From: Patescibacteria group bacterium
Lineage (GTDB): Bacteria > Patescibacteriota > JABMPQ01
Assembly (NCBI GenBank): GCA_018818965.1
Contig: JAHJQX010000024.1
Coordinates: 6,105 to 70,104, forward strand
Reading direction: 5' to 3'
Length of the DNA stretch: 64,000 nucleotides
Shown: piece after piece, positions 1-64,000 of the stretch
How positions within the stretch are numbered: position 1 is the first letter of the stretch
Layout of the letters: every line of letters starts with the position of its first letter
Translations under genes and position numbers: made by a program
Notes under the pieces: model-generated
What the model was told of the DNA's origin: nothing
The model's input: only the letters and a program-made list of their open reading frames with translations
The model's database searches: none

Positions 1-2
1 AA

Positions 3-350
3 AAAATGTTAAACGAACTCAAAGACAACGTCGCTGTTTCGGGTGGAGAATTTGATAAATACCTGGAAAGCATCAAAAAGACTGAGGACGACTTGAAAAA
101 AGAATTTAAAGCCAAGGCGGAAAAAAGAACACTTTTTGGCCTGATCTTGCGGGAAATTGCCAAACAAGAAAAAGTGGAAGTAACTACTAAGGAGCTTGAG
201 GAAGAAGTAAAGCACACTACTGGGCATTATCAACACGATAAGCAAATGTTAGAAAAAATCCAGTCGGATGAATATCGGGATTATGCACGTAGTTTACTAG
301 TGAACCGAAAGGTGTTTGAGATGTTGCGGAAGGAATGCGTAGGAAAATAA
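3..350 (+). CDS. tig: Trigger factor, C-terminal part. 5' partial: the reading frame is open to the left edge of the window.
   Basis: ORF 6..350 is open in frame back to position 3. The translation resembles a trigger-factor C-terminal helical domain (…LILREIAKQEKVEVT…RDYARSLLVNRKVFEML). Confidence 0.55.
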   Translation, partial: KMLNELKDNVAVSGGEFDKYLESIKKTEDDLKKEFKAKAEKRTLFGLILREIAKQEKVEVTTKELEEEVKHTTGHYQHDKQMLEKIQSDEYRDYARSLLVNRKVFEMLRKECVGK

Positions 351-380
351 ACTGCGTAAATAAAAAATAATTTTAAAACC

Positions 381-827
381 ATGAAAATCTCCGAAATAAT
401 GCAAACTGACGTCATTGCTGTTGAAGCTGAAACGCCAGTCAAGGAAGTAGCCCAAAAGTTAGTCGATAATAATATCACCGGTATGCCAGTGGTAAAGGGA
501 GATGAAGTAATCGGTCTGGTAACAGAAGCTGATTTAATCATGCAAAAAGCCAAAATTCATATCCCAATGTACATCCAGCTACTTGACAGCGCCCTCTTTC
601 TGGAAGACACAGCTGAAGTGGAAGAAGATTTAAATAAAATACTAGGGATGACCGCCGAAAAGATAATGACCAACCAAGTTGTCACTATTGATGTCGATGA
701 TACGGTGGAGAATCTAGCCACCTTGATTGAAGAACATCATATCAATCCTATCCCCGTCACCGAAAAAAATAAGCTAGTTGGTATTGTCTCCCGCGCTGAC
801 ATTGTAAAATTATTAATCAGGGAATAA
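381..827 (+). CDS. CBS-domain pair protein
   Basis: 148 aa with two CBS-like repeats (…VIAVEAETPVKEVAQKL…ITGMPVV…, …VVTIDVDDTVENLATLIEEHHINPIPVT…). Confidence 0.6.
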   Translation: MKISEIMQTDVIAVEAETPVKEVAQKLVDNNITGMPVVKGDEVIGLVTEADLIMQKAKIHIPMYIQLLDSALFLEDTAEVEEDLNKILGMTAEKIMTNQVVTIDVDDTVENLATLIEEHHINPIPVTEKNKLVGIVSRADIVKLLIRE

Positions 828-837
828 ATCACTCACC

Positions 838-1680
838 ATGAAGTTCGGTGCTCATGTTTCCATCGCTGGTGGCATCGACCAAGCCCCCGCCCGAGCGCAC
901 ATTCTCGGTTGTGAATGCTTTCAAATTTTCTCTCGCTCTCCACGTGGAGGCCAGCCTCTTGCATTGACAGCTAAGTTGATCAAACAATTTAAAGCGGAGT
1001 GTAAAAAATATAAGTTGACTGCTTACTATATTCACACTCCTTATTTTATTAATTACGGATCCAACAATCAACGCATTTATCATGGTTCCGTTTCGGTTGT
1101 CCGTCAGGAGCTTGAGCGGGGAACACAAATTGGCGCCCAATATGTAATAACTCACCTGGGTTCAGCCAAAGATCTTGGCTTAGAAAAAACTTTGACCCAA
1201 ACAATTAAAGGTATTAATAAAACTCTCGCTGGATATAAAGGTAAGACTAAACTTTTAATCGAAACAGCTGCCGGAGCGGGTAAAATAATCGGCGACTCGT
1301 TTGGAGATGTTGCCCATATTTTAAAAAACACACCGCGGAGTGTCGGAGTTTGTTTCGATACCGCGCACGCTTTTGCTTCTGGCTATGATTTGCGAATAGC
1401 GGCTAGTGTTAAAAAAACATTGGCCGAATTTGATCAAACAATCGGGCTAGCGAAGCTAAAATTACTGCACGGCAACGACTCACAAGTGGATCTCAATGCC
1501 CGGATTGACCGTCACGAGCACGTTGGTAAAGGCAAAATAGGGCGAGCAGGGTTTGCTGCCATCACTAAAAACAGTAAGTTGCGCGAGATCAACATGATTG
1601 TGGAAACTCCGGCTGGAGAAGGTAAGGTTGATTCTCGGATTAAAGATATTAAACTACTAAAAGGATGGCGAAAAGGATGA
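838..1680 (+). CDS. nfo: Endonuclease IV (AP endonuclease family 2)
   Basis: 280 aa. Nfo-like motifs FGAHVSIAGG, HTPYFINYGS, ETAAGAG and CFDTAHAFASGYD. SD-like ACTCACC precedes the ATG. Confidence 0.8.
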   Translation: MKFGAHVSIAGGIDQAPARAHILGCECFQIFSRSPRGGQPLALTAKLIKQFKAECKKYKLTAYYIHTPYFINYGSNNQRIYHGSVSVVRQELERGTQIGAQYVITHLGSAKDLGLEKTLTQTIKGINKTLAGYKGKTKLLIETAAGAGKIIGDSFGDVAHILKNTPRSVGVCFDTAHAFASGYDLRIAASVKKTLAEFDQTIGLAKLKLLHGNDSQVDLNARIDRHEHVGKGKIGRAGFAAITKNSKLREINMIVETPAGEGKVDSRIKDIKLLKGWRKG

Positions 1681-2462
1681 ATGATGAAAAAAACCCAACC
1701 CAGCCTCAATTATCAAGCTCAGCCAAACTTCATGCCCGAGAGCATTTTTATGAACACGACTCTGCTCTAGCTAAAATAAAAGCTATTTTCCCGCAGACAG
1801 ATAAAAAGCTGAGGATCTTGGATGTCGGCTGTGGGGATGGAAGATTGGTCGTCGCTTTAATCGAGCAAGGACACACTGTAACCGGCTTGGATATCAATGA
1901 AACAGCAATCGACCAAGCTAAGAAAAGAGGGCTAACAGCAATAAAAGCAGATCTCGAAAGTCCTTGGCCAGTTGATTCTTCTCAATACGATATTATTTTG
2001 ATGTTGGACGTCTTAGAACACGTAGTTGACCAAAACCACCTGTTGGCAGAAAGTCGACGGGTTCTGAAAGCTAACGGGTGTCTGATCATCGCTTATCCCA
2101 ACCACTTTGACATCCGTAACCGACTAAAAATGCTACTGGGCGGCGGTATTGTTCACTGGTCTCATACCAAACACGAAAACGCCAATGCGCCTGATTATTC
2201 CCACTTGCGATTTCTCAGATTTGAGGATCTGATACAGCTGATAAAAAATCACGGCTTCGCTACTGAACAATTGCAATTTAACTTTATGGGTGGCGGTATC
2301 ATTCCCCGTCGCTTGTTACCTTCATCGGTCAGGAAATGGCTACTCAGACGGTATCCAAACCTCCTCTCCGGCAAATTTATCTTGCGGGTGGTAAAAGCAG
2401 ATGGAAAAGATCTAATCCAAGAAAAAACTGTCTTGCTTGATAAGACAGTGGCGGGGATTTAA
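1665..2462 (+). CDS. Class I SAM-dependent methyltransferase
   Basis: SAM-binding motif I LDVGCGDGRL and post-I acidic residue. Overlaps nfo by 16 nt; an alternative start is MNDEK at 1677. Confidence 0.6.
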   Translation: MAKRMNDEKNPTQPQLSSSAKLHAREHFYEHDSALAKIKAIFPQTDKKLRILDVGCGDGRLVVALIEQGHTVTGLDINETAIDQAKKRGLTAIKADLESPWPVDSSQYDIILMLDVLEHVVDQNHLLAESRRVLKANGCLIIAYPNHFDIRNRLKMLLGGGIVHWSHTKHENANAPDYSHLRFLRFEDLIQLIKNHGFATEQLQFNFMGGGIIPRRLLPSSVRKWLLRRYPNLLSGKFILRVVKADGKDLIQEKTVLLDKTVAGI

Positions 2463-2501
2463 ATAAGTAGATATTTTAGATGGTAAATTATTTAAAAATT
2501 T

Positions 2502-3476
2502 ATGCGCCAAAAATATTCTCGCCAACAAATTGAACAAGCCCTAATCCCCTACCAGGTTGGCACAATCAATGAAGCCAAGCTTTTTACTACTGGCATTGAT
2601 AATACCAATATCTATATTAACTCTGATCAAGGTGAAGGTGTGCTTAAAATATATGAAATGTATACTGCCGACAATATAGCCTGCACCCAATTCGAGCTCT
2701 CACTAATGAACAAAGTCAACCAGGGCGGACTACCCGTCCCCCAAGCATACAAAACAGTTGATGGCAATTTTACTTCTCAATCGGGAAATAAACCAGTAGC
2801 TTATATCTCTTTTCTACCTGGAGAAAATATTTATCAGCAACAAATTCCAATTTCCTTAATTAAAGAAATCGGGCAAACTGCAGCCGAATTAGATAAGTGC
2901 TTGCAAAATTTTCAACCCCAGGGTCAAGAACGCTTGGAGTATGATTGGGACGCTAAAAATTTTCTCAAAACAAAGAAATTTCTTCCTCAGCTTGATAAAT
3001 TAGATATCGATCATCAGACAATCAGGGCAGTTTACTCCGAATATCAGGAAATCATTCGGCCAGCTTTAATGAAGTGTCGACGAGGCTATATTCATAATGA
3101 TATAGCAGCTCATAATATTTTAGCTAACAATGATAAACTAACAGCCGTGTTGGATTTCGGTGATGCGGTTTATTCTTATTGGGTATGTGAAATTGCCGTC
3201 ATGATTGTCCAATTATGCATGTATCAGACTGATTGGAAAAACGCTACTGCAGAATTACTCAGTGCCTATCAGGCTGTGATACCTCTTAACAAATCAGAAA
3301 AAGATACCCTGTATTATTTAGCTAAATGTCGCGCTGCCACCATGATTGTCGTTTGCAACAGCTTGTATTATACTGATTCTACTCATAATGACCTAGGAGA
3401 ATTTAGAGATGCTGGGCTAGATTACCTGGATAAGTTAATTAAATTGGGAAAAGAGAATTTTAACTCGTTAATATGA
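2502..3476 (+). CDS. Aminoglycoside/choline/homoserine-kinase-type phosphotransferase (APH family)
   Basis: Brenner motif HNDIAAHNIL and DFGD motif (LDFGDAVYSY). 324 aa. Confidence 0.6.
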   Translation: MRQKYSRQQIEQALIPYQVGTINEAKLFTTGIDNTNIYINSDQGEGVLKIYEMYTADNIACTQFELSLMNKVNQGGLPVPQAYKTVDGNFTSQSGNKPVAYISFLPGENIYQQQIPISLIKEIGQTAAELDKCLQNFQPQGQERLEYDWDAKNFLKTKKFLPQLDKLDIDHQTIRAVYSEYQEIIRPALMKCRRGYIHNDIAAHNILANNDKLTAVLDFGDAVYSYWVCEIAVMIVQLCMYQTDWKNATAELLSAYQAVIPLNKSEKDTLYYLAKCRAATMIVVCNSLYYTDSTHNDLGEFRDAGLDYLDKLIKLGKENFNSLI

Positions 3477-4381
3477 ATGGGGAACGGCCGGAACAAGGCG
3501 ACATAGCCAGAGAACAATCAGAAACCATCACTAGCTTGCGTGACCTCCGCAGTGATTTTCATATGCATACATTGACTAGCCGAGAGGCAGGTGATCCCCG
3601 TGGCACATATACTATGGAGGAACTAGCTGGGTATATTGAAGATCACGTTGGTATTAAAGAAGGTGAAAAGCCTGGGGTTGAATACATTTCTATTACTGAC
3701 CACGCCACCAATGATACGGTCGTGCCCCAAGGACCAGAAGAAAAAGTAGATCAGAGAATTCTAGCGCAAAAAGTAGAAATCGACCGCCTAAATGAGAGCG
3801 GCAAATTTCCTGGCCTAACTGTATTAGCCGGAACGGAGACAGCTTTATCACCAGAGGGTGTTCCAGACGTTAGTAACCATGTTCTTGAGCAGTTAGACGT
3901 GGTAGTAGCTTCAATCCACGAACCACCTGATTTGTCAGGCGAAGAAAGAATGGCAGCATATCGCCAAGCAGTGGAAAATCCCTATATTGATATTTTAGGA
4001 CATCCTTTTGGCGCTACCTGGTGGGGAAAAAGTCACGACTGGTTATCGGAAGAACAGTCGCAGGAGTTGATTGATCTAGCAATAGAGCACGACAAGGCCA
4101 TTGAAATAAATGTTGCTCAACTAGACCATTATCCTTCCACCCTACTACAAATTATAGCGGCTAGTGGAGTCAAGGTGTCTATGGGTACCGATACCCACGA
4201 CAACCCGCAGATCAAAGATCAAAAACCATTGGGTGTCAGCGGCTGGAGGCCTTATGCTAGAACAGCTAGAGCTATAGGAAAAGCAGGAATCAAAAAAGAA
4301 AACATCCTCAACACTTATTCTCTGGCAGAATATCGGGCTTGGCGCCAAACTAGGATCGAAAGATTTACTTCGCCTGCATAA
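3473..4381 (+). CDS. PHP-domain metal-dependent phosphoesterase
   Basis: FHMHT, TDHA, IHEP and GTDTH motifs typical of the PHP family. The 4-nt ATGA overlap with the upstream gene suggests translational coupling. Confidence 0.6.
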   Translation: MNGERPEQGDIAREQSETITSLRDLRSDFHMHTLTSREAGDPRGTYTMEELAGYIEDHVGIKEGEKPGVEYISITDHATNDTVVPQGPEEKVDQRILAQKVEIDRLNESGKFPGLTVLAGTETALSPEGVPDVSNHVLEQLDVVVASIHEPPDLSGEERMAAYRQAVENPYIDILGHPFGATWWGKSHDWLSEEQSQELIDLAIEHDKAIEINVAQLDHYPSTLLQIIAASGVKVSMGTDTHDNPQIKDQKPLGVSGWRPYARTARAIGKAGIKKENILNTYSLAEYRAWRQTRIERFTSPA

Positions 4382-4390
4382 TAAAATACT

Positions 4391-5185
4391 ATGTTCAAAA
4401 AATTTCTTATCAAAACAGTCAAAGATGCTAGTAAGATACTACTAAAAGACTACGGCAAGCTTCGACACCAGGATATCCAGCGCAAAACCAATCTCGAGTT
4501 GGTTACTAAAACTGATCTCAAATCAGAGCATTTTATTATTAAGCAAATTGAGAAAAAATTTCCTGGCCACAGCATCCTCAGTGAAGAAAAAGGCCTGATC
4601 GACAAAAAATCCGATTTTCTCTGGTTGATCGACCCGCTCGATGGTACTAATAATTTCATTATGAGCAACCCTCTCTTTGCCGTAACCATCTCCTTGGCTT
4701 ACAAGGGCGAAGTAGTAGCCGGTGTTGGTTATGCTCCCCGTCTCAAAGAACTCTATTTTACCGAAAAGGGACAGGGAGCTTACCTTAACGGCAAAAGAAT
4801 AAAGGTGTCCAAAGAAAACAAGCTAAGAGAATCCATCCTGCTTTTTTGCCACGGGCATAAGAAGAGAGACTACCAAGAAGTAACCCGCATCTATACTGCT
4901 TTTAAGCTGCGCTGCCGAAGTTTGCGTCAGCTCGGCTCGGCTCTACTTGAATTAGGCTTTGTCGCCGCCGGGCGCTGCGAGAGCCTGATGATTGACGGGC
5001 TGACTACTTGGGACCTAGCCACTGGTGTCTTGCTGGTAAAAGAAGCAGGCGGGAAAGTAACTGATTTTCACGGTCAAGAGTGGAATCTAAAAAGCACTAG
5101 TATCGTTGCCACCAACGGTAAAATTCATAACAAGCTGTTGCCGACTTTGAAAAAATTATCGAAACAATATGGCAAACCTGAATAA
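4391..5185 (+). CDS. suhB: Inositol monophosphatase family protein (SuhB-like)
   Basis: Signature WLIDPLDGTNNF and the metal-binding EE motif (SEEKG). Confidence 0.75.
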   Translation: MFKKFLIKTVKDASKILLKDYGKLRHQDIQRKTNLELVTKTDLKSEHFIIKQIEKKFPGHSILSEEKGLIDKKSDFLWLIDPLDGTNNFIMSNPLFAVTISLAYKGEVVAGVGYAPRLKELYFTEKGQGAYLNGKRIKVSKENKLRESILLFCHGHKKRDYQEVTRIYTAFKLRCRSLRQLGSALLELGFVAAGRCESLMIDGLTTWDLATGVLLVKEAGGKVTDFHGQEWNLKSTSIVATNGKIHNKLLPTLKKLSKQYGKPE

Positions 5186-5819
5186 AATTACTGACGAGAT
5201 TAGCCAGTGCACTTTATGTCCCCTGCATGAAAATCGCACCAACGCCGTCCCAGGAGAAGGCAATCCACGAGCTGATTTACTTTTCATCGGCGAAGGTCCG
5301 GGTAAAAAAGAGGATGAGCTAGGCCGACCCTTTGTTGGTCCAGCCGGGAAACTACTTGAGGAATTGTTGGCGACAATCGGTCTGAAACGTGAAGATGTCT
5401 TTATTGCTAACGTGGTTAAGTGCCGCCCACCCGGTAATCGTGATCCTCTGCCCGAGGAAGTCGAGGCTTGCTGGCCATATCTGCAACAGCAGGTGAATGC
5501 TGTCGACCCTAAGCTTATTATTCTTCTCGGCCGTCACTCACTCGATCGTTTCCTGCCTAATATGAAAATCTCTCAAGCACGCGGTAAACCAATGCGGCGA
5601 GAAGTAGAAAACTTGGGACGCTATGTTTTTTACCCCATTTATCACCCAGCAGCTGCTTTACATAATCCGAACAATCGCCAACCACTAATAGATGACTTTC
5701 AGAAAATCCCGGCGGTGTTGGCAGAAGTTGATAAATTGCCGGAAAAAGACGCGGCCGATGTCGAAATAGAGGATGATATAGCTGAGCCGCAGGAAAAACA
5801 GGCACGGTTGGAGTTGTAA
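5169..5819 (+). CDS. udg: Uracil-DNA glycosylase, family 4
   Basis: Motifs GEGPG..E (FIGEGPGKKEDELGRPFVGPAGKLL) and VVKCRPPGNRDP. Cys residues at CTLCP may form an Fe-S cluster. Confidence 0.75.
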   Translation: MANLNKITDEISQCTLCPLHENRTNAVPGEGNPRADLLFIGEGPGKKEDELGRPFVGPAGKLLEELLATIGLKREDVFIANVVKCRPPGNRDPLPEEVEACWPYLQQQVNAVDPKLIILLGRHSLDRFLPNMKISQARGKPMRREVENLGRYVFYPIYHPAAALHNPNNRQPLIDDFQKIPAVLAEVDKLPEKDAADVEIEDDIAEPQEKQARLEL

Positions 5820-5905
5820 GTCTGTCGATTGTAGGTTCGCCCATGACGAGCCCGTCGAACTGCAGTCCTTCAACTTCACTCAGGGAAAATCCAGAGTAAA
5901 AAAAT

Positions 5906-5937
5906 AAGCTGTAAAGGAAAGCGCTTTGCAGCTTTTT
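5906..5937. terminator. Bidirectional rho-independent terminator between udg (+) and the convergent IDH-family gene (-)
   Basis: Stem aagctgtaaag / ctttgcagctt with one G-U pair. A-run upstream and T-run downstream. Confidence 0.5.
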
Positions 5938-5953
5938 GGATCAGGAACGTTGG

Positions 5954-7141
5954 CTAGGTCGACAACTTCCCGATGATGGCGCTGGTCATCTCGGCGGTTG
6001 TGGCTGCTCCTTGCTCGATCACCTCGGGACCGCCCTTGAGGAACAGCATGTCATAGGTACACACACGGCCCTCCTTGATCACCCCGCCAATGGCCTCGTA
6101 AATGCGCTGGGCCATCTCCCGCTCCTCCAAATGAGTCAGCATCATGGCCGCCGAGAGGATCATCGCGCACGGGTTGACGATGGGCGGATCCAGCTCCGCG
6201 TATTTGGGCGCACTGCCGTGGGTGGGCTCGAACACCGCCACGTCCTGGCCGATGTTGGCGCTGGCGGCAAAGCCCAGACCGCCAATCAAGCCAGCGAAGC
6301 CATCGGAGCCGATGTCACCGAACATGTTGCTGGCGACGATCACGCCGTATTCAGCGGGGTTTTTGGTCAACCACATCATCTGGGCATCGATGTTGGTCTC
6401 CCAGAGCGCGATCCCAGGGAAGTCCTTCGCTACGACCTTGGCCACCTCGCGGAACATGCCACCAGTGGCTCGCATGACGTTGGGCTTCTCGCAGAGGGTG
6501 ACGGACTTGTAGCCGAACTTCTGCGCGTACTTGAAGGCAGCGCGCAGAATCCGCTCGCAAGCCGCTCGGGTGAAGATACGACAGGTGATCGCCAGCTCCT
6601 CGCCCGGCACTCCCTCGAAGGACTTGAACTTCGGGTGCGTACTGAACGCCCTGCGCACCTGCTCCGGCGGATCCGTCCACTCGACGCCGCAATATAGTCC
6701 CTCAGTATTTTGCCGAAAAACGACCACGTCGATTTCCGGTTCGAGGATCTTTTCATCCGATCCTCGCTGAACAAAGTTGAGCGGGTTACCGGGGAAAGTA
6801 CGGCAGGGACGGATGCAGACATCCAGATTGAACTCTCGCCGCAGGCCAACGATGGGACTGTAATACTGGAGACCCCGGTCCTGCAGCTCCGGTGCCAGCT
6901 CGGCCGCCGCCTCTGCCTGCGGCTTGGAGGTGATGGCGCCGAAAAGACCGACCTTGTGCTGGCGCAACAACTTGAGGGTACGATCAGGTAGCGGGTTGCC
7001 CTCGGTGCACCAGTGGCGCCAACCGATGTCGGCAAACACGTACTCGGCATCAAATCTAACCGCCTGGAGGACTCGTATAGCCTCCGCCAACACGATTTTT
7101 CCAATCCCGTCCCCCGGCATGAGTACAATTGTCCTGGTCAT
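5954..7141 (-). CDS. Isocitrate/isopropylmalate dehydrogenase family protein, within a GC-rich segment
   Basis: 395 aa. N-terminal LMPGDGIGKIV, NTEGLYCG and SNMFGDIGSD…GGLGFAASANIG motifs of beta-decarboxylating dehydrogenases. Codon usage is visibly GC3-rich, unlike the flanking genes. Confidence 0.75.
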   Translation of the reverse strand: MTRTIVLMPGDGIGKIVLAEAIRVLQAVRFDAEYVFADIGWRHWCTEGNPLPDRTLKLLRQHKVGLFGAITSKPQAEAAAELAPELQDRGLQYYSPIVGLRREFNLDVCIRPCRTFPGNPLNFVQRGSDEKILEPEIDVVVFRQNTEGLYCGVEWTDPPEQVRRAFSTHPKFKSFEGVPGEELAITCRIFTRAACERILRAAFKYAQKFGYKSVTLCEKPNVMRATGGMFREVAKVVAKDFPGIALWETNIDAQMMWLTKNPAEYGVIVASNMFGDIGSDGFAGLIGGLGFAASANIGQDVAVFEPTHGSAPKYAELDPPIVNPCAMILSAAMMLTHLEEREMAQRIYEAIGGVIKEGRVCTYDMLFLKGGPEVIEQGAATTAEMTSAIIGKLST

Positions 7142-7428
7142 GTAACTCTCCCTTTTGAAGATCCAGACAAAAACAGAGCGACCCCATGCCGCTCCTTACT
7201 AGTCGTTGGTTAGTAATTTAGCATGCTGGCGGAGAAAGTAAAGAATTTCTTGCTATTATACATGAAAAAAGCAGTAAACCTTGACATCTAATAGCTTATA
7301 TGATAGCCTGAGACAGTTTATAATCAAATCGAAAAAAGAAATTAGGCTGGAAGTTTTCTGGTTTGTAACTTTTTTTGAACGCCCGTGTGGCAGACGGGTA
7401 TAACCACCGAACGAGGGAGGAACACGAT

Positions 7429-7629
7429 ATGGTTAACTGGAGACAGAAGTGCGAGGCGTTGGAGAGAAAATATAAGGAACTGGAGCGAACTAGCGCCCTC
7501 TGGGTCGCGGCCAACAACGCCAAAGACGGGCGGATCAAGGAACTGGAGAGTGAACTCGAGAGGCTCAGGCGGCGAGTGGCCACACTCTCGCGACAACGCT
7601 CCTTGAAAAGAGCTGCCCAGGGAGGTTAA
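7429..7629 (+). CDS. Small coiled-coil protein (66 aa), GC-rich
   Basis: MVNWRQKCEALERKYKELER…ELESELERLRRR heptad-rich. Strong SD GAGGGAGG sits 8 nt upstream of the ATG at 7429. The ORF track starts it at 7375. Confidence 0.3.
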   Translation: MVNWRQKCEALERKYKELERTSALWVAANNAKDGRIKELESELERLRRRVATLSRQRSLKRAAQGG

Positions 7630-7632
7630 CCC

Positions 7633-7854
7633 ATGGCCATCTCCTGGCGAGAACACTGTCGGATCGCAGCGGAGGAACGCCTGGATCCTCGTCGTGACTT
7701 CAGCGAAGTCCGGCGACGGGCTGCACTGCGGGCGGTGGCTAATCGCCCCCAACGACGTCCACCGGTGATGATTCCTCCACCGGTAACGGTCACCGCACCA
7801 ATCCGACGTCAGCTCCTTCTTCCCGGTATCTTCCGCACCCAACACCGCCTCTAG
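7633..7854 (+). CDS. Arg/Pro-rich small ORF (73 aa), possibly non-coding
   Basis: Open frame in GC-rich DNA, where chance ORFs are common. No recognisable domain. Confidence 0.12.
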   Translation: MAISWREHCRIAAEERLDPRRDFSEVRRRAALRAVANRPQRRPPVMIPPPVTVTAPIRRQLLLPGIFRTQHRL

Positions 7855-7936
7855 CAACTAAAGAGACGGTTTTTTTATACAAAAAACTGCCCAGGGCAAA
7901 ACAGAGCAGCTAACAATAAACTATTAAAGGATAGAT

Positions 7937-8422
7937 TTACTCGTCCTCTTTCAATTTGATCACCACCTGCCGCTCCGGTTCCTCACCATAGCTGATAGTC
8001 ACTAAATCTTCTTCATCCGCTAGAAAAGTATGAACCACGCGCCGGTCGTAGGCTGGCATCGGGCGCAATATTTCTTTCTCTTTCGTACGACGGACATTGA
8101 GAGCCGCGCTGCGAGCAATACTACGCAAGCTGTCTTCTTTATCTCGTCGGTAGTTATTGACGTCAATTATAAATGGTACTATTTCACCTTCATTTTGTTT
8201 CCGGAGAAGTAAACGCACCACGTACTGGAAGGAAAACAGATTATCACCCGCCTGACCAATCATAATCTTGGCATCGTCAGTTTTGATATTAAGTACTAAA
8301 ACTTCTCTACCTTCTCGTTCTTCCAAGCGCTCAGAAATTTGCCCCGTTACCCCCATCTTATCAATCATCTCTGTTACTATCGTTTTAAGAATGCCAATGT
8401 TTTCCATTTCTATACCAGCCAT
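7937..8422 (-). CDS. jag: Jag/KhpB-like RNA-binding protein (KH + R3H)
   Basis: 161 aa. KH-like N-terminal half and R3H-like C-terminal half (…RRVVHTFLADEEDLVTISYGEEPER…). Sits immediately downstream of yidC as in the conserved cluster. Confidence 0.8.
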   Translation of the reverse strand: MAGIEMENIGILKTIVTEMIDKMGVTGQISERLEEREGREVLVLNIKTDDAKIMIGQAGDNLFSFQYVVRLLLRKQNEGEIVPFIIDVNNYRRDKEDSLRSIARSAALNVRRTKEKEILRPMPAYDRRVVHTFLADEEDLVTISYGEEPERQVVIKLKEDE

Positions 8423-8494
8423 ATATTTAGATTATTCGCTAATAGGCGTCAGTCTATCTTAATTATACAGGCCTGACGTCTAGCAACGACCCAT

Positions 8495-9316
8495 CTACTT
8501 GGCCGGAGTAGCAGACTTTTTCCCACCAGCGCCTTTCTCTTCTTTATTTTCCGGTTTCCACCATTTGATGATTAGATATTGCTGCCCGAGGGCAAATAAG
8601 GTTGTCGTCGCCCAATAAAGAGCCAAACCAGAAGGTAAACTCATAGCGATAAAGACAGTCATTACCGGCAGAAAATAGGTCATTTGCTTGGTCATCATCG
8701 AAGACATGTCAGCCGCAATGCCCTGACCCTTAGCCGATTTCTTCTTATTAGCTCCTTTGGGCATCATCATTCGCGATTGTAAGAACTGGAATATACCAGC
8801 CAAAACTGCCAAAATCAAGTTTGGTTCTGTCATATCCACCAGATTGATAAAGAAGTGGTTAACGGTTTCTGGCTGACTAACAAAAGAATAAAGCTTGTCC
8901 ATGCTTTCTGCATTCATCCCCACTCGGAAAACTCGGTAGAGAGCAAAAATGATTGGTAATTGGACTAACATTGGCAGGCAAGAAGAGGCGGGATTGATCT
9001 TATTCTTCTTATAAAACTCCATCAGCGCCTTGGTCTGCTCTTCCTTATTATCCTTGTGCTGCTGGCGCAACTTGTTCATCTCTGGTTGAAGCTGCTGCAA
9101 AGCCCGCTGGGACTTAGTTGCTTTGACCGACAGTGGCACCAAAACAAGTCGAACCAGTATTGTTACAATAATAATAGCCACCCCGATATCTCCTACCAGA
9201 TTATAACACCAGACCATTAGATTCAGGAGAGGCTGGAATAAGATTGTGTTGTAGATTTCGTAGAACATAATATTAATTTTTCCATTTCCCCGGCTTAGGT
9301 ACCGGATCATGCCCAC
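8495..9316 (-). CDS. yidC: Membrane protein insertase YidC (short Gram-positive/CPR type)
   Basis: Multi-TM 273 aa, YidC-like hydrophobic core with a C-terminal basic tail (KKSATPAK). Synteny yidD-yidC-jag. Confidence 0.85.
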
Positions 9317-9539
9317 CGTGGCTCAAAGGATTACAGCGCAACACTCGCCACGAGGTGAGAAGACTGCCTTTGATCAATCCGTGTCGCTTGATCGCCTGGT
9401 AGCCATACTCAGAGCACGTTGGATGAAAACGACAAAAACCGTAGGGCAACACTCTCGAGAAGATCCCGTGATCCATCGACAGTGTTTTTTGATATAAACG
9501 TATTAGTAATAGAAAGGGAACGCGTATAAATTCAAACAT
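9273..9539 (-). CDS. yidD: Membrane protein insertion efficiency factor YidD
   Basis: 88 aa with a conserved Cys-rich core (…[19 protein letters not shown]…). Overlaps the yidC start. Confidence 0.75.
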
Positions 9540-9541
9540 TG

Positions 9542-9889
9542 CTATTTAACCCCTATTAGACCCGCTTGCTGCAAAACATTTTTAAAAACATTTTCAATCT
9601 CTCGATAGGTTTTATCTGTAGCTTCCGGACGCACCATCACTACCACATCAAATCCCGGCTTGATATCAGCTAGAGCTAAGCGAATCACCTCACGCAAACG
9701 ACGCTTTACTTTATTACGCACGGTTGCTTTCTTTGACACTTTTATCCCGACCAAAAAACCAAAGCGCGATTGCGGCTGATTATTTTTTAATGACTTGATC
9801 GCAATAAACTGATGTTTAAAAAAACGACCATGGCGGTGGACGCGGGCAAAGTCATTATCTTTCTGTAATCTGTTGGCTAGCGGTAACAT
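9542..9889 (-). CDS. rnpA: Ribonuclease P protein component
   Basis: 115 aa, basic, RNR-like motif (…[11 protein letters not shown]…). Located between rpmH and yidD. Confidence 0.85.
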
Positions 9890-9906
9890 ATAATAAAAAG
9901 ATCTCG

Positions 9907-10044
9907 TTAAGCTGACAACCGCTTGCGGCCTTTGGCCCGACGACTTTTCAACACACGACGACCAGATTTGGTACGCATGCGTTTACGAAAACCGTGCTCT
10001 CGTTTTCTTTTTCTTTTCTTAGGTTGATATGTTCTTTTCGGCAT
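9907..10044 (-). CDS. rpmH: 50S ribosomal protein L34
   Basis: Manually translated 45 aa: [45 protein letters not shown]. Below the ORF-track length cut-off. Confidence 0.85.
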
Positions 10045-10120
10045 AGTGGCTTTAAAAATTACAAGCCTATTCTAACAGCTTGCTTCTACTCGGTCAATAA
10101 AGAATGGGTTAATATCAACA

Positions 10121-10149
10121 TTGATTTTTGTCTCAAATTGTGTTAAAAT
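10121..10149 (+). promoter_or_regulatory. Sigma70-like promoter candidate upstream of the 10180 gene
   Basis: TTGATT, 17 nt spacer, then TGT-TAAAAT (extended -10). Confidence 0.3.
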
Positions 10150-10179
10150 GGTAACAACTGGAGAAAATAATAAAAAACG

Positions 10180-10419
10180 ATGTCATATACATACACTGGG
10201 ATTAGAAGCAAGTTCAACACTGATGAGTTTGATTTTACTTCCGAAGGATCGCAAACAAGAGCTCTGGAAGAAATTAAAGAAGTAGCCAAGGGCGGTAAAA
10301 GGGGAGTAAGGCGCACAGAATTAATAAAAATTTTACAGAGAAATATGGGTCGAGACGCAGGCAGAAAGGCTTATAATAAAATTACTGGCGGTAAATCAGG
10401 AGGTTGGTTTGGATTTTAA
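10180..10419 (+). CDS. Basic Gly-rich hypothetical protein (79 aa)
   Basis: ORF with an SD-like GGAG upstream. Shares an R-x-E-[LI]-x-K-x-x-x-[MF]G module with the next ORF. Confidence 0.35.
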   Translation: MSYTYTGIRSKFNTDEFDFTSEGSQTRALEEIKEVAKGGKRGVRRTELIKILQRNMGRDAGRKAYNKITGGKSGGWFGF

Positions 10420-10943
10420 ATAAGTTATTTAATAACTGTAAACCAATGGCACCAAGAATAACTCAAGGGGACTTATATAAAGGAGTAAAACAAGGACTCA
10501 GCGGCCACGGTGGCGCCGCTAGGAGCGGTGCTTTAAATAAATTAGGTATAAAGAAACAGGGGCAAGGTCTACGTAAAGACAAGCACGTGGGTATTATGAA
10601 AACCAAAGTTGGAGCTAATAAATATATGCGGCGAGCTGGATTGAACCGTCTTGAACGCCGAGCGATTATGAAAACTATGTTTGGCTCGGGAAAGGCCGCT
10701 AACATTAAGACTACTGGAACTGATAAATTTGCTAATAATACTCCTGGTAATGCTCCCGCCAGTGGGAAAAAGGTCGGTCTCTTCAGCCGCGGTGACAGTG
10801 CCAGTCGGGCTCGGGCTCAAATCAGCAGACAATTTGGCACTCGTCCCGGCGGGCCTGGTTTTACCAGCGATCGTTCTTCTTCAACTGGCTCTTCTGCTGG
10901 TGGCTCTTCGGGCAGAACCCGTCCAGCTGGTCCCCTATTCTAA
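10404..10943 (+). CDS. Basic Gly/Ser-rich low-complexity hypothetical protein (alternative ATG at 10446)
   Basis: 179 aa, disordered-looking, with repeated GxxxG / KxG modules. C-terminus is SSSTGSSAGGSSGRTRPAGP. No domain recognised. Confidence 0.35.
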   Translation: MVWILNKLFNNCKPMAPRITQGDLYKGVKQGLSGHGGAARSGALNKLGIKKQGQGLRKDKHVGIMKTKVGANKYMRRAGLNRLERRAIMKTMFGSGKAANIKTTGTDKFANNTPGNAPASGKKVGLFSRGDSASRARAQISRQFGTRPGGPGFTSDRSSSTGSSAGGSSGRTRPAGPLF

Positions 10944-10961
10944 ACTAACATAAATTAAAAA

Positions 10962-10988
10962 GCGAAGGGATTCCCCTCGCTTTTTTTA
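10962..10988 (+). terminator. Rho-independent terminator
   Basis: gcgaaggg-att-cccctcgc hairpin followed by T7. Confidence 0.5.
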
Positions 10989-11021
10989 TTATTCAAAAAG
11001 TAGCTGAGATCTGTTATATTA

Positions 11022-11045
11022 AGCCTGCCTACCGGTAGGCAGGCT
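11022..11045. repeat. Perfect 24-nt palindrome agcctgcctaccggtaggcaggct
   Basis: Self-complementary across its full length. Shares the core CCTACC..GGTAGG with the hairpins at 33468-33491 and 44628-44652. Confidence 0.5.
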
Positions 11046-11052
11046 CTGCCGA

Positions 11053-11139
11053 GTAATATAATGGAGAGGTGGCTGAGCGGTTGAAGGCGTCGCTCTCGAA
11101 AAGCGATAGGTTCGCAAGGGCCTCGAGGGTTCAAATCCC
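11053..11139 (+). tRNA. tRNA-Ser (anticodon CGA), type II with long variable arm
   Basis: Acceptor GGAGAGG/CCTCTCC, anticodon loop CTCGAAA, T-arm GAGGG-TTCAAAT-CCCTC, discriminator G. Near-identical layout to the E. coli tRNA-Ser(CGA) sequence as I recall it from memory. Confidence 0.9.
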
Positions 11140-11177
11140 TCCCTCTCCGGTTTTATAGACGTGGATGAATAAAATAA

Positions 11178-11396
11178 TTATAAATATACTTCTTTGCGAT
11201 GCTTTATTCGCAAAATTATTAGAATGGTAATATTCCCTTGATCATCAATATCAAATACCACCCGATAATTTCCAATCCTAAACCGATAAGTTCCTAGTCT
11301 ACTGTCTTTCAGTTTTTTGGCATGCTGCAATGGGTTGCTTTGAACAATATAGAACCGTAATTTTTCCGCTATTCTCTTTTGGATATTTTTCTCCAA
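11178..11396 (-). CDS. RelE/ParE-family type II toxin-like protein (TTG start)
   Basis: 72 aa with a RelE/ParE-like core (…LGTYRFRIGNYRVVFDIDDQGNITILII…). The ORF track used a TTG initiation codon. No antitoxin ORF of 60 aa or more is adjacent. Confidence 0.55.
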   Translation of the reverse strand: MEKNIQKRIAEKLRFYIVQSNPLQHAKKLKDSRLGTYRFRIGNYRVVFDIDDQGNITILIILRIKHRKEVYL

Positions 11397-11400
11397 TGAA

Positions 11401-11430
11401 AAACCACCAGCTTAACGCTGGTGGTTTTTC
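11401..11430. terminator. Bidirectional rho-independent terminator hairpin
   Basis: aaaCCACCAGC-ttaac-GCTGGTGGttttt, an 8-bp perfect stem flanked by A- and T-runs. Confidence 0.55.
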
Positions 11431-11444
11431 CTGTAATAAAAAAA

Positions 11445-11461
11445 GGGCGCTGATGGCGCCC
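11445..11461 (-). terminator. GC hairpin with a T-run on the minus strand
   Basis: GGGCGC-tgatg-GCGCCC. The minus strand continues with tttttttatt. Confidence 0.4.
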
Positions 11462-11599
11462 TTATAAAAATATTTATGGCGCTCAGCGCCCTCAACGTCT
11501 CACGCTATACACTGCTACCCCCCGAAGGGAGTGGCAGAGATCGTTAGTGCGAAACGTGGGCGTCTGAACAAAAATTTAATTTTGTCAAACGTTGAATGA

Positions 11600-12100
11600 T
11601 TCTCTTACCATTCGTGTGGTAGTACGAACTTATTTGGCTCGTCTTACCGATTTTTGTTTTTGTTTATTTCTCGCCGAGGCGAGATCTATAAAGAACAAGT
11701 TATAAACAGTAAGAGATCTCTATAGAAGTAGCTTACCTCTGTAGAAAACTCTTACCCTTTTTCGTAAATCCCTTAACGTTCAACTTGAACACATCATAGC
11801 ACGTTTTTTAAACACAATCAAGGCAATTTTTTCAACATCTGTGGACAAAACCGCTATTTTTTTATTGGTTTACACTAAGCCCTAAAGTAGGCATTACTTG
11901 AAAAATAAATCGCTTAACAACAACTTATCAACAGTTTTCAACAATTTTCTGAACAATACTTTTATCCAAAATTAGGAGGTAATAAGGACTTTTTGGACTG
12001 AGTACCACATCTGGTTATTTGCGCTTAAAAAAGCCTCAATCTTAAAATAACCTGACATTATAGAAATAAATCTTGGATTACTGGACAACTATCTTGAACA
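11600..12100. other. AT-rich non-coding region with DnaA-box-like 9-mers; candidate replication-origin or regulatory region
   Basis: No ORF of 60 aa or more on either strand across about 700 bp. TGTGGACAA at 11840-11848, TTATCAACA at 11925-11933 and TTATCCAAA at 11962-11970 each differ by 1 nt from TTATCCACA. Several short palindromes (tctcgccgaggcgaga, agagatctct). Confidence 0.3.
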
Positions 12101-12110
12101 AAAGGCTTGA

Positions 12111-14888
12111 TTACTTGTCCTGAAGCCATTCCCAGGCGTGAGTGACAACTTGAGCTTTAGGGCAGTATTCTACCTGAGAAGTAGGCAAATTTTTAATAAA
12201 TTCTGCCCCGTATCGGGCTGTTTCCACCCGGTTATCCAAAACGATAAACACCCCCCGATCATCAACGCTTTTTATCAATTGTTGAAAAACTTGGCGCCAT
12301 TTCAATAACGCTTCTGGCAAAGCTGATTGCTGGAAAGCATTTTGACCACCTTGGCTACGCGCCGTAGTGAGAGGATCAGAGAAAAATCCAAAGGGCAGTT
12401 TATGGATAATCAGACAGGCTAATTTTTCTGAGGGAATCTCATTTTTTAATAAAAATTCGTGGGTGACTATTAGAACAGCCTGGTCTTGGTGAAAATATTC
12501 TTGCTTAACTTTATCTTCTCCTCCCGAAATGCCTAATCCCAACACCTTGATGCTCTTTTCCTTCAAAGGCAAAGCTAAATCGGTAAATATTTTTCTGACG
12601 GCCGCTCTACTACCACAAGATATAATTGTTTTCCCTTTCAATTTTGTAGCCATACCCATAACAATTCGTTGTAGATCTTGATGAAAACCGGGCTGGTTAT
12701 GACCAACAATATCAGTGGGCACAATGACCTTGGCCTGCTGGTCATACTGGTAAGGAGCAGCAATGTCATGCTGATTATATTCCTCACCTAGCCCTAAACG
12801 CTCGCGAAAATAATCGGTGTTCGTCTGGTTATTAAAGACCGAAGAAACAAAACTAACTGAGCCCGATTTCGCTAACAAATTGCTCTGCAGAAAATCGCCC
12901 ACCTGCTGGGGTGACAGTGAGAGTTGCAAATAGTTATTGTTCAAGCTCAGCCAAGCCACCTCGTTCGCCTCCGGTTGCAATATTATTTTCTCTAGTTCCT
13001 TGGTCGTATCGTAAAGATCCTGATAAGCACCAGATAGATCACAGTGGATTTCTTGAGCTGATTTTTGCTTCAGGGAGACTAATAATTTATCAAGTTGAGC
13101 CAAAAAAGCATACATGTCTACAATATAATTCTGGCCTGCTTGCTTTACCCGATCCCATTCCGGATACTGCCGCACATCAATATCGAGAGTCAAAGTGAAA
13201 TAGTCACCCCCCACGGCTAAATCCTGTTTCTGCTGGCTAGCAAAGATGCCCAAGACACCGAAAAACAAAGTTGTCTTGTCTTTAATTTTGGTTGCTTGTC
13301 TTATCAGCGCCGCCACTTGGCTCTTAGTAACTTTCTTGAGAAGTGCTTTTCTAGGAATTAGCTGCAAGAACCCCGGATCGTGATCCAACCAAGAAAGCTT
13401 CCTGGTGATACTATTTTCACTCAGCTGGAAACTCAAATAATGGGTAAACTGCTTTTCTAACTCTTGGGCTTCGTCGAAAATTACGTTTTTTATACGCAAA
13501 GATTTTCCTTCGGCAGCTAAAGCAGTGTGATTAAATATTACTACGTCCGATTTCTGCGCTTTTTGAAAAGCATTATAGTAAAAACAATCTTGGTAGTAAG
13601 AACAATTCTTCTGCAAACAGTATTTGACGTCACAATTAACCTGCTCTTCCACCCGATAATCTTCATAGCTCCAAGCCATTTCGGTAAAAAGGCCGAATTG
13701 GGCAATGTCTAGCCAAAGTAGCAGCTTGGCTAAAGCCTCCATCTGGGCAGTCGATAGTTCTGGCTTGTTTTTGAATTGCTCGAAACGCCGTCGACACAAA
13801 TATTTCCGCCGGTCTTCTAGCAAAGCCGGGGTGAAATTGAAGGGGGTAATGTTTTGAACTATTTCCGCTTCCTCGGTAGATAATTGTTTCTGCAAAGAAA
13901 AAGGACTGACAGAAATCGCTACCGATTGGCTGGTCTTTTTCGCCTGAGCCTGATAGGCAGCAGCAACTAGATAGGCTAAATATCGACCAACCCCTGGCCC
14001 AGCGTTAATAATTGACTGTTTGCTACCCGTGAAATCTTTTACTAGCTGCTGCAACAACGCTACTTGGCTTGGTCGGAACTCATAGTTGGTGATGATTTTT
14101 TTTAGCTGCTCTTTCTTTTTAAATAGGGCTTCGATCTCTGTCAGACCTACTCTGCGCTGATCGGTCTTTTTCGGAGTGGTTTTGGGCTTAGCTATTACCT
14201 TACTCTTTTTCTCTTTCTCGCCCCGACGTGCCGATAAAACCTGTTTGAAAACAGCTGCTAACCCCCAATCATGTTTGACCGCATACCTATTAATTTCCTG
14301 CAGAACGCCATAATTTACTTCGTAGATTCTCTTAACTAGTCGCAAAAAAAGATCCTTACTAGCCAAGACATCATCTAAAGCTCGATGACTTTCGATGTGC
14401 TTGATCTTGAGATAATTTGTCAGGACTTCCAAGCTATGAGAAGACAGCTCTGGCACCAACATAGTAGCCAGCTTCCAAGTATCATAGCGAGGGTTAGTCA
14501 ATTCTACTCCTTTACCCGCCAGAAAATTAATATCAAAATTAATATTATGGCCAACGATCGGGTGCTTACCGATAAATTTAACTAAATCATCTTTGACGTC
14601 GGCAAAGGGAGGTGCTTCAACTACCTGTTTGTCCACAATACCCGTAATCGCTGAGACAATGGCCGGAATTTTACCACTCGGCTTAGTCAAAAATTGAAAC
14701 TCCGCCAATACCTTATCACCTTTGAACTTAGCAGCCGCTACTTCAATAATGTCACCGCGGTTAGGCGTGAGATCGGTGGTTTCCAGATCGAGGGCAACGC
14801 AAGTTTTGGGAAAAGTTAGTTTCATGGGTGTCATGGTAGCAGGGTTTGGAGAGGGAGACAAATAAAAAAAGCTTCTTGTTATCATCAA
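12111..14888 (-). CDS. dinG: DinG-family ATP-dependent helicase with N-terminal DnaQ-like 3'-5' exonuclease domain
   Basis: 925 aa. N-terminal DEDDh exonuclease motifs (ALDLETTDL, GHNINFDINFL, HRALDD). Helicase motifs are divergent Walker A (NAGPGVGRY), DEAQ box (IFDEAQELE), an Fe-S Cys cluster (C..C…C..C) and motif VI-like (FIVLDNR). Confidence 0.8.
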   Translation of the reverse strand: MMITRSFFYLSPSPNPATMTPMKLTFPKTCVALDLETTDLTPNRGDIIEVAAAKFKGDKVLAEFQFLTKPSGKIPAIVSAITGIVDKQVVEAPPFADVKDDLVKFIGKHPIVGHNINFDINFLAGKGVELTNPRYDTWKLATMLVPELSSHSLEVLTNYLKIKHIESHRALDDVLASKDLFLRLVKRIYEVNYGVLQEINRYAVKHDWGLAAVFKQVLSARRGEKEKKSKVIAKPKTTPKKTDQRRVGLTEIEALFKKKEQLKKIITNYEFRPSQVALLQQLVKDFTGSKQSIINAGPGVGRYLAYLVAAAYQAQAKKTSQSVAISVSPFSLQKQLSTEEAEIVQNITPFNFTPALLEDRRKYLCRRRFEQFKNKPELSTAQMEALAKLLLWLDIAQFGLFTEMAWSYEDYRVEEQVNCDVKYCLQKNCSYYQDCFYYNAFQKAQKSDVVIFNHTALAAEGKSLRIKNVIFDEAQELEKQFTHYLSFQLSENSITRKLSWLDHDPGFLQLIPRKALLKKVTKSQVAALIRQATKIKDKTTLFFGVLGIFASQQKQDLAVGGDYFTLTLDIDVRQYPEWDRVKQAGQNYIVDMYAFLAQLDKLLVSLKQKSAQEIHCDLSGAYQDLYDTTKELEKIILQPEANEVAWLSLNNNYLQLSLSPQQVGDFLQSNLLAKSGSVSFVSSVFNNQTNTDYFRERLGLGEEYNQHDIAAPYQYDQQAKVIVPTDIVGHNQPGFHQDLQRIVMGMATKLKGKTIISCGSRAAVRKIFTDLALPLKEKSIKVLGLGISGGEDKVKQEYFHQDQAVLIVTHEFLLKNEIPSEKLACLIIHKLPFGFFSDPLTTARSQGGQNAFQQSALPEALLKWRQVFQQLIKSVDDRGVFIVLDNRVETARYGAEFIKNLPTSQVEYCPKAQVVTHAWEWLQDK

Positions 14889-14904
14889 GTAAGCTTAAGA
14901 ACTA

Positions 14905-15240
14905 CTACTGGCCGCAGCCCTTCTTCTGGTGGCAGCGAAGGGGGCAAAGGTTGTAGGTATCACTGCCCACCCGCAAGAAAACCACCTGTACCTTGCGATT
15001 CTTGGCACATGGGTAGATGTAAAAGTTGCCATCAACTAATACATCTTCTAAATGACTAGCAACAACTCTCTGGATCCACCGAAAACCCACTTTGGGAGTT
15101 CCAACCTCCGAGAACCATAGCTTTACCCGACCCAAAACCTCACAGCATCTACCCCCCATCTCATTTCTGATTGCCACCAGGCTATCACGTCCTGAGCCTT
15201 CAACAAACCTTTTCACTTCTGCTGTAGTAGACGCTGGCAC
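14905..15240 (-). CDS. Hypothetical Cys-containing protein (111 aa) upstream of dinG
   Basis: ORF co-directional with dinG, 17 nt apart. C-terminal CPLRCHQKKGCGQ. No recognised domain. Confidence 0.3.
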   Translation of the reverse strand: MPASTTAEVKRFVEGSGRDSLVAIRNEMGGRCCEVLGRVKLWFSEVGTPKVGFRWIQRVVASHLEDVLVDGNFYIYPCAKNRKVQVVFLRVGSDTYNLCPLRCHQKKGCGQ

Positions 15241-15326
15241 CCTTGCCTCCTGTTAAAAGTTCTGGCCAACCGCTAAAATCATTCAAATATAACAAAGTTG
15301 TCAGATCTTACAACCCCAAATTGCTT

Positions 15327-15355
15327 TTGACACTTCCCGCTTTTTCCGCTAGGAT
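15327..15355 (+). promoter_or_regulatory. Promoter candidate for infB
   Basis: TTGACA, 17 nt spacer, TAGGAT, then about 60 nt to the infB ATG. Confidence 0.25.
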
Positions 15356-15413
15356 AGTAGGTAAATAAGATGATTAATGCCTAATTAATTAGCTATCAGA
15401 CATTCTCTAAACT

Positions 15414-17387
15414 ATGCCAACCAAGAAAGCAAAACCGAAGAAAAAGATAACTACAGCTAAGAAAACGACGACCAAAAAGTCAGCCCCAAAGAAAAAGGCT
15501 GAAGTTGTAGTTGAAAAGGAAGAAAAAATCACTGCTAGCCAAGAAGTTCCGACCGAAAAACCGGAAGTTGAGACCACTGCCGAGGACAAAGAAAAACCGG
15601 AAGTTGAAACGATTGCTGAACCCAAAGTCAAAGTAGCCATTCCGCCCACTATCACCGTGCGAGACTTTGCTGACCGTCTGAAAATGACCGTCCCCGAAGT
15701 AATCACCGCTCTAATGAATAATGGTATTATGGCTTCTATCAACGAAGAGGTAGATTATGATACCGCTGCTCTTTTGGCAGAAGAATTAGGTTTTAAAGCC
15801 GAAAAAGAGATCAACGAAGAGGATATCACTAAGGAAAAAGGGGTGCGTAAACAGCTCCAGGAAGAATTTGCCGAAGCAGATGAGTCTGACCTCAAAAACC
15901 GCCCTCCAGTAGTAGCTGTGATGGGTCACGTCGACCATGGTAAAACTAAGTTGCTCGACGCTATTCGCGAAACCAATATCATCGATACGGAAGCTGGCGG
16001 TATTACCCAGAAGATCGGTGCTTATCAAGTTAAAGAAAAAGGGAGGCAAATCACCTTCATTGATACTCCTGGTCACGAAGCCTTTGCCGCTATGCGCGAA
16101 CGAGGAGCGAAGGTGACTGACATCGCTATTTTGGTAGTGGCAGCTGACGACGGGGTCAAACCGCAAACCAAAGAAGCAATCAAACACATCAAAAAAGCGG
16201 GTGTGCCGATGATCGTGGCCATCAACAAAATCGATAAGCCCGAAGCTGATCCGGAAAGAGTGAAAAAAGAACTGGCGGATAACCAAGTAATGCCGGAGGA
16301 ATGGGGTGGCGACACTGTTTGTGTAGCTGTCTCCGCCAAGCAAAAAACTAATATCAACGAACTCCTAGATATGATCTTGCTGGTAGCGGAAATGGAAAAC
16401 TTAAAAGCAAACCCAAAAGCATCAGCCATTGGGACGGTAATCGAGTCCGACAAAAATCCTAAGCGTGGCGTCGAAGCTACTATCTTAGTACAAAACGGTA
16501 CCCTTAAGCAAAGCGACGTAATCACTGTTGGCTCTGTCTACGGCAAAATTAAAGCCATGGAAAATTGCTTAGGTAAACGAATTAATCACGCTAAACCGGC
16601 TACGCCAGTACGGATATTAGGACTAGAATCTGTACCGGAAGTCGGCGACATCCTATTCGCGGAAGAAAGTATTGATAAAGCACGACAAAAAGTTGCCAGA
16701 TTGAAGAAATTTAGCCACCCTGTTGCCCTCAAGGCGGAAAGTAAAGATAAAAAGGGCAAAATTAAAAAATTAAACATCATTCTCAAAGCTGATACTCAAG
16801 GATCGCTAGAAGCAGTAATGGAATCACTAGTAAAAATAAAGTCGGACGAAGTACAGCCCGCTGTCATTAGTTACGGAGTAGGTAAAATTACCGAATCCGA
16901 TATCATGATGGCTACCTCTTCTCTGGCACTAGTCGTTAGCTTCAACACCAGCGTAACCTCAGTCGCCCAACGCATGGCGGAAGATGGAAATATTGAAATT
17001 AAATCGTATGACGTCATCTATAACTTGATCGACGAGATCAAAAAACGCTTAGAAGATATGTTGGAACCAGAAGTTATCCGCACTGATCTAGGTAAATTAG
17101 AAATCCTGGCTGTTTTTCGCACCGAACCGGGCAAAATGATCGTTGGTGGCAAAGTTTTGTCTAAGCACCTGGAAAATAATACGCTGGTACAAGTACTGCG
17201 TGGTAAAAAAGACGAACAGGAAGAGATGGGAACTGGTAAAATTACTAGTTTGCAAACCAATAAAGTAGAAGTAAAAAAAGTCAAGCAAGGTGAAGAGGCG
17301 GGAATTATGTTCGAAGGTGATGTGCGTATTAAAGTGGGAGATATTCTGGAAACTTGGAGGGAAGAAGTCAAAAAGAAAATATTGTAG
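15414..17387 (+). CDS. infB: Translation initiation factor IF-2
   Basis: 657 aa. Lys-rich N-terminus; G-domain motifs GHVDHGKT, DTPGHEAF, NKID. Confidence 0.9.
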   Translation: MPTKKAKPKKKITTAKKTTTKKSAPKKKAEVVVEKEEKITASQEVPTEKPEVETTAEDKEKPEVETIAEPKVKVAIPPTITVRDFADRLKMTVPEVITALMNNGIMASINEEVDYDTAALLAEELGFKAEKEINEEDITKEKGVRKQLQEEFAEADESDLKNRPPVVAVMGHVDHGKTKLLDAIRETNIIDTEAGGITQKIGAYQVKEKGRQITFIDTPGHEAFAAMRERGAKVTDIAILVVAADDGVKPQTKEAIKHIKKAGVPMIVAINKIDKPEADPERVKKELADNQVMPEEWGGDTVCVAVSAKQKTNINELLDMILLVAEMENLKANPKASAIGTVIESDKNPKRGVEATILVQNGTLKQSDVITVGSVYGKIKAMENCLGKRINHAKPATPVRILGLESVPEVGDILFAEESIDKARQKVARLKKFSHPVALKAESKDKKGKIKKLNIILKADTQGSLEAVMESLVKIKSDEVQPAVISYGVGKITESDIMMATSSLALVVSFNTSVTSVAQRMAEDGNIEIKSYDVIYNLIDEIKKRLEDMLEPEVIRTDLGKLEILAVFRTEPGKMIVGGKVLSKHLENNTLVQVLRGKKDEQEEMGTGKITSLQTNKVEVKKVKQGEEAGIMFEGDVRIKVGDILETWREEVKKKIL

Positions 17388-17402
17388 TAAGTTTATCAGC
17401 CC

Positions 17403-17453
17403 GAATATACCTCGGATTAGCGTGATGAATATTCGCGTGGCTCGAGGTATATT
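17403..17453 (+). promoter_or_regulatory. Structured intercistronic hairpin between infB and rbfA
   Basis: An 11-bp stem (gaatatacctcg / cgaggtatatt) encloses an inner palindrome around GAATATTC. Confidence 0.3.
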
Positions 17454-17464
17454 TATATAATGAT

Positions 17465-17848
17465 ATGTCTGTCCGTCTACGCAAGGTCAATCGCCTTGTC
17501 CAACAAGAATTAGGTAAAATAATCAACGAGGAGATGGAACTTCCAGCCGGAGTACTCGTTACTATTGCCAGTGTCCAAACTTCCGTTGACCTCAAACACG
17601 CCACGATTAACATTACCGTTACCCCCAAAGTCAAAACCCCCTCTACTCTCCGCCAGCTAAAACAAAATATCCACCACCTACAAAAATCCCTTAACAAAAG
17701 ATTGGTTCTGCGCTATGTTCCTAAGATTTGCTTTGCACTGGATATAGTACAAGATAAGCTAGATCGAGTAGAAGAACTCCTGCGCCAAGCACGCACAGAT
17801 AATACCAATACATGTTCAGTAAAGTTGAAATCCAAAGAAACCGATTAA
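17465..17848 (+). CDS. rbfA: Ribosome-binding factor A
   Basis: 127 aa with an RbfA-like N-terminus (RVNRLVQQELGKIINEE…). Conserved position after infB. Confidence 0.8.
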   Translation: MSVRLRKVNRLVQQELGKIINEEMELPAGVLVTIASVQTSVDLKHATINITVTPKVKTPSTLRQLKQNIHHLQKSLNKRLVLRYVPKICFALDIVQDKLDRVEELLRQARTDNTNTCSVKLKSKETD

Positions 17849-18786
17849 AATATCTCCTAAAGAAGAGTGATAACTTTTTTATTATCGGTCACGTCAAGCC
17901 GGACGGTGATTCGATTGGCAGCACGCTGGCACTCACTATTGCTCTAACTAGGCTAGGGAAAAATGTTACTCCCGCCTGTGCTGATAAACTGCCTAACCGT
18001 TATGACTTCTTACCTCAATCCCAAATCATAAAAAAACCAAGCGACGTTACCGCAGCTTTAACCAGCGCCAACATTTTGATTGTCGTTGACTGCGGGAGCT
18101 TCCACCTGGCGGGAATCGAAAATTTACAAAGCAACCGGCCATTACCTCTACTTATCAACATTGACCACCACCACGATAACCCCCGCTACGGTACAATTAA
18201 TTTAGTGGAAGATAAACGTTCCTCAACAGCTGAGATAGTCTATGACATTATTAAGATGCTCGAAGTGGAAATTGACGAGCAGATTGCCACTTGTATCCTC
18301 AATGGCATTTTCGTTGATACCGATAGTTTCAAAAACCCTAATACTTCGATCAAAACCCTGCGCATTACTTCCGATCTTCTATCACGGGGAGCCGATTTGG
18401 CTCAAATTACCAGCAGTAATCTCAAGGATAAATCACTCTCCACTCTTAAACTGTGGGGAATTACCCTGGCTCGCATCAAGAAAAATAAACGCCTTGGTAT
18501 TATTTCTACCGCTGTTACCAACAAGGATTTAAAAAGATGTAACGCTACTTATGACGACCTGGAAGGCATTTCTAATTTCCTAAACAGCGTCCCCGACGCC
18601 AAAACATCACTCGTATTATCCGAAAGAAGCGATAATGAGATCAAAGGTAGTCTGCGCACTCTCCACGATAATATTGATGTATCTAAGTTAGCTGCTACAC
18701 TAGGAGGGGGAGGACATAAAAAAGCAGCTGGATTCTCTATCTCCGGCCGGATCGCCAATGAAGGAGGAAAATGGCGGATAGTTTAG
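17812..18786 (+). CDS. nrnA: DHH/DHHA1 phosphoesterase (NrnA-like oligoribonuclease/pAp phosphatase)
   Basis: Motifs GHVKPDGDSIGS, DCGS, NIDHHHDN, and C-terminal DHHA1 GGGGHKKAAG. Confidence 0.75.
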   Translation: MFSKVEIQRNRLKYLLKKSDNFFIIGHVKPDGDSIGSTLALTIALTRLGKNVTPACADKLPNRYDFLPQSQIIKKPSDVTAALTSANILIVVDCGSFHLAGIENLQSNRPLPLLINIDHHHDNPRYGTINLVEDKRSSTAEIVYDIIKMLEVEIDEQIATCILNGIFVDTDSFKNPNTSIKTLRITSDLLSRGADLAQITSSNLKDKSLSTLKLWGITLARIKKNKRLGIISTAVTNKDLKRCNATYDDLEGISNFLNSVPDAKTSLVLSERSDNEIKGSLRTLHDNIDVSKLAATLGGGGHKKAAGFSISGRIANEGGKWRIV

Positions 18787-18813
18787 CTATTAAATTATTT
18801 AATAAAAAAACAA

Positions 18814-19791
18814 ATGCCAGCAAAGCCTTATGAAGAACTCGGTCTCGTCAACACCCGCGAGCTGTTCAAAAACGCGGTTGATGGTGGCTACGCTATCCCC
18901 GCTTACAATTTTAACAATATGGAACAGTTGCAGGCTATTATCACCGCCTGTGCCGAGACTAATTCACCCGTGATTATCCAAGTATCTAAAGGAGCTCGAG
19001 AATATGCCAACGAGACCATGTTACGCTATATGGCTCTGGGGGCAGTTAAAATGGCGCGGAAGATGGGCGCGTCTATCCCCATTTGTCTGCATTTAGATCA
19101 TGGTGATTCTTTTGAAACTTGCCGGTCGTGTGTTGATTCCGGTTTTTCGTCGGTGATGATTGATGGCTCGGCTCATTCCTACGATGAAAACGTGGCTGTT
19201 ACTAAAAAGGTAGTTGAGTATGCCCACAAATATGACGTGACAGTTGAAGGCGAACTTGGCGTGCTCGCCGGCGTAGAAGATGAGGTCTCCAGTGAAGAAT
19301 CTCACTATACCAAACCAGAAGAGGTGGAAGATTTTGTGGGTAAAACAGGTGTCGACAGTCTAGCCATCTCCATCGGCACTTCGCACGGTGCTTTTAAATT
19401 CAAATGTAAGCCCGGCGAGACCCCGCCTCCACTCCGTTTTGACATCTTGGAGGAAATTGAAAAGAAAATTCCTGGTTTTCCGATCGTTTTGCACGGTGCT
19501 TCCTCGGTTCCACCAAAATATATTGAGATTATTAACAAATACGGCGGCAAAATGGAAAACGCCGTCGGGGTGCCAGAAGAGCAACTACGTAAAGCTGCTA
19601 AGTCAGCTGTTTGCAAGATAAATATCGACTCCGATGGTCGTTTAGTAGTCACCGCCATAATCCGCCAGGTGATGGCTGAGCAGCCAGCAGAATTTGACCC
19701 GCGGAAATATCTCGGCCCAGCTCGTGAGGAACTTATTAAGCTGCTTAAGCATAAAAATAAAAATGTCTTAGGATCAGCTGATAAAGCCTAG
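18814..19791 (+). CDS. fba: Fructose-bisphosphate aldolase, class II
   Basis: Motifs HLDHGDSFE, MIDGS and the LHGASSVP zinc-site pattern. Confidence 0.85.
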   Translation: MPAKPYEELGLVNTRELFKNAVDGGYAIPAYNFNNMEQLQAIITACAETNSPVIIQVSKGAREYANETMLRYMALGAVKMARKMGASIPICLHLDHGDSFETCRSCVDSGFSSVMIDGSAHSYDENVAVTKKVVEYAHKYDVTVEGELGVLAGVEDEVSSEESHYTKPEEVEDFVGKTGVDSLAISIGTSHGAFKFKCKPGETPPPLRFDILEEIEKKIPGFPIVLHGASSVPPKYIEIINKYGGKMENAVGVPEEQLRKAAKSAVCKINIDSDGRLVVTAIIRQVMAEQPAEFDPRKYLGPAREELIKLLKHKNKNVLGSADKA

Positions 19792-19900
19792 ACTGTCAAT
19801 CCCATAGACAAACCGCTTCCAAACAATATAATAAACAGTGAAGAGTTTTTTATCCCCCCGCTCAACGTGATAAACTCCGGGTTTGCCTTAATGTAAAACA

Positions 19901-20704
19901 GTGATCAATCTGACCGGTTCAATTATTAGCGGCCTCAAAGCCTACTTTAGTAATCTATCTTGGATAGATTACTTCCTGACCTTCTTGGATATTGTCTTGG
20001 TGGCAGCTATTGTTTATCTGGTTCTTGTTTTTATTAAAGGTACCCGCGCTAGCCGCATTATTTACGGAATTGTGTTGTTAGCCTTAATCTTTGTTCTTGG
20101 CCGTGTTTTAGATCTTAAAACGCTTAATTGGTCACTCAAACACATCGCCACCCTGATCATTGTAGCCATCCCAGTAGTATTCCAGCCCGAACTGCGTCGT
20201 GCTTTGGAAAAATTGGGTCGTAGTCGCTTCTTTAAAGAAGTGCTGACCCGAAAACAAGTAGGGAAAATAATTAACGAGATCATTAAAACCGCCCGTATTC
20301 TACAGAAAAACAAGGTTGGCGCTCTTATCGTGATCAAAAGACAAACCGGGCTAGATGATTTTATCGAAAGTGGAACTACCATTGACGCTGAGCTTTCCAA
20401 CGAATTATTACTAAATTTGTTTTTCCCCAACTCTCCTCTCCATGACGGAGCGGTGATTATTAAAGAGGGACGCGTGGCTGCCGCTGGTTGTATGCTACCT
20501 CTCTCTCAGGGGGAATATTCTTACACACACGGTACGCGTCACCGCGCTGCCTTAGGTATTACCGAAGAAACAGATGCGATCGCTATCGTGATTTCCGAAG
20601 AAAGAGGAGCTATCTCTCTTAGTCATAACGGTAAACTACTTGAAAACATAAACGAAGAAGATTTAGAGAAAAAACTACTTGAACTATTAAAGGAAACGCC
20701 ATAA
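19901..20704 (+). CDS. cdaA: Diadenylate cyclase CdaA (DisA_N / DAC domain), 3 TM N-terminus, GTG start
   Basis: Motifs DGA (HDGAVII) and RHRAALGITEETDAIAIVISEERG. Confidence 0.85.
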   Translation: MINLTGSIISGLKAYFSNLSWIDYFLTFLDIVLVAAIVYLVLVFIKGTRASRIIYGIVLLALIFVLGRVLDLKTLNWSLKHIATLIIVAIPVVFQPELRRALEKLGRSRFFKEVLTRKQVGKIINEIIKTARILQKNKVGALIVIKRQTGLDDFIESGTTIDAELSNELLLNLFFPNSPLHDGAVIIKEGRVAAAGCMLPLSQGEYSYTHGTRHRAALGITEETDAIAIVISEERGAISLSHNGKLLENINEEDLEKKLLELLKETP

Positions 20705-20706
20705 GA

Positions 20707-21912
20707 ATGCCCAATATTCTTTCCAAAAACCTACCCCTTAAATTACTGGCTATTGTTGCGGCTGTTTTTCTGTGGTTTTACGTGATCAATGAAGGTTACG
20801 AAGTTGGTTTTGTTGATGCCGAGATACCAATTGAAACTTACAATTTAGCTGAAGATCTAGCGGTAGCTAGTGAACTGGGCACTGCTAAAATTAAAGTACG
20901 AGCGCCCGCTCAAAGCTGGTCAAAAATATCCTCCGAGAACATTACTGCTTTTGTTGACTTAAAAGGCATCCGCAAAGGGATTTTCTCCAAAGAAGTAAAG
21001 GTATCAGTTGATGATCCTTCTATCACCATTCTCGACGTCGATCCCGAAAAAATCGGTGTCACTCTCGAAGAGCTACAAACCCTGAGCAAAGAAATAGAAG
21101 TTGAGACAACCGGTAACGTAAATGAAGCTTATGAAACTCAAGATCCTACTGTCAGCCCCAATAAAGTAGAGATCAAAGGATCCCAAACCAGCATCGAGAA
21201 AGTTAACAAGATAGTGGCACCCGTCACTCTCAACGGCGAAATGACAGAAATTAAAACTCAAGTGGAATTAGAAGCTCGCGACAGTAATAACCAAAAAATT
21301 ACCAATTTAGTCATCATTCCTAAAATTGCTGAGATCACTATCCCAATTAGAAAGCAAAACGAAATAAAAACGGTTGGTATTAAAGCAAATATTATCGGCA
21401 ACCCGGCTAGTGGTTACTGGGTCAAGGAAACAACCATTACTCCCAATTCGGTGGCGGTGCAGGGGAATGCTGATACTATTAGCGATTTATCATATTTGAA
21501 CACCCAAAAAATAGATATATCCAATATTACTACTACGACCGAAAAAAGTATTGCCCTCGATTTGCCAAATGAGGTAACAACAATAGACACCAACCAAGTT
21601 ACAGTCAAAATCGAGGTAGAAGCACAAACTATCAGTAAGACAGCAACCGCTACCCCCCGCTATACTGGTCTAGCAGCTGATTTGCGAGTGGCTTTAGCTT
21701 CACCGAGTACAGTTTCGGTACAAGTCACAGGACCGGCTCCTAAGCTCAATGCCCTCAAAGAAGGAGAGATTGCTGCTACTATTAATCTGAGTGGTAAAAG
21801 TTCGGGCAGCTACACCATGCCTATCTCAAATAATATGATTTCTCTACCAACTGACATTTCTTTGAAGAGTCTTGACACTAAGGAAATTCAGATTATTATA
21901 CAGGGAAAATAA
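20707..21912 (+). CDS. cdaR: YbbR-domain protein CdaR (CdaA regulator)
   Basis: N-terminal TM followed by repeated YbbR-like beta modules. The cdaA-cdaR gene order is conserved. Confidence 0.65.
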   Translation: MPNILSKNLPLKLLAIVAAVFLWFYVINEGYEVGFVDAEIPIETYNLAEDLAVASELGTAKIKVRAPAQSWSKISSENITAFVDLKGIRKGIFSKEVKVSVDDPSITILDVDPEKIGVTLEELQTLSKEIEVETTGNVNEAYETQDPTVSPNKVEIKGSQTSIEKVNKIVAPVTLNGEMTEIKTQVELEARDSNNQKITNLVIIPKIAEITIPIRKQNEIKTVGIKANIIGNPASGYWVKETTITPNSVAVQGNADTISDLSYLNTQKIDISNITTTTEKSIALDLPNEVTTIDTNQVTVKIEVEAQTISKTATATPRYTGLAADLRVALASPSTVSVQVTGPAPKLNALKEGEIAATINLSGKSSGSYTMPISNNMISLPTDISLKSLDTKEIQIIIQGK

Positions 21913-21945
21913 TCAACAGAGCAATCAATCAGATAATTGAATAGA

Positions 21946-22077
21946 ATGAAGGGAATCAAGGCTAAGATAAAACGTTATTCCAAAATGTCGCTTACAGCAG
22001 TGGTAGCTGGTTTTTTTGGCGCCATTTTGATTACTGTGTTGGCCTTATTTGTCCGACGACGGAAAAAGAAAAAATAA
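21946..22077 (+). CDS. Small membrane protein (43 aa) with poly-basic tail
   Basis: MKGIKAKIKRYSKMSLTAVVAGFFGAILITVLALFVRRRKKKK. Below the ORF-track cut-off. Followed by a terminator. Confidence 0.25.
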   Translation: MKGIKAKIKRYSKMSLTAVVAGFFGAILITVLALFVRRRKKKK

Positions 22078-22098
22078 TTTTAGATTGCCGAATATATC

Positions 22099-22122
22099 GC
22101 CCCTGCTAGTCAGGGGCTTTTT
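22099..22122 (+). terminator. Rho-independent terminator
   Basis: GCCCCTG-ctagt-CAGGGGC followed by ttttt. Confidence 0.5.
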
Positions 22123-22150
22123 GGATAAAAAAATCTTCTTCTTATATATC

Positions 22151-25100
22151 TTAATTTTCTTTCCCCTCTCGAATCCAGGTGACTGCTACTACCGTTGTTG
22201 CTACCACTAGCAACGCCAGTAAAGCTATCCAATAAAGAGTAGTACTGTCCGTTTTTGTCGTTCCACTTTGTTTCTCGGCACTATTAACTACAAAGCGAGC
22301 AATCTCTACTTTCTCGCTCAAATCACCCTCCAAATCCTGTGACTGCGCCAACACTTTGTGCTCGCCTGGCTCAAACGTCTGCGGATTGACAGCTACTTCC
22401 CAAATACCGTCTTTGTCAGCGGTAGTAGTTGTCTTCAAATTTATTTCACTGTGGATGAAAATTGTGACTTTGTGGCCAGCACCTGTCTTGCCCCGCAAAG
22501 CTAGATCCTCGCCCAGATCTACCGAATATTTTTTGCTAAAATCATCCACTCGGGCTGAACCAATATGAGTGATAGTAGGTGGTGATACCTGATCTTCCTC
22601 GGTTTCGCTGAGAACTTCCAGCGGAGTAACCGCCACTGTGTCTGGCTTGCTTTCTTCTTGCGAGGAAGTGATGACAGTGGGGGTACCGCCATAATAATCT
22701 GAGGTTGTAGTTGTAGTCACCGTTTTCACACCCTCTTCTTCCGTTTCGGTTATTTCCGGGCTAGCAGCAAAGTAGCCAAAATTCACCCCATCTTTTGCTT
22801 GGTCATCACTTGCTAGCTCAACTACCTTGGCGCTGGCACTAGTGGTTAATTGATATCCCGCTGGAACACTACTCACCACCAAATAACGCTTGGCTGATAA
22901 ACCACCAAAGCTATAATCGCCGTTGGCGTCGGTAGTGCTAGTGGTGACATAAAAGTCAGAATCTTCATCTAAAGCTTCATTATCATTAGAATCTTCATAA
23001 AGTTTTACCTTAACGCCAACCAATCCACTTTCGTCAGCATCACGGCTGCCATTTTGGCTACCATCCTCCCAAACTAAGCCTCTGATCTTACCAGTCGGCT
23101 CGCTTTCTATTAAAGCATCCTCAGCTAAGCTCACCCCAAAGTCAATATTAGAATACTCTTGTCCCTCTTCTATCTTTATTATTTGTGGATTATTGTCAGT
23201 GGTTACCGTCGAATCCGTAGCCGGCAAAGTAGATTTCTCTAATTGAACAATGTAGGTATCGGCCGATAGGTTGTTATAAACATAGCGGCCAGATGAGTCG
23301 GTCTCAACTTCCTTGGTTAAAGTATCGCTACTTGTTTCTAATGATCCGCTATCATCAGTATCCTGATAAAGTTTTATCTTGACTTGCTCAACACCTTTTT
23401 CATCTTGATCCTTATTTTTGTCACCATTATTATCATACCAAACTATACCCTTTATAGTGCTAGTAGCGAGAGAGGTTGTTTCCTCCTGTACTGGATTAGT
23501 TACTTGGTTACTAGCTTGTACCCCAGCACTTTCGCTAAAAACTACATCAGCAACATTAATCACTTTACTGCCTTCTGGGATATTAACTACTTTAACCCGG
23601 AAAACTACATAACCACTACTGCCGGGTAAAATATCGCCTAATTTAAACTTTATTTTATTATTGCTATAGTTGACTGCGTCAGAATCATTGGCGTCAGTTT
23701 GAGAATTACCATTAAACCCGGCTGAACCTTCAATGTAAGTAGCGCCTGCCGGGATACTGTCGGCAATGTTAAAATTGGTAGCCTTGGCTTTGCCTTTATT
23801 GCTGTAGTCAACACGGTAGGTCAGCTCGTCCCCTACTCTCACCTCTTGGCCATCGTCCTTGTAGGGCGAGGGATTTTCCTGGTAGTAGCGAACCACTCCC
23901 GCTGCCGCGGCTGCCAAACCACCAATCAGTAAAACGGCGACTAAAGTCTTAGTACGGCCACCTTTCACTTTGGTGGCTACCCCCACACCCCGATCACCGG
24001 CTGGCAAATTAGAATCTAAATCATATAAGATAAGCTGGGAGATTGAATTTTTTCTTGGCGCTAGCTGTCGATTGTTGCGACTCATCACTGCACTCAAACG
24101 CCGTGGCTCCTTTAACAGTAAAATGAGAATTATTAGCGTTGCCAGGGCTGCCAGTGAATATAAGTACTGGGTAAAATTTCCAGAACTGCTTCCCAAGCCC
24201 CCCAAAAGATAAGGCAAGCCGGAACTACTACCTGCATTTTCATTGATCTCAACCGTCTTGGCTACTCCGATGTCCGGATTTTTACCTGTGACGACGACAA
24301 AAGTTTGGGTAGCAGACCAACCGCTCTCAGCTCCTTCATCATCCTTAGTCTTTACCCGATAGTAATATTGAAAATTGTCATCCAAGTCTTGCGGAACAGT
24401 CAGGCGAGTAACACTTGGCTGGGTAGAAAATATGGTGGCGCTATCGAATTTACTATTATCATCGAGTTGCACCAGATAGCTTAATTTATCAGTCGAGTCG
24501 GCTTTATCCGGATCGGAAGCCGCACCCCAATAGATAGTTGGCTTAAGAACTTTAACTTCTCCCCCCTGATGAGGGTTGAACCCGGACTGTGGTGCCTGGG
24601 GAGCAATATTATTTTTATCTAAAACAATGCGTTGCACTGATGAATAGCCAGATTGGGCGTTATGATTATCTACTGTCCTTACTCGCCAGTGATATTTAAT
24701 GCCATCTGATAAATTTTGGAAATTGTCCAACTGACTAATTTGGATCTCAGTTGCTTTGACCCCTGTGGTAGTTGAATCTATTGATTGAAACCCAGCGTTG
24801 TCATCTAATTCTACTACATAAGTAAGGCTGTCCTCAGTATCAACATCAGTCGCCTGGCTCCATTTTAGTTTATCTTGATCAGTTAATTTTTTATCGTTCT
24901 CCGGCGACAAAGTGGCCGGAGGATTAGGGTAACGGTTATATTCAACCGTCACCTTATCCAGAACTGGCACAGATGCTACTGTTTCAGTACTAAAACTAGC
25001 TTTGTATTGCAGATAACGATCAGGGGGAGACTGCACTTTTTCCCCGGCCTTCCCATATTTTTTACTCCAAGCCGACCAATTAGTGCCGTCAGTGGAAGTC

Positions 25101-25909
25101 CTGGTCTGTAAATTCAATTCTGTACCCGTGGGATTACTACCTGACCAGTTAATTTTTTCAAAACTAGCTACCGGATGTGTACCTAGATCTAAAACTGGCG
25201 AGGTATAATTCGACTGGTCGGATAAAAAGGCGATATAATCAATTTGGGTTTTGCCTCTGACTAGAAAGCCATACACTCGATTAATCTTGTTACCTGGTTG
25301 CAACTTATCTAAGTCTTTCTCTAAATCTCTGGTTATGGTATACCACTGGCCGTCATTTACGCCCTCAATCTCGTAAGTAAGATAACCCTTATTATTATTG
25401 TTGGATACTCCCTCTTTCCCCGGCTTGTATTGAAGATAACGGTGCCCATCAGTGGTAAAAACAGAAACATACAAGCGAAAATCTTTACTAAGATGACGTG
25501 CTTTCCATTGGATAGTGTACGGTCCTAAATGGTTAGCTGGATATATAAAACCAGTGCCTACCCCATCGCCCGGGTCAGTGCTAGTTAAATCAATAATGCG
25601 ACTATTCAATCCCGCATCGAGCACATTGGCTACTGCCCCCGGTGGCTGATTGTCATATACTTTCCAACCGACAGTATCTCCATCTTCAGCGTCTTCATAC
25701 GTTACTCCATCAACTAATTTCACCTGATCTTTTTTGATTTCCAAGTCAGGATTATCAGTTGAGCCTTGATTAAAATCAGCTTGAGTCGCTTGTTCCCAAG
25801 TACCAGCTTCCACTAAAAAAGGGACTAACAATAAAAGTCCCAAGGCAACAGAGATAGTAGCTAAAACCTCCCAAAGACTCCGGCTGGTAAAAATTTTTAC
25901 TTTTCCCAT
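22151..25909 (-). CDS. Giant surface/adhesin-like protein (1252 aa) with multiple TM segments, DUF11-like, SdrD-B/Cna-B-like repeats and a C-terminal membrane anchor
   Basis: N-terminal signal/TM. Two approximately 100-aa tandem repeats (…LSYLVQLDDN…YYYRVKTKDDEG…). Two internal TM helices around residues 565-590 and 650-672. A conserved-repeat (DUF11)-like segment (GDELTYRVDYSNKGKAKA). Two Asp-rich SdrD-B-like domains (DTDDSGSLE…YVYNNLSADTY; DSNDNEALD…YSFGGLSAKRY). A Thr-rich linker, then a C-terminal TM (IALLALLVVATTVVAVTWI). Confidence 0.7.
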   Translation of the reverse strand: MGKVKIFTSRSLWEVLATISVALGLLLLVPFLVEAGTWEQATQADFNQGSTDNPDLEIKKDQVKLVDGVTYEDAEDGDTVGWKVYDNQPPGAVANVLDAGLNSRIIDLTSTDPGDGVGTGFIYPANHLGPYTIQWKARHLSKDFRLYVSVFTTDGHRYLQYKPGKEGVSNNNNKGYLTYEIEGVNDGQWYTITRDLEKDLDKLQPGNKINRVYGFLVRGKTQIDYIAFLSDQSNYTSPVLDLGTHPVASFEKINWSGSNPTGTELNLQTRTSTDGTNWSAWSKKYGKAGEKVQSPPDRYLQYKASFSTETVASVPVLDKVTVEYNRYPNPPATLSPENDKKLTDQDKLKWSQATDVDTEDSLTYVVELDDNAGFQSIDSTTTGVKATEIQISQLDNFQNLSDGIKYHWRVRTVDNHNAQSGYSSVQRIVLDKNNIAPQAPQSGFNPHQGGEVKVLKPTIYWGAASDPDKADSTDKLSYLVQLDDNSKFDSATIFSTQPSVTRLTVPQDLDDNFQYYYRVKTKDDEGAESGWSATQTFVVVTGKNPDIGVAKTVEINENAGSSSGLPYLLGGLGSSSGNFTQYLYSLAALATLIILILLLKEPRRLSAVMSRNNRQLAPRKNSISQLILYDLDSNLPAGDRGVGVATKVKGGRTKTLVAVLLIGGLAAAAAGVVRYYQENPSPYKDDGQEVRVGDELTYRVDYSNKGKAKATNFNIADSIPAGATYIEGSAGFNGNSQTDANDSDAVNYSNNKIKFKLGDILPGSSGYVVFRVKVVNIPEGSKVINVADVVFSESAGVQASNQVTNPVQEETTSLATSTIKGIVWYDNNGDKNKDQDEKGVEQVKIKLYQDTDDSGSLETSSDTLTKEVETDSSGRYVYNNLSADTYIVQLEKSTLPATDSTVTTDNNPQIIKIEEGQEYSNIDFGVSLAEDALIESEPTGKIRGLVWEDGSQNGSRDADESGLVGVKVKLYEDSNDNEALDEDSDFYVTTSTTDANGDYSFGGLSAKRYLVVSSVPAGYQLTTSASAKVVELASDDQAKDGVNFGYFAASPEITETEEEGVKTVTTTTTSDYYGGTPTVITSSQEESKPDTVAVTPLEVLSETEEDQVSPPTITHIGSARVDDFSKKYSVDLGEDLALRGKTGAGHKVTIFIHSEINLKTTTTADKDGIWEVAVNPQTFEPGEHKVLAQSQDLEGDLSEKVEIARFVVNSAEKQSGTTKTDSTTLYWIALLALLVVATTVVAVTWIREGKEN

Positions 25910-26050
25910 GTGATTATCTTCGGATTATTCATTATTATATCATTTCATATTGCGAATGTCAAAGAAAGAAGTCAAGATTCTTTCTGCAGCAAAAGATGGC
26001 TCAATAAAAATATTTATGTTAAAATTCTCTTTAGTCGACTAATAATACAT

Positions 26051-27175
26051 ATGTCTACCACTGAAATAATCATAATCGCAGCTGTTGCCATAGTTGCCTA
26101 TCTTATTTGGACTAATCGTAGCCGATTGGCTCAAGTGACTAAGGGTTTCGGTTCTCGTACTAGTGTCTTAGATTCGTATTCTCGTGACCTAACCGCCCAA
26201 GCTAGAGCAGGCAAGCTCGATCCGGTGATTAACCGTAAAAAAGAAATCACCCGCGTTATCCAAATCCTTTCTCGCCGTACCAAAAACAATCCTATCCTCT
26301 TGGGAGAGGCTGGAGTGGGCAAAACCGCCATTGCCGAAGGATTAGCACAGAAGATTGCTCGCGGAGAAATACCAAGTAGTTTAAAAGACAAGCGAGTATT
26401 AGCTATTAATGTCAGCGGCATGATCGCCGGAACAAAATATCGTGGTGAATTTGAGGGCCGTCTCAAAAAAATCATGGAGGAAATCAGACAAGCCGGGCGG
26501 AAAATAATCCTCTTTATTGATGAGGTGCACGTTCTTCTAGAAGCCAAAGGAGCCGAGGGAGCTATGGATCCGTCTGATATTTTGAAGCCTCCACTCGCCC
26601 GCGGAGACTTACAAGCCATCGGCGCCACTACATACCAAGATTACGAGAAGTACATTAAACCAGACGAAAGCCTAGAAAGACGGTTTCAGCCAGTTATTGT
26701 CAACCCACCTACTATCAAAATGACAATTGAAATACTCAAAGGTATCGCCTCTGTTTACGAAAAACACCACCGAGTTAAATATATGCCGGAAGCATTAAAA
26801 GCTGCAGCTGTACTTTCAGAAAAATATATTAAAAATCGGTTTTTACCAGACAAGGCAATTGATCTAATAGACGAAGCGGCTGCTAAAGTAAGGCTAAAAG
26901 CAGTCAATCTCCCTAATCGGATTGAAAAACTAGAAGCAGAAATTATTAGACTCGACCAAATTCATCAAAACGCTACTAGCAAGAGAAAAAAATCTCTCTT
27001 AGATAAGAAAAAGGTTACCAGAATGAAAAGGGTGGCTGAACTTAATATAGCCCGTGACAAAGATCAGAATGGAACTGAACTACCACCAGTTAACGCCGAT
27101 GATATCAGAGACGTTTTGGCGGACTGGATTGGCCAGCCAAAAAACAAAATTACCAAAACTTTACAAATCAAATAA
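26051..27175 (+). CDS. Membrane-anchored AAA+ protein homologous to ClpB/ClpC D1 only (no Clp_N, no D2)
   Basis: N-terminal TM (TEIIIIAAVAIVAYLIW). Clp D1 signature LDPVINRKKEITRVIQILSRRTKNNPILLGEAGVGKTAI, Walker B ILFIDEVH, sensor-2 region. The gene ends right after the D2-preceding signature (NADDIRDVLADWIGQP). The ORF track's upstream extension to 25910 is judged spurious. Confidence 0.65.
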   Translation: MSTTEIIIIAAVAIVAYLIWTNRSRLAQVTKGFGSRTSVLDSYSRDLTAQARAGKLDPVINRKKEITRVIQILSRRTKNNPILLGEAGVGKTAIAEGLAQKIARGEIPSSLKDKRVLAINVSGMIAGTKYRGEFEGRLKKIMEEIRQAGRKIILFIDEVHVLLEAKGAEGAMDPSDILKPPLARGDLQAIGATTYQDYEKYIKPDESLERRFQPVIVNPPTIKMTIEILKGIASVYEKHHRVKYMPEALKAAAVLSEKYIKNRFLPDKAIDLIDEAAAKVRLKAVNLPNRIEKLEAEIIRLDQIHQNATSKRKKSLLDKKKVTRMKRVAELNIARDKDQNGTELPPVNADDIRDVLADWIGQPKNKITKTLQIK

Positions 27176-27187
27176 GTCTCCTAAATA

Positions 27188-27240
27188 AAAAAGCCTGGGG
27201 GGAAATATTACCTCTACCCGAGGTATTTTTCCTGTCCAGG
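27188..27240 (-). terminator. Hairpin terminator for the convergent genes; the T-run is on the minus strand
   Basis: cctggggggaaatattacctc … gaggtatttttcctgtccagg imperfect long stem. The minus strand continues with cttttttat. Confidence 0.4.
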
Positions 27241-27384
27241 CTCGTAGTACTTCCCTTCCCCGTCTTCACAAACGTACTTCTTCCACCACTGGCGACTGTA
27301 GTAGGACGCCAGACATGCCAGAAAGGCTGGCGTTGTGAAGACAAAACGCACCCATCCCCCCATCGAGGTTCTTGATAGTTCCAT
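27214..27384 (-). CDS. Small membrane protein (56 aa), manually found
   Basis: MELSRTSMGGWVRFVFTTPAFLACLASYYSRQWWKKYVCEDGEGKYYEPGQEKYLG. One hydrophobic helix. Ends inside the terminator hairpin. Below the ORF-track cut-off. Confidence 0.3.
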   Translation of the reverse strand: MELSRTSMGGWVRFVFTTPAFLACLASYYSRQWWKKYVCEDGEGKYYEPGQEKYLG

Positions 27385-27778
27385 TATTAACCCTTTTCCT
27401 CATCGTTTACAGGTGTGAATCCCCCCTCCATCGCCCCCACAAAGAACAAAAGTTCCATGGCTTTCCATCCTACTACAACCATAACACCTGTCAACAGTCT
27501 CAAATTACTGCTAACTAGCCCAAATAAACACCTTGCTTTCTTATTTTTTTCATGCTAAACTCTGGTCAGAAAAATGAAAATATTAAGTAATCATCCCTCT
27601 GAGCTGTAACTCAATCCTGTATCGAAAGTATCAAAATCTTCAGTCTATAAATTCTTCAATGAAATTACAATTCCCCCATTACTCGCCTTCAAATCTTCTT
27701 TGCGGATAATAGATCCGTTGTAATTTCGTGCCCGTTAACAAAGATCCCTCGTCAGATTCTTAGACAGGATCGACTTGT

Positions 27779-29341
27779 TTGGACAGCTCCAGAGACAGAA
27801 AGGTAAATAAAATGACAACAATAGCAGTCGTCGTAATCGCCGTCGTTTTTTTGGTTAGTGGCGGTTTGGTTGGTTATGTGGTACGTAAAAGTATTGCTAA
27901 CCGCAAAAAAGAAAATGCTGAGGCCAAAGTAGAAAAAATCCTTAGCGATGCTAAAAACAAGAGTAAAGAAATCTTACTGGCCGCGAAAGATGAAGCTCTT
28001 AAAGTCATCGAAACAGCTAAAAAGGAGGAGAAAGAGCGGCGCGATAAACTCATCAGTCTAGAGGAACGAGTGAGTACTCGGGAGAAAAATTTTGACCAGA
28101 AGCTTGATCAGCTTGAGCAAAGACAAAAACAACTAGATAGTGAAGAAAATAACATCCAAAAAACCAAGCAAGAATTAGGCGAAATCAGAAAAAAGCAAAT
28201 CGCTACTCTAGAAAAAGTAGCCAAGCTCACCCAAGACAAGGCCAAAGATGTGTTGTTGGAAATGGTGGAAAAGGACATGAAAGACGACATTTTGGCCCGG
28301 ATGAACAAGCTGAAGAAAATAGGACAAGAGGAGGCGGATAAAAAAGCTCGAGAAATTATCGCGTCTACTATCGATCGCATGGCTGCCAGTCAAGCAGCCG
28401 AATCCACGACCACTACTATCAGCCTCCCTTCAGATGAAATGAAGGGTCGTATCATTGGCCGCGAAGGTCGTAATATCAAACGGATCGAGGAGATGACTGG
28501 GGCCGAGATTATTGTCGACGACACCCCCCAGGCTATCGTTATTTCCGGTTTTAGTCCCGTTCGCCGGCAGATTGCTAAGCGAGCTTTGGAAACATTAATC
28601 GCCGATGGCCGCATCCACCCCACTAAAATTGAAGAAGCTATTAATAAAGCTAAGCAGGAATTAGGCAAAGAAATTAAAGAGACAGGTGAAGAAGCTGTTT
28701 TTGATCTCGGTATCGCTGATTTCGAGCCTAAGCTTGTTCAGTTGATTGGCCGACTCAAATTCCGTACTAGTTACGGACAGAACGTACTAATGCACTCGAT
28801 CGAAGTAGCAAACTTTGCTGCTTTAATAGCCGAAGAGTTGGGCGCCAACGTATCACTGGCTAAAAAAGCTGGCCTACTCCATGATATCGGTAAGGCTGTT
28901 GATCATGACGTCGAAGGCACCCATATTGAAATCGGTAAAACCATCTTGAAAAAATTTGGCGTTTCGGAAGATGTTATTCATGCCATGGAATGTCACCACG
29001 GTGACTTCGAACCACAAAGTGTGGAAGCTTTCATTGTTAAAGCCGCTGATGGCATTTCTGGTGCTCGTCCCGGAGCACGTAAAGACACTTTCGAGAAGTA
29101 TATCAAGCGCCTAGAAGACCTAGAAAATATTGCCAACAATATGGATGGGGTAGAAAAAACTTACGCCATTCAGGCCGGACGCGAGATTAGAGTTTTCGTC
29201 ACGCCAGATAAGGTAGACGACTTAGAAGCCGTCAAACTAGCTAAGAAAATCGCCGAGCAGGTTGAGGCCGAACTAAAATATCCGGGTGAAATTAGAGTAA
29301 ATGTGATTCGGGAGACACGAGCGATTGAGTATGCGCGGTAA
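27779..29341 (+). CDS. rny: Ribonuclease Y
   Basis: N-terminal TM, long coiled-coil, KH domain (GRIIGREGRNIKRIE) and HD domain (LLHDIGKAVDH…HH). Confidence 0.85.
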   Translation: MDSSRDRKVNKMTTIAVVVIAVVFLVSGGLVGYVVRKSIANRKKENAEAKVEKILSDAKNKSKEILLAAKDEALKVIETAKKEEKERRDKLISLEERVSTREKNFDQKLDQLEQRQKQLDSEENNIQKTKQELGEIRKKQIATLEKVAKLTQDKAKDVLLEMVEKDMKDDILARMNKLKKIGQEEADKKAREIIASTIDRMAASQAAESTTTTISLPSDEMKGRIIGREGRNIKRIEEMTGAEIIVDDTPQAIVISGFSPVRRQIAKRALETLIADGRIHPTKIEEAINKAKQELGKEIKETGEEAVFDLGIADFEPKLVQLIGRLKFRTSYGQNVLMHSIEVANFAALIAEELGANVSLAKKAGLLHDIGKAVDHDVEGTHIEIGKTILKKFGVSEDVIHAMECHHGDFEPQSVEAFIVKAADGISGARPGARKDTFEKYIKRLEDLENIANNMDGVEKTYAIQAGREIRVFVTPDKVDDLEAVKLAKKIAEQVEAELKYPGEIRVNVIRETRAIEYAR

Positions 29342-29368
29342 TATCTAGTTCAAGATAAGGGGGGGACA

Positions 29369-30919
29369 ATGGTAACCAAAAATCCACTATCTCTGCTCGA
29401 CGCTGGGCAGCTTGAAGCTGTCACCGCGCGCAATCAACACATATTGTGTTTGGCCGGCGCTGGCTCGGGCAAAACACGGGTGCTCACTACCCGTGTTTTT
29501 TATTTGGTCAATAAATTGCGGGTGCGGCCAGAGAATATTTTGGCGATTACTTTTACCAAAAATGCGGCCACCGAAATGGTTGAACGCCTGGGTACACTCG
29601 GCATCAACACCGACCAGCTTTGGTGCCGCACTTTTCACAGTGCTTGTTATAAAATCCTGCGGGAGAGTGATGGCGGTAGGCAACTTAACATCATCGACGA
29701 AGCTACGCAGGAGCGTGCCCTGAAAAAATGCCTAGCTGACCTCAGTCAGCAAGCGGAGTTTGGTTACCGATTAGCCCAATTTTTAGAAGAAAACAATTGG
29801 CCATTATATCTCTTTGCCGGGGAAGTAAACAGAGCCATTCACGAATGTAAAAATTATTCCGTAACGCCAGCGGAGATACACCGCCGCTGTCACCAAATTG
29901 AGGACGAAGATATCAAAGAATTTTATCAATTATTTGGCGTGATTTTTGCCACCTACCAGAATTACCTAGCAATAAGACACGAAATGGACTTCTCCGATTT
30001 AATTAGTAAGGTTTTAACGACGCTACAGACCGACCGCCGGGCACGAGAAAAATACCAAAACAAATTCAAATACATTCTAGTCGATGAGTTCCAGGACGTT
30101 AATCACGGACAGGTGCAGTTACTTGATCTACTCAAGGGTTGCCACAGCAAACTCTTTGCCGTCGGTGACGATTGGCAAGCAATCTACGGCTGGCGAGGCG
30201 GGGACGTAAAATATATCTTGCGCTTTAAGAAAAATTATCAGCAAGATTGTCGTCAGATCATCTTACCTTTTAATTATCGCAGCGACGGCAACATCGTCCA
30301 GGCCGCCAGTAAGTGTATCGGCCGCAATCACCAGCAGTGTCGCAAGAAAATAAAGTCATTTCACTCCGCCGTCACCAAAATTAAAATTTTCCGGGGAGAA
30401 AATGGTGAAAGTTGTCACGCATTTGTGCTAAAGGAGATCGCGGCGCTGATCCAAAGTGGCGCGCAACCAAAAAACATCATGATCCTGGGTAGAAATTGGA
30501 AACATGTAGATTTTTTTATCGAGCAATTTTCTAAAAATTCAGTTCCCAAGCTTGTCGAGGAACCAAATTTTGACACCCCGCAAAGTAATCCTTCGACAGG
30601 CTCAGGATTTACTAAAAATCCTAATAGTCAAGACATCAATATCACCACCATCCACAGCGCCAAGGGACTGGAATGCGACTTTGTTTTCTTGGTTGGTCTA
30701 CACCGCGGGCGGGGTGGCTTTCCCAATATCAAAGAGGACCACGAGCTGCGCAAAATAATTAAGGAAACAACTCGCCCGGAGCGCCTAGCGGAAGAACGCC
30801 GCTGTTTCTATGTGGCTATCACTAGAGCAAAAAATAAACTATATCTGGTGACGGAGAAAAATAATGAGTCGATTTTCATCAAAGAAGTGCCGCGGCGGTT
30901 TTGTGAACATTCTCCCTAG
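29369..30919 (+). CDS. UvrD/Rep/PcrA-family superfamily-1 DNA helicase, short form (516 aa), Cys-rich
   Basis: Motif I GAGSGKTRVL, motif II LVDEFQDVN, motif III GDDWQAIYGWRGG, motif IV NYRS, motif V/VI TIHSAKGLECDFVFLVG. Lacks the long 2B/C-terminal region of canonical UvrD. Confidence 0.7.
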   Translation: MVTKNPLSLLDAGQLEAVTARNQHILCLAGAGSGKTRVLTTRVFYLVNKLRVRPENILAITFTKNAATEMVERLGTLGINTDQLWCRTFHSACYKILRESDGGRQLNIIDEATQERALKKCLADLSQQAEFGYRLAQFLEENNWPLYLFAGEVNRAIHECKNYSVTPAEIHRRCHQIEDEDIKEFYQLFGVIFATYQNYLAIRHEMDFSDLISKVLTTLQTDRRAREKYQNKFKYILVDEFQDVNHGQVQLLDLLKGCHSKLFAVGDDWQAIYGWRGGDVKYILRFKKNYQQDCRQIILPFNYRSDGNIVQAASKCIGRNHQQCRKKIKSFHSAVTKIKIFRGENGESCHAFVLKEIAALIQSGAQPKNIMILGRNWKHVDFFIEQFSKNSVPKLVEEPNFDTPQSNPSTGSGFTKNPNSQDINITTIHSAKGLECDFVFLVGLHRGRGGFPNIKEDHELRKIIKETTRPERLAEERRCFYVAITRAKNKLYLVTEKNNESIFIKEVPRRFCEHSP

Positions 30920-30993
30920 ACTCTACCCCCTTCAATAAGGTATAATGCACGTTAAATAATCGGGAGGTCGTTTTTTAAACTAATCTAAAAACT

Positions 30994-33450
30994 ATGCCTC
31001 AAGTAGCTCGAGACAAAAAAAACATTCTCTGGTTCCGGGAAATCGGTAATAAAGATGTCGGCCTCGTGGGTGGCAAGAATGCCTCGCTCGGTGAGATGTA
31101 CAACAACCTCCGGCGCAAAGGCGTCCAAGTGCCAAATGGATTTGCCATCACCGCCCACGCTTATCGTCATTTTCTGGAAAGTGCTGGAATTACTAAAAAG
31201 ATTGAGAATATTCTTAAAGGACTCGATACCACTAACCTCAAGCAATTAGCCGAGAGGGGTTATCGAGTGCGCGAGACAATCCTCGGGGCTGAGATACCTA
31301 AGGATTTAGAAGAAGAGATTTCTCAGGCCTACCACAAATTAAGCAAAGAAGCGAAACGAAGCTATTTAGATGTAGCTGTGCGCAGCTCGGCCACCGCTGA
31401 AGATCTGCCCGACGCTTCATTCGCTGGCCAACAAGAGACCTTCTTAAATATTAAGGGTGAATACGAAGTTATTCTCGCTACCAAGCGTTGTATGGCTTCT
31501 CTGTTCACTAATCGAGCCATCTCTTACCGTGAAGATAAGGGATTTGATCACTTTGATCTCGCTCTCTCAGTAGTAGTTCAGCGAATGGTGCGCTCTGATG
31601 AAGCCGTTTCTGGAGTAATGTTCTCAATCGACACTGAGTCGGGCTTTCAAAACGCCATCCTGATCAACGCTTCCTATGGCCTGGGTGAGATGGTAGTCCA
31701 GGGTAAAGTTGACCCCGATGAATTTTATGTCTTCAAGCCGACACTGCTAGAAGGAGTTAGTCTCAAGAAAAAAGCTAAAAAAGGCTTATGGTTTAAATAC
31801 GCGCCAATTGTCGGCAAGACTCTGGGTTCCAAAAAGATCAAAATGATCTACTCTCCGGAAGGAGCGGAAAGCGTTCGAGAAGTTCCTACTCTACCCAGTG
31901 AACAAAAAGTGTTTTGCCTCAAGGAGCGCGATGCTCTTCAGCTCGCCTACTGGGCTTGCCTGATCGAAGATTATTATGGCAAGCCAATGGATATCGAGTG
32001 GGCGCTCGATGGTTTAACTGGCGAATTTTACATTGTCCAAGCCCGACCAGAGACAATTCACTCGCAGGACAACAAGAAAATTCTCGAAGAATACAAATTA
32101 TCAAAGAGGGGAAAAATTATTGCTGAGGGCGTTAGTGTTGGTTCCAAAATTGGTGCTGGTAAAGCCCGGCTAATCAAAAATGCTTCTGAGATTGGTAAAT
32201 TTAAAAAAGACGAGGTGCTAATTACTGAGATCACTGACCCCGACTGGGAACCAATTATGAAGATAGCTTCGGCCATAGTGACTAACTCGGGTGGACGGAC
32301 TTCTCACGCTGCTATTGTCTCCCGTGAACTGGGTATACCCTGTGTCGTTGGCACCCAAAACGCTACCCAGACCATTAAATCTGGCCAAGAAATCACTGCT
32401 TCTTGCGCCGAGGGTGAGCGAGGCTACGTCTATGAAGGTAAAATACCCTTCAAGATAGATCGCACTGATCTATCCAAGCTTAAACCAACCAAAGTAAAGC
32501 TGATGCAGATCGTAGCTGACCCTTCAATGGTGTTCGACTACGCCCAAATTCCTAATTCTGGTGTTGGTCTCGCCCGCGAGGAAATGATTATTCTCAATCA
32601 TATCAAAATCCATCCCCTCGCCTTGATACATTTCGATAAAGTCAAAGATAGCGAAACCCGCGAGAAAATAAAAGAACTAACCTACGGCTGGAAAAGCCGC
32701 GAAGAGTTTTACGTTAAAAAACTGGCGGAGGGTGTTGGCCGGATTGTAGCCGCCTACTGGCCTAATCCCGTAATCGTTCGTTTAGCTGATTTCAAAAGTA
32801 ACGAGTACGCTAATTTGATTGGCGGTAAATATTTTGAGCCACACGAAGAAAACCCAATGCTTGGTTGGCGCGGCGCTAGTCGATTTTATTCAGAAAAATA
32901 TAAAGCGGCTTTTGCCCTGGAATGTGAAGCGTTGCGGATCGTGCGCGAAGAAATGGGACTTATGAACATGTGGCTGATGGTACCTTTCTGCCGTACCCCT
33001 GAGGAAGGCAAAGAAGTATTGAAACTGATTGATAAATTCGGCCTCAAACGGGGTAGTGGTAAAGATCGTCTAAAGATCATCGCTATGTGTGAAATCCCAT
33101 CCAATGTGCTACTCGCTGATGAATTCCTGAAAATATTCGATGGTTTCTCGATTGGTTCTAACGACTTGACTCAGCTTACTCTTGGTCTTGATCGAGATTC
33201 CAGTCTGGTTGCTCATATTTACGACGAACGTAATCCAGCTATTAAGCAATTGCTGGCTATGGCGATTAAAGCAGCCAAAAAAGCGAAAAAATATATCGGC
33301 ATCTGTGGCCAAGCTCCGTCTGACTTCCCCGAGATCGCTGAGTTCTTGGTCGATCAAGGCATCGATAGTATGGCTCTTACCCCCGACAGCGTTATGAAGA
33401 CAATGGTTAATATCTCCAAGTACGAGGAAAAAAAGCGGAAGAAAAAATAG
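30994..33450 (+). CDS. ppsA: Phosphoenolpyruvate synthase (pyruvate, water dikinase)
   Basis: 818 aa. N-terminal ATP-grasp region, the phosphohistidine mobile domain GGRTSHAAIVSRELGIPCVVG, and a C-terminal PEP-utilising TIM barrel. Confidence 0.85.
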   Translation: MPQVARDKKNILWFREIGNKDVGLVGGKNASLGEMYNNLRRKGVQVPNGFAITAHAYRHFLESAGITKKIENILKGLDTTNLKQLAERGYRVRETILGAEIPKDLEEEISQAYHKLSKEAKRSYLDVAVRSSATAEDLPDASFAGQQETFLNIKGEYEVILATKRCMASLFTNRAISYREDKGFDHFDLALSVVVQRMVRSDEAVSGVMFSIDTESGFQNAILINASYGLGEMVVQGKVDPDEFYVFKPTLLEGVSLKKKAKKGLWFKYAPIVGKTLGSKKIKMIYSPEGAESVREVPTLPSEQKVFCLKERDALQLAYWACLIEDYYGKPMDIEWALDGLTGEFYIVQARPETIHSQDNKKILEEYKLSKRGKIIAEGVSVGSKIGAGKARLIKNASEIGKFKKDEVLITEITDPDWEPIMKIASAIVTNSGGRTSHAAIVSRELGIPCVVGTQNATQTIKSGQEITASCAEGERGYVYEGKIPFKIDRTDLSKLKPTKVKLMQIVADPSMVFDYAQIPNSGVGLAREEMIILNHIKIHPLALIHFDKVKDSETREKIKELTYGWKSREEFYVKKLAEGVGRIVAAYWPNPVIVRLADFKSNEYANLIGGKYFEPHEENPMLGWRGASRFYSEKYKAAFALECEALRIVREEMGLMNMWLMVPFCRTPEEGKEVLKLIDKFGLKRGSGKDRLKIIAMCEIPSNVLLADEFLKIFDGFSIGSNDLTQLTLGLDRDSSLVAHIYDERNPAIKQLLAMAIKAAKKAKKYIGICGQAPSDFPEIAEFLVDQGIDSMALTPDSVMKTMVNISKYEEKKRKKK

Positions 33451-33463
33451 CGAACCCCGGTGC

Positions 33464-33497
33464 AAAAAGAGCCTACCAATCGGTAGGCTCTTTGTTT
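33464..33497. terminator. Bidirectional terminator between ppsA and the convergent membrane-protein gene
   Basis: AGAGCCTACC-aatc-GGTAGGCTCT followed by TTGTTT, with an A-run upstream. Confidence 0.5.
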
Positions 33498-33517
33498 AAA
33501 TAAATATTTTCTTTTGA

Positions 33518-33997
33518 TTAATGACCAACTTGATAAACCAGATGACCAACATAGTGCGAACTTATTATAACTACCAATGCTATCGCCAAATGTTCTGCTA
33601 CTACTTTCCAGGTTGACTCCTCTTTATTTTGTAAGGCCGTATAATAACTAAAACAAGCAATTAGTAGCAACCCCCAGATTATACTGACAATAATGGCTGG
33701 TGTAAGCGATAACAGCAAGACAGGGGCCACAAAACTAAGAGCCACGATTAATTTAGAAAAAAAGGTAGCTAGCGTCGCCTCCCATATTTCTCTAGTACTA
33801 TGCGCATTCTCCGACTCCTCTGATATATGAATACCAAGCGCATCCGACATCCCATCAGCCAAAGCAATTACCACCACACCGCCAATCACCGCTGCTATCG
33901 ATTGAGTGCTAGAGCTCAGTCCTACCATTAGACCAAGAGTGGTAATAACTCCTGAAGCTAAACCGAAACCTAAGCCTTTTTTAATTGATGTTTTCAT
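33518..33997 (-). CDS. Integral membrane protein, possibly VIT1/CCC1-family-like
   Basis: 159 aa, 4-5 TM. Segments such as GLASGVITTLGLMVGL resemble VIT-family C-terminal halves. Weak assignment. Confidence 0.35.
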   Translation of the reverse strand: MKTSIKKGLGFGLASGVITTLGLMVGLSSSTQSIAAVIGGVVVIALADGMSDALGIHISEESENAHSTREIWEATLATFFSKLIVALSFVAPVLLLSLTPAIIVSIIWGLLLIACFSYYTALQNKEESTWKVVAEHLAIALVVIISSHYVGHLVYQVGH

Positions 33998-34255
33998 TTA
34001 TTTCTTATAAATATATTTAACCCAGAGCTTCTTTAAAAACGGCAACGTCAAAGTCGATAGCATAAACGCTGCTGCTGGCACAATTGCGTTAAGCCAAGGT
34101 CTTTCGATATCAATCGCCCAGAGATATATCCCGATTGCTAAATAGGTAGAAGTTATCAGAATAATTTTGCGCGAGTAGGAAAGTTCCCAGGCTTTACCCG
34201 CTTCTACTTTTTTATTCCTTTGTTTTAGTTCTTCGATTTCTTTTTCAATGTTCAT
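33998..34255 (-). CDS. Small 2-TM membrane protein
   Basis: 85 aa. Hydrophobic segments LITSTYLAIGIYLWAI and AIVPAAAFMLSTLTL. Confidence 0.3.
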   Translation of the reverse strand: MNIEKEIEELKQRNKKVEAGKAWELSYSRKIILITSTYLAIGIYLWAIDIERPWLNAIVPAAAFMLSTLTLPFLKKLWVKYIYKK

Positions 34256-35274
34256 GATTTTTTATTGATAAACTCTAATTTCTTTAACAATTCATGAAAC
34301 CCTCTAATTAAATCTTGACGCGCGTAGCACTCCGCTGACGTCACCCATAAATAATCTTGATGCTCCGTCGGACTATAAGTAATTTCTACTGGCTCATCCA
34401 GCACCGTCCGATAAGTCGGTAGAATCAAAAATATATCATCATAGTCCCAAGTAAAAGCTCCCAGAAATTCTAACCTTTCGGGAGCAACTTTAAAACCTAC
34501 TTCTTCCTCTATTTCCCTAACTACGGCCAATTTATCGCTTTCCCCAATATCTACCTTGCCTGCTGCTAGCCCCCAGGTATCTCCTTGCGGCTTCTCCGGA
34601 TGACGATGAAGAATTAAAAACTTACCATCATATTCGATAAAACAAGCCGCGGTACGAACAATTTCCTTGTCGTTTTTAATTGTCAAATCAATAATCTTCT
34701 CAAATTCAGCGAAATCCTTATATAAATACCCCGCTAATCCAAACTCCTGAGCCACTTCGATGTTGTCCTGATCATTATCCCAGTACATAATTTCATTTTT
34801 CTCGACACCATTTCCTCCCACAGTTTCGTAAACTTTCCGCCAAAAACGCTTATCCGTTTTTTCGCAGCCAATGTCCGCCGAAGAAAAAATTTCAGCAAAC
34901 AATTTGCCAAACCCCATCTCCTCTCGCAAATACTCTGTGCGATATTTTTCATTGTCAGTAGCTAGATAGCATTTTATGTCTTGCGATTGTAGCTCCTTTA
35001 TTTTTTCTATCATTTTCTGGTCAACATGATGCTCAGCCTTAAACCAGTATTGCAAAAACTCATCAACTGACCCCGTCCATTTCCACTTGGGCAAAAATGG
35101 CTTTAGCTCCTCTTTGATATCAGCTCGACCCACTTTGCAATCAGCAAACACACCATTAAAAAACGGGAGCATCTCGTCCGCTGAGATGCCAAATTCTTTA
35201 CAATATTGGATGCTGAACATTTCGGATTTGATTACTACCCCATCGGCATCGAAAATTATGTCTTTCACGCTCAT
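34252..35274 (-). CDS. HAD-like hydrolase :: NUDIX hydrolase fusion protein
   Basis: The preferred start is the internal ATG (MSVKDIIFDADG, HAD motif I). The ORF-track extension to 35604 overlaps the divergent cutA and is rejected. C-terminal NUDIX box GKVDIGESDKLAVVREIEEEVG. Confidence 0.6.
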   Translation of the reverse strand: MSVKDIIFDADGVVIKSEMFSIQYCKEFGISADEMLPFFNGVFADCKVGRADIKEELKPFLPKWKWTGSVDEFLQYWFKAEHHVDQKMIEKIKELQSQDIKCYLATDNEKYRTEYLREEMGFGKLFAEIFSSADIGCEKTDKRFWRKVYETVGGNGVEKNEIMYWDNDQDNIEVAQEFGLAGYLYKDFAEFEKIIDLTIKNDKEIVRTAACFIEYDGKFLILHRHPEKPQGDTWGLAAGKVDIGESDKLAVVREIEEEVGFKVAPERLEFLGAFTWDYDDIFLILPTYRTVLDEPVEITYSPTEHQDYLWVTSAECYARQDLIRGFHELLKKLEFINKKS

Positions 35275-35304
35275 ATGATATAATTCAATATAATAATCAA
35301 AACT

Positions 35305-35619
35305 ATGAACCACATTTTCATTTACATCACTAATCCTAGCAAAACAGTCGCTAAAAAAATAGCGAAAATGCTGTTGCAAAAAAAGCTTATTGCCTGCGCG
35401 AACATTTTTCCTATCGATAGTATGTACTGGTGGCAGGGTAAAATAGTCGAAGAAAGAGAATTTACTCTTCTGGGCAAAACAGCAGACAAGTATTTTCCTG
35501 CTATCAAAAGAGAAATAAAAGCCATTCACCCCTATAAAATCCCTTGCATCACTAAAATAGCGGCTGAACCTAACCAAAAATACCAAAAATGGCTCTCTGG
35601 CCAACTAGAAAAGCCCTAG
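35305..35619 (+). CDS. cutA: Divalent-cation tolerance protein CutA
   Basis: 104 aa with CutA1-like core (IACANIFPIDSMYWWQGKI…). Confidence 0.7.
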   Translation: MNHIFIYITNPSKTVAKKIAKMLLQKKLIACANIFPIDSMYWWQGKIVEEREFTLLGKTADKYFPAIKREIKAIHPYKIPCITKIAAEPNQKYQKWLSGQLEKP

Positions 35620-35704
35620 CCAAACCTTATTTTTTATGCTATAATAAAGCAAATTTCGCAAATACAATTCCATTTATAAAAATTAAAACAAAAAACAACT
35701 CCAG

Positions 35705-37438
35705 ATGCTTCTAGATATTAAAAAACTCAAAATAAGTTTAGTTGAGAAGGGTTTAATTAATTCCCACGATTTTGATGTGCTTGTAGCCAAAGCAACCAAA
35801 GAAAAAAAGGAGATTACTGACATATTGCTGTCAGAAAACATCGTTACTGAAGAAAATTTATACCAAGAATTATCCCGCCAAATTAAAATACCTTTCGTTG
35901 ATTTGTCAAAAACTATTATCCGTAAGGATATCTTGTTTCAAATTCCGGAATTAATCGCTAAAAAGCATGAAATTATTGCTTTTTCCGAAGACGAAACTGG
36001 TCTCGGGGTCGCCATGACCAATCCCGAAGATTTACAGACAATAGAGTCCATCAAAAAAAAGGTTGGTAAACACATCGAGCCTTATGTAGCCAGTAAAGGT
36101 GATATTTTTTCGGCTCTCAAACAATATCGTCGCGGACTACGCCAAGAGTTCAAAGATATTATTGATCAAAGTTTGGCCATTTCACGGACTGCAAGTGACG
36201 ATGACCTAGAAAAACTAGCAGAAAATCTCCCTATTGTCCGAATCGTTAATACTTTGATTGACCATGCTATTTTACAAAACGCCAGCGATATCCACATCGA
36301 GCCTCTGGAAAAGAATGTGATCATCAGATTCCGGATAGACGGCATTTTACATGACGTTATTGTTCTACCTAAAGAAATTCTAGCCGGAATTGTCGCGCGT
36401 ATTAAGGTACTAGCTAATTTAAAAATTGACGAACACCGTCTACCGCAAGACGGACGTTTCAAGATAGAAAAAGATGAACAGAAAATTTCTTTCCGGGTTT
36501 CTATTATCCCAATATTCGACGGCGAGAAAGTGGTAACCCGCCTCTTGGTCGAATCAGGGCGTATTTTATCTTTAGAAGAGCTGGGCTTTCAGAGTTCTGC
36601 CCTTGCGATAACCAAAAGAAACGTTAACAAGCCAAACGGCCTTATCTTAGTTACTGGTCCGACTGGTTCTGGTAAAACCACCACTCTCTACTCGATCATG
36701 AATATGCTCAATACGACCGAAGTTAATATTGCCACTATCGAAGATCCCATCGAATATCGAATGCCTCGTATCAACCAAAGTCAGGTTAAGCCTAAAATCG
36801 GTTTTACTTTCTCCACCGGACTGCGGTCTCTAGTGCGTCAAGATCCAGATATTATTATGGTCGGTGAAATCCGCGACGAAGAGACAGTTGAAATGGCTAT
36901 TCATTCAGCCCTAACTGGTCATTTAGTTCTCTCTACTCTACACACCATGAGTGCTGCCGGGGCTCCTCCTCGTTTGATCGATATGAAAGCCAAGCCTTTT
37001 CTGGTAGCTTCTACTTTGAATCTAATTATCGCTCAACGATTGGTTCGACGTATTTGTAAAAACTGCCGTGAAGAATACAAACTCGATGCAAAAAAGATCG
37101 CCATACTAGAAAAAGAATTTGATATGGAGAAAATAATGCCAGCGTTGTTACAAGAAAAGGTAATTACTGCAAAGAAGCCATTATCTGAACTAACTTTTTA
37201 CCGGGGCAAGGGCTGTGAGCACTGCAATTTGCAGGGTTACAAGGGACGAACAGGAATTTACGAAACATTAGAAACAACCGAAACTATTAAAGACTTAATT
37301 GTAGACTCAGCGCCCACAGAAAAAATTCAAGCTCAGGCTGTGTCCGAAGGGATGATTACTATGCTTCAGGATGGCTTTATCAAAGCTTTATTAGGATTTA
37401 CTACTATTGACGAAATATTACGAGTCACCAAAGAATAA
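35705..37438 (+). CDS. pilB: Type IV pilus assembly ATPase PilB (GspE family)
   Basis: N-terminal T2SSE_N-like domain; Walker A LVTGPTGSGKTTT, Asp box, His box, tetra-Cys (CKNC…CEHC). TATAAT about 60 nt upstream. Confidence 0.85.
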   Translation: MLLDIKKLKISLVEKGLINSHDFDVLVAKATKEKKEITDILLSENIVTEENLYQELSRQIKIPFVDLSKTIIRKDILFQIPELIAKKHEIIAFSEDETGLGVAMTNPEDLQTIESIKKKVGKHIEPYVASKGDIFSALKQYRRGLRQEFKDIIDQSLAISRTASDDDLEKLAENLPIVRIVNTLIDHAILQNASDIHIEPLEKNVIIRFRIDGILHDVIVLPKEILAGIVARIKVLANLKIDEHRLPQDGRFKIEKDEQKISFRVSIIPIFDGEKVVTRLLVESGRILSLEELGFQSSALAITKRNVNKPNGLILVTGPTGSGKTTTLYSIMNMLNTTEVNIATIEDPIEYRMPRINQSQVKPKIGFTFSTGLRSLVRQDPDIIMVGEIRDEETVEMAIHSALTGHLVLSTLHTMSAAGAPPRLIDMKAKPFLVASTLNLIIAQRLVRRICKNCREEYKLDAKKIAILEKEFDMEKIMPALLQEKVITAKKPLSELTFYRGKGCEHCNLQGYKGRTGIYETLETTETIKDLIVDSAPTEKIQAQAVSEGMITMLQDGFIKALLGFTTIDEILRVTKE

Positions 37439-37445
37439 CTAGAAA

Positions 37446-38663
37446 ATGCCTAAATTCACTTACACCGCCCGTGATCAAAAAGGGCAAATAAAAAGGGGGG
37501 TGCTAAACGCAAACAATAAAAGTAGCTTGGCGGAAACTCTGCGTGATCAGGGTTTATTGCTAACCCAGGCAGAATCAGACTCAGATGGAAAAAGAAAAAC
37601 GCATAAAAACACCTCTTCTCTTTTCGGTGGAGTTTCGACTATTGACAAGATAATGTTTACTAAAAATCTGCAGGTGATGATCAAATCGGGACTTTCGATT
37701 CTACGCGCCCTTGATATCCTCAATCGCCAAACAGCTAATAAAAAATTCAAAAAAACTATCGGCGACATTCGCCAGAGCGTAGAGAAAGGGACTGAATTAG
37801 CTAGCAGTTTAAGATCATACCCCAAAATATTTTCTCCCTTTTTCGTTAGTATGATCAAAGTAGGTGAAGTTAGTGGTAAGCTAGAGGACGTATTGGCCGA
37901 ACTAGCTACTCAAATGAAAAAAGATCGTGATCTGATGGTTAAGGTGAGAAGTGCCATGATGTACCCCTCGGTAGTTTTAATGACCATGTTTACAGTAATC
38001 ATTTTAATGCTAGCTTTCGTTCTGCCTAAATTGACTGACATTTTCAAAGACTTCCAGGTAGAATTGCCACTCACTACCAAAATACTAATTGGTTTTTCTG
38101 AGTTAATACAATCCTACGGAATATTCGTCTTGCTGGGAGGAATTATTATTATTATCCTATTCGTCCTTTATTCTCGAACCAAGGGTGGAAGAGAGAAAAT
38201 CCACGCTCTTAACCTACGACTGTTTATTCTTGGTCCCATCCTCAAACAAATTAACCTGGCTCGCTTCTCTCGTACCATGGGCACTCTTTTGCGCAGTGGC
38301 ATCCCAATTGTTGAAGCTCTTAGCATCACTAGTGACGTTCTTGGAAATGTACATTACAAAAAAGTAATGTCAGATGCTGCCAACAAGATTAAAAAAGGAG
38401 TAAAATTAGTCGATATTTTAGAAGAAAGCAAAAAACTATTCCCCCCTCTAACTACTCAGATGGTTATGGTAGGAGAAGAGACCGGCACTTTAGATAATAT
38501 TCTCGAGGAAGTAGCTGATTTCTATGAGGGCGAATTGACCGAGACAATGAATAATCTCTCCTCTATCCTCGAACCAGTACTAATGGTATTATTAGGGTTG
38601 GGAGTAGGTATTGTGGCTGTTTCTATCGTTTCGCCTATTTACTCATTGATGGAAAATTTTTAA
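37446..38663 (+). CDS. pilC: Type IV pilus inner-membrane platform protein PilC (GspF family)
   Basis: 405 aa. Two GspF-like repeats with 3 TM segments. Confidence 0.85.
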   Translation: MPKFTYTARDQKGQIKRGVLNANNKSSLAETLRDQGLLLTQAESDSDGKRKTHKNTSSLFGGVSTIDKIMFTKNLQVMIKSGLSILRALDILNRQTANKKFKKTIGDIRQSVEKGTELASSLRSYPKIFSPFFVSMIKVGEVSGKLEDVLAELATQMKKDRDLMVKVRSAMMYPSVVLMTMFTVIILMLAFVLPKLTDIFKDFQVELPLTTKILIGFSELIQSYGIFVLLGGIIIIILFVLYSRTKGGREKIHALNLRLFILGPILKQINLARFSRTMGTLLRSGIPIVEALSITSDVLGNVHYKKVMSDAANKIKKGVKLVDILEESKKLFPPLTTQMVMVGEETGTLDNILEEVADFYEGELTETMNNLSSILEPVLMVLLGLGVGIVAVSIVSPIYSLMENF

Positions 38664-38675
38664 TAATTTTAAATC

Positions 38676-39995
38676 TTGTACAAAAACCACCGAGACAAGG
38701 GAACAACTCTGATCGAAATTTTAGTAGCCATTACTATTATTGGTATTGTTTTTGTAGCGATCTTCGCCATCTTCCGCATGGTGATCCAAAGCTCTGCCAT
38801 TAGTGAAGCACGCACCACTGCTACCGGCCTCGCTAACCAGCAAATGGAGATGATCCATAATTTACCCTACAACGATATCGCTACCACTAGCGGTTGGCCG
38901 CAGGGTGACATCCCTAGCACCAAAACTGAAGTCCTCAACAACATTACCTTTACTATCAATACTAATGTCAATTACGTTGACAATCCCTTTGATGACACAG
39001 TACCCATCGATACTCTAGGAGCCGACTACAAAAAAGTAAAAGTGGAGGTTTCTTGGGATAAATTTTATAGTGGTACGCCCGTTATTTTACACACTGACAT
39101 TTCATCCCGGGGCATAGAAGAAACCGAACAGCCAGGAGGGGTATTATACATCAAAGTCTTCGACGCTAATAATCAACCGGTAGCCGGAGCTAATATTCAA
39201 GTTGTCAACAATGATCTGAGCCTTAATTTTTCTGATACAACCAATAATGCTGGTGAGAGAGTATTTTACGCTCTCACTCCAGATAGTGGAGCCAATTATG
39301 AAATTCTGGTGACAAAGGGCGGCTACACTACTGACTATACCTCGGAGATTACTCCCGAAATGCCCGATCCCGATAATCCTCACCGTTCTATCTTTGAAGG
39401 ACAAGTGGAAACAGCCAGCTTCACAATTGATATTGTTAGCTCACTGACTATTAACACCCAAGACGATAGTGATCCTCCTTCCTCCCTGGCGAATATACCT
39501 TTGACCATCACCGGAGAAAGACGTTTAGGTCTAGGCAGTGAAAATGAGTTGGTGCCAAGAAATAAGTTCGAAGGACAACAAACTGATGGCTCAGGGCAGT
39601 TAACTTTATCTAATATTGAATGGGATTCATATAACATTACAGAGGAGGATGCCAATTACGATATTGCTGAAATAAACCCTCCCAACCCAACCAATGTCGC
39701 CCCCAATGAGAACCTAACTACTATCCTTACTCTAGTCAGTCACGCTGCTCATACTTTGCGTGTAGTTGTATCAGACAACAACGATAATCCTCTTGCCGAT
39801 ACCAGTGTACGCCTTTATGGTAATGGCTTTGATGAGACAAAGCAGACTAGTGCTGTCGGCCAAGTTTTTTTTACCCCTCTACAACAAGCAACCTATAATC
39901 TAGAAATAACCAAGTCGGGCTATATCAGTTTTTCCGATACAAGCGAAGTAGAAGAGCAAACCGTTAGAGAAGTAGTAATGGCGACACAATCATGA
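38676..39995 (+). CDS. Large prepilin-type N-terminal domain protein (439 aa), minor-pilin/tip-adhesin candidate
   Basis: Class III signal-like DKG|TTLIEILVAITIIGIV with Glu at +5, and an unusual Thr at +1. Long beta-rich C-terminal region including a carboxypeptidase-regulatory-like segment. Confidence 0.55.
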   Translation: MYKNHRDKGTTLIEILVAITIIGIVFVAIFAIFRMVIQSSAISEARTTATGLANQQMEMIHNLPYNDIATTSGWPQGDIPSTKTEVLNNITFTINTNVNYVDNPFDDTVPIDTLGADYKKVKVEVSWDKFYSGTPVILHTDISSRGIEETEQPGGVLYIKVFDANNQPVAGANIQVVNNDLSLNFSDTTNNAGERVFYALTPDSGANYEILVTKGGYTTDYTSEITPEMPDPDNPHRSIFEGQVETASFTIDIVSSLTINTQDDSDPPSSLANIPLTITGERRLGLGSENELVPRNKFEGQQTDGSGQLTLSNIEWDSYNITEEDANYDIAEINPPNPTNVAPNENLTTILTLVSHAAHTLRVVVSDNNDNPLADTSVRLYGNGFDETKQTSAVGQVFFTPLQQATYNLEITKSGYISFSDTSEVEEQTVREVVMATQS

Positions 39996-40615
39996 AGCAG
40001 CTTCAACCCACTAAAAATCGATCGGCCGGTTTTACTATTCTCGAGATGATAATAGTATTTGGAGTTTTTGGGGTGGCTCTTGTTGTCACTACTTCCTACT
40101 TTTGGATGAGTCTGCGAGTGCAAAACAAAAGCGTTAAGCATATTGTGGCGCAAGACAATGCTCGACGAGCCCTGACTGCCATGGCCGGAGAAATCAGAAG
40201 TAATATGTACTCCGACGCTGGTTCTTATCCAATTGAAGTGGCCGAGGGGCAATCGCTTATTTTCTACACCAACATCGATGATGACGTTAACGCCGAAAGG
40301 GTGCGCTATTTTCTCGACGGCACTGACCTAAAACGAGGAGTGATTGAACCTTCGGGACAACCGCCAACCTATTCTAGTGTCAATGAACAAATCAATACCC
40401 TATCTAGTTACAACGCCAATGGGGTAAATGACATTTTTACCTATTATGATCGTGACTACGACGGGACAACTAGTCCCTTACCTTCCCCGGTAAATAAGAG
40501 TAAAATTAGATTGATCAAAATTAATCTTACCATTGACGTTGATAGCAATACCCCACCAGACCCGATCACTGTTACAACCGAAGCCCAACTTAGGAATTTA
40601 AAGGACAATCTATAA
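39992..40615 (+). CDS. Prepilin-type (pseudo)pilin
   Basis: …RSAG|FTILEMIIVFGVFGVALVV canonical G|FTxxE prepilin cleavage motif. 207 aa. Confidence 0.6.
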   Translation: MKQLQPTKNRSAGFTILEMIIVFGVFGVALVVTTSYFWMSLRVQNKSVKHIVAQDNARRALTAMAGEIRSNMYSDAGSYPIEVAEGQSLIFYTNIDDDVNAERVRYFLDGTDLKRGVIEPSGQPPTYSSVNEQINTLSSYNANGVNDIFTYYDRDYDGTTSPLPSPVNKSKIRLIKINLTIDVDSNTPPDPITVTTEAQLRNLKDNL

Positions 40616-40620
40616 ACAAT

Positions 40621-42015
40621 ATGGTACGGCAACCTACTAAAACACAAACCGGTGGCATTCTGGTACTAGTAATAGTATTTTGCGCTGTCTTCATGGCTAT
40701 CGGCGTTTCCCTGATCCAGATTATGTCACTATTACATAAAGCTTCTTTGAAAAAACAAAATCTAGAACAAGCTTTTCAGGTTGCCGAGGCAGGTATAAAT
40801 TTCTACAAATGGCGATTGGCACACGAACCAGAAAATTATAGTGGGGGCGGCGCTGACTACGACTACTATAATATCGACGGCAATAAAATAGGGTACTATC
40901 ATTTAGAAATTGGCGAGCCACCTTTGGGTTCGACGGTGGTGACTGTTACTTCGACCGGATATACCGACAGTGACCCCAACCTCTCTCGTACTCTAGAAGC
41001 CCGTTTAGCTGTCCCCTCCCTCTCTGACTACGCTTTTTTGACCAACAGTAACGCCTGGATTGGTGAAAGTGAAGAAATAGTAGGAAGAATGCACTCTAAC
41101 GGGGGAGTGCGTTTTGACGGTGAATCTGATTCAACTGTAGATAGCCCACTCGAAACGTATATTTGTGGAACAGAGCATGGTTGTAATAACGAAGAGCACG
41201 TGGGAGTCTGGGGTACAGGGGAAATTCAAGAATTATGGCGTTTTCCTCCTACCCATCCTATTAACTCTATTGACTTCAACCAAATAATACTTGACCTGGC
41301 TGATATGAAAGCAGAAGCACAAGCTGACGGTACCTACTTAGGAGACTCTGGTGAATTTGGTTGGCATCTTGAATTCGACTATAATTCTTCTACTTTCAAA
41401 GCCTCAAAGGTGACTCAGGTACACCAGACTTATGGCTGGGACTTTACTGATGGTTGGCAGTGGCGCAATATTGATATCAAATCAGAAACGACAGCCCAAC
41501 AATATAATTTGCCGGCTAACGGTATTATATTTGTGGAAGACCAGGCCTGGGTAGACGGGGAAATTGACCAAAGGCTGACTGTGGCTTCCGCTAATTTCAC
41601 TGATCCAAACGTGGAAACTAGTATTATCATTAATGATGATATAGTCTACGACAATAAAGACGGTAGCTCAGCTATGGGATTGATTGCCCAAAAAGACATC
41701 CTAGTCCCCTTATACAGTCCCGAGAAACTAGAAGTAGACGCCGCTCTATTGGCCCAAGGTGGTCATTGTTTTCGTTACTATTACCCCGAGAGCTGGTACG
41801 GCCAAGATGCTAAGAAAGATCTAATCGAAATTTGGGGAAGTGTTATTACTAATACCATCTGGACTTGGAGTTGGGTTGATTGTGATACTTGTCCAGTAAC
41901 ATCTGGCTATATTGATACCGAAACAACCTATGATCCCTATTTAACTTACGGACCGCCACCGGAGTTCCCTACCAGTGGGGAATATGAGCTTGTTACTTGG
42001 CAGGAAGTAAAATAA
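40621..42015 (+). CDS. Pilus-associated hypothetical protein with N-terminal TM (PilX-like?)
   Basis: 464 aa. N-terminal GGILVLVIVFCAVFMAIG. Located within the pilus operon. No recognised domain. Confidence 0.35.
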   Translation: MVRQPTKTQTGGILVLVIVFCAVFMAIGVSLIQIMSLLHKASLKKQNLEQAFQVAEAGINFYKWRLAHEPENYSGGGADYDYYNIDGNKIGYYHLEIGEPPLGSTVVTVTSTGYTDSDPNLSRTLEARLAVPSLSDYAFLTNSNAWIGESEEIVGRMHSNGGVRFDGESDSTVDSPLETYICGTEHGCNNEEHVGVWGTGEIQELWRFPPTHPINSIDFNQIILDLADMKAEAQADGTYLGDSGEFGWHLEFDYNSSTFKASKVTQVHQTYGWDFTDGWQWRNIDIKSETTAQQYNLPANGIIFVEDQAWVDGEIDQRLTVASANFTDPNVETSIIINDDIVYDNKDGSSAMGLIAQKDILVPLYSPEKLEVDAALLAQGGHCFRYYYPESWYGQDAKKDLIEIWGSVITNTIWTWSWVDCDTCPVTSGYIDTETTYDPYLTYGPPPEFPTSGEYELVTWQEVK

Positions 42016-42018
42016 CCT

Positions 42019-43101
42019 ATGTTCAATCCATTTAATAAAAGTAAAAAGGCCTTCGGCTTAGAAATAAGTGACTTTTCTTTAAAAGCTCTCTGGTTCAATC
42101 AAAAGAGACAAGGTTTAACTGTGGCCGGATACAACCGCTTGGATCTACCCAAAGGCTTGGTAGTAGAAGGAGAAATTAAAAAAAGTGACGAAGTGGCTAA
42201 TTTACTGCAACAGTTAGTAGAAGAAGCTAAGCCGCAAAAAATAGCTATTCCCCGCGTTATTAGCTCTCTGCCGGAAAATAAAACTTTCGTGCGCATTATC
42301 GAAATTCCTAAAATGACTCAGCAAGAAATATCGGAGGCAGTCCGATGGGAAGCTGAACACCATATTCCTCTGTCAATCAGTGATGTTTATTTAGACTGGC
42401 AAATATTATCAGAAAAAGATAGCAAAATAAAGTTACTACTAGCTGCTGCTGATAAGAAATTAGTAGAAGGATACGTGGACACCCTGGAGAAAGCCAAGCT
42501 TAGTCCACAAGCCTTGGAATTAGAGGCAGCTGCTGAGGGACGAACCTTGATCAAAGAGAATGAAACTACTAAACAGACTTATCTTATTGTTGATATCGGG
42601 GCAACCAAAACAATGTTTAGTATCTTATCATCTGAGGTAATCTACTTTAGCTCTAGTATCACTAAAGTATCAGGGAACTTTTTCACTAAAACAATTGCTG
42701 ATTGCCTCAACGCCAAAAAAGAAGAGGCGGAAAAAACTAAAGTTGCTTGTTGTAGCCCCCAAATATCTGAGAAAGAGCAAGCTGTCCTCGACGCTATTCA
42801 TCCCGCCTTTGATGAGTTGGCTAAAGAAATAGAAAAAATAGAACATTATTTTTTCTACAACTTTGACCAGACTAGTGATAAAATAAATGTTATTTTATGC
42901 GGTGGCGGAGCTGGACTTTTTGGAATTGCCCCTTATCTTTCTTTGAAACTCAAACAAAAAGTACGGCTAGGTGATCCTTGGCTTAATGTTCCCCTAACTG
43001 AACATCCCCCGTTAGCTCTAGCTCAGGCTTTGGGCTATACACAAGTAATTGGTTTAGCTCTACGCGGAATTAGACCAAATGAGTATACGACTCAATTATA
43101 G
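42019..43101 (+). CDS. pilM: Type IV pilus assembly protein PilM (actin-like ATPase fold)
   Basis: 360 aa. The N-terminal FGLEIS…LKAL start and the DIGATKT phosphate-binding-like loop are typical of PilM. Confidence 0.7.
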   Translation: MFNPFNKSKKAFGLEISDFSLKALWFNQKRQGLTVAGYNRLDLPKGLVVEGEIKKSDEVANLLQQLVEEAKPQKIAIPRVISSLPENKTFVRIIEIPKMTQQEISEAVRWEAEHHIPLSISDVYLDWQILSEKDSKIKLLLAAADKKLVEGYVDTLEKAKLSPQALELEAAAEGRTLIKENETTKQTYLIVDIGATKTMFSILSSEVIYFSSSITKVSGNFFTKTIADCLNAKKEEAEKTKVACCSPQISEKEQAVLDAIHPAFDELAKEIEKIEHYFFYNFDQTSDKINVILCGGGAGLFGIAPYLSLKLKQKVRLGDPWLNVPLTEHPPLALAQALGYTQVIGLALRGIRPNEYTTQL

Positions 43102-43104
43102 ACT

Positions 43105-43665
43105 ATGATTACTATTAATCTCTTACCAAAAAGATTCAAAAGGAGGGCGGATATAGAAAGAATTAACCTATCTATCGTCGCTATGTTAATCTTGCTTTTT
43201 GTTATTGTTGGTTTGACTATCGAATTATTATTTGCCACTAAAAAATTCCTTAATGCTAATATTGAAACTTTAGAAAGTCAGCAACAGGCCTATGAAGATT
43301 TCTTTACTTCTGATGTCAATAAAGACATCAACGATAAAATAGTAAAAACTAATCAACTAGCTATCCAAGTAGGTAAAATACAGGCCGGCCGAACCAGCTG
43401 GTCAGAACTATTGACTGAATTAGCTATCGTCACCCCTCCCGAAATAAAGCTAACCGATATTCAAAGTAATATACTGAATAAATCTATCACCATCTCAGGA
43501 AGAGCAGAAACTCGTGACCGACTTTTAGACTACAGTAAAAGTTTAGAAAGCTCCGATTATTTTGCTAGTGTAGACTTGCCTTCCTCCTACCTTAGCAGTC
43601 CGACTGATATTTCCTTTGAAATAAAAGCAAATCTGTCTCTAGCTACATCATCAGCTGGAGATTAA
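43105..43665 (+). CDS. pilN: Type IV pilus assembly protein PilN
   Basis: Canonical PilN start INLLP followed by a TM. 186 aa. Position after pilM. Confidence 0.6.
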   Translation: MITINLLPKRFKRRADIERINLSIVAMLILLFVIVGLTIELLFATKKFLNANIETLESQQQAYEDFFTSDVNKDINDKIVKTNQLAIQVGKIQAGRTSWSELLTELAIVTPPEIKLTDIQSNILNKSITISGRAETRDRLLDYSKSLESSDYFASVDLPSSYLSSPTDISFEIKANLSLATSSAGD

Positions 43666-43672
43666 CAAAGTT

Positions 43673-44296
43673 ATGAAACTCACCAAACAAAAAATATATA
43701 TTGCGGTTGTGGTTATCGTTGTTGCTTTGATAGCGATAACTGCTTTTCTAGCAGTGCCCCTGGTGCAAGATATTTATTCTCTGACCGCTGATCTCCAACA
43801 AAATAGAAACGAACTGGCAGCAGCTGAGGCCAAAGGAAAAAATCTTAAACAGATCAAAGACAACCAGCAGGTAACAGAGACTAACTCCAAAAAACTGGAT
43901 CAAACACTGATTTCTCGTGATAATACCCTCGATCTTATCTTGCCAATTGAAAAAATTGCTAGTAAAAATAACGTCGAGCAAAAAATTGATATTGTGAATG
44001 TGGATCCCGATGAGGGGAAAAAGAGTAACAGCCAGAAAGAGGAGGAAACCAACTATGCCCTAAAGGACATTCCTTACTTGTCGATCAACATCAGCCTAAA
44101 AGGAGAATTTAAAAACATCGCTTCCTATATTCTGGACCTGGAAAGTATCGGGGTGTATACCGACATTACCAACATCACCATCAGCGCTCCTAAAGCCACT
44201 TCCAGTACCTCTAATAAACCAACGGCTGAAGACGGGAATGCCACTGATGGCCGACTGAATGTCGGTTTACAATTACGAGCTTTTACTAGTGAATAG
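43673..44296 (+). CDS. pilO: PilO-like bitopic protein
   Basis: N-terminal TM and coiled coil. Position after pilN. Confidence 0.45.
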   Translation: MKLTKQKIYIAVVVIVVALIAITAFLAVPLVQDIYSLTADLQQNRNELAAAEAKGKNLKQIKDNQQVTETNSKKLDQTLISRDNTLDLILPIEKIASKNNVEQKIDIVNVDPDEGKKSNSQKEEETNYALKDIPYLSINISLKGEFKNIASYILDLESIGVYTDITNITISAPKATSSTSNKPTAEDGNATDGRLNVGLQLRAFTSE

Positions 44297-44305
44297 AATA
44301 TTTAT

Positions 44306-44605
44306 ATGAAACTAAGAGTAGACCAACTGCGTCAATTAAAAAAAGAAATGGTCCCATACTTGAAGGGGCATGTCGAACAAGTGGTTATAGCCAGTATTTT
44401 AATTATAGTTGTTATCGGAGCAACCTACAGTTCGTTGCTTTTTTACCGCTTTGCTTTAAGTTCCAAAACAACAACCACCGAAGTCGCTACTAAGATAATA
44501 AAGGTGCGAGTGGAAGAAGAAACCCTACAAAAAATTGATGCTGATAAAAAAATTGATCAAGTCTTACAAGAAAAGCTGGAAAAGGCCAGGGATCCTTTCA
44601 AATAA
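44306..44605 (+). CDS. Small bitopic membrane protein (PilP-like position)
   Basis: 99 aa with one TM. Last gene before the terminator. Confidence 0.3.
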   Translation: MKLRVDQLRQLKKEMVPYLKGHVEQVVIASILIIVVIGATYSSLLFYRFALSSKTTTTEVATKIIKVRVEEETLQKIDADKKIDQVLQEKLEKARDPFK

Positions 44606-44625
44606 ACGACTGATCTATAAACAAA

Positions 44626-44659
44626 AACTACCGGACATACATCGGCCGGTAGTTTTTTA
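44626..44659. terminator. Bidirectional terminator between the pilus operon (+) and the convergent minus-strand operon
   Basis: AACTACCGG…CCGGTAGTT stem, tttttt downstream, A-run upstream. Confidence 0.5.
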
Positions 44660-44699
44660 TTACCTCAGAGCCACAGCGACGGGGACTAAGCTTGCCAGC

Positions 44700-46562
44700 T
44701 TAGTGATCACTATCTTTGCTATAGCCAAAACCGCGCCAGAGCATTTTTTTGTCTTGAGAAGAAAATGAGAACAAGAAGGTGTCAAATGATTCTAGATAAC
44801 TTCGTTGAGTTGCGTTCAACTTTAGATAGTCAGTTAAATCATCAACATCAAAATAAAATATATTTTCGCTGCGCCAGCTAGCAGCTTCGCCGTAAGAAAG
44901 ACTGAAATGCCTTTTGTTAACCAGCAGCTTTCCAGATGTTTTAGAATCGCTAGCTATTAGTAATTTCTTTAAAGATTCAAGTGAAGTGCTGGCTAGTAAC
45001 TTATCTCCTAAGATAATATAGGAAATATTATCACTTAGGCTCTCGCTAGTGACACTCCGTACCGTCATACCTGCAAAATCCATGTCAGCGAACTGAAAAG
45101 CCTCTTTATTGGGTAACAGCTCCTGAGCTTTACTACCATCAGAAAGAATAATCTCCTGAGTGACAGGATAAACTGAACCCAAATAATTAGCTACCGCTTC
45201 CTCAACTACTGCCATCTGGGTTTTTACTTGTTCCCCATTTTTAAGTTGAAAAACAAAATCGTAATTAGTCTGACCGTCGCTGTGATCGAGAGCAATCAAA
45301 TACTCATCGTCGAGATACTTTAACAAATCATCTTGTAAATTAAGGCGAGACTTCTCTTCGATGTTGCGCTGGAAATTATTAAGGTGGAATTCCACCGTTG
45401 GACTTTTTTCCGTTAGATCTTGTTTGAATTCCGTTAAATCACCACTGAAATCGTTGCCTGTGATAAATCCAGAAATATCAGTAGGCAAATAATTGATTAA
45501 TTTTTGGGAAATTCTCTGGCCAGTATGACTATCTTGACGTTGAGCTGTTATATCAAGCAATAAGCCTCCTTCTTTGGCTTCCATGGTAACTAGGGCATCT
45601 TGTACATCAGCCAACATCAGCTCCCACAACACTGACATATTATTAGTTGAAGGAATATGGGCTGATAATTGAGTTGGTTGTAAGTAAAGATACAAAAACT
45701 TCTCTCGCAAGGTTAAAGGATTAAAATTAGGTAGATTAGTTGATTGCGCCAGAGTGATATATTCCTGTTGGTTAGTTTTAATAACTGCCTGGAGATGACT
45801 TTGGCTCTGACTGATAATCAAGTAGTCATCGAGAAATAAGCAATGGACTAGTAAGCTACCGTCCTGGCTATTAATACTAATAATTTCCTCTCCTTGGAAA
45901 TCCTGGCGAGTAATCTCAGTTCGATAACCGATTTTTCGCAAAGCGTTTTCAGCTGCTGGCTTGTCAAACAAATCAACAATAAACACCCAGTTTTCGGTAG
46001 TAACTACTTCCCCGTTTTCGTCATCATTATCGCCGCTAGCAGGGAAATAACTAAAATAAAGATTGCGACCGAGAAATGGCTTAAGGTCGGTAGCAAACTT
46101 GACGCCTAGCGGCTCCATTTGTTGGTCAATAAAACTAGTGCCCTTCCTAATTACAGTGTCGTGTTGCTTGGCCAAATCAGCTAGAGGTTTATTTTTCTGC
46201 TCATCAGGGAAAAGAATACCGGCGATGTTAATTTGTCCATAAATCAAAGCATCATTCGGTACTAGAGCAGCGGCAGTACTCTGGACAGCAAAAAGTTGCC
46301 AATAGAGAAGGCTGCCGATAACCACTAAGCCCAACACCCCAACCAAAACAGCTAGCAATCCTTTGTAAAAATTATACGCTACCGATCTCCCTCTTTTTTT
46401 CTCTTCCTTAATCTTCACAACATTTTTAGCAGGCAAGGAGCGCCACCGACTAGAACGATTGCGAATATCATTAACCTGAGGCCCGGATTTAGTCAAATCT
46501 TCCTGACTTTTCTTCTTGCGACTATGCCCAACTGTAATTTTAATTTTTTTCTTTCTGCTCAT
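44700..46562 (-). CDS. Large membrane-anchored hypothetical protein (620 aa), paralog of the upstream gene
   Basis: Basic N-terminus, single TM (LLAVLVGVLGLVVIGSLLYW), large extracytoplasmic region. Same architecture as 46566..48242. Confidence 0.5.
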   Translation of the reverse strand: MSRKKKIKITVGHSRKKKSQEDLTKSGPQVNDIRNRSSRWRSLPAKNVVKIKEEKKRGRSVAYNFYKGLLAVLVGVLGLVVIGSLLYWQLFAVQSTAAALVPNDALIYGQINIAGILFPDEQKNKPLADLAKQHDTVIRKGTSFIDQQMEPLGVKFATDLKPFLGRNLYFSYFPASGDNDDENGEVVTTENWVFIVDLFDKPAAENALRKIGYRTEITRQDFQGEEIISINSQDGSLLVHCLFLDDYLIISQSQSHLQAVIKTNQQEYITLAQSTNLPNFNPLTLREKFLYLYLQPTQLSAHIPSTNNMSVLWELMLADVQDALVTMEAKEGGLLLDITAQRQDSHTGQRISQKLINYLPTDISGFITGNDFSGDLTEFKQDLTEKSPTVEFHLNNFQRNIEEKSRLNLQDDLLKYLDDEYLIALDHSDGQTNYDFVFQLKNGEQVKTQMAVVEEAVANYLGSVYPVTQEIILSDGSKAQELLPNKEAFQFADMDFAGMTVRSVTSESLSDNISYIILGDKLLASTSLESLKKLLIASDSKTSGKLLVNKRHFSLSYGEAASWRSENIFYFDVDDLTDYLKLNATQRSYLESFDTFLFSFSSQDKKMLWRGFGYSKDSDH

Positions 46563-46565
46563 AAA

Positions 46566-48242
46566 TTAATCTTCTTTAACTGATAGGAAGCCTTCGGCCC
46601 AGCCGCCTTCATTAGAGCTTTGGCTCAAGAATCCCACTCCCCGTAGTCGTCGATACTCATCCTGGAGCGTATCATATTCTAAATAGTTGAAGTTATCCAA
46701 CCAGGTGAGAGAGTGAGGCAAATTAAGATACACTAAACGGGTAGCTTTCTCAGAATTAATTTCCTGATAAGTGTTGCGGAAAATTTCATTTTCAGCTAGG
46801 ACATCTCTCGTCGTACCCTCAGCAGCGTCAACCAAACTACCGAAAGCTTTCGGACCAGTAGCTATAATTATTTTATCTGTTAATACAGCGTAGTAGATAT
46901 CAACTTTAATGCTGGCTGGCAACTTGGCCAAGCGATAGGGCACATTTTTGTATGTTTGGTCAATAAACCCTACTTGTCCTTCGCCCTCCTTGACTATTTT
47001 ATCATTAATCTCTCGAACCGCCAATTCTTCAAGTTTCTTCATTTTGTCTTCGGCCTCTTCTCTCTTCTCTCTCGCCAATATTAGTCCAGCTGACAATCCT
47101 TTCTCTTCTTTTTCCGGGAAAATAGCAAGTCCATAACGCCCCTCTAGCATAGTAAAAATATCTTTGTCTAAATCTAAGCCAAGCTGCAAAGATATCCCCT
47201 TCTTAAGTAGCTCAATCTTAGCTTCACGTTCTTCCTGACTAAGCCCTTCCTCTGAGCTTACCAATAGACGCTCGGCTAGAGATTGAATCTCTTGCCCTTC
47301 CCAATAAAAGGCGGTGTTGGCCGGGACACTGTTCGCCAGATCAGGTTTGAAATCTTTCTTCTTTTCATACGATTCATTATCTCCGCCCAACAAGGTAGTC
47401 ATCTGTATCCCATTGTCCCGAGCCTTAAATACAATACCCATATTAAAACGACTGTCACTGGAAATCTGCCCCAAGAAAGGGATATTTATCTGGTCACTAA
47501 GCTCGGTAACTTCTCGTAGGCTTTCTACCAGATCAACAAAGGCAAAAACAGTAAAATCATCACCTTTCAGTTTTCTTTTTATGCGCCGGTAGACTCGGTC
47601 AGAGGACAAAGACTTATTGCGCCCGATGACCGTATCAATCATCATTTTAATGCCAGCGGGATCTTCTGAAAATAGCAAGAAATTCTCATAAAAAGCATAA
47701 GCCATACCCTCTTGGCTACTTTCAATATAAACAATTTCCGTCCCTCGAAATTCTTCGGTACTGACTACACTGCCTCGCTTTTTGACATTCTCATTGATAG
47801 TACCGAGAATATCTTTGGCTTTAACCAAGTTCTTAATTTCAACAACGTGAGCTGATTTATTTTCACGGCTGCTCAATTTTACCTTACTGATAACTAACTT
47901 CTCCCCTAGCCATGATTTCAGATCGCCTTCTTCAATTTTTAAGTTGTCTTTGGAGATGCCTCGGAAAAATTGTCCTTCGATGTAACGCTTGAATATTTCC
48001 TCATCGCCTAAATTAATTGCTAGTTTATCCAAAGCGTTGTTTTGCTCAGAATTTGGGTTGATATCTATCAGCAAGAAGGTAATCGGGTTCTCAGGGATAA
48101 AATTTTCCGGCTTAAGACGTCGAAAAAATTTATAATAAGATATTAGACCCACCACCAACAAAACTGCCACCGTCATTATACCTAAACGCAGCCAGAATTT
48201 CTTCTTCTTCCTTTTTATTTCATTTCTACGGCGTTGAGACAT
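46566..48242 (-). CDS. Large membrane-anchored hypothetical protein (558 aa), paralog of the downstream gene
   Basis: Basic N-terminus (RRRNEIKRKKKK), TM (IMTVAVLLVVGLISYY), large extracytoplasmic region. Confidence 0.5.
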   Translation of the reverse strand: MSQRRRNEIKRKKKKFWLRLGIMTVAVLLVVGLISYYKFFRRLKPENFIPENPITFLLIDINPNSEQNNALDKLAINLGDEEIFKRYIEGQFFRGISKDNLKIEEGDLKSWLGEKLVISKVKLSSRENKSAHVVEIKNLVKAKDILGTINENVKKRGSVVSTEEFRGTEIVYIESSQEGMAYAFYENFLLFSEDPAGIKMMIDTVIGRNKSLSSDRVYRRIKRKLKGDDFTVFAFVDLVESLREVTELSDQINIPFLGQISSDSRFNMGIVFKARDNGIQMTTLLGGDNESYEKKKDFKPDLANSVPANTAFYWEGQEIQSLAERLLVSSEEGLSQEEREAKIELLKKGISLQLGLDLDKDIFTMLEGRYGLAIFPEKEEKGLSAGLILAREKREEAEDKMKKLEELAVREINDKIVKEGEGQVGFIDQTYKNVPYRLAKLPASIKVDIYYAVLTDKIIIATGPKAFGSLVDAAEGTTRDVLAENEIFRNTYQEINSEKATRLVYLNLPHSLTWLDNFNYLEYDTLQDEYRRLRGVGFLSQSSNEGGWAEGFLSVKED

Positions 48243-48253
48243 AACGCACGATT

Positions 48254-50335
48254 TTATTTATCAATCAGCGCTAAATTTATCCGACCCATCTCATCAATCT
48301 CAATCACTTTAACTTTCACGGTATCTCCCATTTTCACCACATCTTCAACTTTATTAACTCGTTGTTTGGACAATTTTGAGATATGAATCATACCATCTGT
48401 GCCTGGGAAAATCTCGACGAAAGCACCAAAATCCATGATGCGAACTACCTTACCAGTATACTCTTCGCCTAATTCAGCTTCTTTAGTTAGATCATCAACC
48501 CAAGTTCGAGCTTCCTGCATCTTCTTTTCGTCGACTGAGGTAATAGTCACTGAACCATCATCCTCAATATCAATTTCTACCCCCGTTTTATCAATGATCG
48601 CATTGATCATTTTACCACCAGGACCAATTACATCCCGTATTTTCTCCGGATTTATTTTGAAAGTAACTATTCTAGGGGCATATTCTGATAATTCCGGTCG
48701 GGGCTTATCAATTACCTTATTCATTGCCTCTAGTAATTCCAGACGAGCCTTCTTGGCCTGAGCAAAGGTATCAGCTACCATATCATCGGTTAAGCCATGC
48801 GTTTTAGTATCCATCTGAACAGCTGTGATACCATCTGTGGTACCGGCAACCTTAAAGTCCATGCCACCTACAGTATCTTCTAAGTCTTGCAGGTCAGTCA
48901 AAATCTTATAATCACCGTTACCATTTTGCACCAGACCCATCGCTATACCAGCCACAGCTTTCTTGATCGGCACGCCAGCGTCCATCAAAGCTAAAGAAGA
49001 TCCACAAGTAGAGGCCATTGAAGAAGAACCATTAGAACCTAATACTTCCGATACCAAGCGAATAGTATAAGGAAAATCTTCCTTATCGGGGACAACTGCC
49101 TCGAGAGCCTTCTCGGCTAGAGCACCATGTCCGATATCACGTCGGGAAGGACCACGCAGCGGCTGCACTTCGCCAACGCTGAAAGGAGGAAAATTATAGT
49201 GATGCATAAAGCGTTTTTTGTATTCCTCTTCCATGCCGTCAATTATCTGCTCTTTGCCAGGAGATCCTAGAGTGGTTATGGTTAAGACCTGTGTCTCACC
49301 CCGCATGAAATAACCTGAACCATGAACGCGTGGTAAGGCACCAGCTTCAATATCCAAGGTTCTGATTTCGTCCATTTTACGACCGCCGATTCTTTTTTCA
49401 TCCTTAAAAACACCTTCGCTAATAAGCCGCTCTAGAGTAGCAAAATAGGTATTTTTGATATTAATTTTTTGCTCCTCACCAAACTCCTCAATTAGCTGTG
49501 CCACAATCTCATCGCCCAAATTATAAATAATTTTCTTTCGCTCAGTCTTTTGCTCAGTGAACAAAATGTCGTTTAGCTTAGCTGAAGCTAACTCCTCCAC
49601 CTTTTGTTTAAGCTTCTCGTCAATTTCGGGAGCTGGCAGGTCTTTTTTCTCTTTGCCGATTTCTTTTTGCGCTTTGGCAATCAAGTCAATTACCTTCTTG
49701 ACGTGTTTTTTACCAAATTCGACAGCCGTTAAAAATGTCTCTTCGTCTGCTTCCTTGGCGCCAGCTTCTACCATGATTACTTTTCCCTCTCCGGTAACAG
49801 CTAGAATAAGGTCTATGATTGATTTCTGACGCGCTGCGAAGGTAGGATTTAATACCAATTCACCATCAACCTGTCCAACCCTGACTGCGGCCATTATCTG
49901 AGAAAAAGGGATGTCAGAGATAGTTAAAGCGCAGCTAGCAGCGATTAAAGCCGGAATGTCAGGATCGTTCTCCTCGTCAAAAGACAGGACATCAACAATG
50001 ACCTGAATATCGTTTCTAATGTGTTGCGGGAACAGAGGTCGCAGAGCACGATCAATTACCCGCGAACTGATGACTGCCTCATCGGATGGACGGCCTTCTT
50101 TTTTGATAAAACGAGAGCCTTTGATTTTGCCTGCGGCGTAGAGTTTTTCTTCATAATCAACCATTAGGGGGAAATAATCCACTTCGCCCCGAACATCATC
50201 GCTCATGACGACTGTTGCCAGTACTTTAGTATCACCATATTGGACGGTGACCGATCCATTGGTCTGCTGAGCATAACGCCCGCTGCCAATAACTAGTTTC
50301 TTTCCTCCAACTTCTGCCTCAAATGTTTTCTCCAT
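48254..50335 (-). CDS. pnp: Polynucleotide phosphorylase
   Basis: 693 aa. Two RNase PH domains, KH (…IGPGGKMINAII…) and a C-terminal S1 domain. Confidence 0.9.
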   Translation of the reverse strand: MEKTFEAEVGGKKLVIGSGRYAQQTNGSVTVQYGDTKVLATVVMSDDVRGEVDYFPLMVDYEEKLYAAGKIKGSRFIKKEGRPSDEAVISSRVIDRALRPLFPQHIRNDIQVIVDVLSFDEENDPDIPALIAASCALTISDIPFSQIMAAVRVGQVDGELVLNPTFAARQKSIIDLILAVTGEGKVIMVEAGAKEADEETFLTAVEFGKKHVKKVIDLIAKAQKEIGKEKKDLPAPEIDEKLKQKVEELASAKLNDILFTEQKTERKKIIYNLGDEIVAQLIEEFGEEQKINIKNTYFATLERLISEGVFKDEKRIGGRKMDEIRTLDIEAGALPRVHGSGYFMRGETQVLTITTLGSPGKEQIIDGMEEEYKKRFMHHYNFPPFSVGEVQPLRGPSRRDIGHGALAEKALEAVVPDKEDFPYTIRLVSEVLGSNGSSSMASTCGSSLALMDAGVPIKKAVAGIAMGLVQNGNGDYKILTDLQDLEDTVGGMDFKVAGTTDGITAVQMDTKTHGLTDDMVADTFAQAKKARLELLEAMNKVIDKPRPELSEYAPRIVTFKINPEKIRDVIGPGGKMINAIIDKTGVEIDIEDDGSVTITSVDEKKMQEARTWVDDLTKEAELGEEYTGKVVRIMDFGAFVEIFPGTDGMIHISKLSKQRVNKVEDVVKMGDTVKVKVIEIDEMGRINLALIDK

Positions 50336-50368
50336 GAGAAATTTTTCCTTTCTTGTCCCAGGAGAAAG

Positions 50369-50388
50369 CGGATATCAAGGAATAGCGG
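50369..50388 (-). promoter_or_regulatory. Hairpin in the pnp 5' leader
   Basis: GAAATATC-ggct-GATATTTC perfect 8-bp stem, 33 nt upstream of the pnp start. Confidence 0.3.
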
Positions 50389-50454
50389 GAAATATCGGCT
50401 GATATTTCACAGTAACCCATGATATACTCAATTTTCCTGGAACTGAATTATCAA

Positions 50455-50967
50455 TTAACTTATTAAGAACTTCTTATCCTTCTCCAAATCAATAAAATCA
50501 TCGGCTTCTTCGATTAACTTGGAAGAAGCACTTTTTTTAAAAGCTACCAACTCTACTTTACAACTCATCGCTCTCTTTAAATGCTGCACCAGCGGAATAA
50601 AGTCACCATCACCAGAAACTATTACGACCGTATCAAGCTTAGGGGCAAATTCGATTGTGTCCATCGCGATTCCGATGTCCCAATCACCTTTTTTCGCTCC
50701 ACCATAGAATATCTGGAGATCTTTAGCTCTCACTTCATAGCCAAATTTTTCTAGAGCGCCGAAAAAGTCCTTTTCTTTCGCAAAAACGTCAGTCTTAATC
50801 ACATAGGCCACGGCTCGAATTAATTTTCGATCAGCTACTGCTGCTTGTAAGACTTCCTTAAAATTTACTTTCTTTTTATAAAGCGCCCGAGCTGAATAAT
50901 ATAGATTCTGGACATCCACAAACACTCCGATACGCTGCTCTTTATGCTTTGAAGCTATCTGCGACAT
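50455..50967 (-). CDS. NYN-domain (LabA-like, PIN-fold) putative RNase
   Basis: 170 aa. Motifs GVFVDVQNLYYSA, VSGDGDF. Inserted between rpsO and pnp. Confidence 0.7.
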   Translation of the reverse strand: MSQIASKHKEQRIGVFVDVQNLYYSARALYKKKVNFKEVLQAAVADRKLIRAVAYVIKTDVFAKEKDFFGALEKFGYEVRAKDLQIFYGGAKKGDWDIGIAMDTIEFAPKLDTVVIVSGDGDFIPLVQHLKRAMSCKVELVAFKKSASSKLIEEADDFIDLEKDKKFLIS

Positions 50968-50974
50968 ATAATGC

Positions 50975-51241
50975 TTATTTCTTCAACCCTAATTTCTTAA
51001 TTAATTTCTCATATCTCTTTTCATCTTCTCGCTTGAGATAACTGAGTAGTTTCCGCCGCTGATTAACTTTACCTAGTAGGCCACGGCGAGAAGACTCGTC
51101 TTTCTTGTGCTTCTTAAGATGTTTAGCCAGATAATCAATTTCCGCACTGAGAATGGCAATTTGCACCTCTGGCGACCCCGTATCGCCTTTCTTAGTAGCG
51201 TATTTGACGATCAGATTGTCTTTTTTCTTTTTAGTCAGCAT
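50975..51241 (-). CDS. rpsO: 30S ribosomal protein S15
   Basis: 88 aa with S15 signature (…[30 protein letters not shown]…). Confidence 0.85.
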
Positions 51242-51397
51242 GTTTTTTCGTCCGCGATTTTCCAGTATCCAGTAGAAACAGAAAATAGCCGTTAACTACT
51301 CGGCTAAACCAGAAAATCGTAGTTATTTAATATCTAACATCTGCCTGTCAACAGATAGGCTAGTCTATACTAGCACACTAGTTGGATTTAGCAAGGG

Positions 51398-51426
51398 TTG
51401 TCGCTACTGACGATGTGTCGTACAAT
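51398..51426 (+). promoter_or_regulatory. Promoter candidate for xerD
   Basis: TTGTCG, 17 nt spacer, TACAAT. Confidence 0.3.
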
Positions 51427-51496
51427 GTTAGGTGTTAGAGACTGTTTAAAATATTTCTAGTAGTCCTGCCACCTGAAACCCATAACCTATCCCCTC

Positions 51497-52444
51497 ATGC
51501 CCCAAAAGGCTAACAACCAGATTAATTCCCTCCTCACCGAATTCCTCGAGTACTGCGAGATTGAAAAAAACCACAGCCAAAAAACGATTAAGAATTACGA
51601 TCATTATCTGTGTCGTTTTTTAATTTGGGCGGAAATCAATGAGCCGGAACAAATCACTCTCGATTTGATTAGAAAATATCGCATTTATCTCAATCGCCTG
51701 CAAGACGATAAAGGTAATAATCTCAAGAAAATCACTCAAAGTTATCACATCATTGCTATTCGTGCCTTCTTGAAGTACCTAGCCAAGCGTGATATCAAAA
51801 CCTTAGCCTCGGAAAAAATTGAGTTGCCCAAAATTCCAGAGAGAACCGTAGACTTTCTCGATGAATCCGAACTTGAAAGATTACTAGCGACCCCTGACAC
51901 TTCTGACGCCAGAGGCCTACGCGACAAATCTATCCTGGAGCTACTTTTCAGCACCGGTATGCGTATTTCTGAGCTGGTGTCCGTCAATTGCAATCAGATC
52001 GGAGCTAATAAAGACGAACTCACCATTCGCGGGAAAGGCGACAAACCACGCGTGGTTTTTATTTCCCCGGCAGCGAAAAAATGGATTGAGCTATACCTCA
52101 AAAAACGACACGATAACTGCCCGGCACTTTTTATCAACTATCCGCGCGGCCAGACTAAGAAAGAAGATCCCAGCAACCCTGACTTTCGCCGCCTCACTCC
52201 ACGCAGCATCCAGAGAATTATTAGTAAATACGCCAAGCTGGCCGGAATAACTAAAAAAGTGACACCTCATGTCCTGCGTCACTCGATGGCGACTGATTTA
52301 CTGTCCTCCGGGGCTGACATTCGTTCGGTTCAGGCCATGCTCGGCCATAGCAACATCTCCACTACCCAAATTTACACTCACGTGACGGATAAGGGACTTA
52401 AAGAAGTACACCGGGCGTTCCATGGGAAACAAAGGAAGGGTTAA
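51497..52444 (+). CDS. xerD: Tyrosine recombinase XerC/XerD family
   Basis: 315 aa. Catalytic R…HxLRH…Y: LRHSMATDLL, GHSNISTTQIYTH. Confidence 0.8.
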   Translation: MPQKANNQINSLLTEFLEYCEIEKNHSQKTIKNYDHYLCRFLIWAEINEPEQITLDLIRKYRIYLNRLQDDKGNNLKKITQSYHIIAIRAFLKYLAKRDIKTLASEKIELPKIPERTVDFLDESELERLLATPDTSDARGLRDKSILELLFSTGMRISELVSVNCNQIGANKDELTIRGKGDKPRVVFISPAAKKWIELYLKKRHDNCPALFINYPRGQTKKEDPSNPDFRRLTPRSIQRIISKYAKLAGITKKVTPHVLRHSMATDLLSSGADIRSVQAMLGHSNISTTQIYTHVTDKGLKEVHRAFHGKQRKG

Positions 52445-52519
52445 CATTTCTTCCCTAAAAATATACACTAAGTAAATCCCTGGAAAAAAGAACGAACCTT
52501 TCACATACAAGGAGGCGAC

Positions 52520-53446
52520 ATGCCTTTTCTTCTACTCAATGGGAGAAAACCTAGATGGTTGGGCGATCTCATGAGGCTCGCCCAGAAACACGGTTGTGAA
52601 TGCTGTACAACCGGATCGGAGTATAGAATAGCGGAGGCTCTGACAGGTCTCGCCGGAAATGGCGATGGTTTCGCTGGCATACTGGGGGGAGATGGCAGTA
52701 TACAGCAATACCTGACGGCTGCCCTACGACGAAACCTGGCAGCCGAACTCACTGTCGCTCCTCTGGGTGGAGGAACGATGGAACAGCTCCTCAACTGGTT
52801 GGGTTGGAAAGGCACCCCACCACAAATCGCCAGTCAAGTCATTCAAGCTCACCAGTGGGGTAAACTGCGTACCCGAGAAGTTCCTCTGCTGCAAGTTGAG
52901 CATGATGGCAAAGTCCACTACGGATTTATGTTTTTGGTGGGTCCATTGGTTCGCCTGCTCAACAAATATGACCGGGAGGGAAGAAGCGTTTGGCGGGCTT
53001 GTGCCACTGCTGGCTGGTCATCTCTGGCAGCCCTTACCGGGTGGCCAAGAAGATATCAGCGGCTAATCCACCCTGCCCAGACAGAAATCACCCTCGATGG
53101 TCATCCGCGGGACAACTTTAAAAGTCCAACAATCGTCATCGCTTCCATGTTCGACCGCATGGTCTTTCGCTTCCGGCCTTTTTTGCCCGCAGGCGATAGT
53201 CCAGAGTCTGGTAAATTCTTCACCATACTCTCAGACCTGTCACCTTTTGAGATTGTGGCCAGGATCCCCCTCTTTCATCAAGGGCGCGTCCCCGAAAGCT
53301 TGCATCTCCTAAATCATCCGGGCAGTAGATTGACTGTAAAGACTGCTGAGAAATTCTGCACTGTCGACGGCGAGCTCATCCCGATCAAGCCTGGTGAGCC
53401 AATCACCATCACGATCGGTCCAACTGTCAAACTGGTTGTTCCTTGA
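52520..53446 (+). CDS. Diacylglycerol-kinase-catalytic-domain (DAGK_cat / YegS-like) lipid kinase family protein, GC-rich
   Basis: GGDGS motif (ILGGDGSIQQYL) and downstream DGE. Strong SD AAGGAGG. Local GC content is visibly higher than in neighbouring genes. Confidence 0.55.
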   Translation: MPFLLLNGRKPRWLGDLMRLAQKHGCECCTTGSEYRIAEALTGLAGNGDGFAGILGGDGSIQQYLTAALRRNLAAELTVAPLGGGTMEQLLNWLGWKGTPPQIASQVIQAHQWGKLRTREVPLLQVEHDGKVHYGFMFLVGPLVRLLNKYDREGRSVWRACATAGWSSLAALTGWPRRYQRLIHPAQTEITLDGHPRDNFKSPTIVIASMFDRMVFRFRPFLPAGDSPESGKFFTILSDLSPFEIVARIPLFHQGRVPESLHLLNHPGSRLTVKTAEKFCTVDGELIPIKPGEPITITIGPTVKLVVP

Positions 53447-53456
53447 TCAACACCGA

Positions 53457-53488
53457 GACTGTCCCCCTCCGGATAGTCTTTTTTTTTA
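53457..53488 (+). terminator. Rho-independent terminator
   Basis: GACTGTCC-cccctc-GGATAGTC followed by T9. Confidence 0.5.
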
Positions 53489-53570
53489 TTAAAGAGGATC
53501 CCTAAACCCCTTGCGTCTTTCCCTAAACCACGCTAAGGTATTTTTACTGATCAATTTAATTTTCATCATT

Positions 53571-53879
53571 ATGCCAATCACTAAAGCCGCTAAAAAAGCG
53601 TTGAGACAATCGAAAAAACGCCAACAGTGCAATATTAGAATCAAAAACCGGATCAAAACAATCACCCGTCAGGTGAATGATTTGATTAAGGCCGGTAAGA
53701 AAGTAGAAGCAGAGAAGGCTTTGCAAAAAGCATATTCAGCCCTAGACAAAGCAACCAAAAAGAAAAAGATTAAGAAAAATACCGCGGCGCGGCGCAAGTC
53801 ACGACTAGCCAGCGCAGTAAATAAAGCGGGAGGTAAAAAAAAGCAAACTAAAACTACCACCCCAAAGACCAAAAAATAA
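53571..53879 (+). CDS. rpsT: 30S ribosomal protein S20
   Basis: MPITKAAKKALRQSKKRQQ… is a typical S20 start. The ORF-track start at 53511 is likely too early. Confidence 0.8.
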   Translation: MPITKAAKKALRQSKKRQQCNIRIKNRIKTITRQVNDLIKAGKKVEAEKALQKAYSALDKATKKKKIKKNTAARRKSRLASAVNKAGGKKKQTKTTTPKTKK

Positions 53880-53935
53880 TACTTATATTAAAAAACAGCT
53901 TGGCCATAGGCTGTTTTTTGTTTTCACTCACCTTT

Positions 53936-54883
53936 CTAACCACACAACCCCACTACTAATAAATCCAGGCCCAACTGCGGCTCAATTTTACTGGTTTTAA
54001 TCGCCTCGTCCAAATCTAGCAGCTTACGATAAATCATCTTTAATCCGGCTGAACTATAATTACTCGCCTGCTGAGCTGTTTTCTGAGCAACGAACGGATG
54101 CATCTTCGCTTCTTTGGCTATACTGCGTTGGTTACTACCATTTTCTAGCAATTCTTTAACAATCAACAGATTACGAAATTGATAAGTAATCATGCTGAGT
54201 AAATAAAGGGCATGTTCACCGGATGACAATTGATCATGCAGCAATTTCAAAGCGTTCTCTCTATCCTTGCGTCCCAAAGCGTCCACAAAATTAAAAATAT
54301 TAGTATCTAACTTAGCTTTTACTAACTCATCAATATCTTCCGCCGTAATTTCAACGCCTTTCTTATAAGTAACCAACTTGTCTATTTCCTGCGCCATCTG
54401 CCAGAGATCATTGCCGACATAGGCGGCTAATTTACTAGCTGTATCGGCAGCAATCTTACCACCTCGGCTAACAACTTCAGCAGCAATCCATTTATTCAAG
54501 GCTTGGCCAATTAACAATGTAACTTCCTCCGCCTGACCCTGTTTAGCTAGTAATTTAAATAATTTAGCCCGTTTGTCTGGCACGCCCGCTTCCCAAAAAA
54601 CTACCACTGAGCTCTCCGGCAAACCCTGACTAAGTAAATCGGCAATCCCTGCCAAGAGACTTTTATTTTTCCCACCCAGAATATTCTCGACTATAATTAG
54701 CCTCTTCTCACCCATAAAAGGCGTTGCCTGGACAGCATTTTTCAGTTCGGCCAACTCTACCTGTCTACCATCCAGCTCCTGTAAATTAATGCCGGAAGAA
54801 TCCTTAGCTAGGAAGTTGGCTTTAAGTTTATTTAGTTTTTGACGCGAACGATAATTGTCCTCGCCGTAGAGAAAGATAAGCAT
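53936..54883 (-). CDS. holA: DNA polymerase III delta subunit
   Basis: 315 aa. N-terminal RFC-like fold without a Walker A; the helical C-terminal domain is typical of HolA. Confidence 0.7.
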   Translation of the reverse strand: MLIFLYGEDNYRSRQKLNKLKANFLAKDSSGINLQELDGRQVELAELKNAVQATPFMGEKRLIIVENILGGKNKSLLAGIADLLSQGLPESSVVVFWEAGVPDKRAKLFKLLAKQGQAEEVTLLIGQALNKWIAAEVVSRGGKIAADTASKLAAYVGNDLWQMAQEIDKLVTYKKGVEITAEDIDELVKAKLDTNIFNFVDALGRKDRENALKLLHDQLSSGEHALYLLSMITYQFRNLLIVKELLENGSNQRSIAKEAKMHPFVAQKTAQQASNYSSAGLKMIYRKLLDLDEAIKTSKIEPQLGLDLLVVGLCG

Positions 54884-55108
54884 AAAAATTTAGTAAGTTC
54901 ATTATAGTTGTTCTGCGAACATTGCGAAGTTTGATGAGCCTGAGAATAAAACAACTATAATGAACTTACCCCAACAACTTTCTCAGTGTACCGCAAATCA
55001 GTCATGTGAACAATAAAGGCGACGGATACGTCAGCTGATAATCGCCGCGTGAATAAAATCTCCTTCCTCACCCCAGACAGTGCCCAACGCCCAGGTGTAG
55101 ATTCTATT

Positions 55109-55507
55109 CTAACTCGTCGCCTTTTTTTCTTTCCCACCCACAACTTCCCTAATTTTGTACAGCAGCTCATCGTAGTCAAAAGGTTTTTCCAGAACGCCTT
55201 TTATTATTCCCAGGCGTTTCATTTCCTCTTGAGAGTTTATCACTGAAGAAAGGGGTAGGGCAGAAATAAGAATCACCGGCACCTTTGGCAGTCGATCATC
55301 CTGCGACATCTTTTGACAGACTTCCACGCCATTTAGATCTGGCATCATGACATCAAGAACCATCACGTCATAATTATATTTTTTCAGTTTGGCCAGCGCG
55401 CCGCGGCCACCATGCGCGACATCAACTCGACACTTAAGCTCATCGGCGACAATTTCTTGAATAATCTCGGCGATGTCTTTATTATTATCCACTATTAAGA
55501 TTTGCAT
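55109..55507 (-). CDS. Stand-alone response-regulator receiver (CheY-like) protein
   Basis: MQILIVDNNKD…DVMVLDVMMPDLNGVEV. Conserved D-D…D…K receiver pattern. Confidence 0.75.
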   Translation of the reverse strand: MQILIVDNNKDIAEIIQEIVADELKCRVDVAHGGRGALAKLKKYNYDVMVLDVMMPDLNGVEVCQKMSQDDRLPKVPVILISALPLSSVINSQEEMKRLGIIKGVLEKPFDYDELLYKIREVVGGKEKKATS

Positions 55508-55509
55508 AA

Positions 55510-55770
55510 TTATTTGTCCTCCGGTAAAACGGCTGATTTAACATTTACTCCTTTAATTTTACCTAACAGCCCAGTGAAAGCACCTAACTGATCAGTATTA
55601 GCCCGCATCAGTATGCCAAATAATGAATTCTGCTTTCGCGGATCGGGAACCTGGATTGAGCCCATCATATACCGTTCAAATTTACTCATCACGCTGACAA
55701 TATCTAGGAAAGCACGTGAACCAGACGGAAAACTTATTAAGATAAATGCCATTCGCGGATATTGAGACAT
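55510..55770 (-). CDS. Small ACT-like/regulatory domain protein
   Basis: 86 aa with a beta-alpha-beta-beta-alpha-beta style pattern (AFILISFPSGSRAFLDIVSVMS…LFGILMRANTDQLGAFTGLL). Only 2 nt from the receiver gene. Confidence 0.3.
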   Translation of the reverse strand: MSQYPRMAFILISFPSGSRAFLDIVSVMSKFERYMMGSIQVPDPRKQNSLFGILMRANTDQLGAFTGLLGKIKGVNVKSAVLPEDK

Positions 55771-56045
55771 AAAATTTTTTGTTAATAGACGCTCTCACCC
55801 AGATAGACAGAAAGTTCTCGCAGAATTAAAAAATCCCGCCGGGGAAACCAAGCGAGACATTAGCCAAATTGAAAATATATTTTGATTGCATTTGTTTGTC
55901 CTCGTGATCAGACTTCGCCCGTCATCGACTTATCGCCGGGAAAATCAAGTCCTCGCACTTAGATTTATTTCTTACAGATATTTTAGCGCTAATTTATTTC
56001 TGCGCCAGTTAATATTTGGGGATAAAATTGGGATAATTGTTACCT

Positions 56046-56780
56046 CTAATTAATATTATGATCATAGCACTTCCCGCCGCCAAAGCTATAATGCCAATAT
56101 TCTCCTTGATATGATTTTCCGCCCACCGCTTTCATTGAGGCTTTCAATATATTTCTTAATTTTGTAATCGGATAACGATTAGCCGTTATATAGCCAAGGC
56201 CTTGATAGCTTGAGGGATTATCCCGCCTAGGATCTAGTTTACGCCCAGCTGAGCCATGATTAGAATTACGATTAAATTCGTCAAACCTTGATCCCAGCCA
56301 AATTTCTCTAATTGTCCCGTCCTTCATCCTGTAACCTAAAGTGGCATCCAAAACTTTACCTTTATTATGACCAGAAATATTTGCCGCTACATAGGCTCGA
56401 CTAACATTATTTCTTTTTGCCCAATCAGCCATCGCGTGAGTTGCTTTGTGTGGCCGATATCCATCCTTGACTATAATATGAATATTATTAGCCATTTCCG
56501 TGCTAAAACCATTTTCTATTAAATTACCCCGCACGATTTCTTGTAATGTATCTAATTTCTTCACGACGTCAGGGTCGAGCCAAACTTCTTTCGCCTCATA
56601 ACCTGGCACTGGTTCACCAGTAAAATTCCGCTTTGTAGCATAAACCGGATCGATCACCACCTCGTCTCGTCTCACTTGTGCCCCCCCTTCTAGTAGCGGC
56701 CATTTGCCTAAAATGAGGATCCCTATCAACACAACCGGGATGAGCCAACACCTCGCCAGGCTTACCAGCCGCATAGACAC
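56046..56780 (-). CDS. Peptidase M15 (VanX/DdpX-like D-Ala-D-Ala dipeptidase family) with N-terminal signal/TM
   Basis: SxHxxGxAxD-like ISGHNKGKVLD and C-terminal GEYWHYSF (EWWHF-like) motifs. Confidence 0.55.
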   Translation of the reverse strand: MSMRLVSLARCWLIPVVLIGILILGKWPLLEGGAQVRRDEVVIDPVYATKRNFTGEPVPGYEAKEVWLDPDVVKKLDTLQEIVRGNLIENGFSTEMANNIHIIVKDGYRPHKATHAMADWAKRNNVSRAYVAANISGHNKGKVLDATLGYRMKDGTIREIWLGSRFDEFNRNSNHGSAGRKLDPRRDNPSSYQGLGYITANRYPITKLRNILKASMKAVGGKSYQGEYWHYSFGGGKCYDHNIN

Positions 56781-57045
56781 CAGTAGCAGCAGCCAAAGCT
56801 CCTATAAAACCACGCCGACTGACTCCCTTGGGTCGGCTATTTTGGTTACTTGATTGGCCTGGATCATCATCCAGCGATTTTTCATCTGTTCTTCTTGGAT
56901 CATTCAAAGCATCAACTTCAAAAGTAAGCTGATCCCCAGCGATATCTTCGCTGTTCTCTCGATCAAGTCCTTCAAGTTCTTCACTATACGACTCAGGTTG
57001 AAGATCATCTATAATTTCGTCAATTGGTGGTCTTTCTGGACTCAT
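56614..57045 (-). CDS. Acidic protein with twin-arginine (Tat) signal-like segment; overlaps the M15 gene (possible frameshift)
   Basis: Acidic 75-aa N-terminus, then SRRGFIGALAAATGVYAAG (RR-x-F-[IL]-G Tat motif). The 167-nt out-of-frame overlap with 56046..56780 spans a C7 tract at 56681-56687. Confidence 0.3.
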   Translation of the reverse strand: MSPERPPIDEIIDDLQPESYSEELEGLDRENSEDIAGDQLTFEVDALNDPRRTDEKSLDDDPGQSSNQNSRPKGVSRRGFIGALAAATGVYAAGKPGEVLAHPGCVDRDPHFRQMAATRRGGTSETRRGGDRSGLCYKAEFYW

Positions 57046-57248
57046 ATGCTTTGTTAGTTATAACTCCCCTGTCCAATATTATATCTAACTGATTGTAGAT
57101 TGACAAGAAGCATAATATATAATACACTACAGTTATGGTTATTATTTGCTGTCTACAATTCAAAAAAGCAAAGAAAAGCCCAACTTTCCGTTGTGGAGTT
57201 TCTTTGTTTAATTTGTAGCTACTAAATAAAGCTTAAATCAAGAATCAG

Positions 57249-57273
57249 AAACCTCCATAACGGAGGTTTTTTT
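57249..57273 (+). terminator. Terminator-like hairpin immediately upstream of the zinc-ribbon gene
   Basis: AACCTCC-ataac-GGAGGTT followed by T6. Confidence 0.45.
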
Positions 57274-57301
57274 GTGCACCTTGAAAAAGGAGATGGCGAA
57301 A

Positions 57302-57640
57302 ATGGAATGTTCAAAGTGTGGAACTGGCATGAGGCGCATGCTCGACAGAGAGCTCACAACAAAGACTTACCCCTACTGCGGTAGGCCACTACTCGTAAGA
57401 GATCTCTACCAATATACATGCAGCTCTTGCGGTCACCAAGAGGTTCGAGGGGAAAACCTCCGACCATATCTGGAATGTCCGAACTGCCCGACTCTGGTCG
57501 AAATGGAGCCGCGATATTTCTACATTGACGAAAAGGGGGATCGTCACAACGAGTGTCGCGAAGATTACGACAAACCCCCGACGCTAGCCGAAGTTTACCT
57601 GTTTGTCTGCCACCGCTGTGGATGCCAGGAGAAGATGTAG
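57302..57640 (+). CDS. Multi-CxxC zinc-ribbon protein
   Basis: MECSKCG…YCG…CSSCGHQ…CPNCP…CHRCGC. SD AAGGAG sits 9 nt upstream of the ATG at 57302. The ORF track begins at the TTG at 57272. Confidence 0.5.
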   Translation: MECSKCGTGMRRMLDRELTTKTYPYCGRPLLVRDLYQYTCSSCGHQEVRGENLRPYLECPNCPTLVEMEPRYFYIDEKGDRHNECREDYDKPPTLAEVYLFVCHRCGCQEKM

Positions 57641-57704
57641 ATAAATTACCATCCAAAATACCAGAAAGGAGAATCTGATAAAATGTCCCGAATGCGAAGG
57701 TGAG

Positions 57705-57908
57705 TTGGAACTATGGATGGTCCAGGGATGGTATGCTAGTGGACCATCGCCAAAATGTGGACATCAGTGTCCCACCTGCGACATCAAGCTACTCGAATAC
57801 ACTTCACTGTGCGGAGAGCCGATACTGATAAATATCTCACGGCAAGAACCGAGTGAGCCGATGGGTGAATTTATCACTAGAGAGCTGCAAAAACAGAACG
57901 CCAACTGA
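57705..57908 (+). CDS. Second CxxC zinc-ribbon mini-protein (paralogous; start uncertain)
   Basis: …KCGHQCPTC…LCGEP. The frame is open upstream to 57645 (…KCPECEGE…) but has no in-frame ATG; the track uses a TTG. Confidence 0.35.
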   Translation: MELWMVQGWYASGPSPKCGHQCPTCDIKLLEYTSLCGEPILINISRQEPSEPMGEFITRELQKQNAN

Positions 57909-57931
57909 CCTGTACCTTATTTCGTACGTTA

Positions 57932-57960
57932 AAAGGATCCAATTTAAGATCCTTTTTTTA
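57932..57960. terminator. Bidirectional terminator between the zinc-ribbon genes (+) and the MFS gene (-)
   Basis: AAAGGATC-caatttaa-GATCCTTT followed by T7. Confidence 0.5.
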
Positions 57961-57987
57961 TTTTGGATCAATAACGTCTCAAAACAT

Positions 57988-59229
57988 TCAAGAAATTTTA
58001 CTCTCAACATCCAAAATCCTTGGCCGCCTGATAACAAAATAAACAAAGTATACCAATAAAATAACTCCTAATAATCCATAACCACTAAATATCGAGAAAT
58101 GGTCTGAAAAAAAGGCAAAACCTAGGCCGACCAGAATTGAAAATCCATTAAGAAATAGAGATTGAAATGATTCTACCGTCGCCCGGTGTTTTGAGTCGGT
58201 GTGATGATGGATATATCCTAAAACAAGCGGTGAAATTATTCCCAAGGCAAAGAAAGCCAGCAATAATGGAATAAGACTTAATAATGATTTTGTGTATAGC
58301 GAAAGAAGCACGAAGATAATTGCCAACAAGAGAATCAAAATTAAAGCTGAATTTAACTTGATTTTATTTTTCAATCGATGAGCGACAAATCCACCTGAGC
58401 CTTCCAGTAAAAGCCTAATTGAAGTGATTACGCCAAAGAACAATAAGGGTAAACTAATTGCTTGAAAAAATAATTGGCTATACTCATCTAACTCCATTAG
58501 GACTGCCCCGGTGATCACGCCATATAGGATTATGAATCTAAGACTTGAGTGGTTAAAAACAAATTTTCCGGCGTCTTTGATATGCTGCCAGTACTCCACT
58601 TCCTCAGTCGTCGTGTGAATTTTTGGCTCACGCATGGTTGCCGCGATTAAAAATGCTACGGGAATACTAAATAACGACCACCAATAGACACTTACTAAGC
58701 CCGAATAATGAGCAATCGCTCCACCCAAAACAATTGCCAGGCTATTCCCCAAATAATGAATAAATTTTTCCCGACCCAAAAATCTCTCAAAATTATTTTC
58801 TTCCTTAATGGTTTTTAGTGAATCATAGATTAAAGCGTTGGCAGTTCCGGATTTAAGTACTACTCCCAAAGCAGCAGTAATTGAGGCAATCGCGAACACC
58901 CAAAAATTGTAGGCAAAGATTGGCACCAGAAATTCAAAAAAGGCAAAAAAGGCACCTAGTAGCAATACATTTTTTCTACTCCATCTATCCGCCAATGCTC
59001 CCGAGGGAACTTCTAGAACTAACACGATCACAAAAAAGATAATATCCAAGTAAACCATTTGCGTGACCGAAAGTCCCCGCGCTTGCTGGAAAATTCTTTC
59101 AACCACATAAGCAAAAATAAAAGCCGAGAAGAAAGTGAATAAATAATACTTCCGCAGGTTGGCTCGTAATTTTTTTATGACTTGGCTATCCATGGCTGAT
59201 TTGATATTTTCTGAATTGTTTATTTCCAC
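57988..59229 (-). CDS. MFS transporter
   Basis: 413 aa, about 12 TM. MFS-like loop motif GALADRWSRKNVLLLG. Confidence 0.8.
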   Translation of the reverse strand: MEINNSENIKSAMDSQVIKKLRANLRKYYLFTFFSAFIFAYVVERIFQQARGLSVTQMVYLDIIFFVIVLVLEVPSGALADRWSRKNVLLLGAFFAFFEFLVPIFAYNFWVFAIASITAALGVVLKSGTANALIYDSLKTIKEENNFERFLGREKFIHYLGNSLAIVLGGAIAHYSGLVSVYWWSLFSIPVAFLIAATMREPKIHTTTEEVEYWQHIKDAGKFVFNHSSLRFIILYGVITGAVLMELDEYSQLFFQAISLPLLFFGVITSIRLLLEGSGGFVAHRLKNKIKLNSALILILLLAIIFVLLSLYTKSLLSLIPLLLAFFALGIISPLVLGYIHHHTDSKHRATVESFQSLFLNGFSILVGLGFAFFSDHFSIFSGYGLLGVILLVYFVYFVIRRPRILDVESKIS

Positions 59230-59747
59230 GACTTGGATAATTTAATAATTTTAGTAATAAATTCTTTCTTGGCTTCAGTATAAGCTGCGCGGTCTTCGGC
59301 AAATTGTTCGGCCAGTTTTTCTTTGAGAGCGGTATATTCCTCGCGAGCTAACTTATTTTTTCGTAAGTAGTCGCGAAATAATATCGAATCCTGCCAGCCC
59401 GATTCGCTGCCCGCCAGCACGATACTAAGGTGGTGCGTTCTGTTTTCTTCTGGCCCCTTGGCAAAAAAATATCTATCAGGAAATTTGTGTCGGTAAGAAT
59501 ACCCTAATCCTCGTAGTGGCTCAATAAATCCTTCGATTATTGAATCATCCAGTGGAGAAACAGCCATCCTGATGTCAATTATTGGTTTGGCGGGAACGCC
59601 CGGTATGGCGGTGCTACCAACATGCTCAATGGCGACCATACGATCTTTAAAAGTATCCGCCAGCAATTTCTTTTCTTCGGCAAAAACCAGTGCCCACTCG
59701 TCATGCGCGCTAGCCAATTTTACTGTTCCACGTTTGAGACCAAGCAT
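59220..59747 (-). CDS. GrpB-family (UPF0157, nucleotidyltransferase-fold) protein
   Basis: IEHVGSTAIPGVPAKPIIDI is the GrpB signature. Confidence 0.7.
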   Translation of the reverse strand: MLGLKRGTVKLASAHDEWALVFAEEKKLLADTFKDRMVAIEHVGSTAIPGVPAKPIIDIRMAVSPLDDSIIEGFIEPLRGLGYSYRHKFPDRYFFAKGPEENRTHHLSIVLAGSESGWQDSILFRDYLRKNKLAREEYTALKEKLAEQFAEDRAAYTEAKKEFITKIIKLSKSWK

Positions 59748-59771
59748 GAATTGTCTTTGGTAATTGATAAA

Positions 59772-60695
59772 TTATATTTGGATGGTGGTTTTAAAAACAA
59801 TCACTGCCTTCCCCATTATTTTCCCCAATAAGGGTTGTCCATTTTTATCTAAATCCATTATCACCTCTACTAACCCTGCTCGACCCACTGAAAATCCCTG
59901 CCTTACTTTGAATTTAAGTTGATTTTTCTCACTTGAGATTAGTTGATGTTTTATTAAATACGCTCCCAATGCTCCTCCTGAACTGCCATTAACGGGATCT
60001 TCATTAATCCCCATGGCCGGCCCAAACATTCTAGCATTAATAAAATATTTTGGATCGGGAGTATCTTTAGTAAAGACAAAATAACCATTACAGCCAACTT
60101 CTTGGCTAATATCGGTAAGTTTTGCATAATCCGGCTCAATATTTTTTAATTTACCATATGATTTTATACAAATCATTATTTTACTGTGACCAGTGGAAAC
60201 AATTTGCACTGGCACATTTTCCAAAAGATCATCGGGAGTAATTTTTAAGGCTTCACATATTTTATCGGTAATGTCTTTTCCAAATGGGGTCGCAAATTCT
60301 ATCTCTCCCTGAGTCATGACAATTTCATAATCATTATCTTCTCTGATTATATCAACTGGCAGGTTTCCTGCTTTGACTTTTTGAATAATCCTGGTAGTAG
60401 GCAGATTGTTTTCAATCGCCCGAGCATAATGAGCGGCTATCGTAGCGTGTCCACACATGGGCACTTCTGTCCTGGGAGTGAAAAATCGTACCTGGACATC
60501 ATGATCAGCCGCATTTGATGGGAAAATAAAAGCAGTTTCTGAATTATTCATTTCTCTGGCGATCATTTGCATGTCAGATTCTTTAAGACCCTCAGCATTT
60601 GTAATAACGCCAGCTGGATTACCAGTAAATTTTTCAGTTGTGAAGGAGTCGATTTGGTATAAATTGTATTTTTTCATTTTATAACTTAGTCGCAT
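59772..60695 (-). CDS. PhzF-family isomerase (phenazine-biosynthesis-like)
   Basis: YQIDSFT…FTGNPAGV… and ETAFI motifs. 307 aa. Confidence 0.8.
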   Translation of the reverse strand: MRLSYKMKKYNLYQIDSFTTEKFTGNPAGVITNAEGLKESDMQMIAREMNNSETAFIFPSNAADHDVQVRFFTPRTEVPMCGHATIAAHYARAIENNLPTTRIIQKVKAGNLPVDIIREDNDYEIVMTQGEIEFATPFGKDITDKICEALKITPDDLLENVPVQIVSTGHSKIMICIKSYGKLKNIEPDYAKLTDISQEVGCNGYFVFTKDTPDPKYFINARMFGPAMGINEDPVNGSSGGALGAYLIKHQLISSEKNQLKFKVRQGFSVGRAGLVEVIMDLDKNGQPLLGKIMGKAVIVFKTTIQI

Positions 60696-60722
60696 TATTT
60701 CTCGAAAGATTAACCCAAATCA

Positions 60723-61517
60723 TCACTTTTTACAAACATAGAATATAGGTGATTTAAAAGAATTAAAACTCTTCGACAATGAAGCTTCCATTCCCTCGGC
60801 ATCTTTGCTAGACAACTCACTCATTCTTTTGCGCATTTCAATTTTAAAACCAGCATTTTTTATTTGTGACTCAACTTCTTTCTGACTGGTAAGATGAATA
60901 AACTGTTTTCGCCTGGTCCCTCCTTCCGAATAAGGGCGTTTAAAAAATAGATCACCAAAATCCACTTCTTTTACTTTAAATCCCAGCGGCTTCAATAAAT
61001 ATAATTTTATCCACTGGATTAGCCAAAAGAATAAATAATTGCCAGTATAATATCTTTGGTGTGCGACTAAAATAAAATACCCACCTGGCTTCATTGTCCG
61101 ATGAATTTCCGCCAGAGCCTTTTTGCGATTTTCCTTGCCAGGGATTTGCACCCAGCCATTGTTCGCAAATATAGCCCCAGCAAAATAGTTATCGGGAAAC
61201 TCAAGGCTAGTAGCGTCACCAACCCGATAATCAATATTTAGATTTTTAGATGAGGCTATCTTTTTTGCGCTGTCGATCATTTTGGGGGTGATATCAACGC
61301 CGATAACATCAAATCCCTTTTGTGTTAGCGCTATAGCAGTCCTACCTGACCCACAACCAATATCCAGTATTTTAGTTTCGGGCTTAAAATATTGGCTGAC
61401 CAATTTTTCTTCGCTTTCCCAAAAACCTCGTCTGGCAATTTCCGCATATCTTTCTTGTGTCCATCTTGAACCGAATTCATCAATACTCTCTTTTTTGATT
61501 TGTTCAATTTTGTTCAC
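60723..61517 (-). CDS. Class I SAM-dependent methyltransferase
   Basis: ILDIGCGSGRTAI motif I. Confidence 0.75.
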   Translation of the reverse strand: MNKIEQIKKESIDEFGSRWTQERYAEIARRGFWESEEKLVSQYFKPETKILDIGCGSGRTAIALTQKGFDVIGVDITPKMIDSAKKIASSKNLNIDYRVGDATSLEFPDNYFAGAIFANNGWVQIPGKENRKKALAEIHRTMKPGGYFILVAHQRYYTGNYLFFWLIQWIKLYLLKPLGFKVKEVDFGDLFFKRPYSEGGTRRKQFIHLTSQKEVESQIKNAGFKIEMRKRMSELSSKDAEGMEASLSKSFNSFKSPIFYVCKK

Positions 61518-61541
61518 GGATTAAATATAATTTTTATCCTT

Positions 61542-62357
61542 CTATTTGGGGATATTTTTGGGATACGGAATTGGAAATACTCCTTTTAAATTCATTACTG
61601 TGGGTGAAGTAGTTTTTGCATTCATTTTTGCTATAAAACTGAATTTTTCAATAGCTAGAAGTTCGCTCGTACTCATTTCTGGATGATATTTGTTGACTAA
61701 ATCAGCTGCTTCTGGAGCAGTGAAATAACAAAGAATATGATTGGCTGCTTCGAGTAAACGCTTCAAAATATCTGTACGATAATACATAGATGTTTGATCT
61801 GACAAAACGCAAGACAATTTTTTTTCTTTACTAAGCACTATTTTTTCTAACACTTCTTCATTTATAAAGTTATGAGCTTCATCTAGCCCAAGCGTTCGAT
61901 TTTCGCCACTAGTAATTTGCAAAAACTGCTTCACTAGATAGATACCAAGATCTCTTGCTCCATCTGTACCTAAAGTTCTGTAGTCAAGTGTGCACAGAAG
62001 AAACTTTTGGGCGTCATTCTTCATTTCTTCAAAATCAATTTCTTGTTGGAATTTTTCAACATTTTCTTTAAAAGTGCCCATTCGTGCTTCAAATACCACA
62101 ACTTTGTCTACCTTGTCCGCCGGAATGTATGTTTGAATATCTTTCACGAGATCACCGTATGGATCAATAAACATACCACCCCGACTATTGTGGATGTCTG
62201 AAATTATGATGTCTTCAAGCGTAGCTGACTTGCCCTGCCCTGCACGACCGAATAAATGCATGATTCCAGGACGCTTTTCTAGGGGAAGACAAAAAATTTC
62301 TCCATTTTCTCGCACACCAATCGGCGTCAACCCCTCTTTTATAGTACTTGTGCTCAT
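61542..62357 (-). CDS. P-loop NTPase, DUF87/HerA-VirB4-clade-like (short, 271 aa)
   Basis: Walker A FGRAGQGKS, followed by IDPYGD (the DPxGE-type motif of HerA/VirB4/TraG-like ATPases), and Walker B LGLDEAHNF. Confidence 0.5.
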   Translation of the reverse strand: MSTSTIKEGLTPIGVRENGEIFCLPLEKRPGIMHLFGRAGQGKSATLEDIIISDIHNSRGGMFIDPYGDLVKDIQTYIPADKVDKVVVFEARMGTFKENVEKFQQEIDFEEMKNDAQKFLLCTLDYRTLGTDGARDLGIYLVKQFLQITSGENRTLGLDEAHNFINEEVLEKIVLSKEKKLSCVLSDQTSMYYRTDILKRLLEAANHILCYFTAPEAADLVNKYHPEMSTSELLAIEKFSFIAKMNAKTTSPTVMNLKGVFPIPYPKNIPK

Positions 62358-62370
62358 ATGAATAAGTTAG

Positions 62371-62781
62371 TTAATGATTAATTTGTTGGGAAAATGGGGT
62401 TTTTGGGTCCACCTTGACCTTATCATCTGGAATACTCGGTGCATGAATAGTAAAATAAATCGTATCTTCCACAAATTCTCCAAGGGTAATATTATTTGTG
62501 TCAATAAATAGAAAATCACCAGTTTTCACTTCCACCCGATCTTTATTAATGGTAAAAAAAGCCCTACCTTCCAATATTAACAATATCTCTACTTTTTTCT
62601 GATGATAATGACTAGGACAAACATGGCCTGCTTTCTGTTCTTTAAATTGAACCTCGACTTTGTCTGTCTTGCAAGGATGGCCTTCGTCAAAAAAAGATCC
62701 AATAAACCAACCTTTTCTATTCTCAAACTCAGAATACCGACCAATAAAATATTTACCGTTCTTTAATTTATTTTCGTCCAT
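62371..62781 (-). CDS. Cupin-domain protein
   Basis: His-rich G(X)5HXH-like HVCPSHYH…E and a second motif (G…HAP). Confidence 0.5.
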   Translation of the reverse strand: MDENKLKNGKYFIGRYSEFENRKGWFIGSFFDEGHPCKTDKVEVQFKEQKAGHVCPSHYHQKKVEILLILEGRAFFTINKDRVEVKTGDFLFIDTNNITLGEFVEDTIYFTIHAPSIPDDKVKVDPKTPFSQQINH

Positions 62782-62791
62782 AAGCTTTTGC

Positions 62792-64000
62792 TTAAATTTC
62801 TAACCCCCGCAACTCCCCCCAATTATCACCCACCTGCAAATCCACCTTTAGAGCCACATCAAGCTCATAGGCTCCTTCCATTATTTTCTTAACCTCCTGA
62901 GCCACTTCCTCCACCTTGTCATGCTTCACTTCAAACACTAACTCGTCATGTACTTGCAAAAGCATCCTCACTTCATTTTGTGTATCTGTGTTAATTCGCC
63001 TGTCCCGCAAGCTTGCGGGGTTCAAATCTGTACCAATCTGTGTCATTGCTAGATCCTTGGCCACCTCAATCATCGCTACCTTAATAATATCAGCGCTTGT
63101 CCCCTGTACCGGCATATTAATCGCCATCCGCTCGGCTGCCGCCACTTGCGGGCCTTTGCCAGTCAATTCCGGCAAATAACGTCGTCGTCCCAACAAAGTT
63201 TCGACATAACCCTTCTCCCGGGCAAACTTTATCGTCTCATCAATGTATTTCTGTAAAGCGGGAAAACTAGCAAAGTAATTATCAATAAATTTCTTCGCTT
63301 CGGCTCGACTAATATCTAACCGTTGCGCCAAGCCAAACGCTCCCATGCCATACAACACGCCAAAATTCACCGTCTTAGCCATCCGTCGTTCGCTTTTATC
63401 AATCGCTCCAATGTCTTTTTTAAAAATAATAGCCGCCGTAGCCGCGTGAATGTCCTGATCCTGGGCAAAAGCAGCCAGCAAGTTCTTATCCTGCGCAATG
63501 TGCGCCACTACCCGCAAATCGATCTGCGAATAATCGACCGAAAGTAACGTCCAACCTGCCTCGCCGGCAGGCAGGCTCGATTCCGCCACAAAAGCTTGTC
63601 GAATCTGCCGTCCCACCTGTGTCCGCACGGGGATATTTTGCAGATTAGGATCCGAGGAAGATAGTCGCCCGGTGGCCGTTACTGTTTGATTAAAGCTAGT
63701 GTGTACTCGGCCAGTTTTGGCGTTGACTAGCTTTGGCAAAGCATCAAGGTAGGTATTTTTTAACTTCACCAACTCTCGATATTGCTCGATCAAGGGGACA
63801 ATCTTGTGTTTTCCTTTAATTTTAGCCAACTCAGGAGCCGCCGTAGAATAGCCAGTGGTTGTTTTTTTGACGCCCTCGGCTGATATCTTGAGCTGCGCGA
63901 ATAATATTTTCGACAGCTGCTGGGTAGAATTAATATTGAAAGCTTTCGTGTCAGCTTTTTCGTAGATTTTAGCCGTCAAACCTTCCACTTTCTTGCTAAC
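62792..64000 (-). CDS. polA: DNA polymerase I, polymerase domain. Partial: the N-terminal part lies beyond the right edge of the window.
   Basis: Motif A region, motif B RRMAKTVNFGVLYGMGAFGL, motif C LLQVHDELVFE. The ORF is open to the window end. Confidence 0.85.
   Translation of the reverse strand, partial: VSKKVEGLTAKIYEKADTKAFNINSTQQLSKILFAQLKISAEGVKKTTTGYSTAAPELAKIKGKHKIVPLIEQYRELVKLKNTYLDALPKLVNAKTGRVHTSFNQTVTATGRLSSSDPNLQNIPVRTQVGRQIRQAFVAESSLPAGEAGWTLLSVDYSQIDLRVVAHIAQDKNLLAAFAQDQDIHAATAAIIFKKDIGAIDKSERRMAKTVNFGVLYGMGAFGLAQRLDISRAEAKKFIDNYFASFPALQKYIDETIKFAREKGYVETLLGRRRYLPELTGKGPQVAAAERMAINMPVQGTSADIIKVAMIEVAKDLAMTQIGTDLNPASLRDRRINTDTQNEVRMLLQVHDELVFEVKHDKVEEVAQEVKKIMEGAYELDVALKVDLQVGDNWGELRGLEI

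Follow-up and report, generated by a model that had tools for sequence, protein, structure and literature searches.

A putative Parcubacteria-type rpsO-pnp operon with a predicted NYN ribonuclease gene and two DUF3352 membrane protein genes

In a 64,000-nucleotide stretch of DNA from an ultra-small Patescibacteria organism (the window), we find five co-oriented genes that we interpret as the form which the bacterial rpsO-pnp operon takes in Parcubacteria-type CPR/Patescibacteria, and we hold this explanation, taken as a whole, to be slightly better than an even bet (about 0.55). Judged from sequence, the locus would be a housekeeping operon typical of its lineage, and it would contribute a new candidate for a core endoribonuclease, an NYN-family protein encoded between rpsO and pnp. 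Two membrane proteins of the DUF3352 family follow pnp, and we read their tie to the RNA genes as one of shared transcription only.

An ORF check places rpsO, NYN, pnp, DUF3352-A and DUF3352-B in this order on the minus strand, with successive spacings of 7, 119, 11 and 3 nt. The tight operon proposed in the initial annotation is real. The features of the locus are the following.

51242..51420, minus strand: rpsO upstream region (putative promoter and 5' leader, edges uncertain); a stem-loop directly precedes the rpsO start
50975..51241, minus strand: rpsO, ribosomal protein S15, 88 aa (PF00312, 5e-32; TIGR00952, 112.7 bits, cutoff 63.65)
50455..50967, minus strand: NYN, 170 aa, predicted metal-dependent ribonuclease (LabA/COG1432-type, PIN-like, stand-alone; PF01936, 6e-35)
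50336..50454, minus strand: pnp leader, 119 nt, with an irregular stem-loop at 50355-50443; a perfect 8-bp hairpin at 50389-50408 forms its apex
48254..50335, minus strand: pnp, polynucleotide phosphorylase, 693 aa (NF008805, 930 bits, cutoff 471; TIGR03591, 928 bits)
46566..48242, minus strand: DUF3352-A, 558 aa, bitopic membrane protein (PF11832, 5e-37)
44700..46562, minus strand: DUF3352-B, 620 aa, paralog of A (PF11832, 6e-31)
44623..44658, no strand assigned: bidirectional intrinsic-terminator-like hairpin, AAAAACTACCGG / 11-nt loop / CCGGTAGTTTTT, read from the letters

A profile scan finds two RNase_PH domains, PNPase, KH and S1 in the pnp product. The terminator-like hairpin lies between the DUF3352-B stop and a convergent pil operon and is absent from the list of a simple terminator scanner; we infer that it may act as a bidirectional terminator closing the operon. 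At the other end, the sequence upstream of rpsO (51236-51420, minus strand) folds with an MFE of -49.4 kcal/mol (z -2.68, 1 of 200 shuffles as stable), and an Rfam search gives no S15-leader match to the region, which could serve as a promoter or an S15 autoregulatory site.

The initial annotation had placed a PIN-fold NYN/LabA-like gene inside the rpsO-pnp pair. In concordance with this, PF01936 covers the protein end to end (1-145/145) in a Pfam scan, and PDB 2QIP (VPA0982) is matched with an E of 1e-30. In an alignment of 144 homologs, 45 of them syntenic CPR and 99 archaeal-type, residues D18, N21, D97, D103, D112, D120 and D122 are invariant and D95 is kept in 96-99%, showing that the PIN/NYN acidic active site is intact at the level of aligned residues. 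The window protein shares approximately 70% identity with the NYNs of DPANN archaea, to which it is closer than to other CPR copies, indicating that the family moves horizontally. No PNPase context was found for these archaeal orthologs, whose neighbourhoods are mixed (malic enzyme, Lit, DNA polB), some lying close to NOG1 or to genes for ribosomal proteins. None of the LabA/COG1432-type NYN proteins has a known biochemical activity, and earlier neighbourhood analyses connected NYN genes of bacteria with the processing of tRNA and rRNA (PMC5499597).

We followed the arrangement across GTDB species genomes with a pnp-anchored scan. Rather than the adjacent rpsO and pnp lacking NYN that the initial annotation had named as evidence against its claim, relatives keep the gene between the two in 43 of 53 species-level loci, indicating that the arrangement does not arise by chance. 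Nearly all of the 43 belong to Parcubacteria-type Patescibacteria of several candidate phyla; in the same scan, NYN is absent from rpsO-pnp in Microgenomates/Curtissbacteria and in non-CPR bacteria.

A rather unlikely alternative, but one that deserves real weight, is that NYN partners S15 or the ribosome and not PNPase, as an endonuclease of rRNA/tRNA maturation or ribosome-associated quality control with a Rae1/YacP-like logic, and that it adjoins pnp only because rpsO does. The rpsO/NYN junction, 7 nt in the window, is an overlap or shorter than 20 nt in many lineages, while NYN and pnp usually have a structured leader of 100-300 nt between them. A NYN-anchored metagenome scan recovered 30 complete S15-NYN-PNP loci, and its broken trios keep NYN with rpsO in 6 of 6 cases and with pnp alone in none. 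The archaeal orthologs and the reported tRNA/rRNA-processing neighbourhoods also favour this alternative. However, a long non-coding leader tolerates insertions better than a 7-nt junction, so that NYN may stay with rpsO for mechanical and not functional reasons. The NYN/pnp gap is itself only 3-9 nt, without a leader, in several lineages, and the archaeal contexts are heterogeneous. Further decay nucleases also cluster at the locus: an RNase J gene lies directly upstream of rpsO in the relative L069, and a second NYN and an SNase are inserted between NYN and pnp in the relative L124.

Under the housekeeping-operon reading, NYN would be a free-standing Mg2+/Mn2+-dependent endoribonuclease for general RNA processing and turnover, translated together with S15, and its cuts would create unprotected 3' ends for PNPase to act on. 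We propose that the activity itself would not need PNPase, since close orthologs exist in archaea. Cooperation between NYN and PNPase is guilt by association, and broken trios never pair NYN with pnp alone.

The hairpin GAAAUAUC-AGCC-GAUAUUUC, described in the initial annotation as a perfect 8-bp element of the pnp leader, is confirmed, but forms only the tip of the longer stem-loop, which has about 33 pairs (MFE -36.4 kcal/mol, z -3.44, 0 of 200 shuffles as stable). An SD-like AAAGGA stands about 10 nt before the pnp ATG. Aligning the leader with those of relatives (four sequences) gives 29 consensus pairs, 12 of them with compensatory changes. Comparable long hairpins precede pnp in most CPR loci, and the pnp leaders are more structured than the remaining intergenic stretches in those loci (median z -4.59 vs -2.91, p 7e-4), about a third of which are also strongly structured. 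The E. coli pnp leader hairpin is cleaved by RNase III in PNPase autoregulation (PMC5029454); no resemblance to that leader was found by sequence or Rfam. By analogy, the stem-loop may be a processing or autoregulatory site of the E. coli kind, at which candidate RNase III double-strand cleavage would be followed by PNPase-dependent decay or repression. Such a leader would uncouple pnp dosage from rpsO-NYN.

The two large proteins after pnp had been described as possibly DUF3352-like paralogs, each with a poly-basic N-terminus, a single TM helix and a large external domain, and this description holds in every part. Besides their PF11832 matches, the two share 20% identity in a full-length alignment (BLASTP E 2e-5). 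Kyte-Doolittle windows give one hydrophobic segment in each, at about 15-40 in A, behind a 16-aa tail with 9 K/R, and at about 61-94 in B, behind a 62-aa tail with 21 K/R; each ectodomain has about 520 aa. The AF2 models reach a pLDDT of 89.9 (pTM 0.86) for A and 87.3 for B, in which residues 1-55 fall below 50 and the tail is disordered. Both models have TP0453 as best PDB match (A: 3K8J, E 3.7e-6, TM(target) 0.52; B: E 3.5e-4), a moderate resemblance with TM of 0.41-0.52 and approximately 10% identity. At the sequence level, no PDB relative of the DUF3352 profile was found. The N- and C-terminal halves of A match each other in hhalign (probability 99.7%, E 5e-26), and both ectodomains consist of a TP0453-like alpha/beta module in tandem duplicate. 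We suggest that the pair are envelope proteins on the outside of the membrane, whose probable task is to handle a lipid, a lipoprotein or some other hydrophobic ligand; alternatively, they would act as surface scaffolds. Their genes would ride on the pnp transcript, which would give growth-coupled expression in a compact genome, and the proteins would take no direct biochemical part in RNA metabolism.

A membrane protein is linked to pnp in more than one genome. The DUF3352 pair is conserved in L003, L069 and L074, and in many other CPR the gene directly after pnp encodes a different membrane protein, which is single-pass and has one DUF3352-like module; the shared module of about 120 aa is detected with an hhalign probability of 95-97%. 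This conserved position indicates that the linkage is not an accident of one genome. The post-pnp protein also bears an N-terminal cytoplasmic motif, PPPxEIxIRTMxxDL, in 21 of 21 cases and in no other ORF of the surveyed loci. Its retention together with this family-specific motif hints at more than accidental co-transcription.

It is improbable that the DUF3352 genes stand outside the rpsO-pnp transcription unit, read from a promoter of their own within the 3' end of pnp and kept by inherited synteny without regulatory meaning. A sigma-70-like TTGAGA-18-TAAATT (9/12; 48303-48274, minus strand) does lie just upstream of the A start, and gene order in small genomes may last by inertia. Yet the 24 promoter-like sites of the region compare with 15.6 +/- 4.2 in shuffles, and this one is among many weak matches, scored moreover by the E. 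coli consensus, from which CPR promoters may differ. No terminator was found between pnp and A, only 11 nt apart.

The surface-tethered RNA turnover or uptake suggested in the initial annotation is not supported. The idea, put as a membrane-tethered RNA-decay or RNA-uptake machine in which poly-basic tails hold RNA, PNPase or NYN like RNase Y/RNase E, is decidedly doubtful, and we include in this judgement the variant in which the ectodomains capture host nucleic acid. The conserved post-pnp module, the cytoplasmic motif, the lysine- and arginine-rich disordered tail of B and the short pnp/A and A/B gaps would all fit it. Nevertheless, a Pfam scan finds no nuclease or RNA-binding domain in A or B, whose fold resembles lipoprotein and lipid-handling proteins and not nucleic-acid binders. 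The tail of A is short enough to be consistent with the ordinary positive-inside rule, and the RTM motif is absent from both window proteins. Most of the DUF3352 mass is extracellular, while PNPase and NYN have no signal peptide. A DUF3352 gene from outside CPR adjoins lgt with no pnp nearby, and the Uhrbacteria downstream protein shows no detectable kinship to DUF3352 (probability 25%). The closest NYN relatives, those of archaea, likewise show no PNPase context.

That NYN is a selfish, toxin-like or anti-phage insertion landed by chance is close to refuted: PIN-like nucleases are frequent among toxins, the window copy is nearer to archaeal than to CPR genes and a PADLOC LabA-like NYN model matches (E 2e-15, partial), but this match is limited to the shared domain of a 310-position model, the slot is the same in all 43 genomes, the locus lacks an antitoxin, a partner gene and a defence-system context, and 25 columns invariant across 32 diverse members indicate strong purifying selection.

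Compared with E. coli rpsO-pnp, the window operon has the same gene pair and order and a long stem-loop in the untranslated leader just before pnp, and co-transcription of rpsO with pnp is likely here too. It differs in the 170-aa NYN gene added between rpsO and the leader, in the two envelope genes added after pnp and in that no rpsO terminator is seen.

Membrane-anchored organisers of RNA degradosomes are RNase Y in Firmicutes and RNase E in Proteobacteria. DUF3352 likewise is membrane-anchored and genetically associated with PNPase, but it has no KH, HD, S1 or catalytic domain and is mostly extracytoplasmic. Treponema pallidum TP0453 (PDB 3K8G-J) is a lipoprotein associated with the membrane; it has an alpha/beta/alpha fold and is related in structure to LprG/LppX, the lipid carriers of mycobacteria. 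It is the only confident PDB fold match for both paralogs and is likewise located in the envelope; one TP0453 chain (about 250 aa) spans one of the two DUF3352 modules, which are anchored by an N-terminal TM helix instead of a lipobox.

Rae1/YacP (NYN_YacP, PF05991) is a ribosome-dependent endoribonuclease of Bacillus subtilis encoded among translation-related genes. As a small stand-alone NYN-fold protein it may serve as a model for a role linked to the ribosome, but it belongs to another Pfam family, and a Pfam scan gives no PF05991 match in the window NYN. The LabA-like/COG1432 family, including Vibrio parahaemolyticus VPA0982 with its crystal structure 2QIP, shares size, full-length domain and acidic active-site residues with the window NYN. 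Its reported neighbours are SpoU, RNase T, Udg4 and TrmB, with rpsO-pnp not among them (PMC5499597). Here, in contrast, a core operon includes the gene as a fixed part across an entire bacterial radiation.

The five-gene minus-strand operon described in the initial annotation, with its small gaps and its 119-nt pnp leader, was reproduced in our ORF list with exactly the same coordinates. In window positions, the genes and the hairpin that follows them are:

50975-51241, minus strand: rpsO (S15), 88 aa; TIGR00952, 112.7 bits (cutoff 63.65)
50455-50967, minus strand: NYN protein gene, 170 aa; PF01936, 6e-35, full-length
48254-50335, minus strand: pnp (PNPase), 693 aa; NF008805, 929.9 bits (cutoff 471)
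46566-48242, minus strand: DUF3352-A, first of two paralogous membrane-anchored proteins, 558 aa; PF11832, 5e-37
44700-46562, minus strand: DUF3352-B, the second paralog, 620 aa; PF11832, 6e-31
44623-44658, past the last operon stop codon: hairpin with a 12-bp stem between A and T runs

Read from rpsO, the gaps between the five co-oriented genes measure 7, 119, 11 and 3 nt, and the genes are presumably co-transcribed. S15 passes the bacterial equivalog cutoff, and PNPase presents the expected architecture of Pfam domains: RNase_PH (two stretches), RNase_PH_C, PNPase, KH_1 and S1. A type IV pilus cluster on the plus strand (including PilM_2, PilN and a PilO-sized ORF, 35705-44605) converges on the operon, and the hairpin at 44623-44658 can serve as a possible bidirectional terminator common to the operon and this convergent pilM/N/O operon. 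The source organism belongs to the Parcubacteria group within the Patescibacteria, also called Candidate Phyla Radiation (CPR); its closest genome match is JABMPQ010000065, and two public contigs carry the same locus.

Directly 5' of the rpsO start lies a stem-loop without an Rfam match (51242-51345, minus strand; region fold z -2.68), which could be an S15 autoregulatory element. Local GC content rises at 6001-8000 (0.56) and at 52001-54000 (0.48) compared with ~0.42 elsewhere, and at 5936-7141 and 52501-53446 several long ORFs of the two strands overlap; the gene at 52520-53446 has only a weak DAGK_cat match. The two GC-bump regions may be foreign or unusual sequence.

A scan anchored on PNPase instead of NYN, which makes the absence of NYN visible, gave 59 species-representative loci; loci from other genomes and metagenomes carry L-numbers below, in their own coordinates. 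Among the 53 loci with rpsO just upstream of pnp, 43 carry NYN between the two genes, always co-oriented, under labels that include Uhrbacteria, Liptonbacteria, Wildermuthbacteria, Paceibacterota and Parcubacteria; NYN is missing from the remaining 10, which comprise Microgenomates/Curtissbacteria, a small number of further Patescibacteria and the hits outside the CPR (Acidimicrobiia, Phycisphaerales, Salinisphaerales). The initial annotation had placed NYN inside the rpsO-pnp pair and would have given up the point had relatives shown the two genes adjacent and NYN absent; since relatives keep the insertion, the claim stands. The converse metagenome scan, anchored on NYN, yielded 30 complete rpsO-NYN-pnp loci and 6 loci in which NYN is kept with rpsO and pnp is displaced by 2-4 kb or missing, while NYN adjoining pnp without rpsO was found in none. 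The locus is a variant of the known rpsO-pnp operon, and the variant itself is new; our literature searches turned up no account of an NYN gene lying between rpsO and pnp, and no paper tying NYN to the CPR, an apparent 'LabA' match (PMC9132574) being the author name Labadie.

Two comparison loci carry further nuclease genes. In a relative at 80% identity (L069), RNase J lies immediately 5' of rpsO (3680-5302), giving the gene order RNase J-rpsO-NYN-pnp-DUF3352-DUF3352. In the metagenomic locus L124, three genes stand between the rpsO-linked NYN and pnp (1577-4399), coding for an unknown 318-aa protein, another NYN-domain protein and a homolog of staphylococcal nuclease, and together these inserted genes are a small nuclease island.

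The NYN protein is of the LabA/COG1432 type; it matches PF01936 with 121.3 bits (gathering score 24.2), its residues 12-162 covering profile positions 1-145 of 145, and it matches the structural-genomics protein 2QIP (E 1e-30) with the active-site residues aligned. Across 45 syntenic CPR and 99 archaeal-type homologs, D18, N21, D97, D103, D112, D120 and D122 are invariant and D95 is conserved at 96-99%. Such invariance is what marks a PIN-like, metal-dependent nuclease that is active and kept so by purifying selection; for the NYN protein this activity is predicted from sequence, and its ribonuclease function and substrates are putative. The cutoff of TIGR00288, an archaeal NYN hypothetical equivalog, is not reached (23.6 versus 178.45 bits).

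The CPR represents a large share of bacterial diversity, and to our knowledge its RNA decay is essentially unstudied. A strongly conserved, predicted NYN nuclease with an intact active site, fixed in the RNA-decay operon that is the most conserved of all, is a concrete, clonable candidate for a missing core endoribonuclease. According to the published classification of PIN-like domains, nuclease activity has been assayed in no member of the LabA/COG1432 group, and the NYN neighbourhoods listed for this group include SpoU, RNase T, Udg4 and TrmB, with rpsO-pnp not among them (PMC5499597). For LabA-type NYN proteins, which are without a demonstrated biochemical function, the rpsO-pnp context supplies a testable one. 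A role of NYN in anti-phage defence or as a toxin is unlikely, because the PADLOC match is at domain level only (residues 57-163 against 192-297 in a model with 310 positions), the NYN neighbourhood contains no defence-system partner genes, and NYN is conserved.

Outside a small close clade, the best matches to the window NYN (66-75% identity) are annotated as Woesearchaeota, Nanoarchaeia and Methanocellales (loci L062, L065, L068, L073 and L079-L098). On those of their contigs that we inspected, the neighbouring genes are archaeal-type, among them thermosome, DNA polymerase B and NOG1, and NYN has neither S15 nor PNPase in its context; the NYN enzyme therefore cannot depend on PNPase. Identity to the window NYN is just 43-58% for the syntenic proteins from the rest of the CPR; window-clade members, which are 73-80% identical, are still found in rpsO-NYN-pnp. 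A split between the window clade plus the archaeal type and the other CPR was recovered in 74 of 100 neighbour-joining (NJ) bootstraps, and a grouping of all CPR NYN in 0%.

An identity of ~70% is far above the expectation for vertically inherited bacterial-archaeal orthologs and thus suggests horizontal exchange of the NYN gene between CPR and DPANN, two groups of ultra-small organisms. Neither NYN subgroup is monophyletic with support in the NJ tree and long-branch artefacts are likely; for this reason we do not read a direction of transfer from it, nor do we adopt in-situ displacement by an archaeal gene as a firm claim. Cultured Patescibacteria are described as parasitising methanogenic archaea (PMC10936435, PMC12281837), and such parasitism offers an ecological route for the exchange. 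Within the literature searched, a clade-wide inserted NYN gene, putatively encoding a nuclease and having archaeal-type relatives, is new.

Both proteins encoded after pnp score above the PF11832 gathering score of 26.8 (128.1 bits for DUF3352-A, 108.2 bits for DUF3352-B), in agreement with the family guessed in the initial annotation, and the match covers only profile positions ~5-399 of 536, the C-terminal parts of both paralogs diverging from the model. They align with each other from end to end (20% identity, E 2e-5), so that the paralogy proposed earlier holds and the possibility that they are unrelated does not. The expected topology, a poly-basic N-terminus, one TM segment and a large outer domain, is also borne out: a K/R-rich tail (9 K/R in 16 residues in A, 21 in 62 in B) precedes a single strongly hydrophobic segment, which is modelled as a long TM helix. 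Neither protein has a lipobox, which indicates TM-anchored proteins and not lipoproteins; ectodomain cysteines number 0 in A and 1 in B.

Word-indexed searches gave just 10-11 close relatives of DUF3352, and an exhaustive profile search was needed to recover the family, with 1119 representatives at E<=1e-3. No paper mentioning DUF3352 was returned by our literature search, and the PDB contains no sequence-level relative of the profile. The AF2 models are confident (pLDDT 89.9 and pTM 0.86 for A; 87.3 and 0.81 for B, in which residues 1-55 are disordered). They place two alpha/beta modules behind a long N-terminal helix, and the N- and C-halves are homologous through an internal duplication (hhalign probability 99.7%, E 5e-26). 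For both proteins the sole confident PDB match is Treponema pallidum TP0453, at E 3.7e-6 for A and 3.5e-4 for B and over one module each time; weak fold matches follow with mycobacterial TiME and LppA. TP0453, with an alpha/beta fold akin to that of the lipid carriers LprG and LppX, is likewise membrane-associated and may resemble one predicted DUF3352 module in fold (TM 0.41-0.52), but TP0453 is a lipoprotein whereas DUF3352-A and -B are anchored by a TM segment. Within the literature searched, this model of a TM anchor with two TP0453-like modules is the first fold-level description of DUF3352, and the pair presumably has an envelope and lipid-handling role.

Relatives as distant as 52% identity keep the tandem DUF3352 pair (L003, L069, L074), a single copy follows pnp in the more distant CPR L005, L006 and L015, and at another CPR-like locus DUF3352 lies ~3 kb from pnp on the opposite strand. 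In a non-CPR genome (L077/L078:6001-8618), with no pnp nearby, DUF3352 and the prolipoprotein diacylglyceryl transferase gene lgt lie tail to tail, which weakly hints that the family is connected with the envelope or with lipoproteins. In many CPR besides these, pnp is directly followed by a gene for a different-looking single-pass membrane protein of 320-370 or 800-1100 aa. PF11832 finds no match in the scanned examples of this protein; over its last ~120 residues it aligns with columns 355-480 of DUF3352 (hhalign probability 95-97%, E 1e-8 to 1e-10). The motif PPPxEIxIRTMxxDL (RTM motif), at the cytoplasmic extreme N-terminus, occurs in 21 of 1364 locus ORFs, and all 21 lie directly after pnp (for example L018:4128-6626, L021:10098-13118, L034:8134-9105 and L047:10308-11348); it is absent from DUF3352-A and -B of the window.

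Because the C-terminal DUF3352-like module recurs and the RTM motif is found solely at this position, a related membrane protein that evolves fast has persisted directly behind pnp across deep CPR divergence, which goes beyond the accident of a single genome. The conserved position of DUF3352 after pnp is new within the literature searched. For the post-pnp proteins of 340-415 aa in Uhrbacteria, the hhalign probability is just 25% and we do not claim a link to DUF3352. In several lineages of the CPR, the membrane gene linked to pnp is often followed closely by a gene for a DksA/TraR-type zinc finger of ~125 aa (L018:6635-7012, L024:12570-12944, L011:6900-7274, L054:6873-7214).

The most economical explanation of the linkage between pnp and the membrane proteins is a shared transcript, which would give growth-coupled expression of pnp and the membrane genes in a compact genome. 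We give about one chance in ten to a further reading, in which the operon encodes a membrane-organised, lineage-specific RNA degradosome of Parcubacteria-type CPR, the NYN component of which was exchanged with DPANN. NYN would then be the endoribonuclease that initiates decay in place of RNase E or RNase Y, PNPase would serve as the exonuclease, and the post-pnp membrane protein (DUF3352 here, RTM-motif relatives elsewhere) would anchor or regulate them via its conserved cytoplasmic tail. If this degradosome exists, NYN would be a core RNase shared by ultra-small episymbionts among the CPR and the DPANN archaea; a role of the membrane protein in organising RNA decay is improbable. The structural part of the interpretation in the initial annotation is retained, and its proposal of surface-tethered RNA turnover or uptake is not, since nothing in the DUF3352 data is suggestive of nucleic-acid binding or catalysis.

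The perfect 8-bp hairpin noted earlier in the pnp leader, the stretch between the NYN gene and pnp, was confirmed at 50389-50408, where it caps a longer irregular stem-loop at 50355-50443 (MFE -36.4 kcal/mol, z -3.44, no shuffle equally stable). Aligned with three relatives, the leader has 29 consensus pairs, 12 of them compensatory, in a set of four sequences with a weak consensus energy of -7.05 kcal/mol. A long hairpin just 5' of pnp (z -4 to -10) is present in most lineages whose leader is at least 60 nt; a few lineages have no leader between NYN and pnp. Compared with other intergenic regions of the same loci, pnp leaders are more stably folded (median z -4.59 versus -2.91, Mann-Whitney p 7e-4), with z below -4 in 71% of leaders versus 34% of controls. 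Within the literature searched, a recurrent structured pnp leader in the CPR is new. About one third of ordinary intergenic regions (90-330 nt, loci L003-L074) also have z < -4 against mononucleotide shuffles, and strong hairpins are thus generally common between genes in these CPR genomes.

A 35-codon uORF leader peptide, with its ATG in the leader and overlapping the pnp start, was rejected, as the 88%-identical relative L003 reads ACG in place of this ATG. On the plus strand inside the leader (50399-50428) a promoter-like sequence includes an extended -10 TG; it is a consensus match only, and its position recalls the E. coli antisense sRNA SraG.

In E. coli, cleavage by RNase III of a stem-loop in the pnp leader leads to PNPase-dependent decay and repression (PMC5029454). 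The window leader differs in being without an Rfam match; at the gathering threshold and at E<=1 alike, Rfam gave zero matches anywhere in the operon, the S15-leader and pnp-leader families included. The window leader resembles the E. coli leader in that a long double-stranded stem-loop stands just before pnp in the 5' UTR, and by analogy RNase III would cleave this stem-loop and so process the pnp leader, as it does in E. coli.
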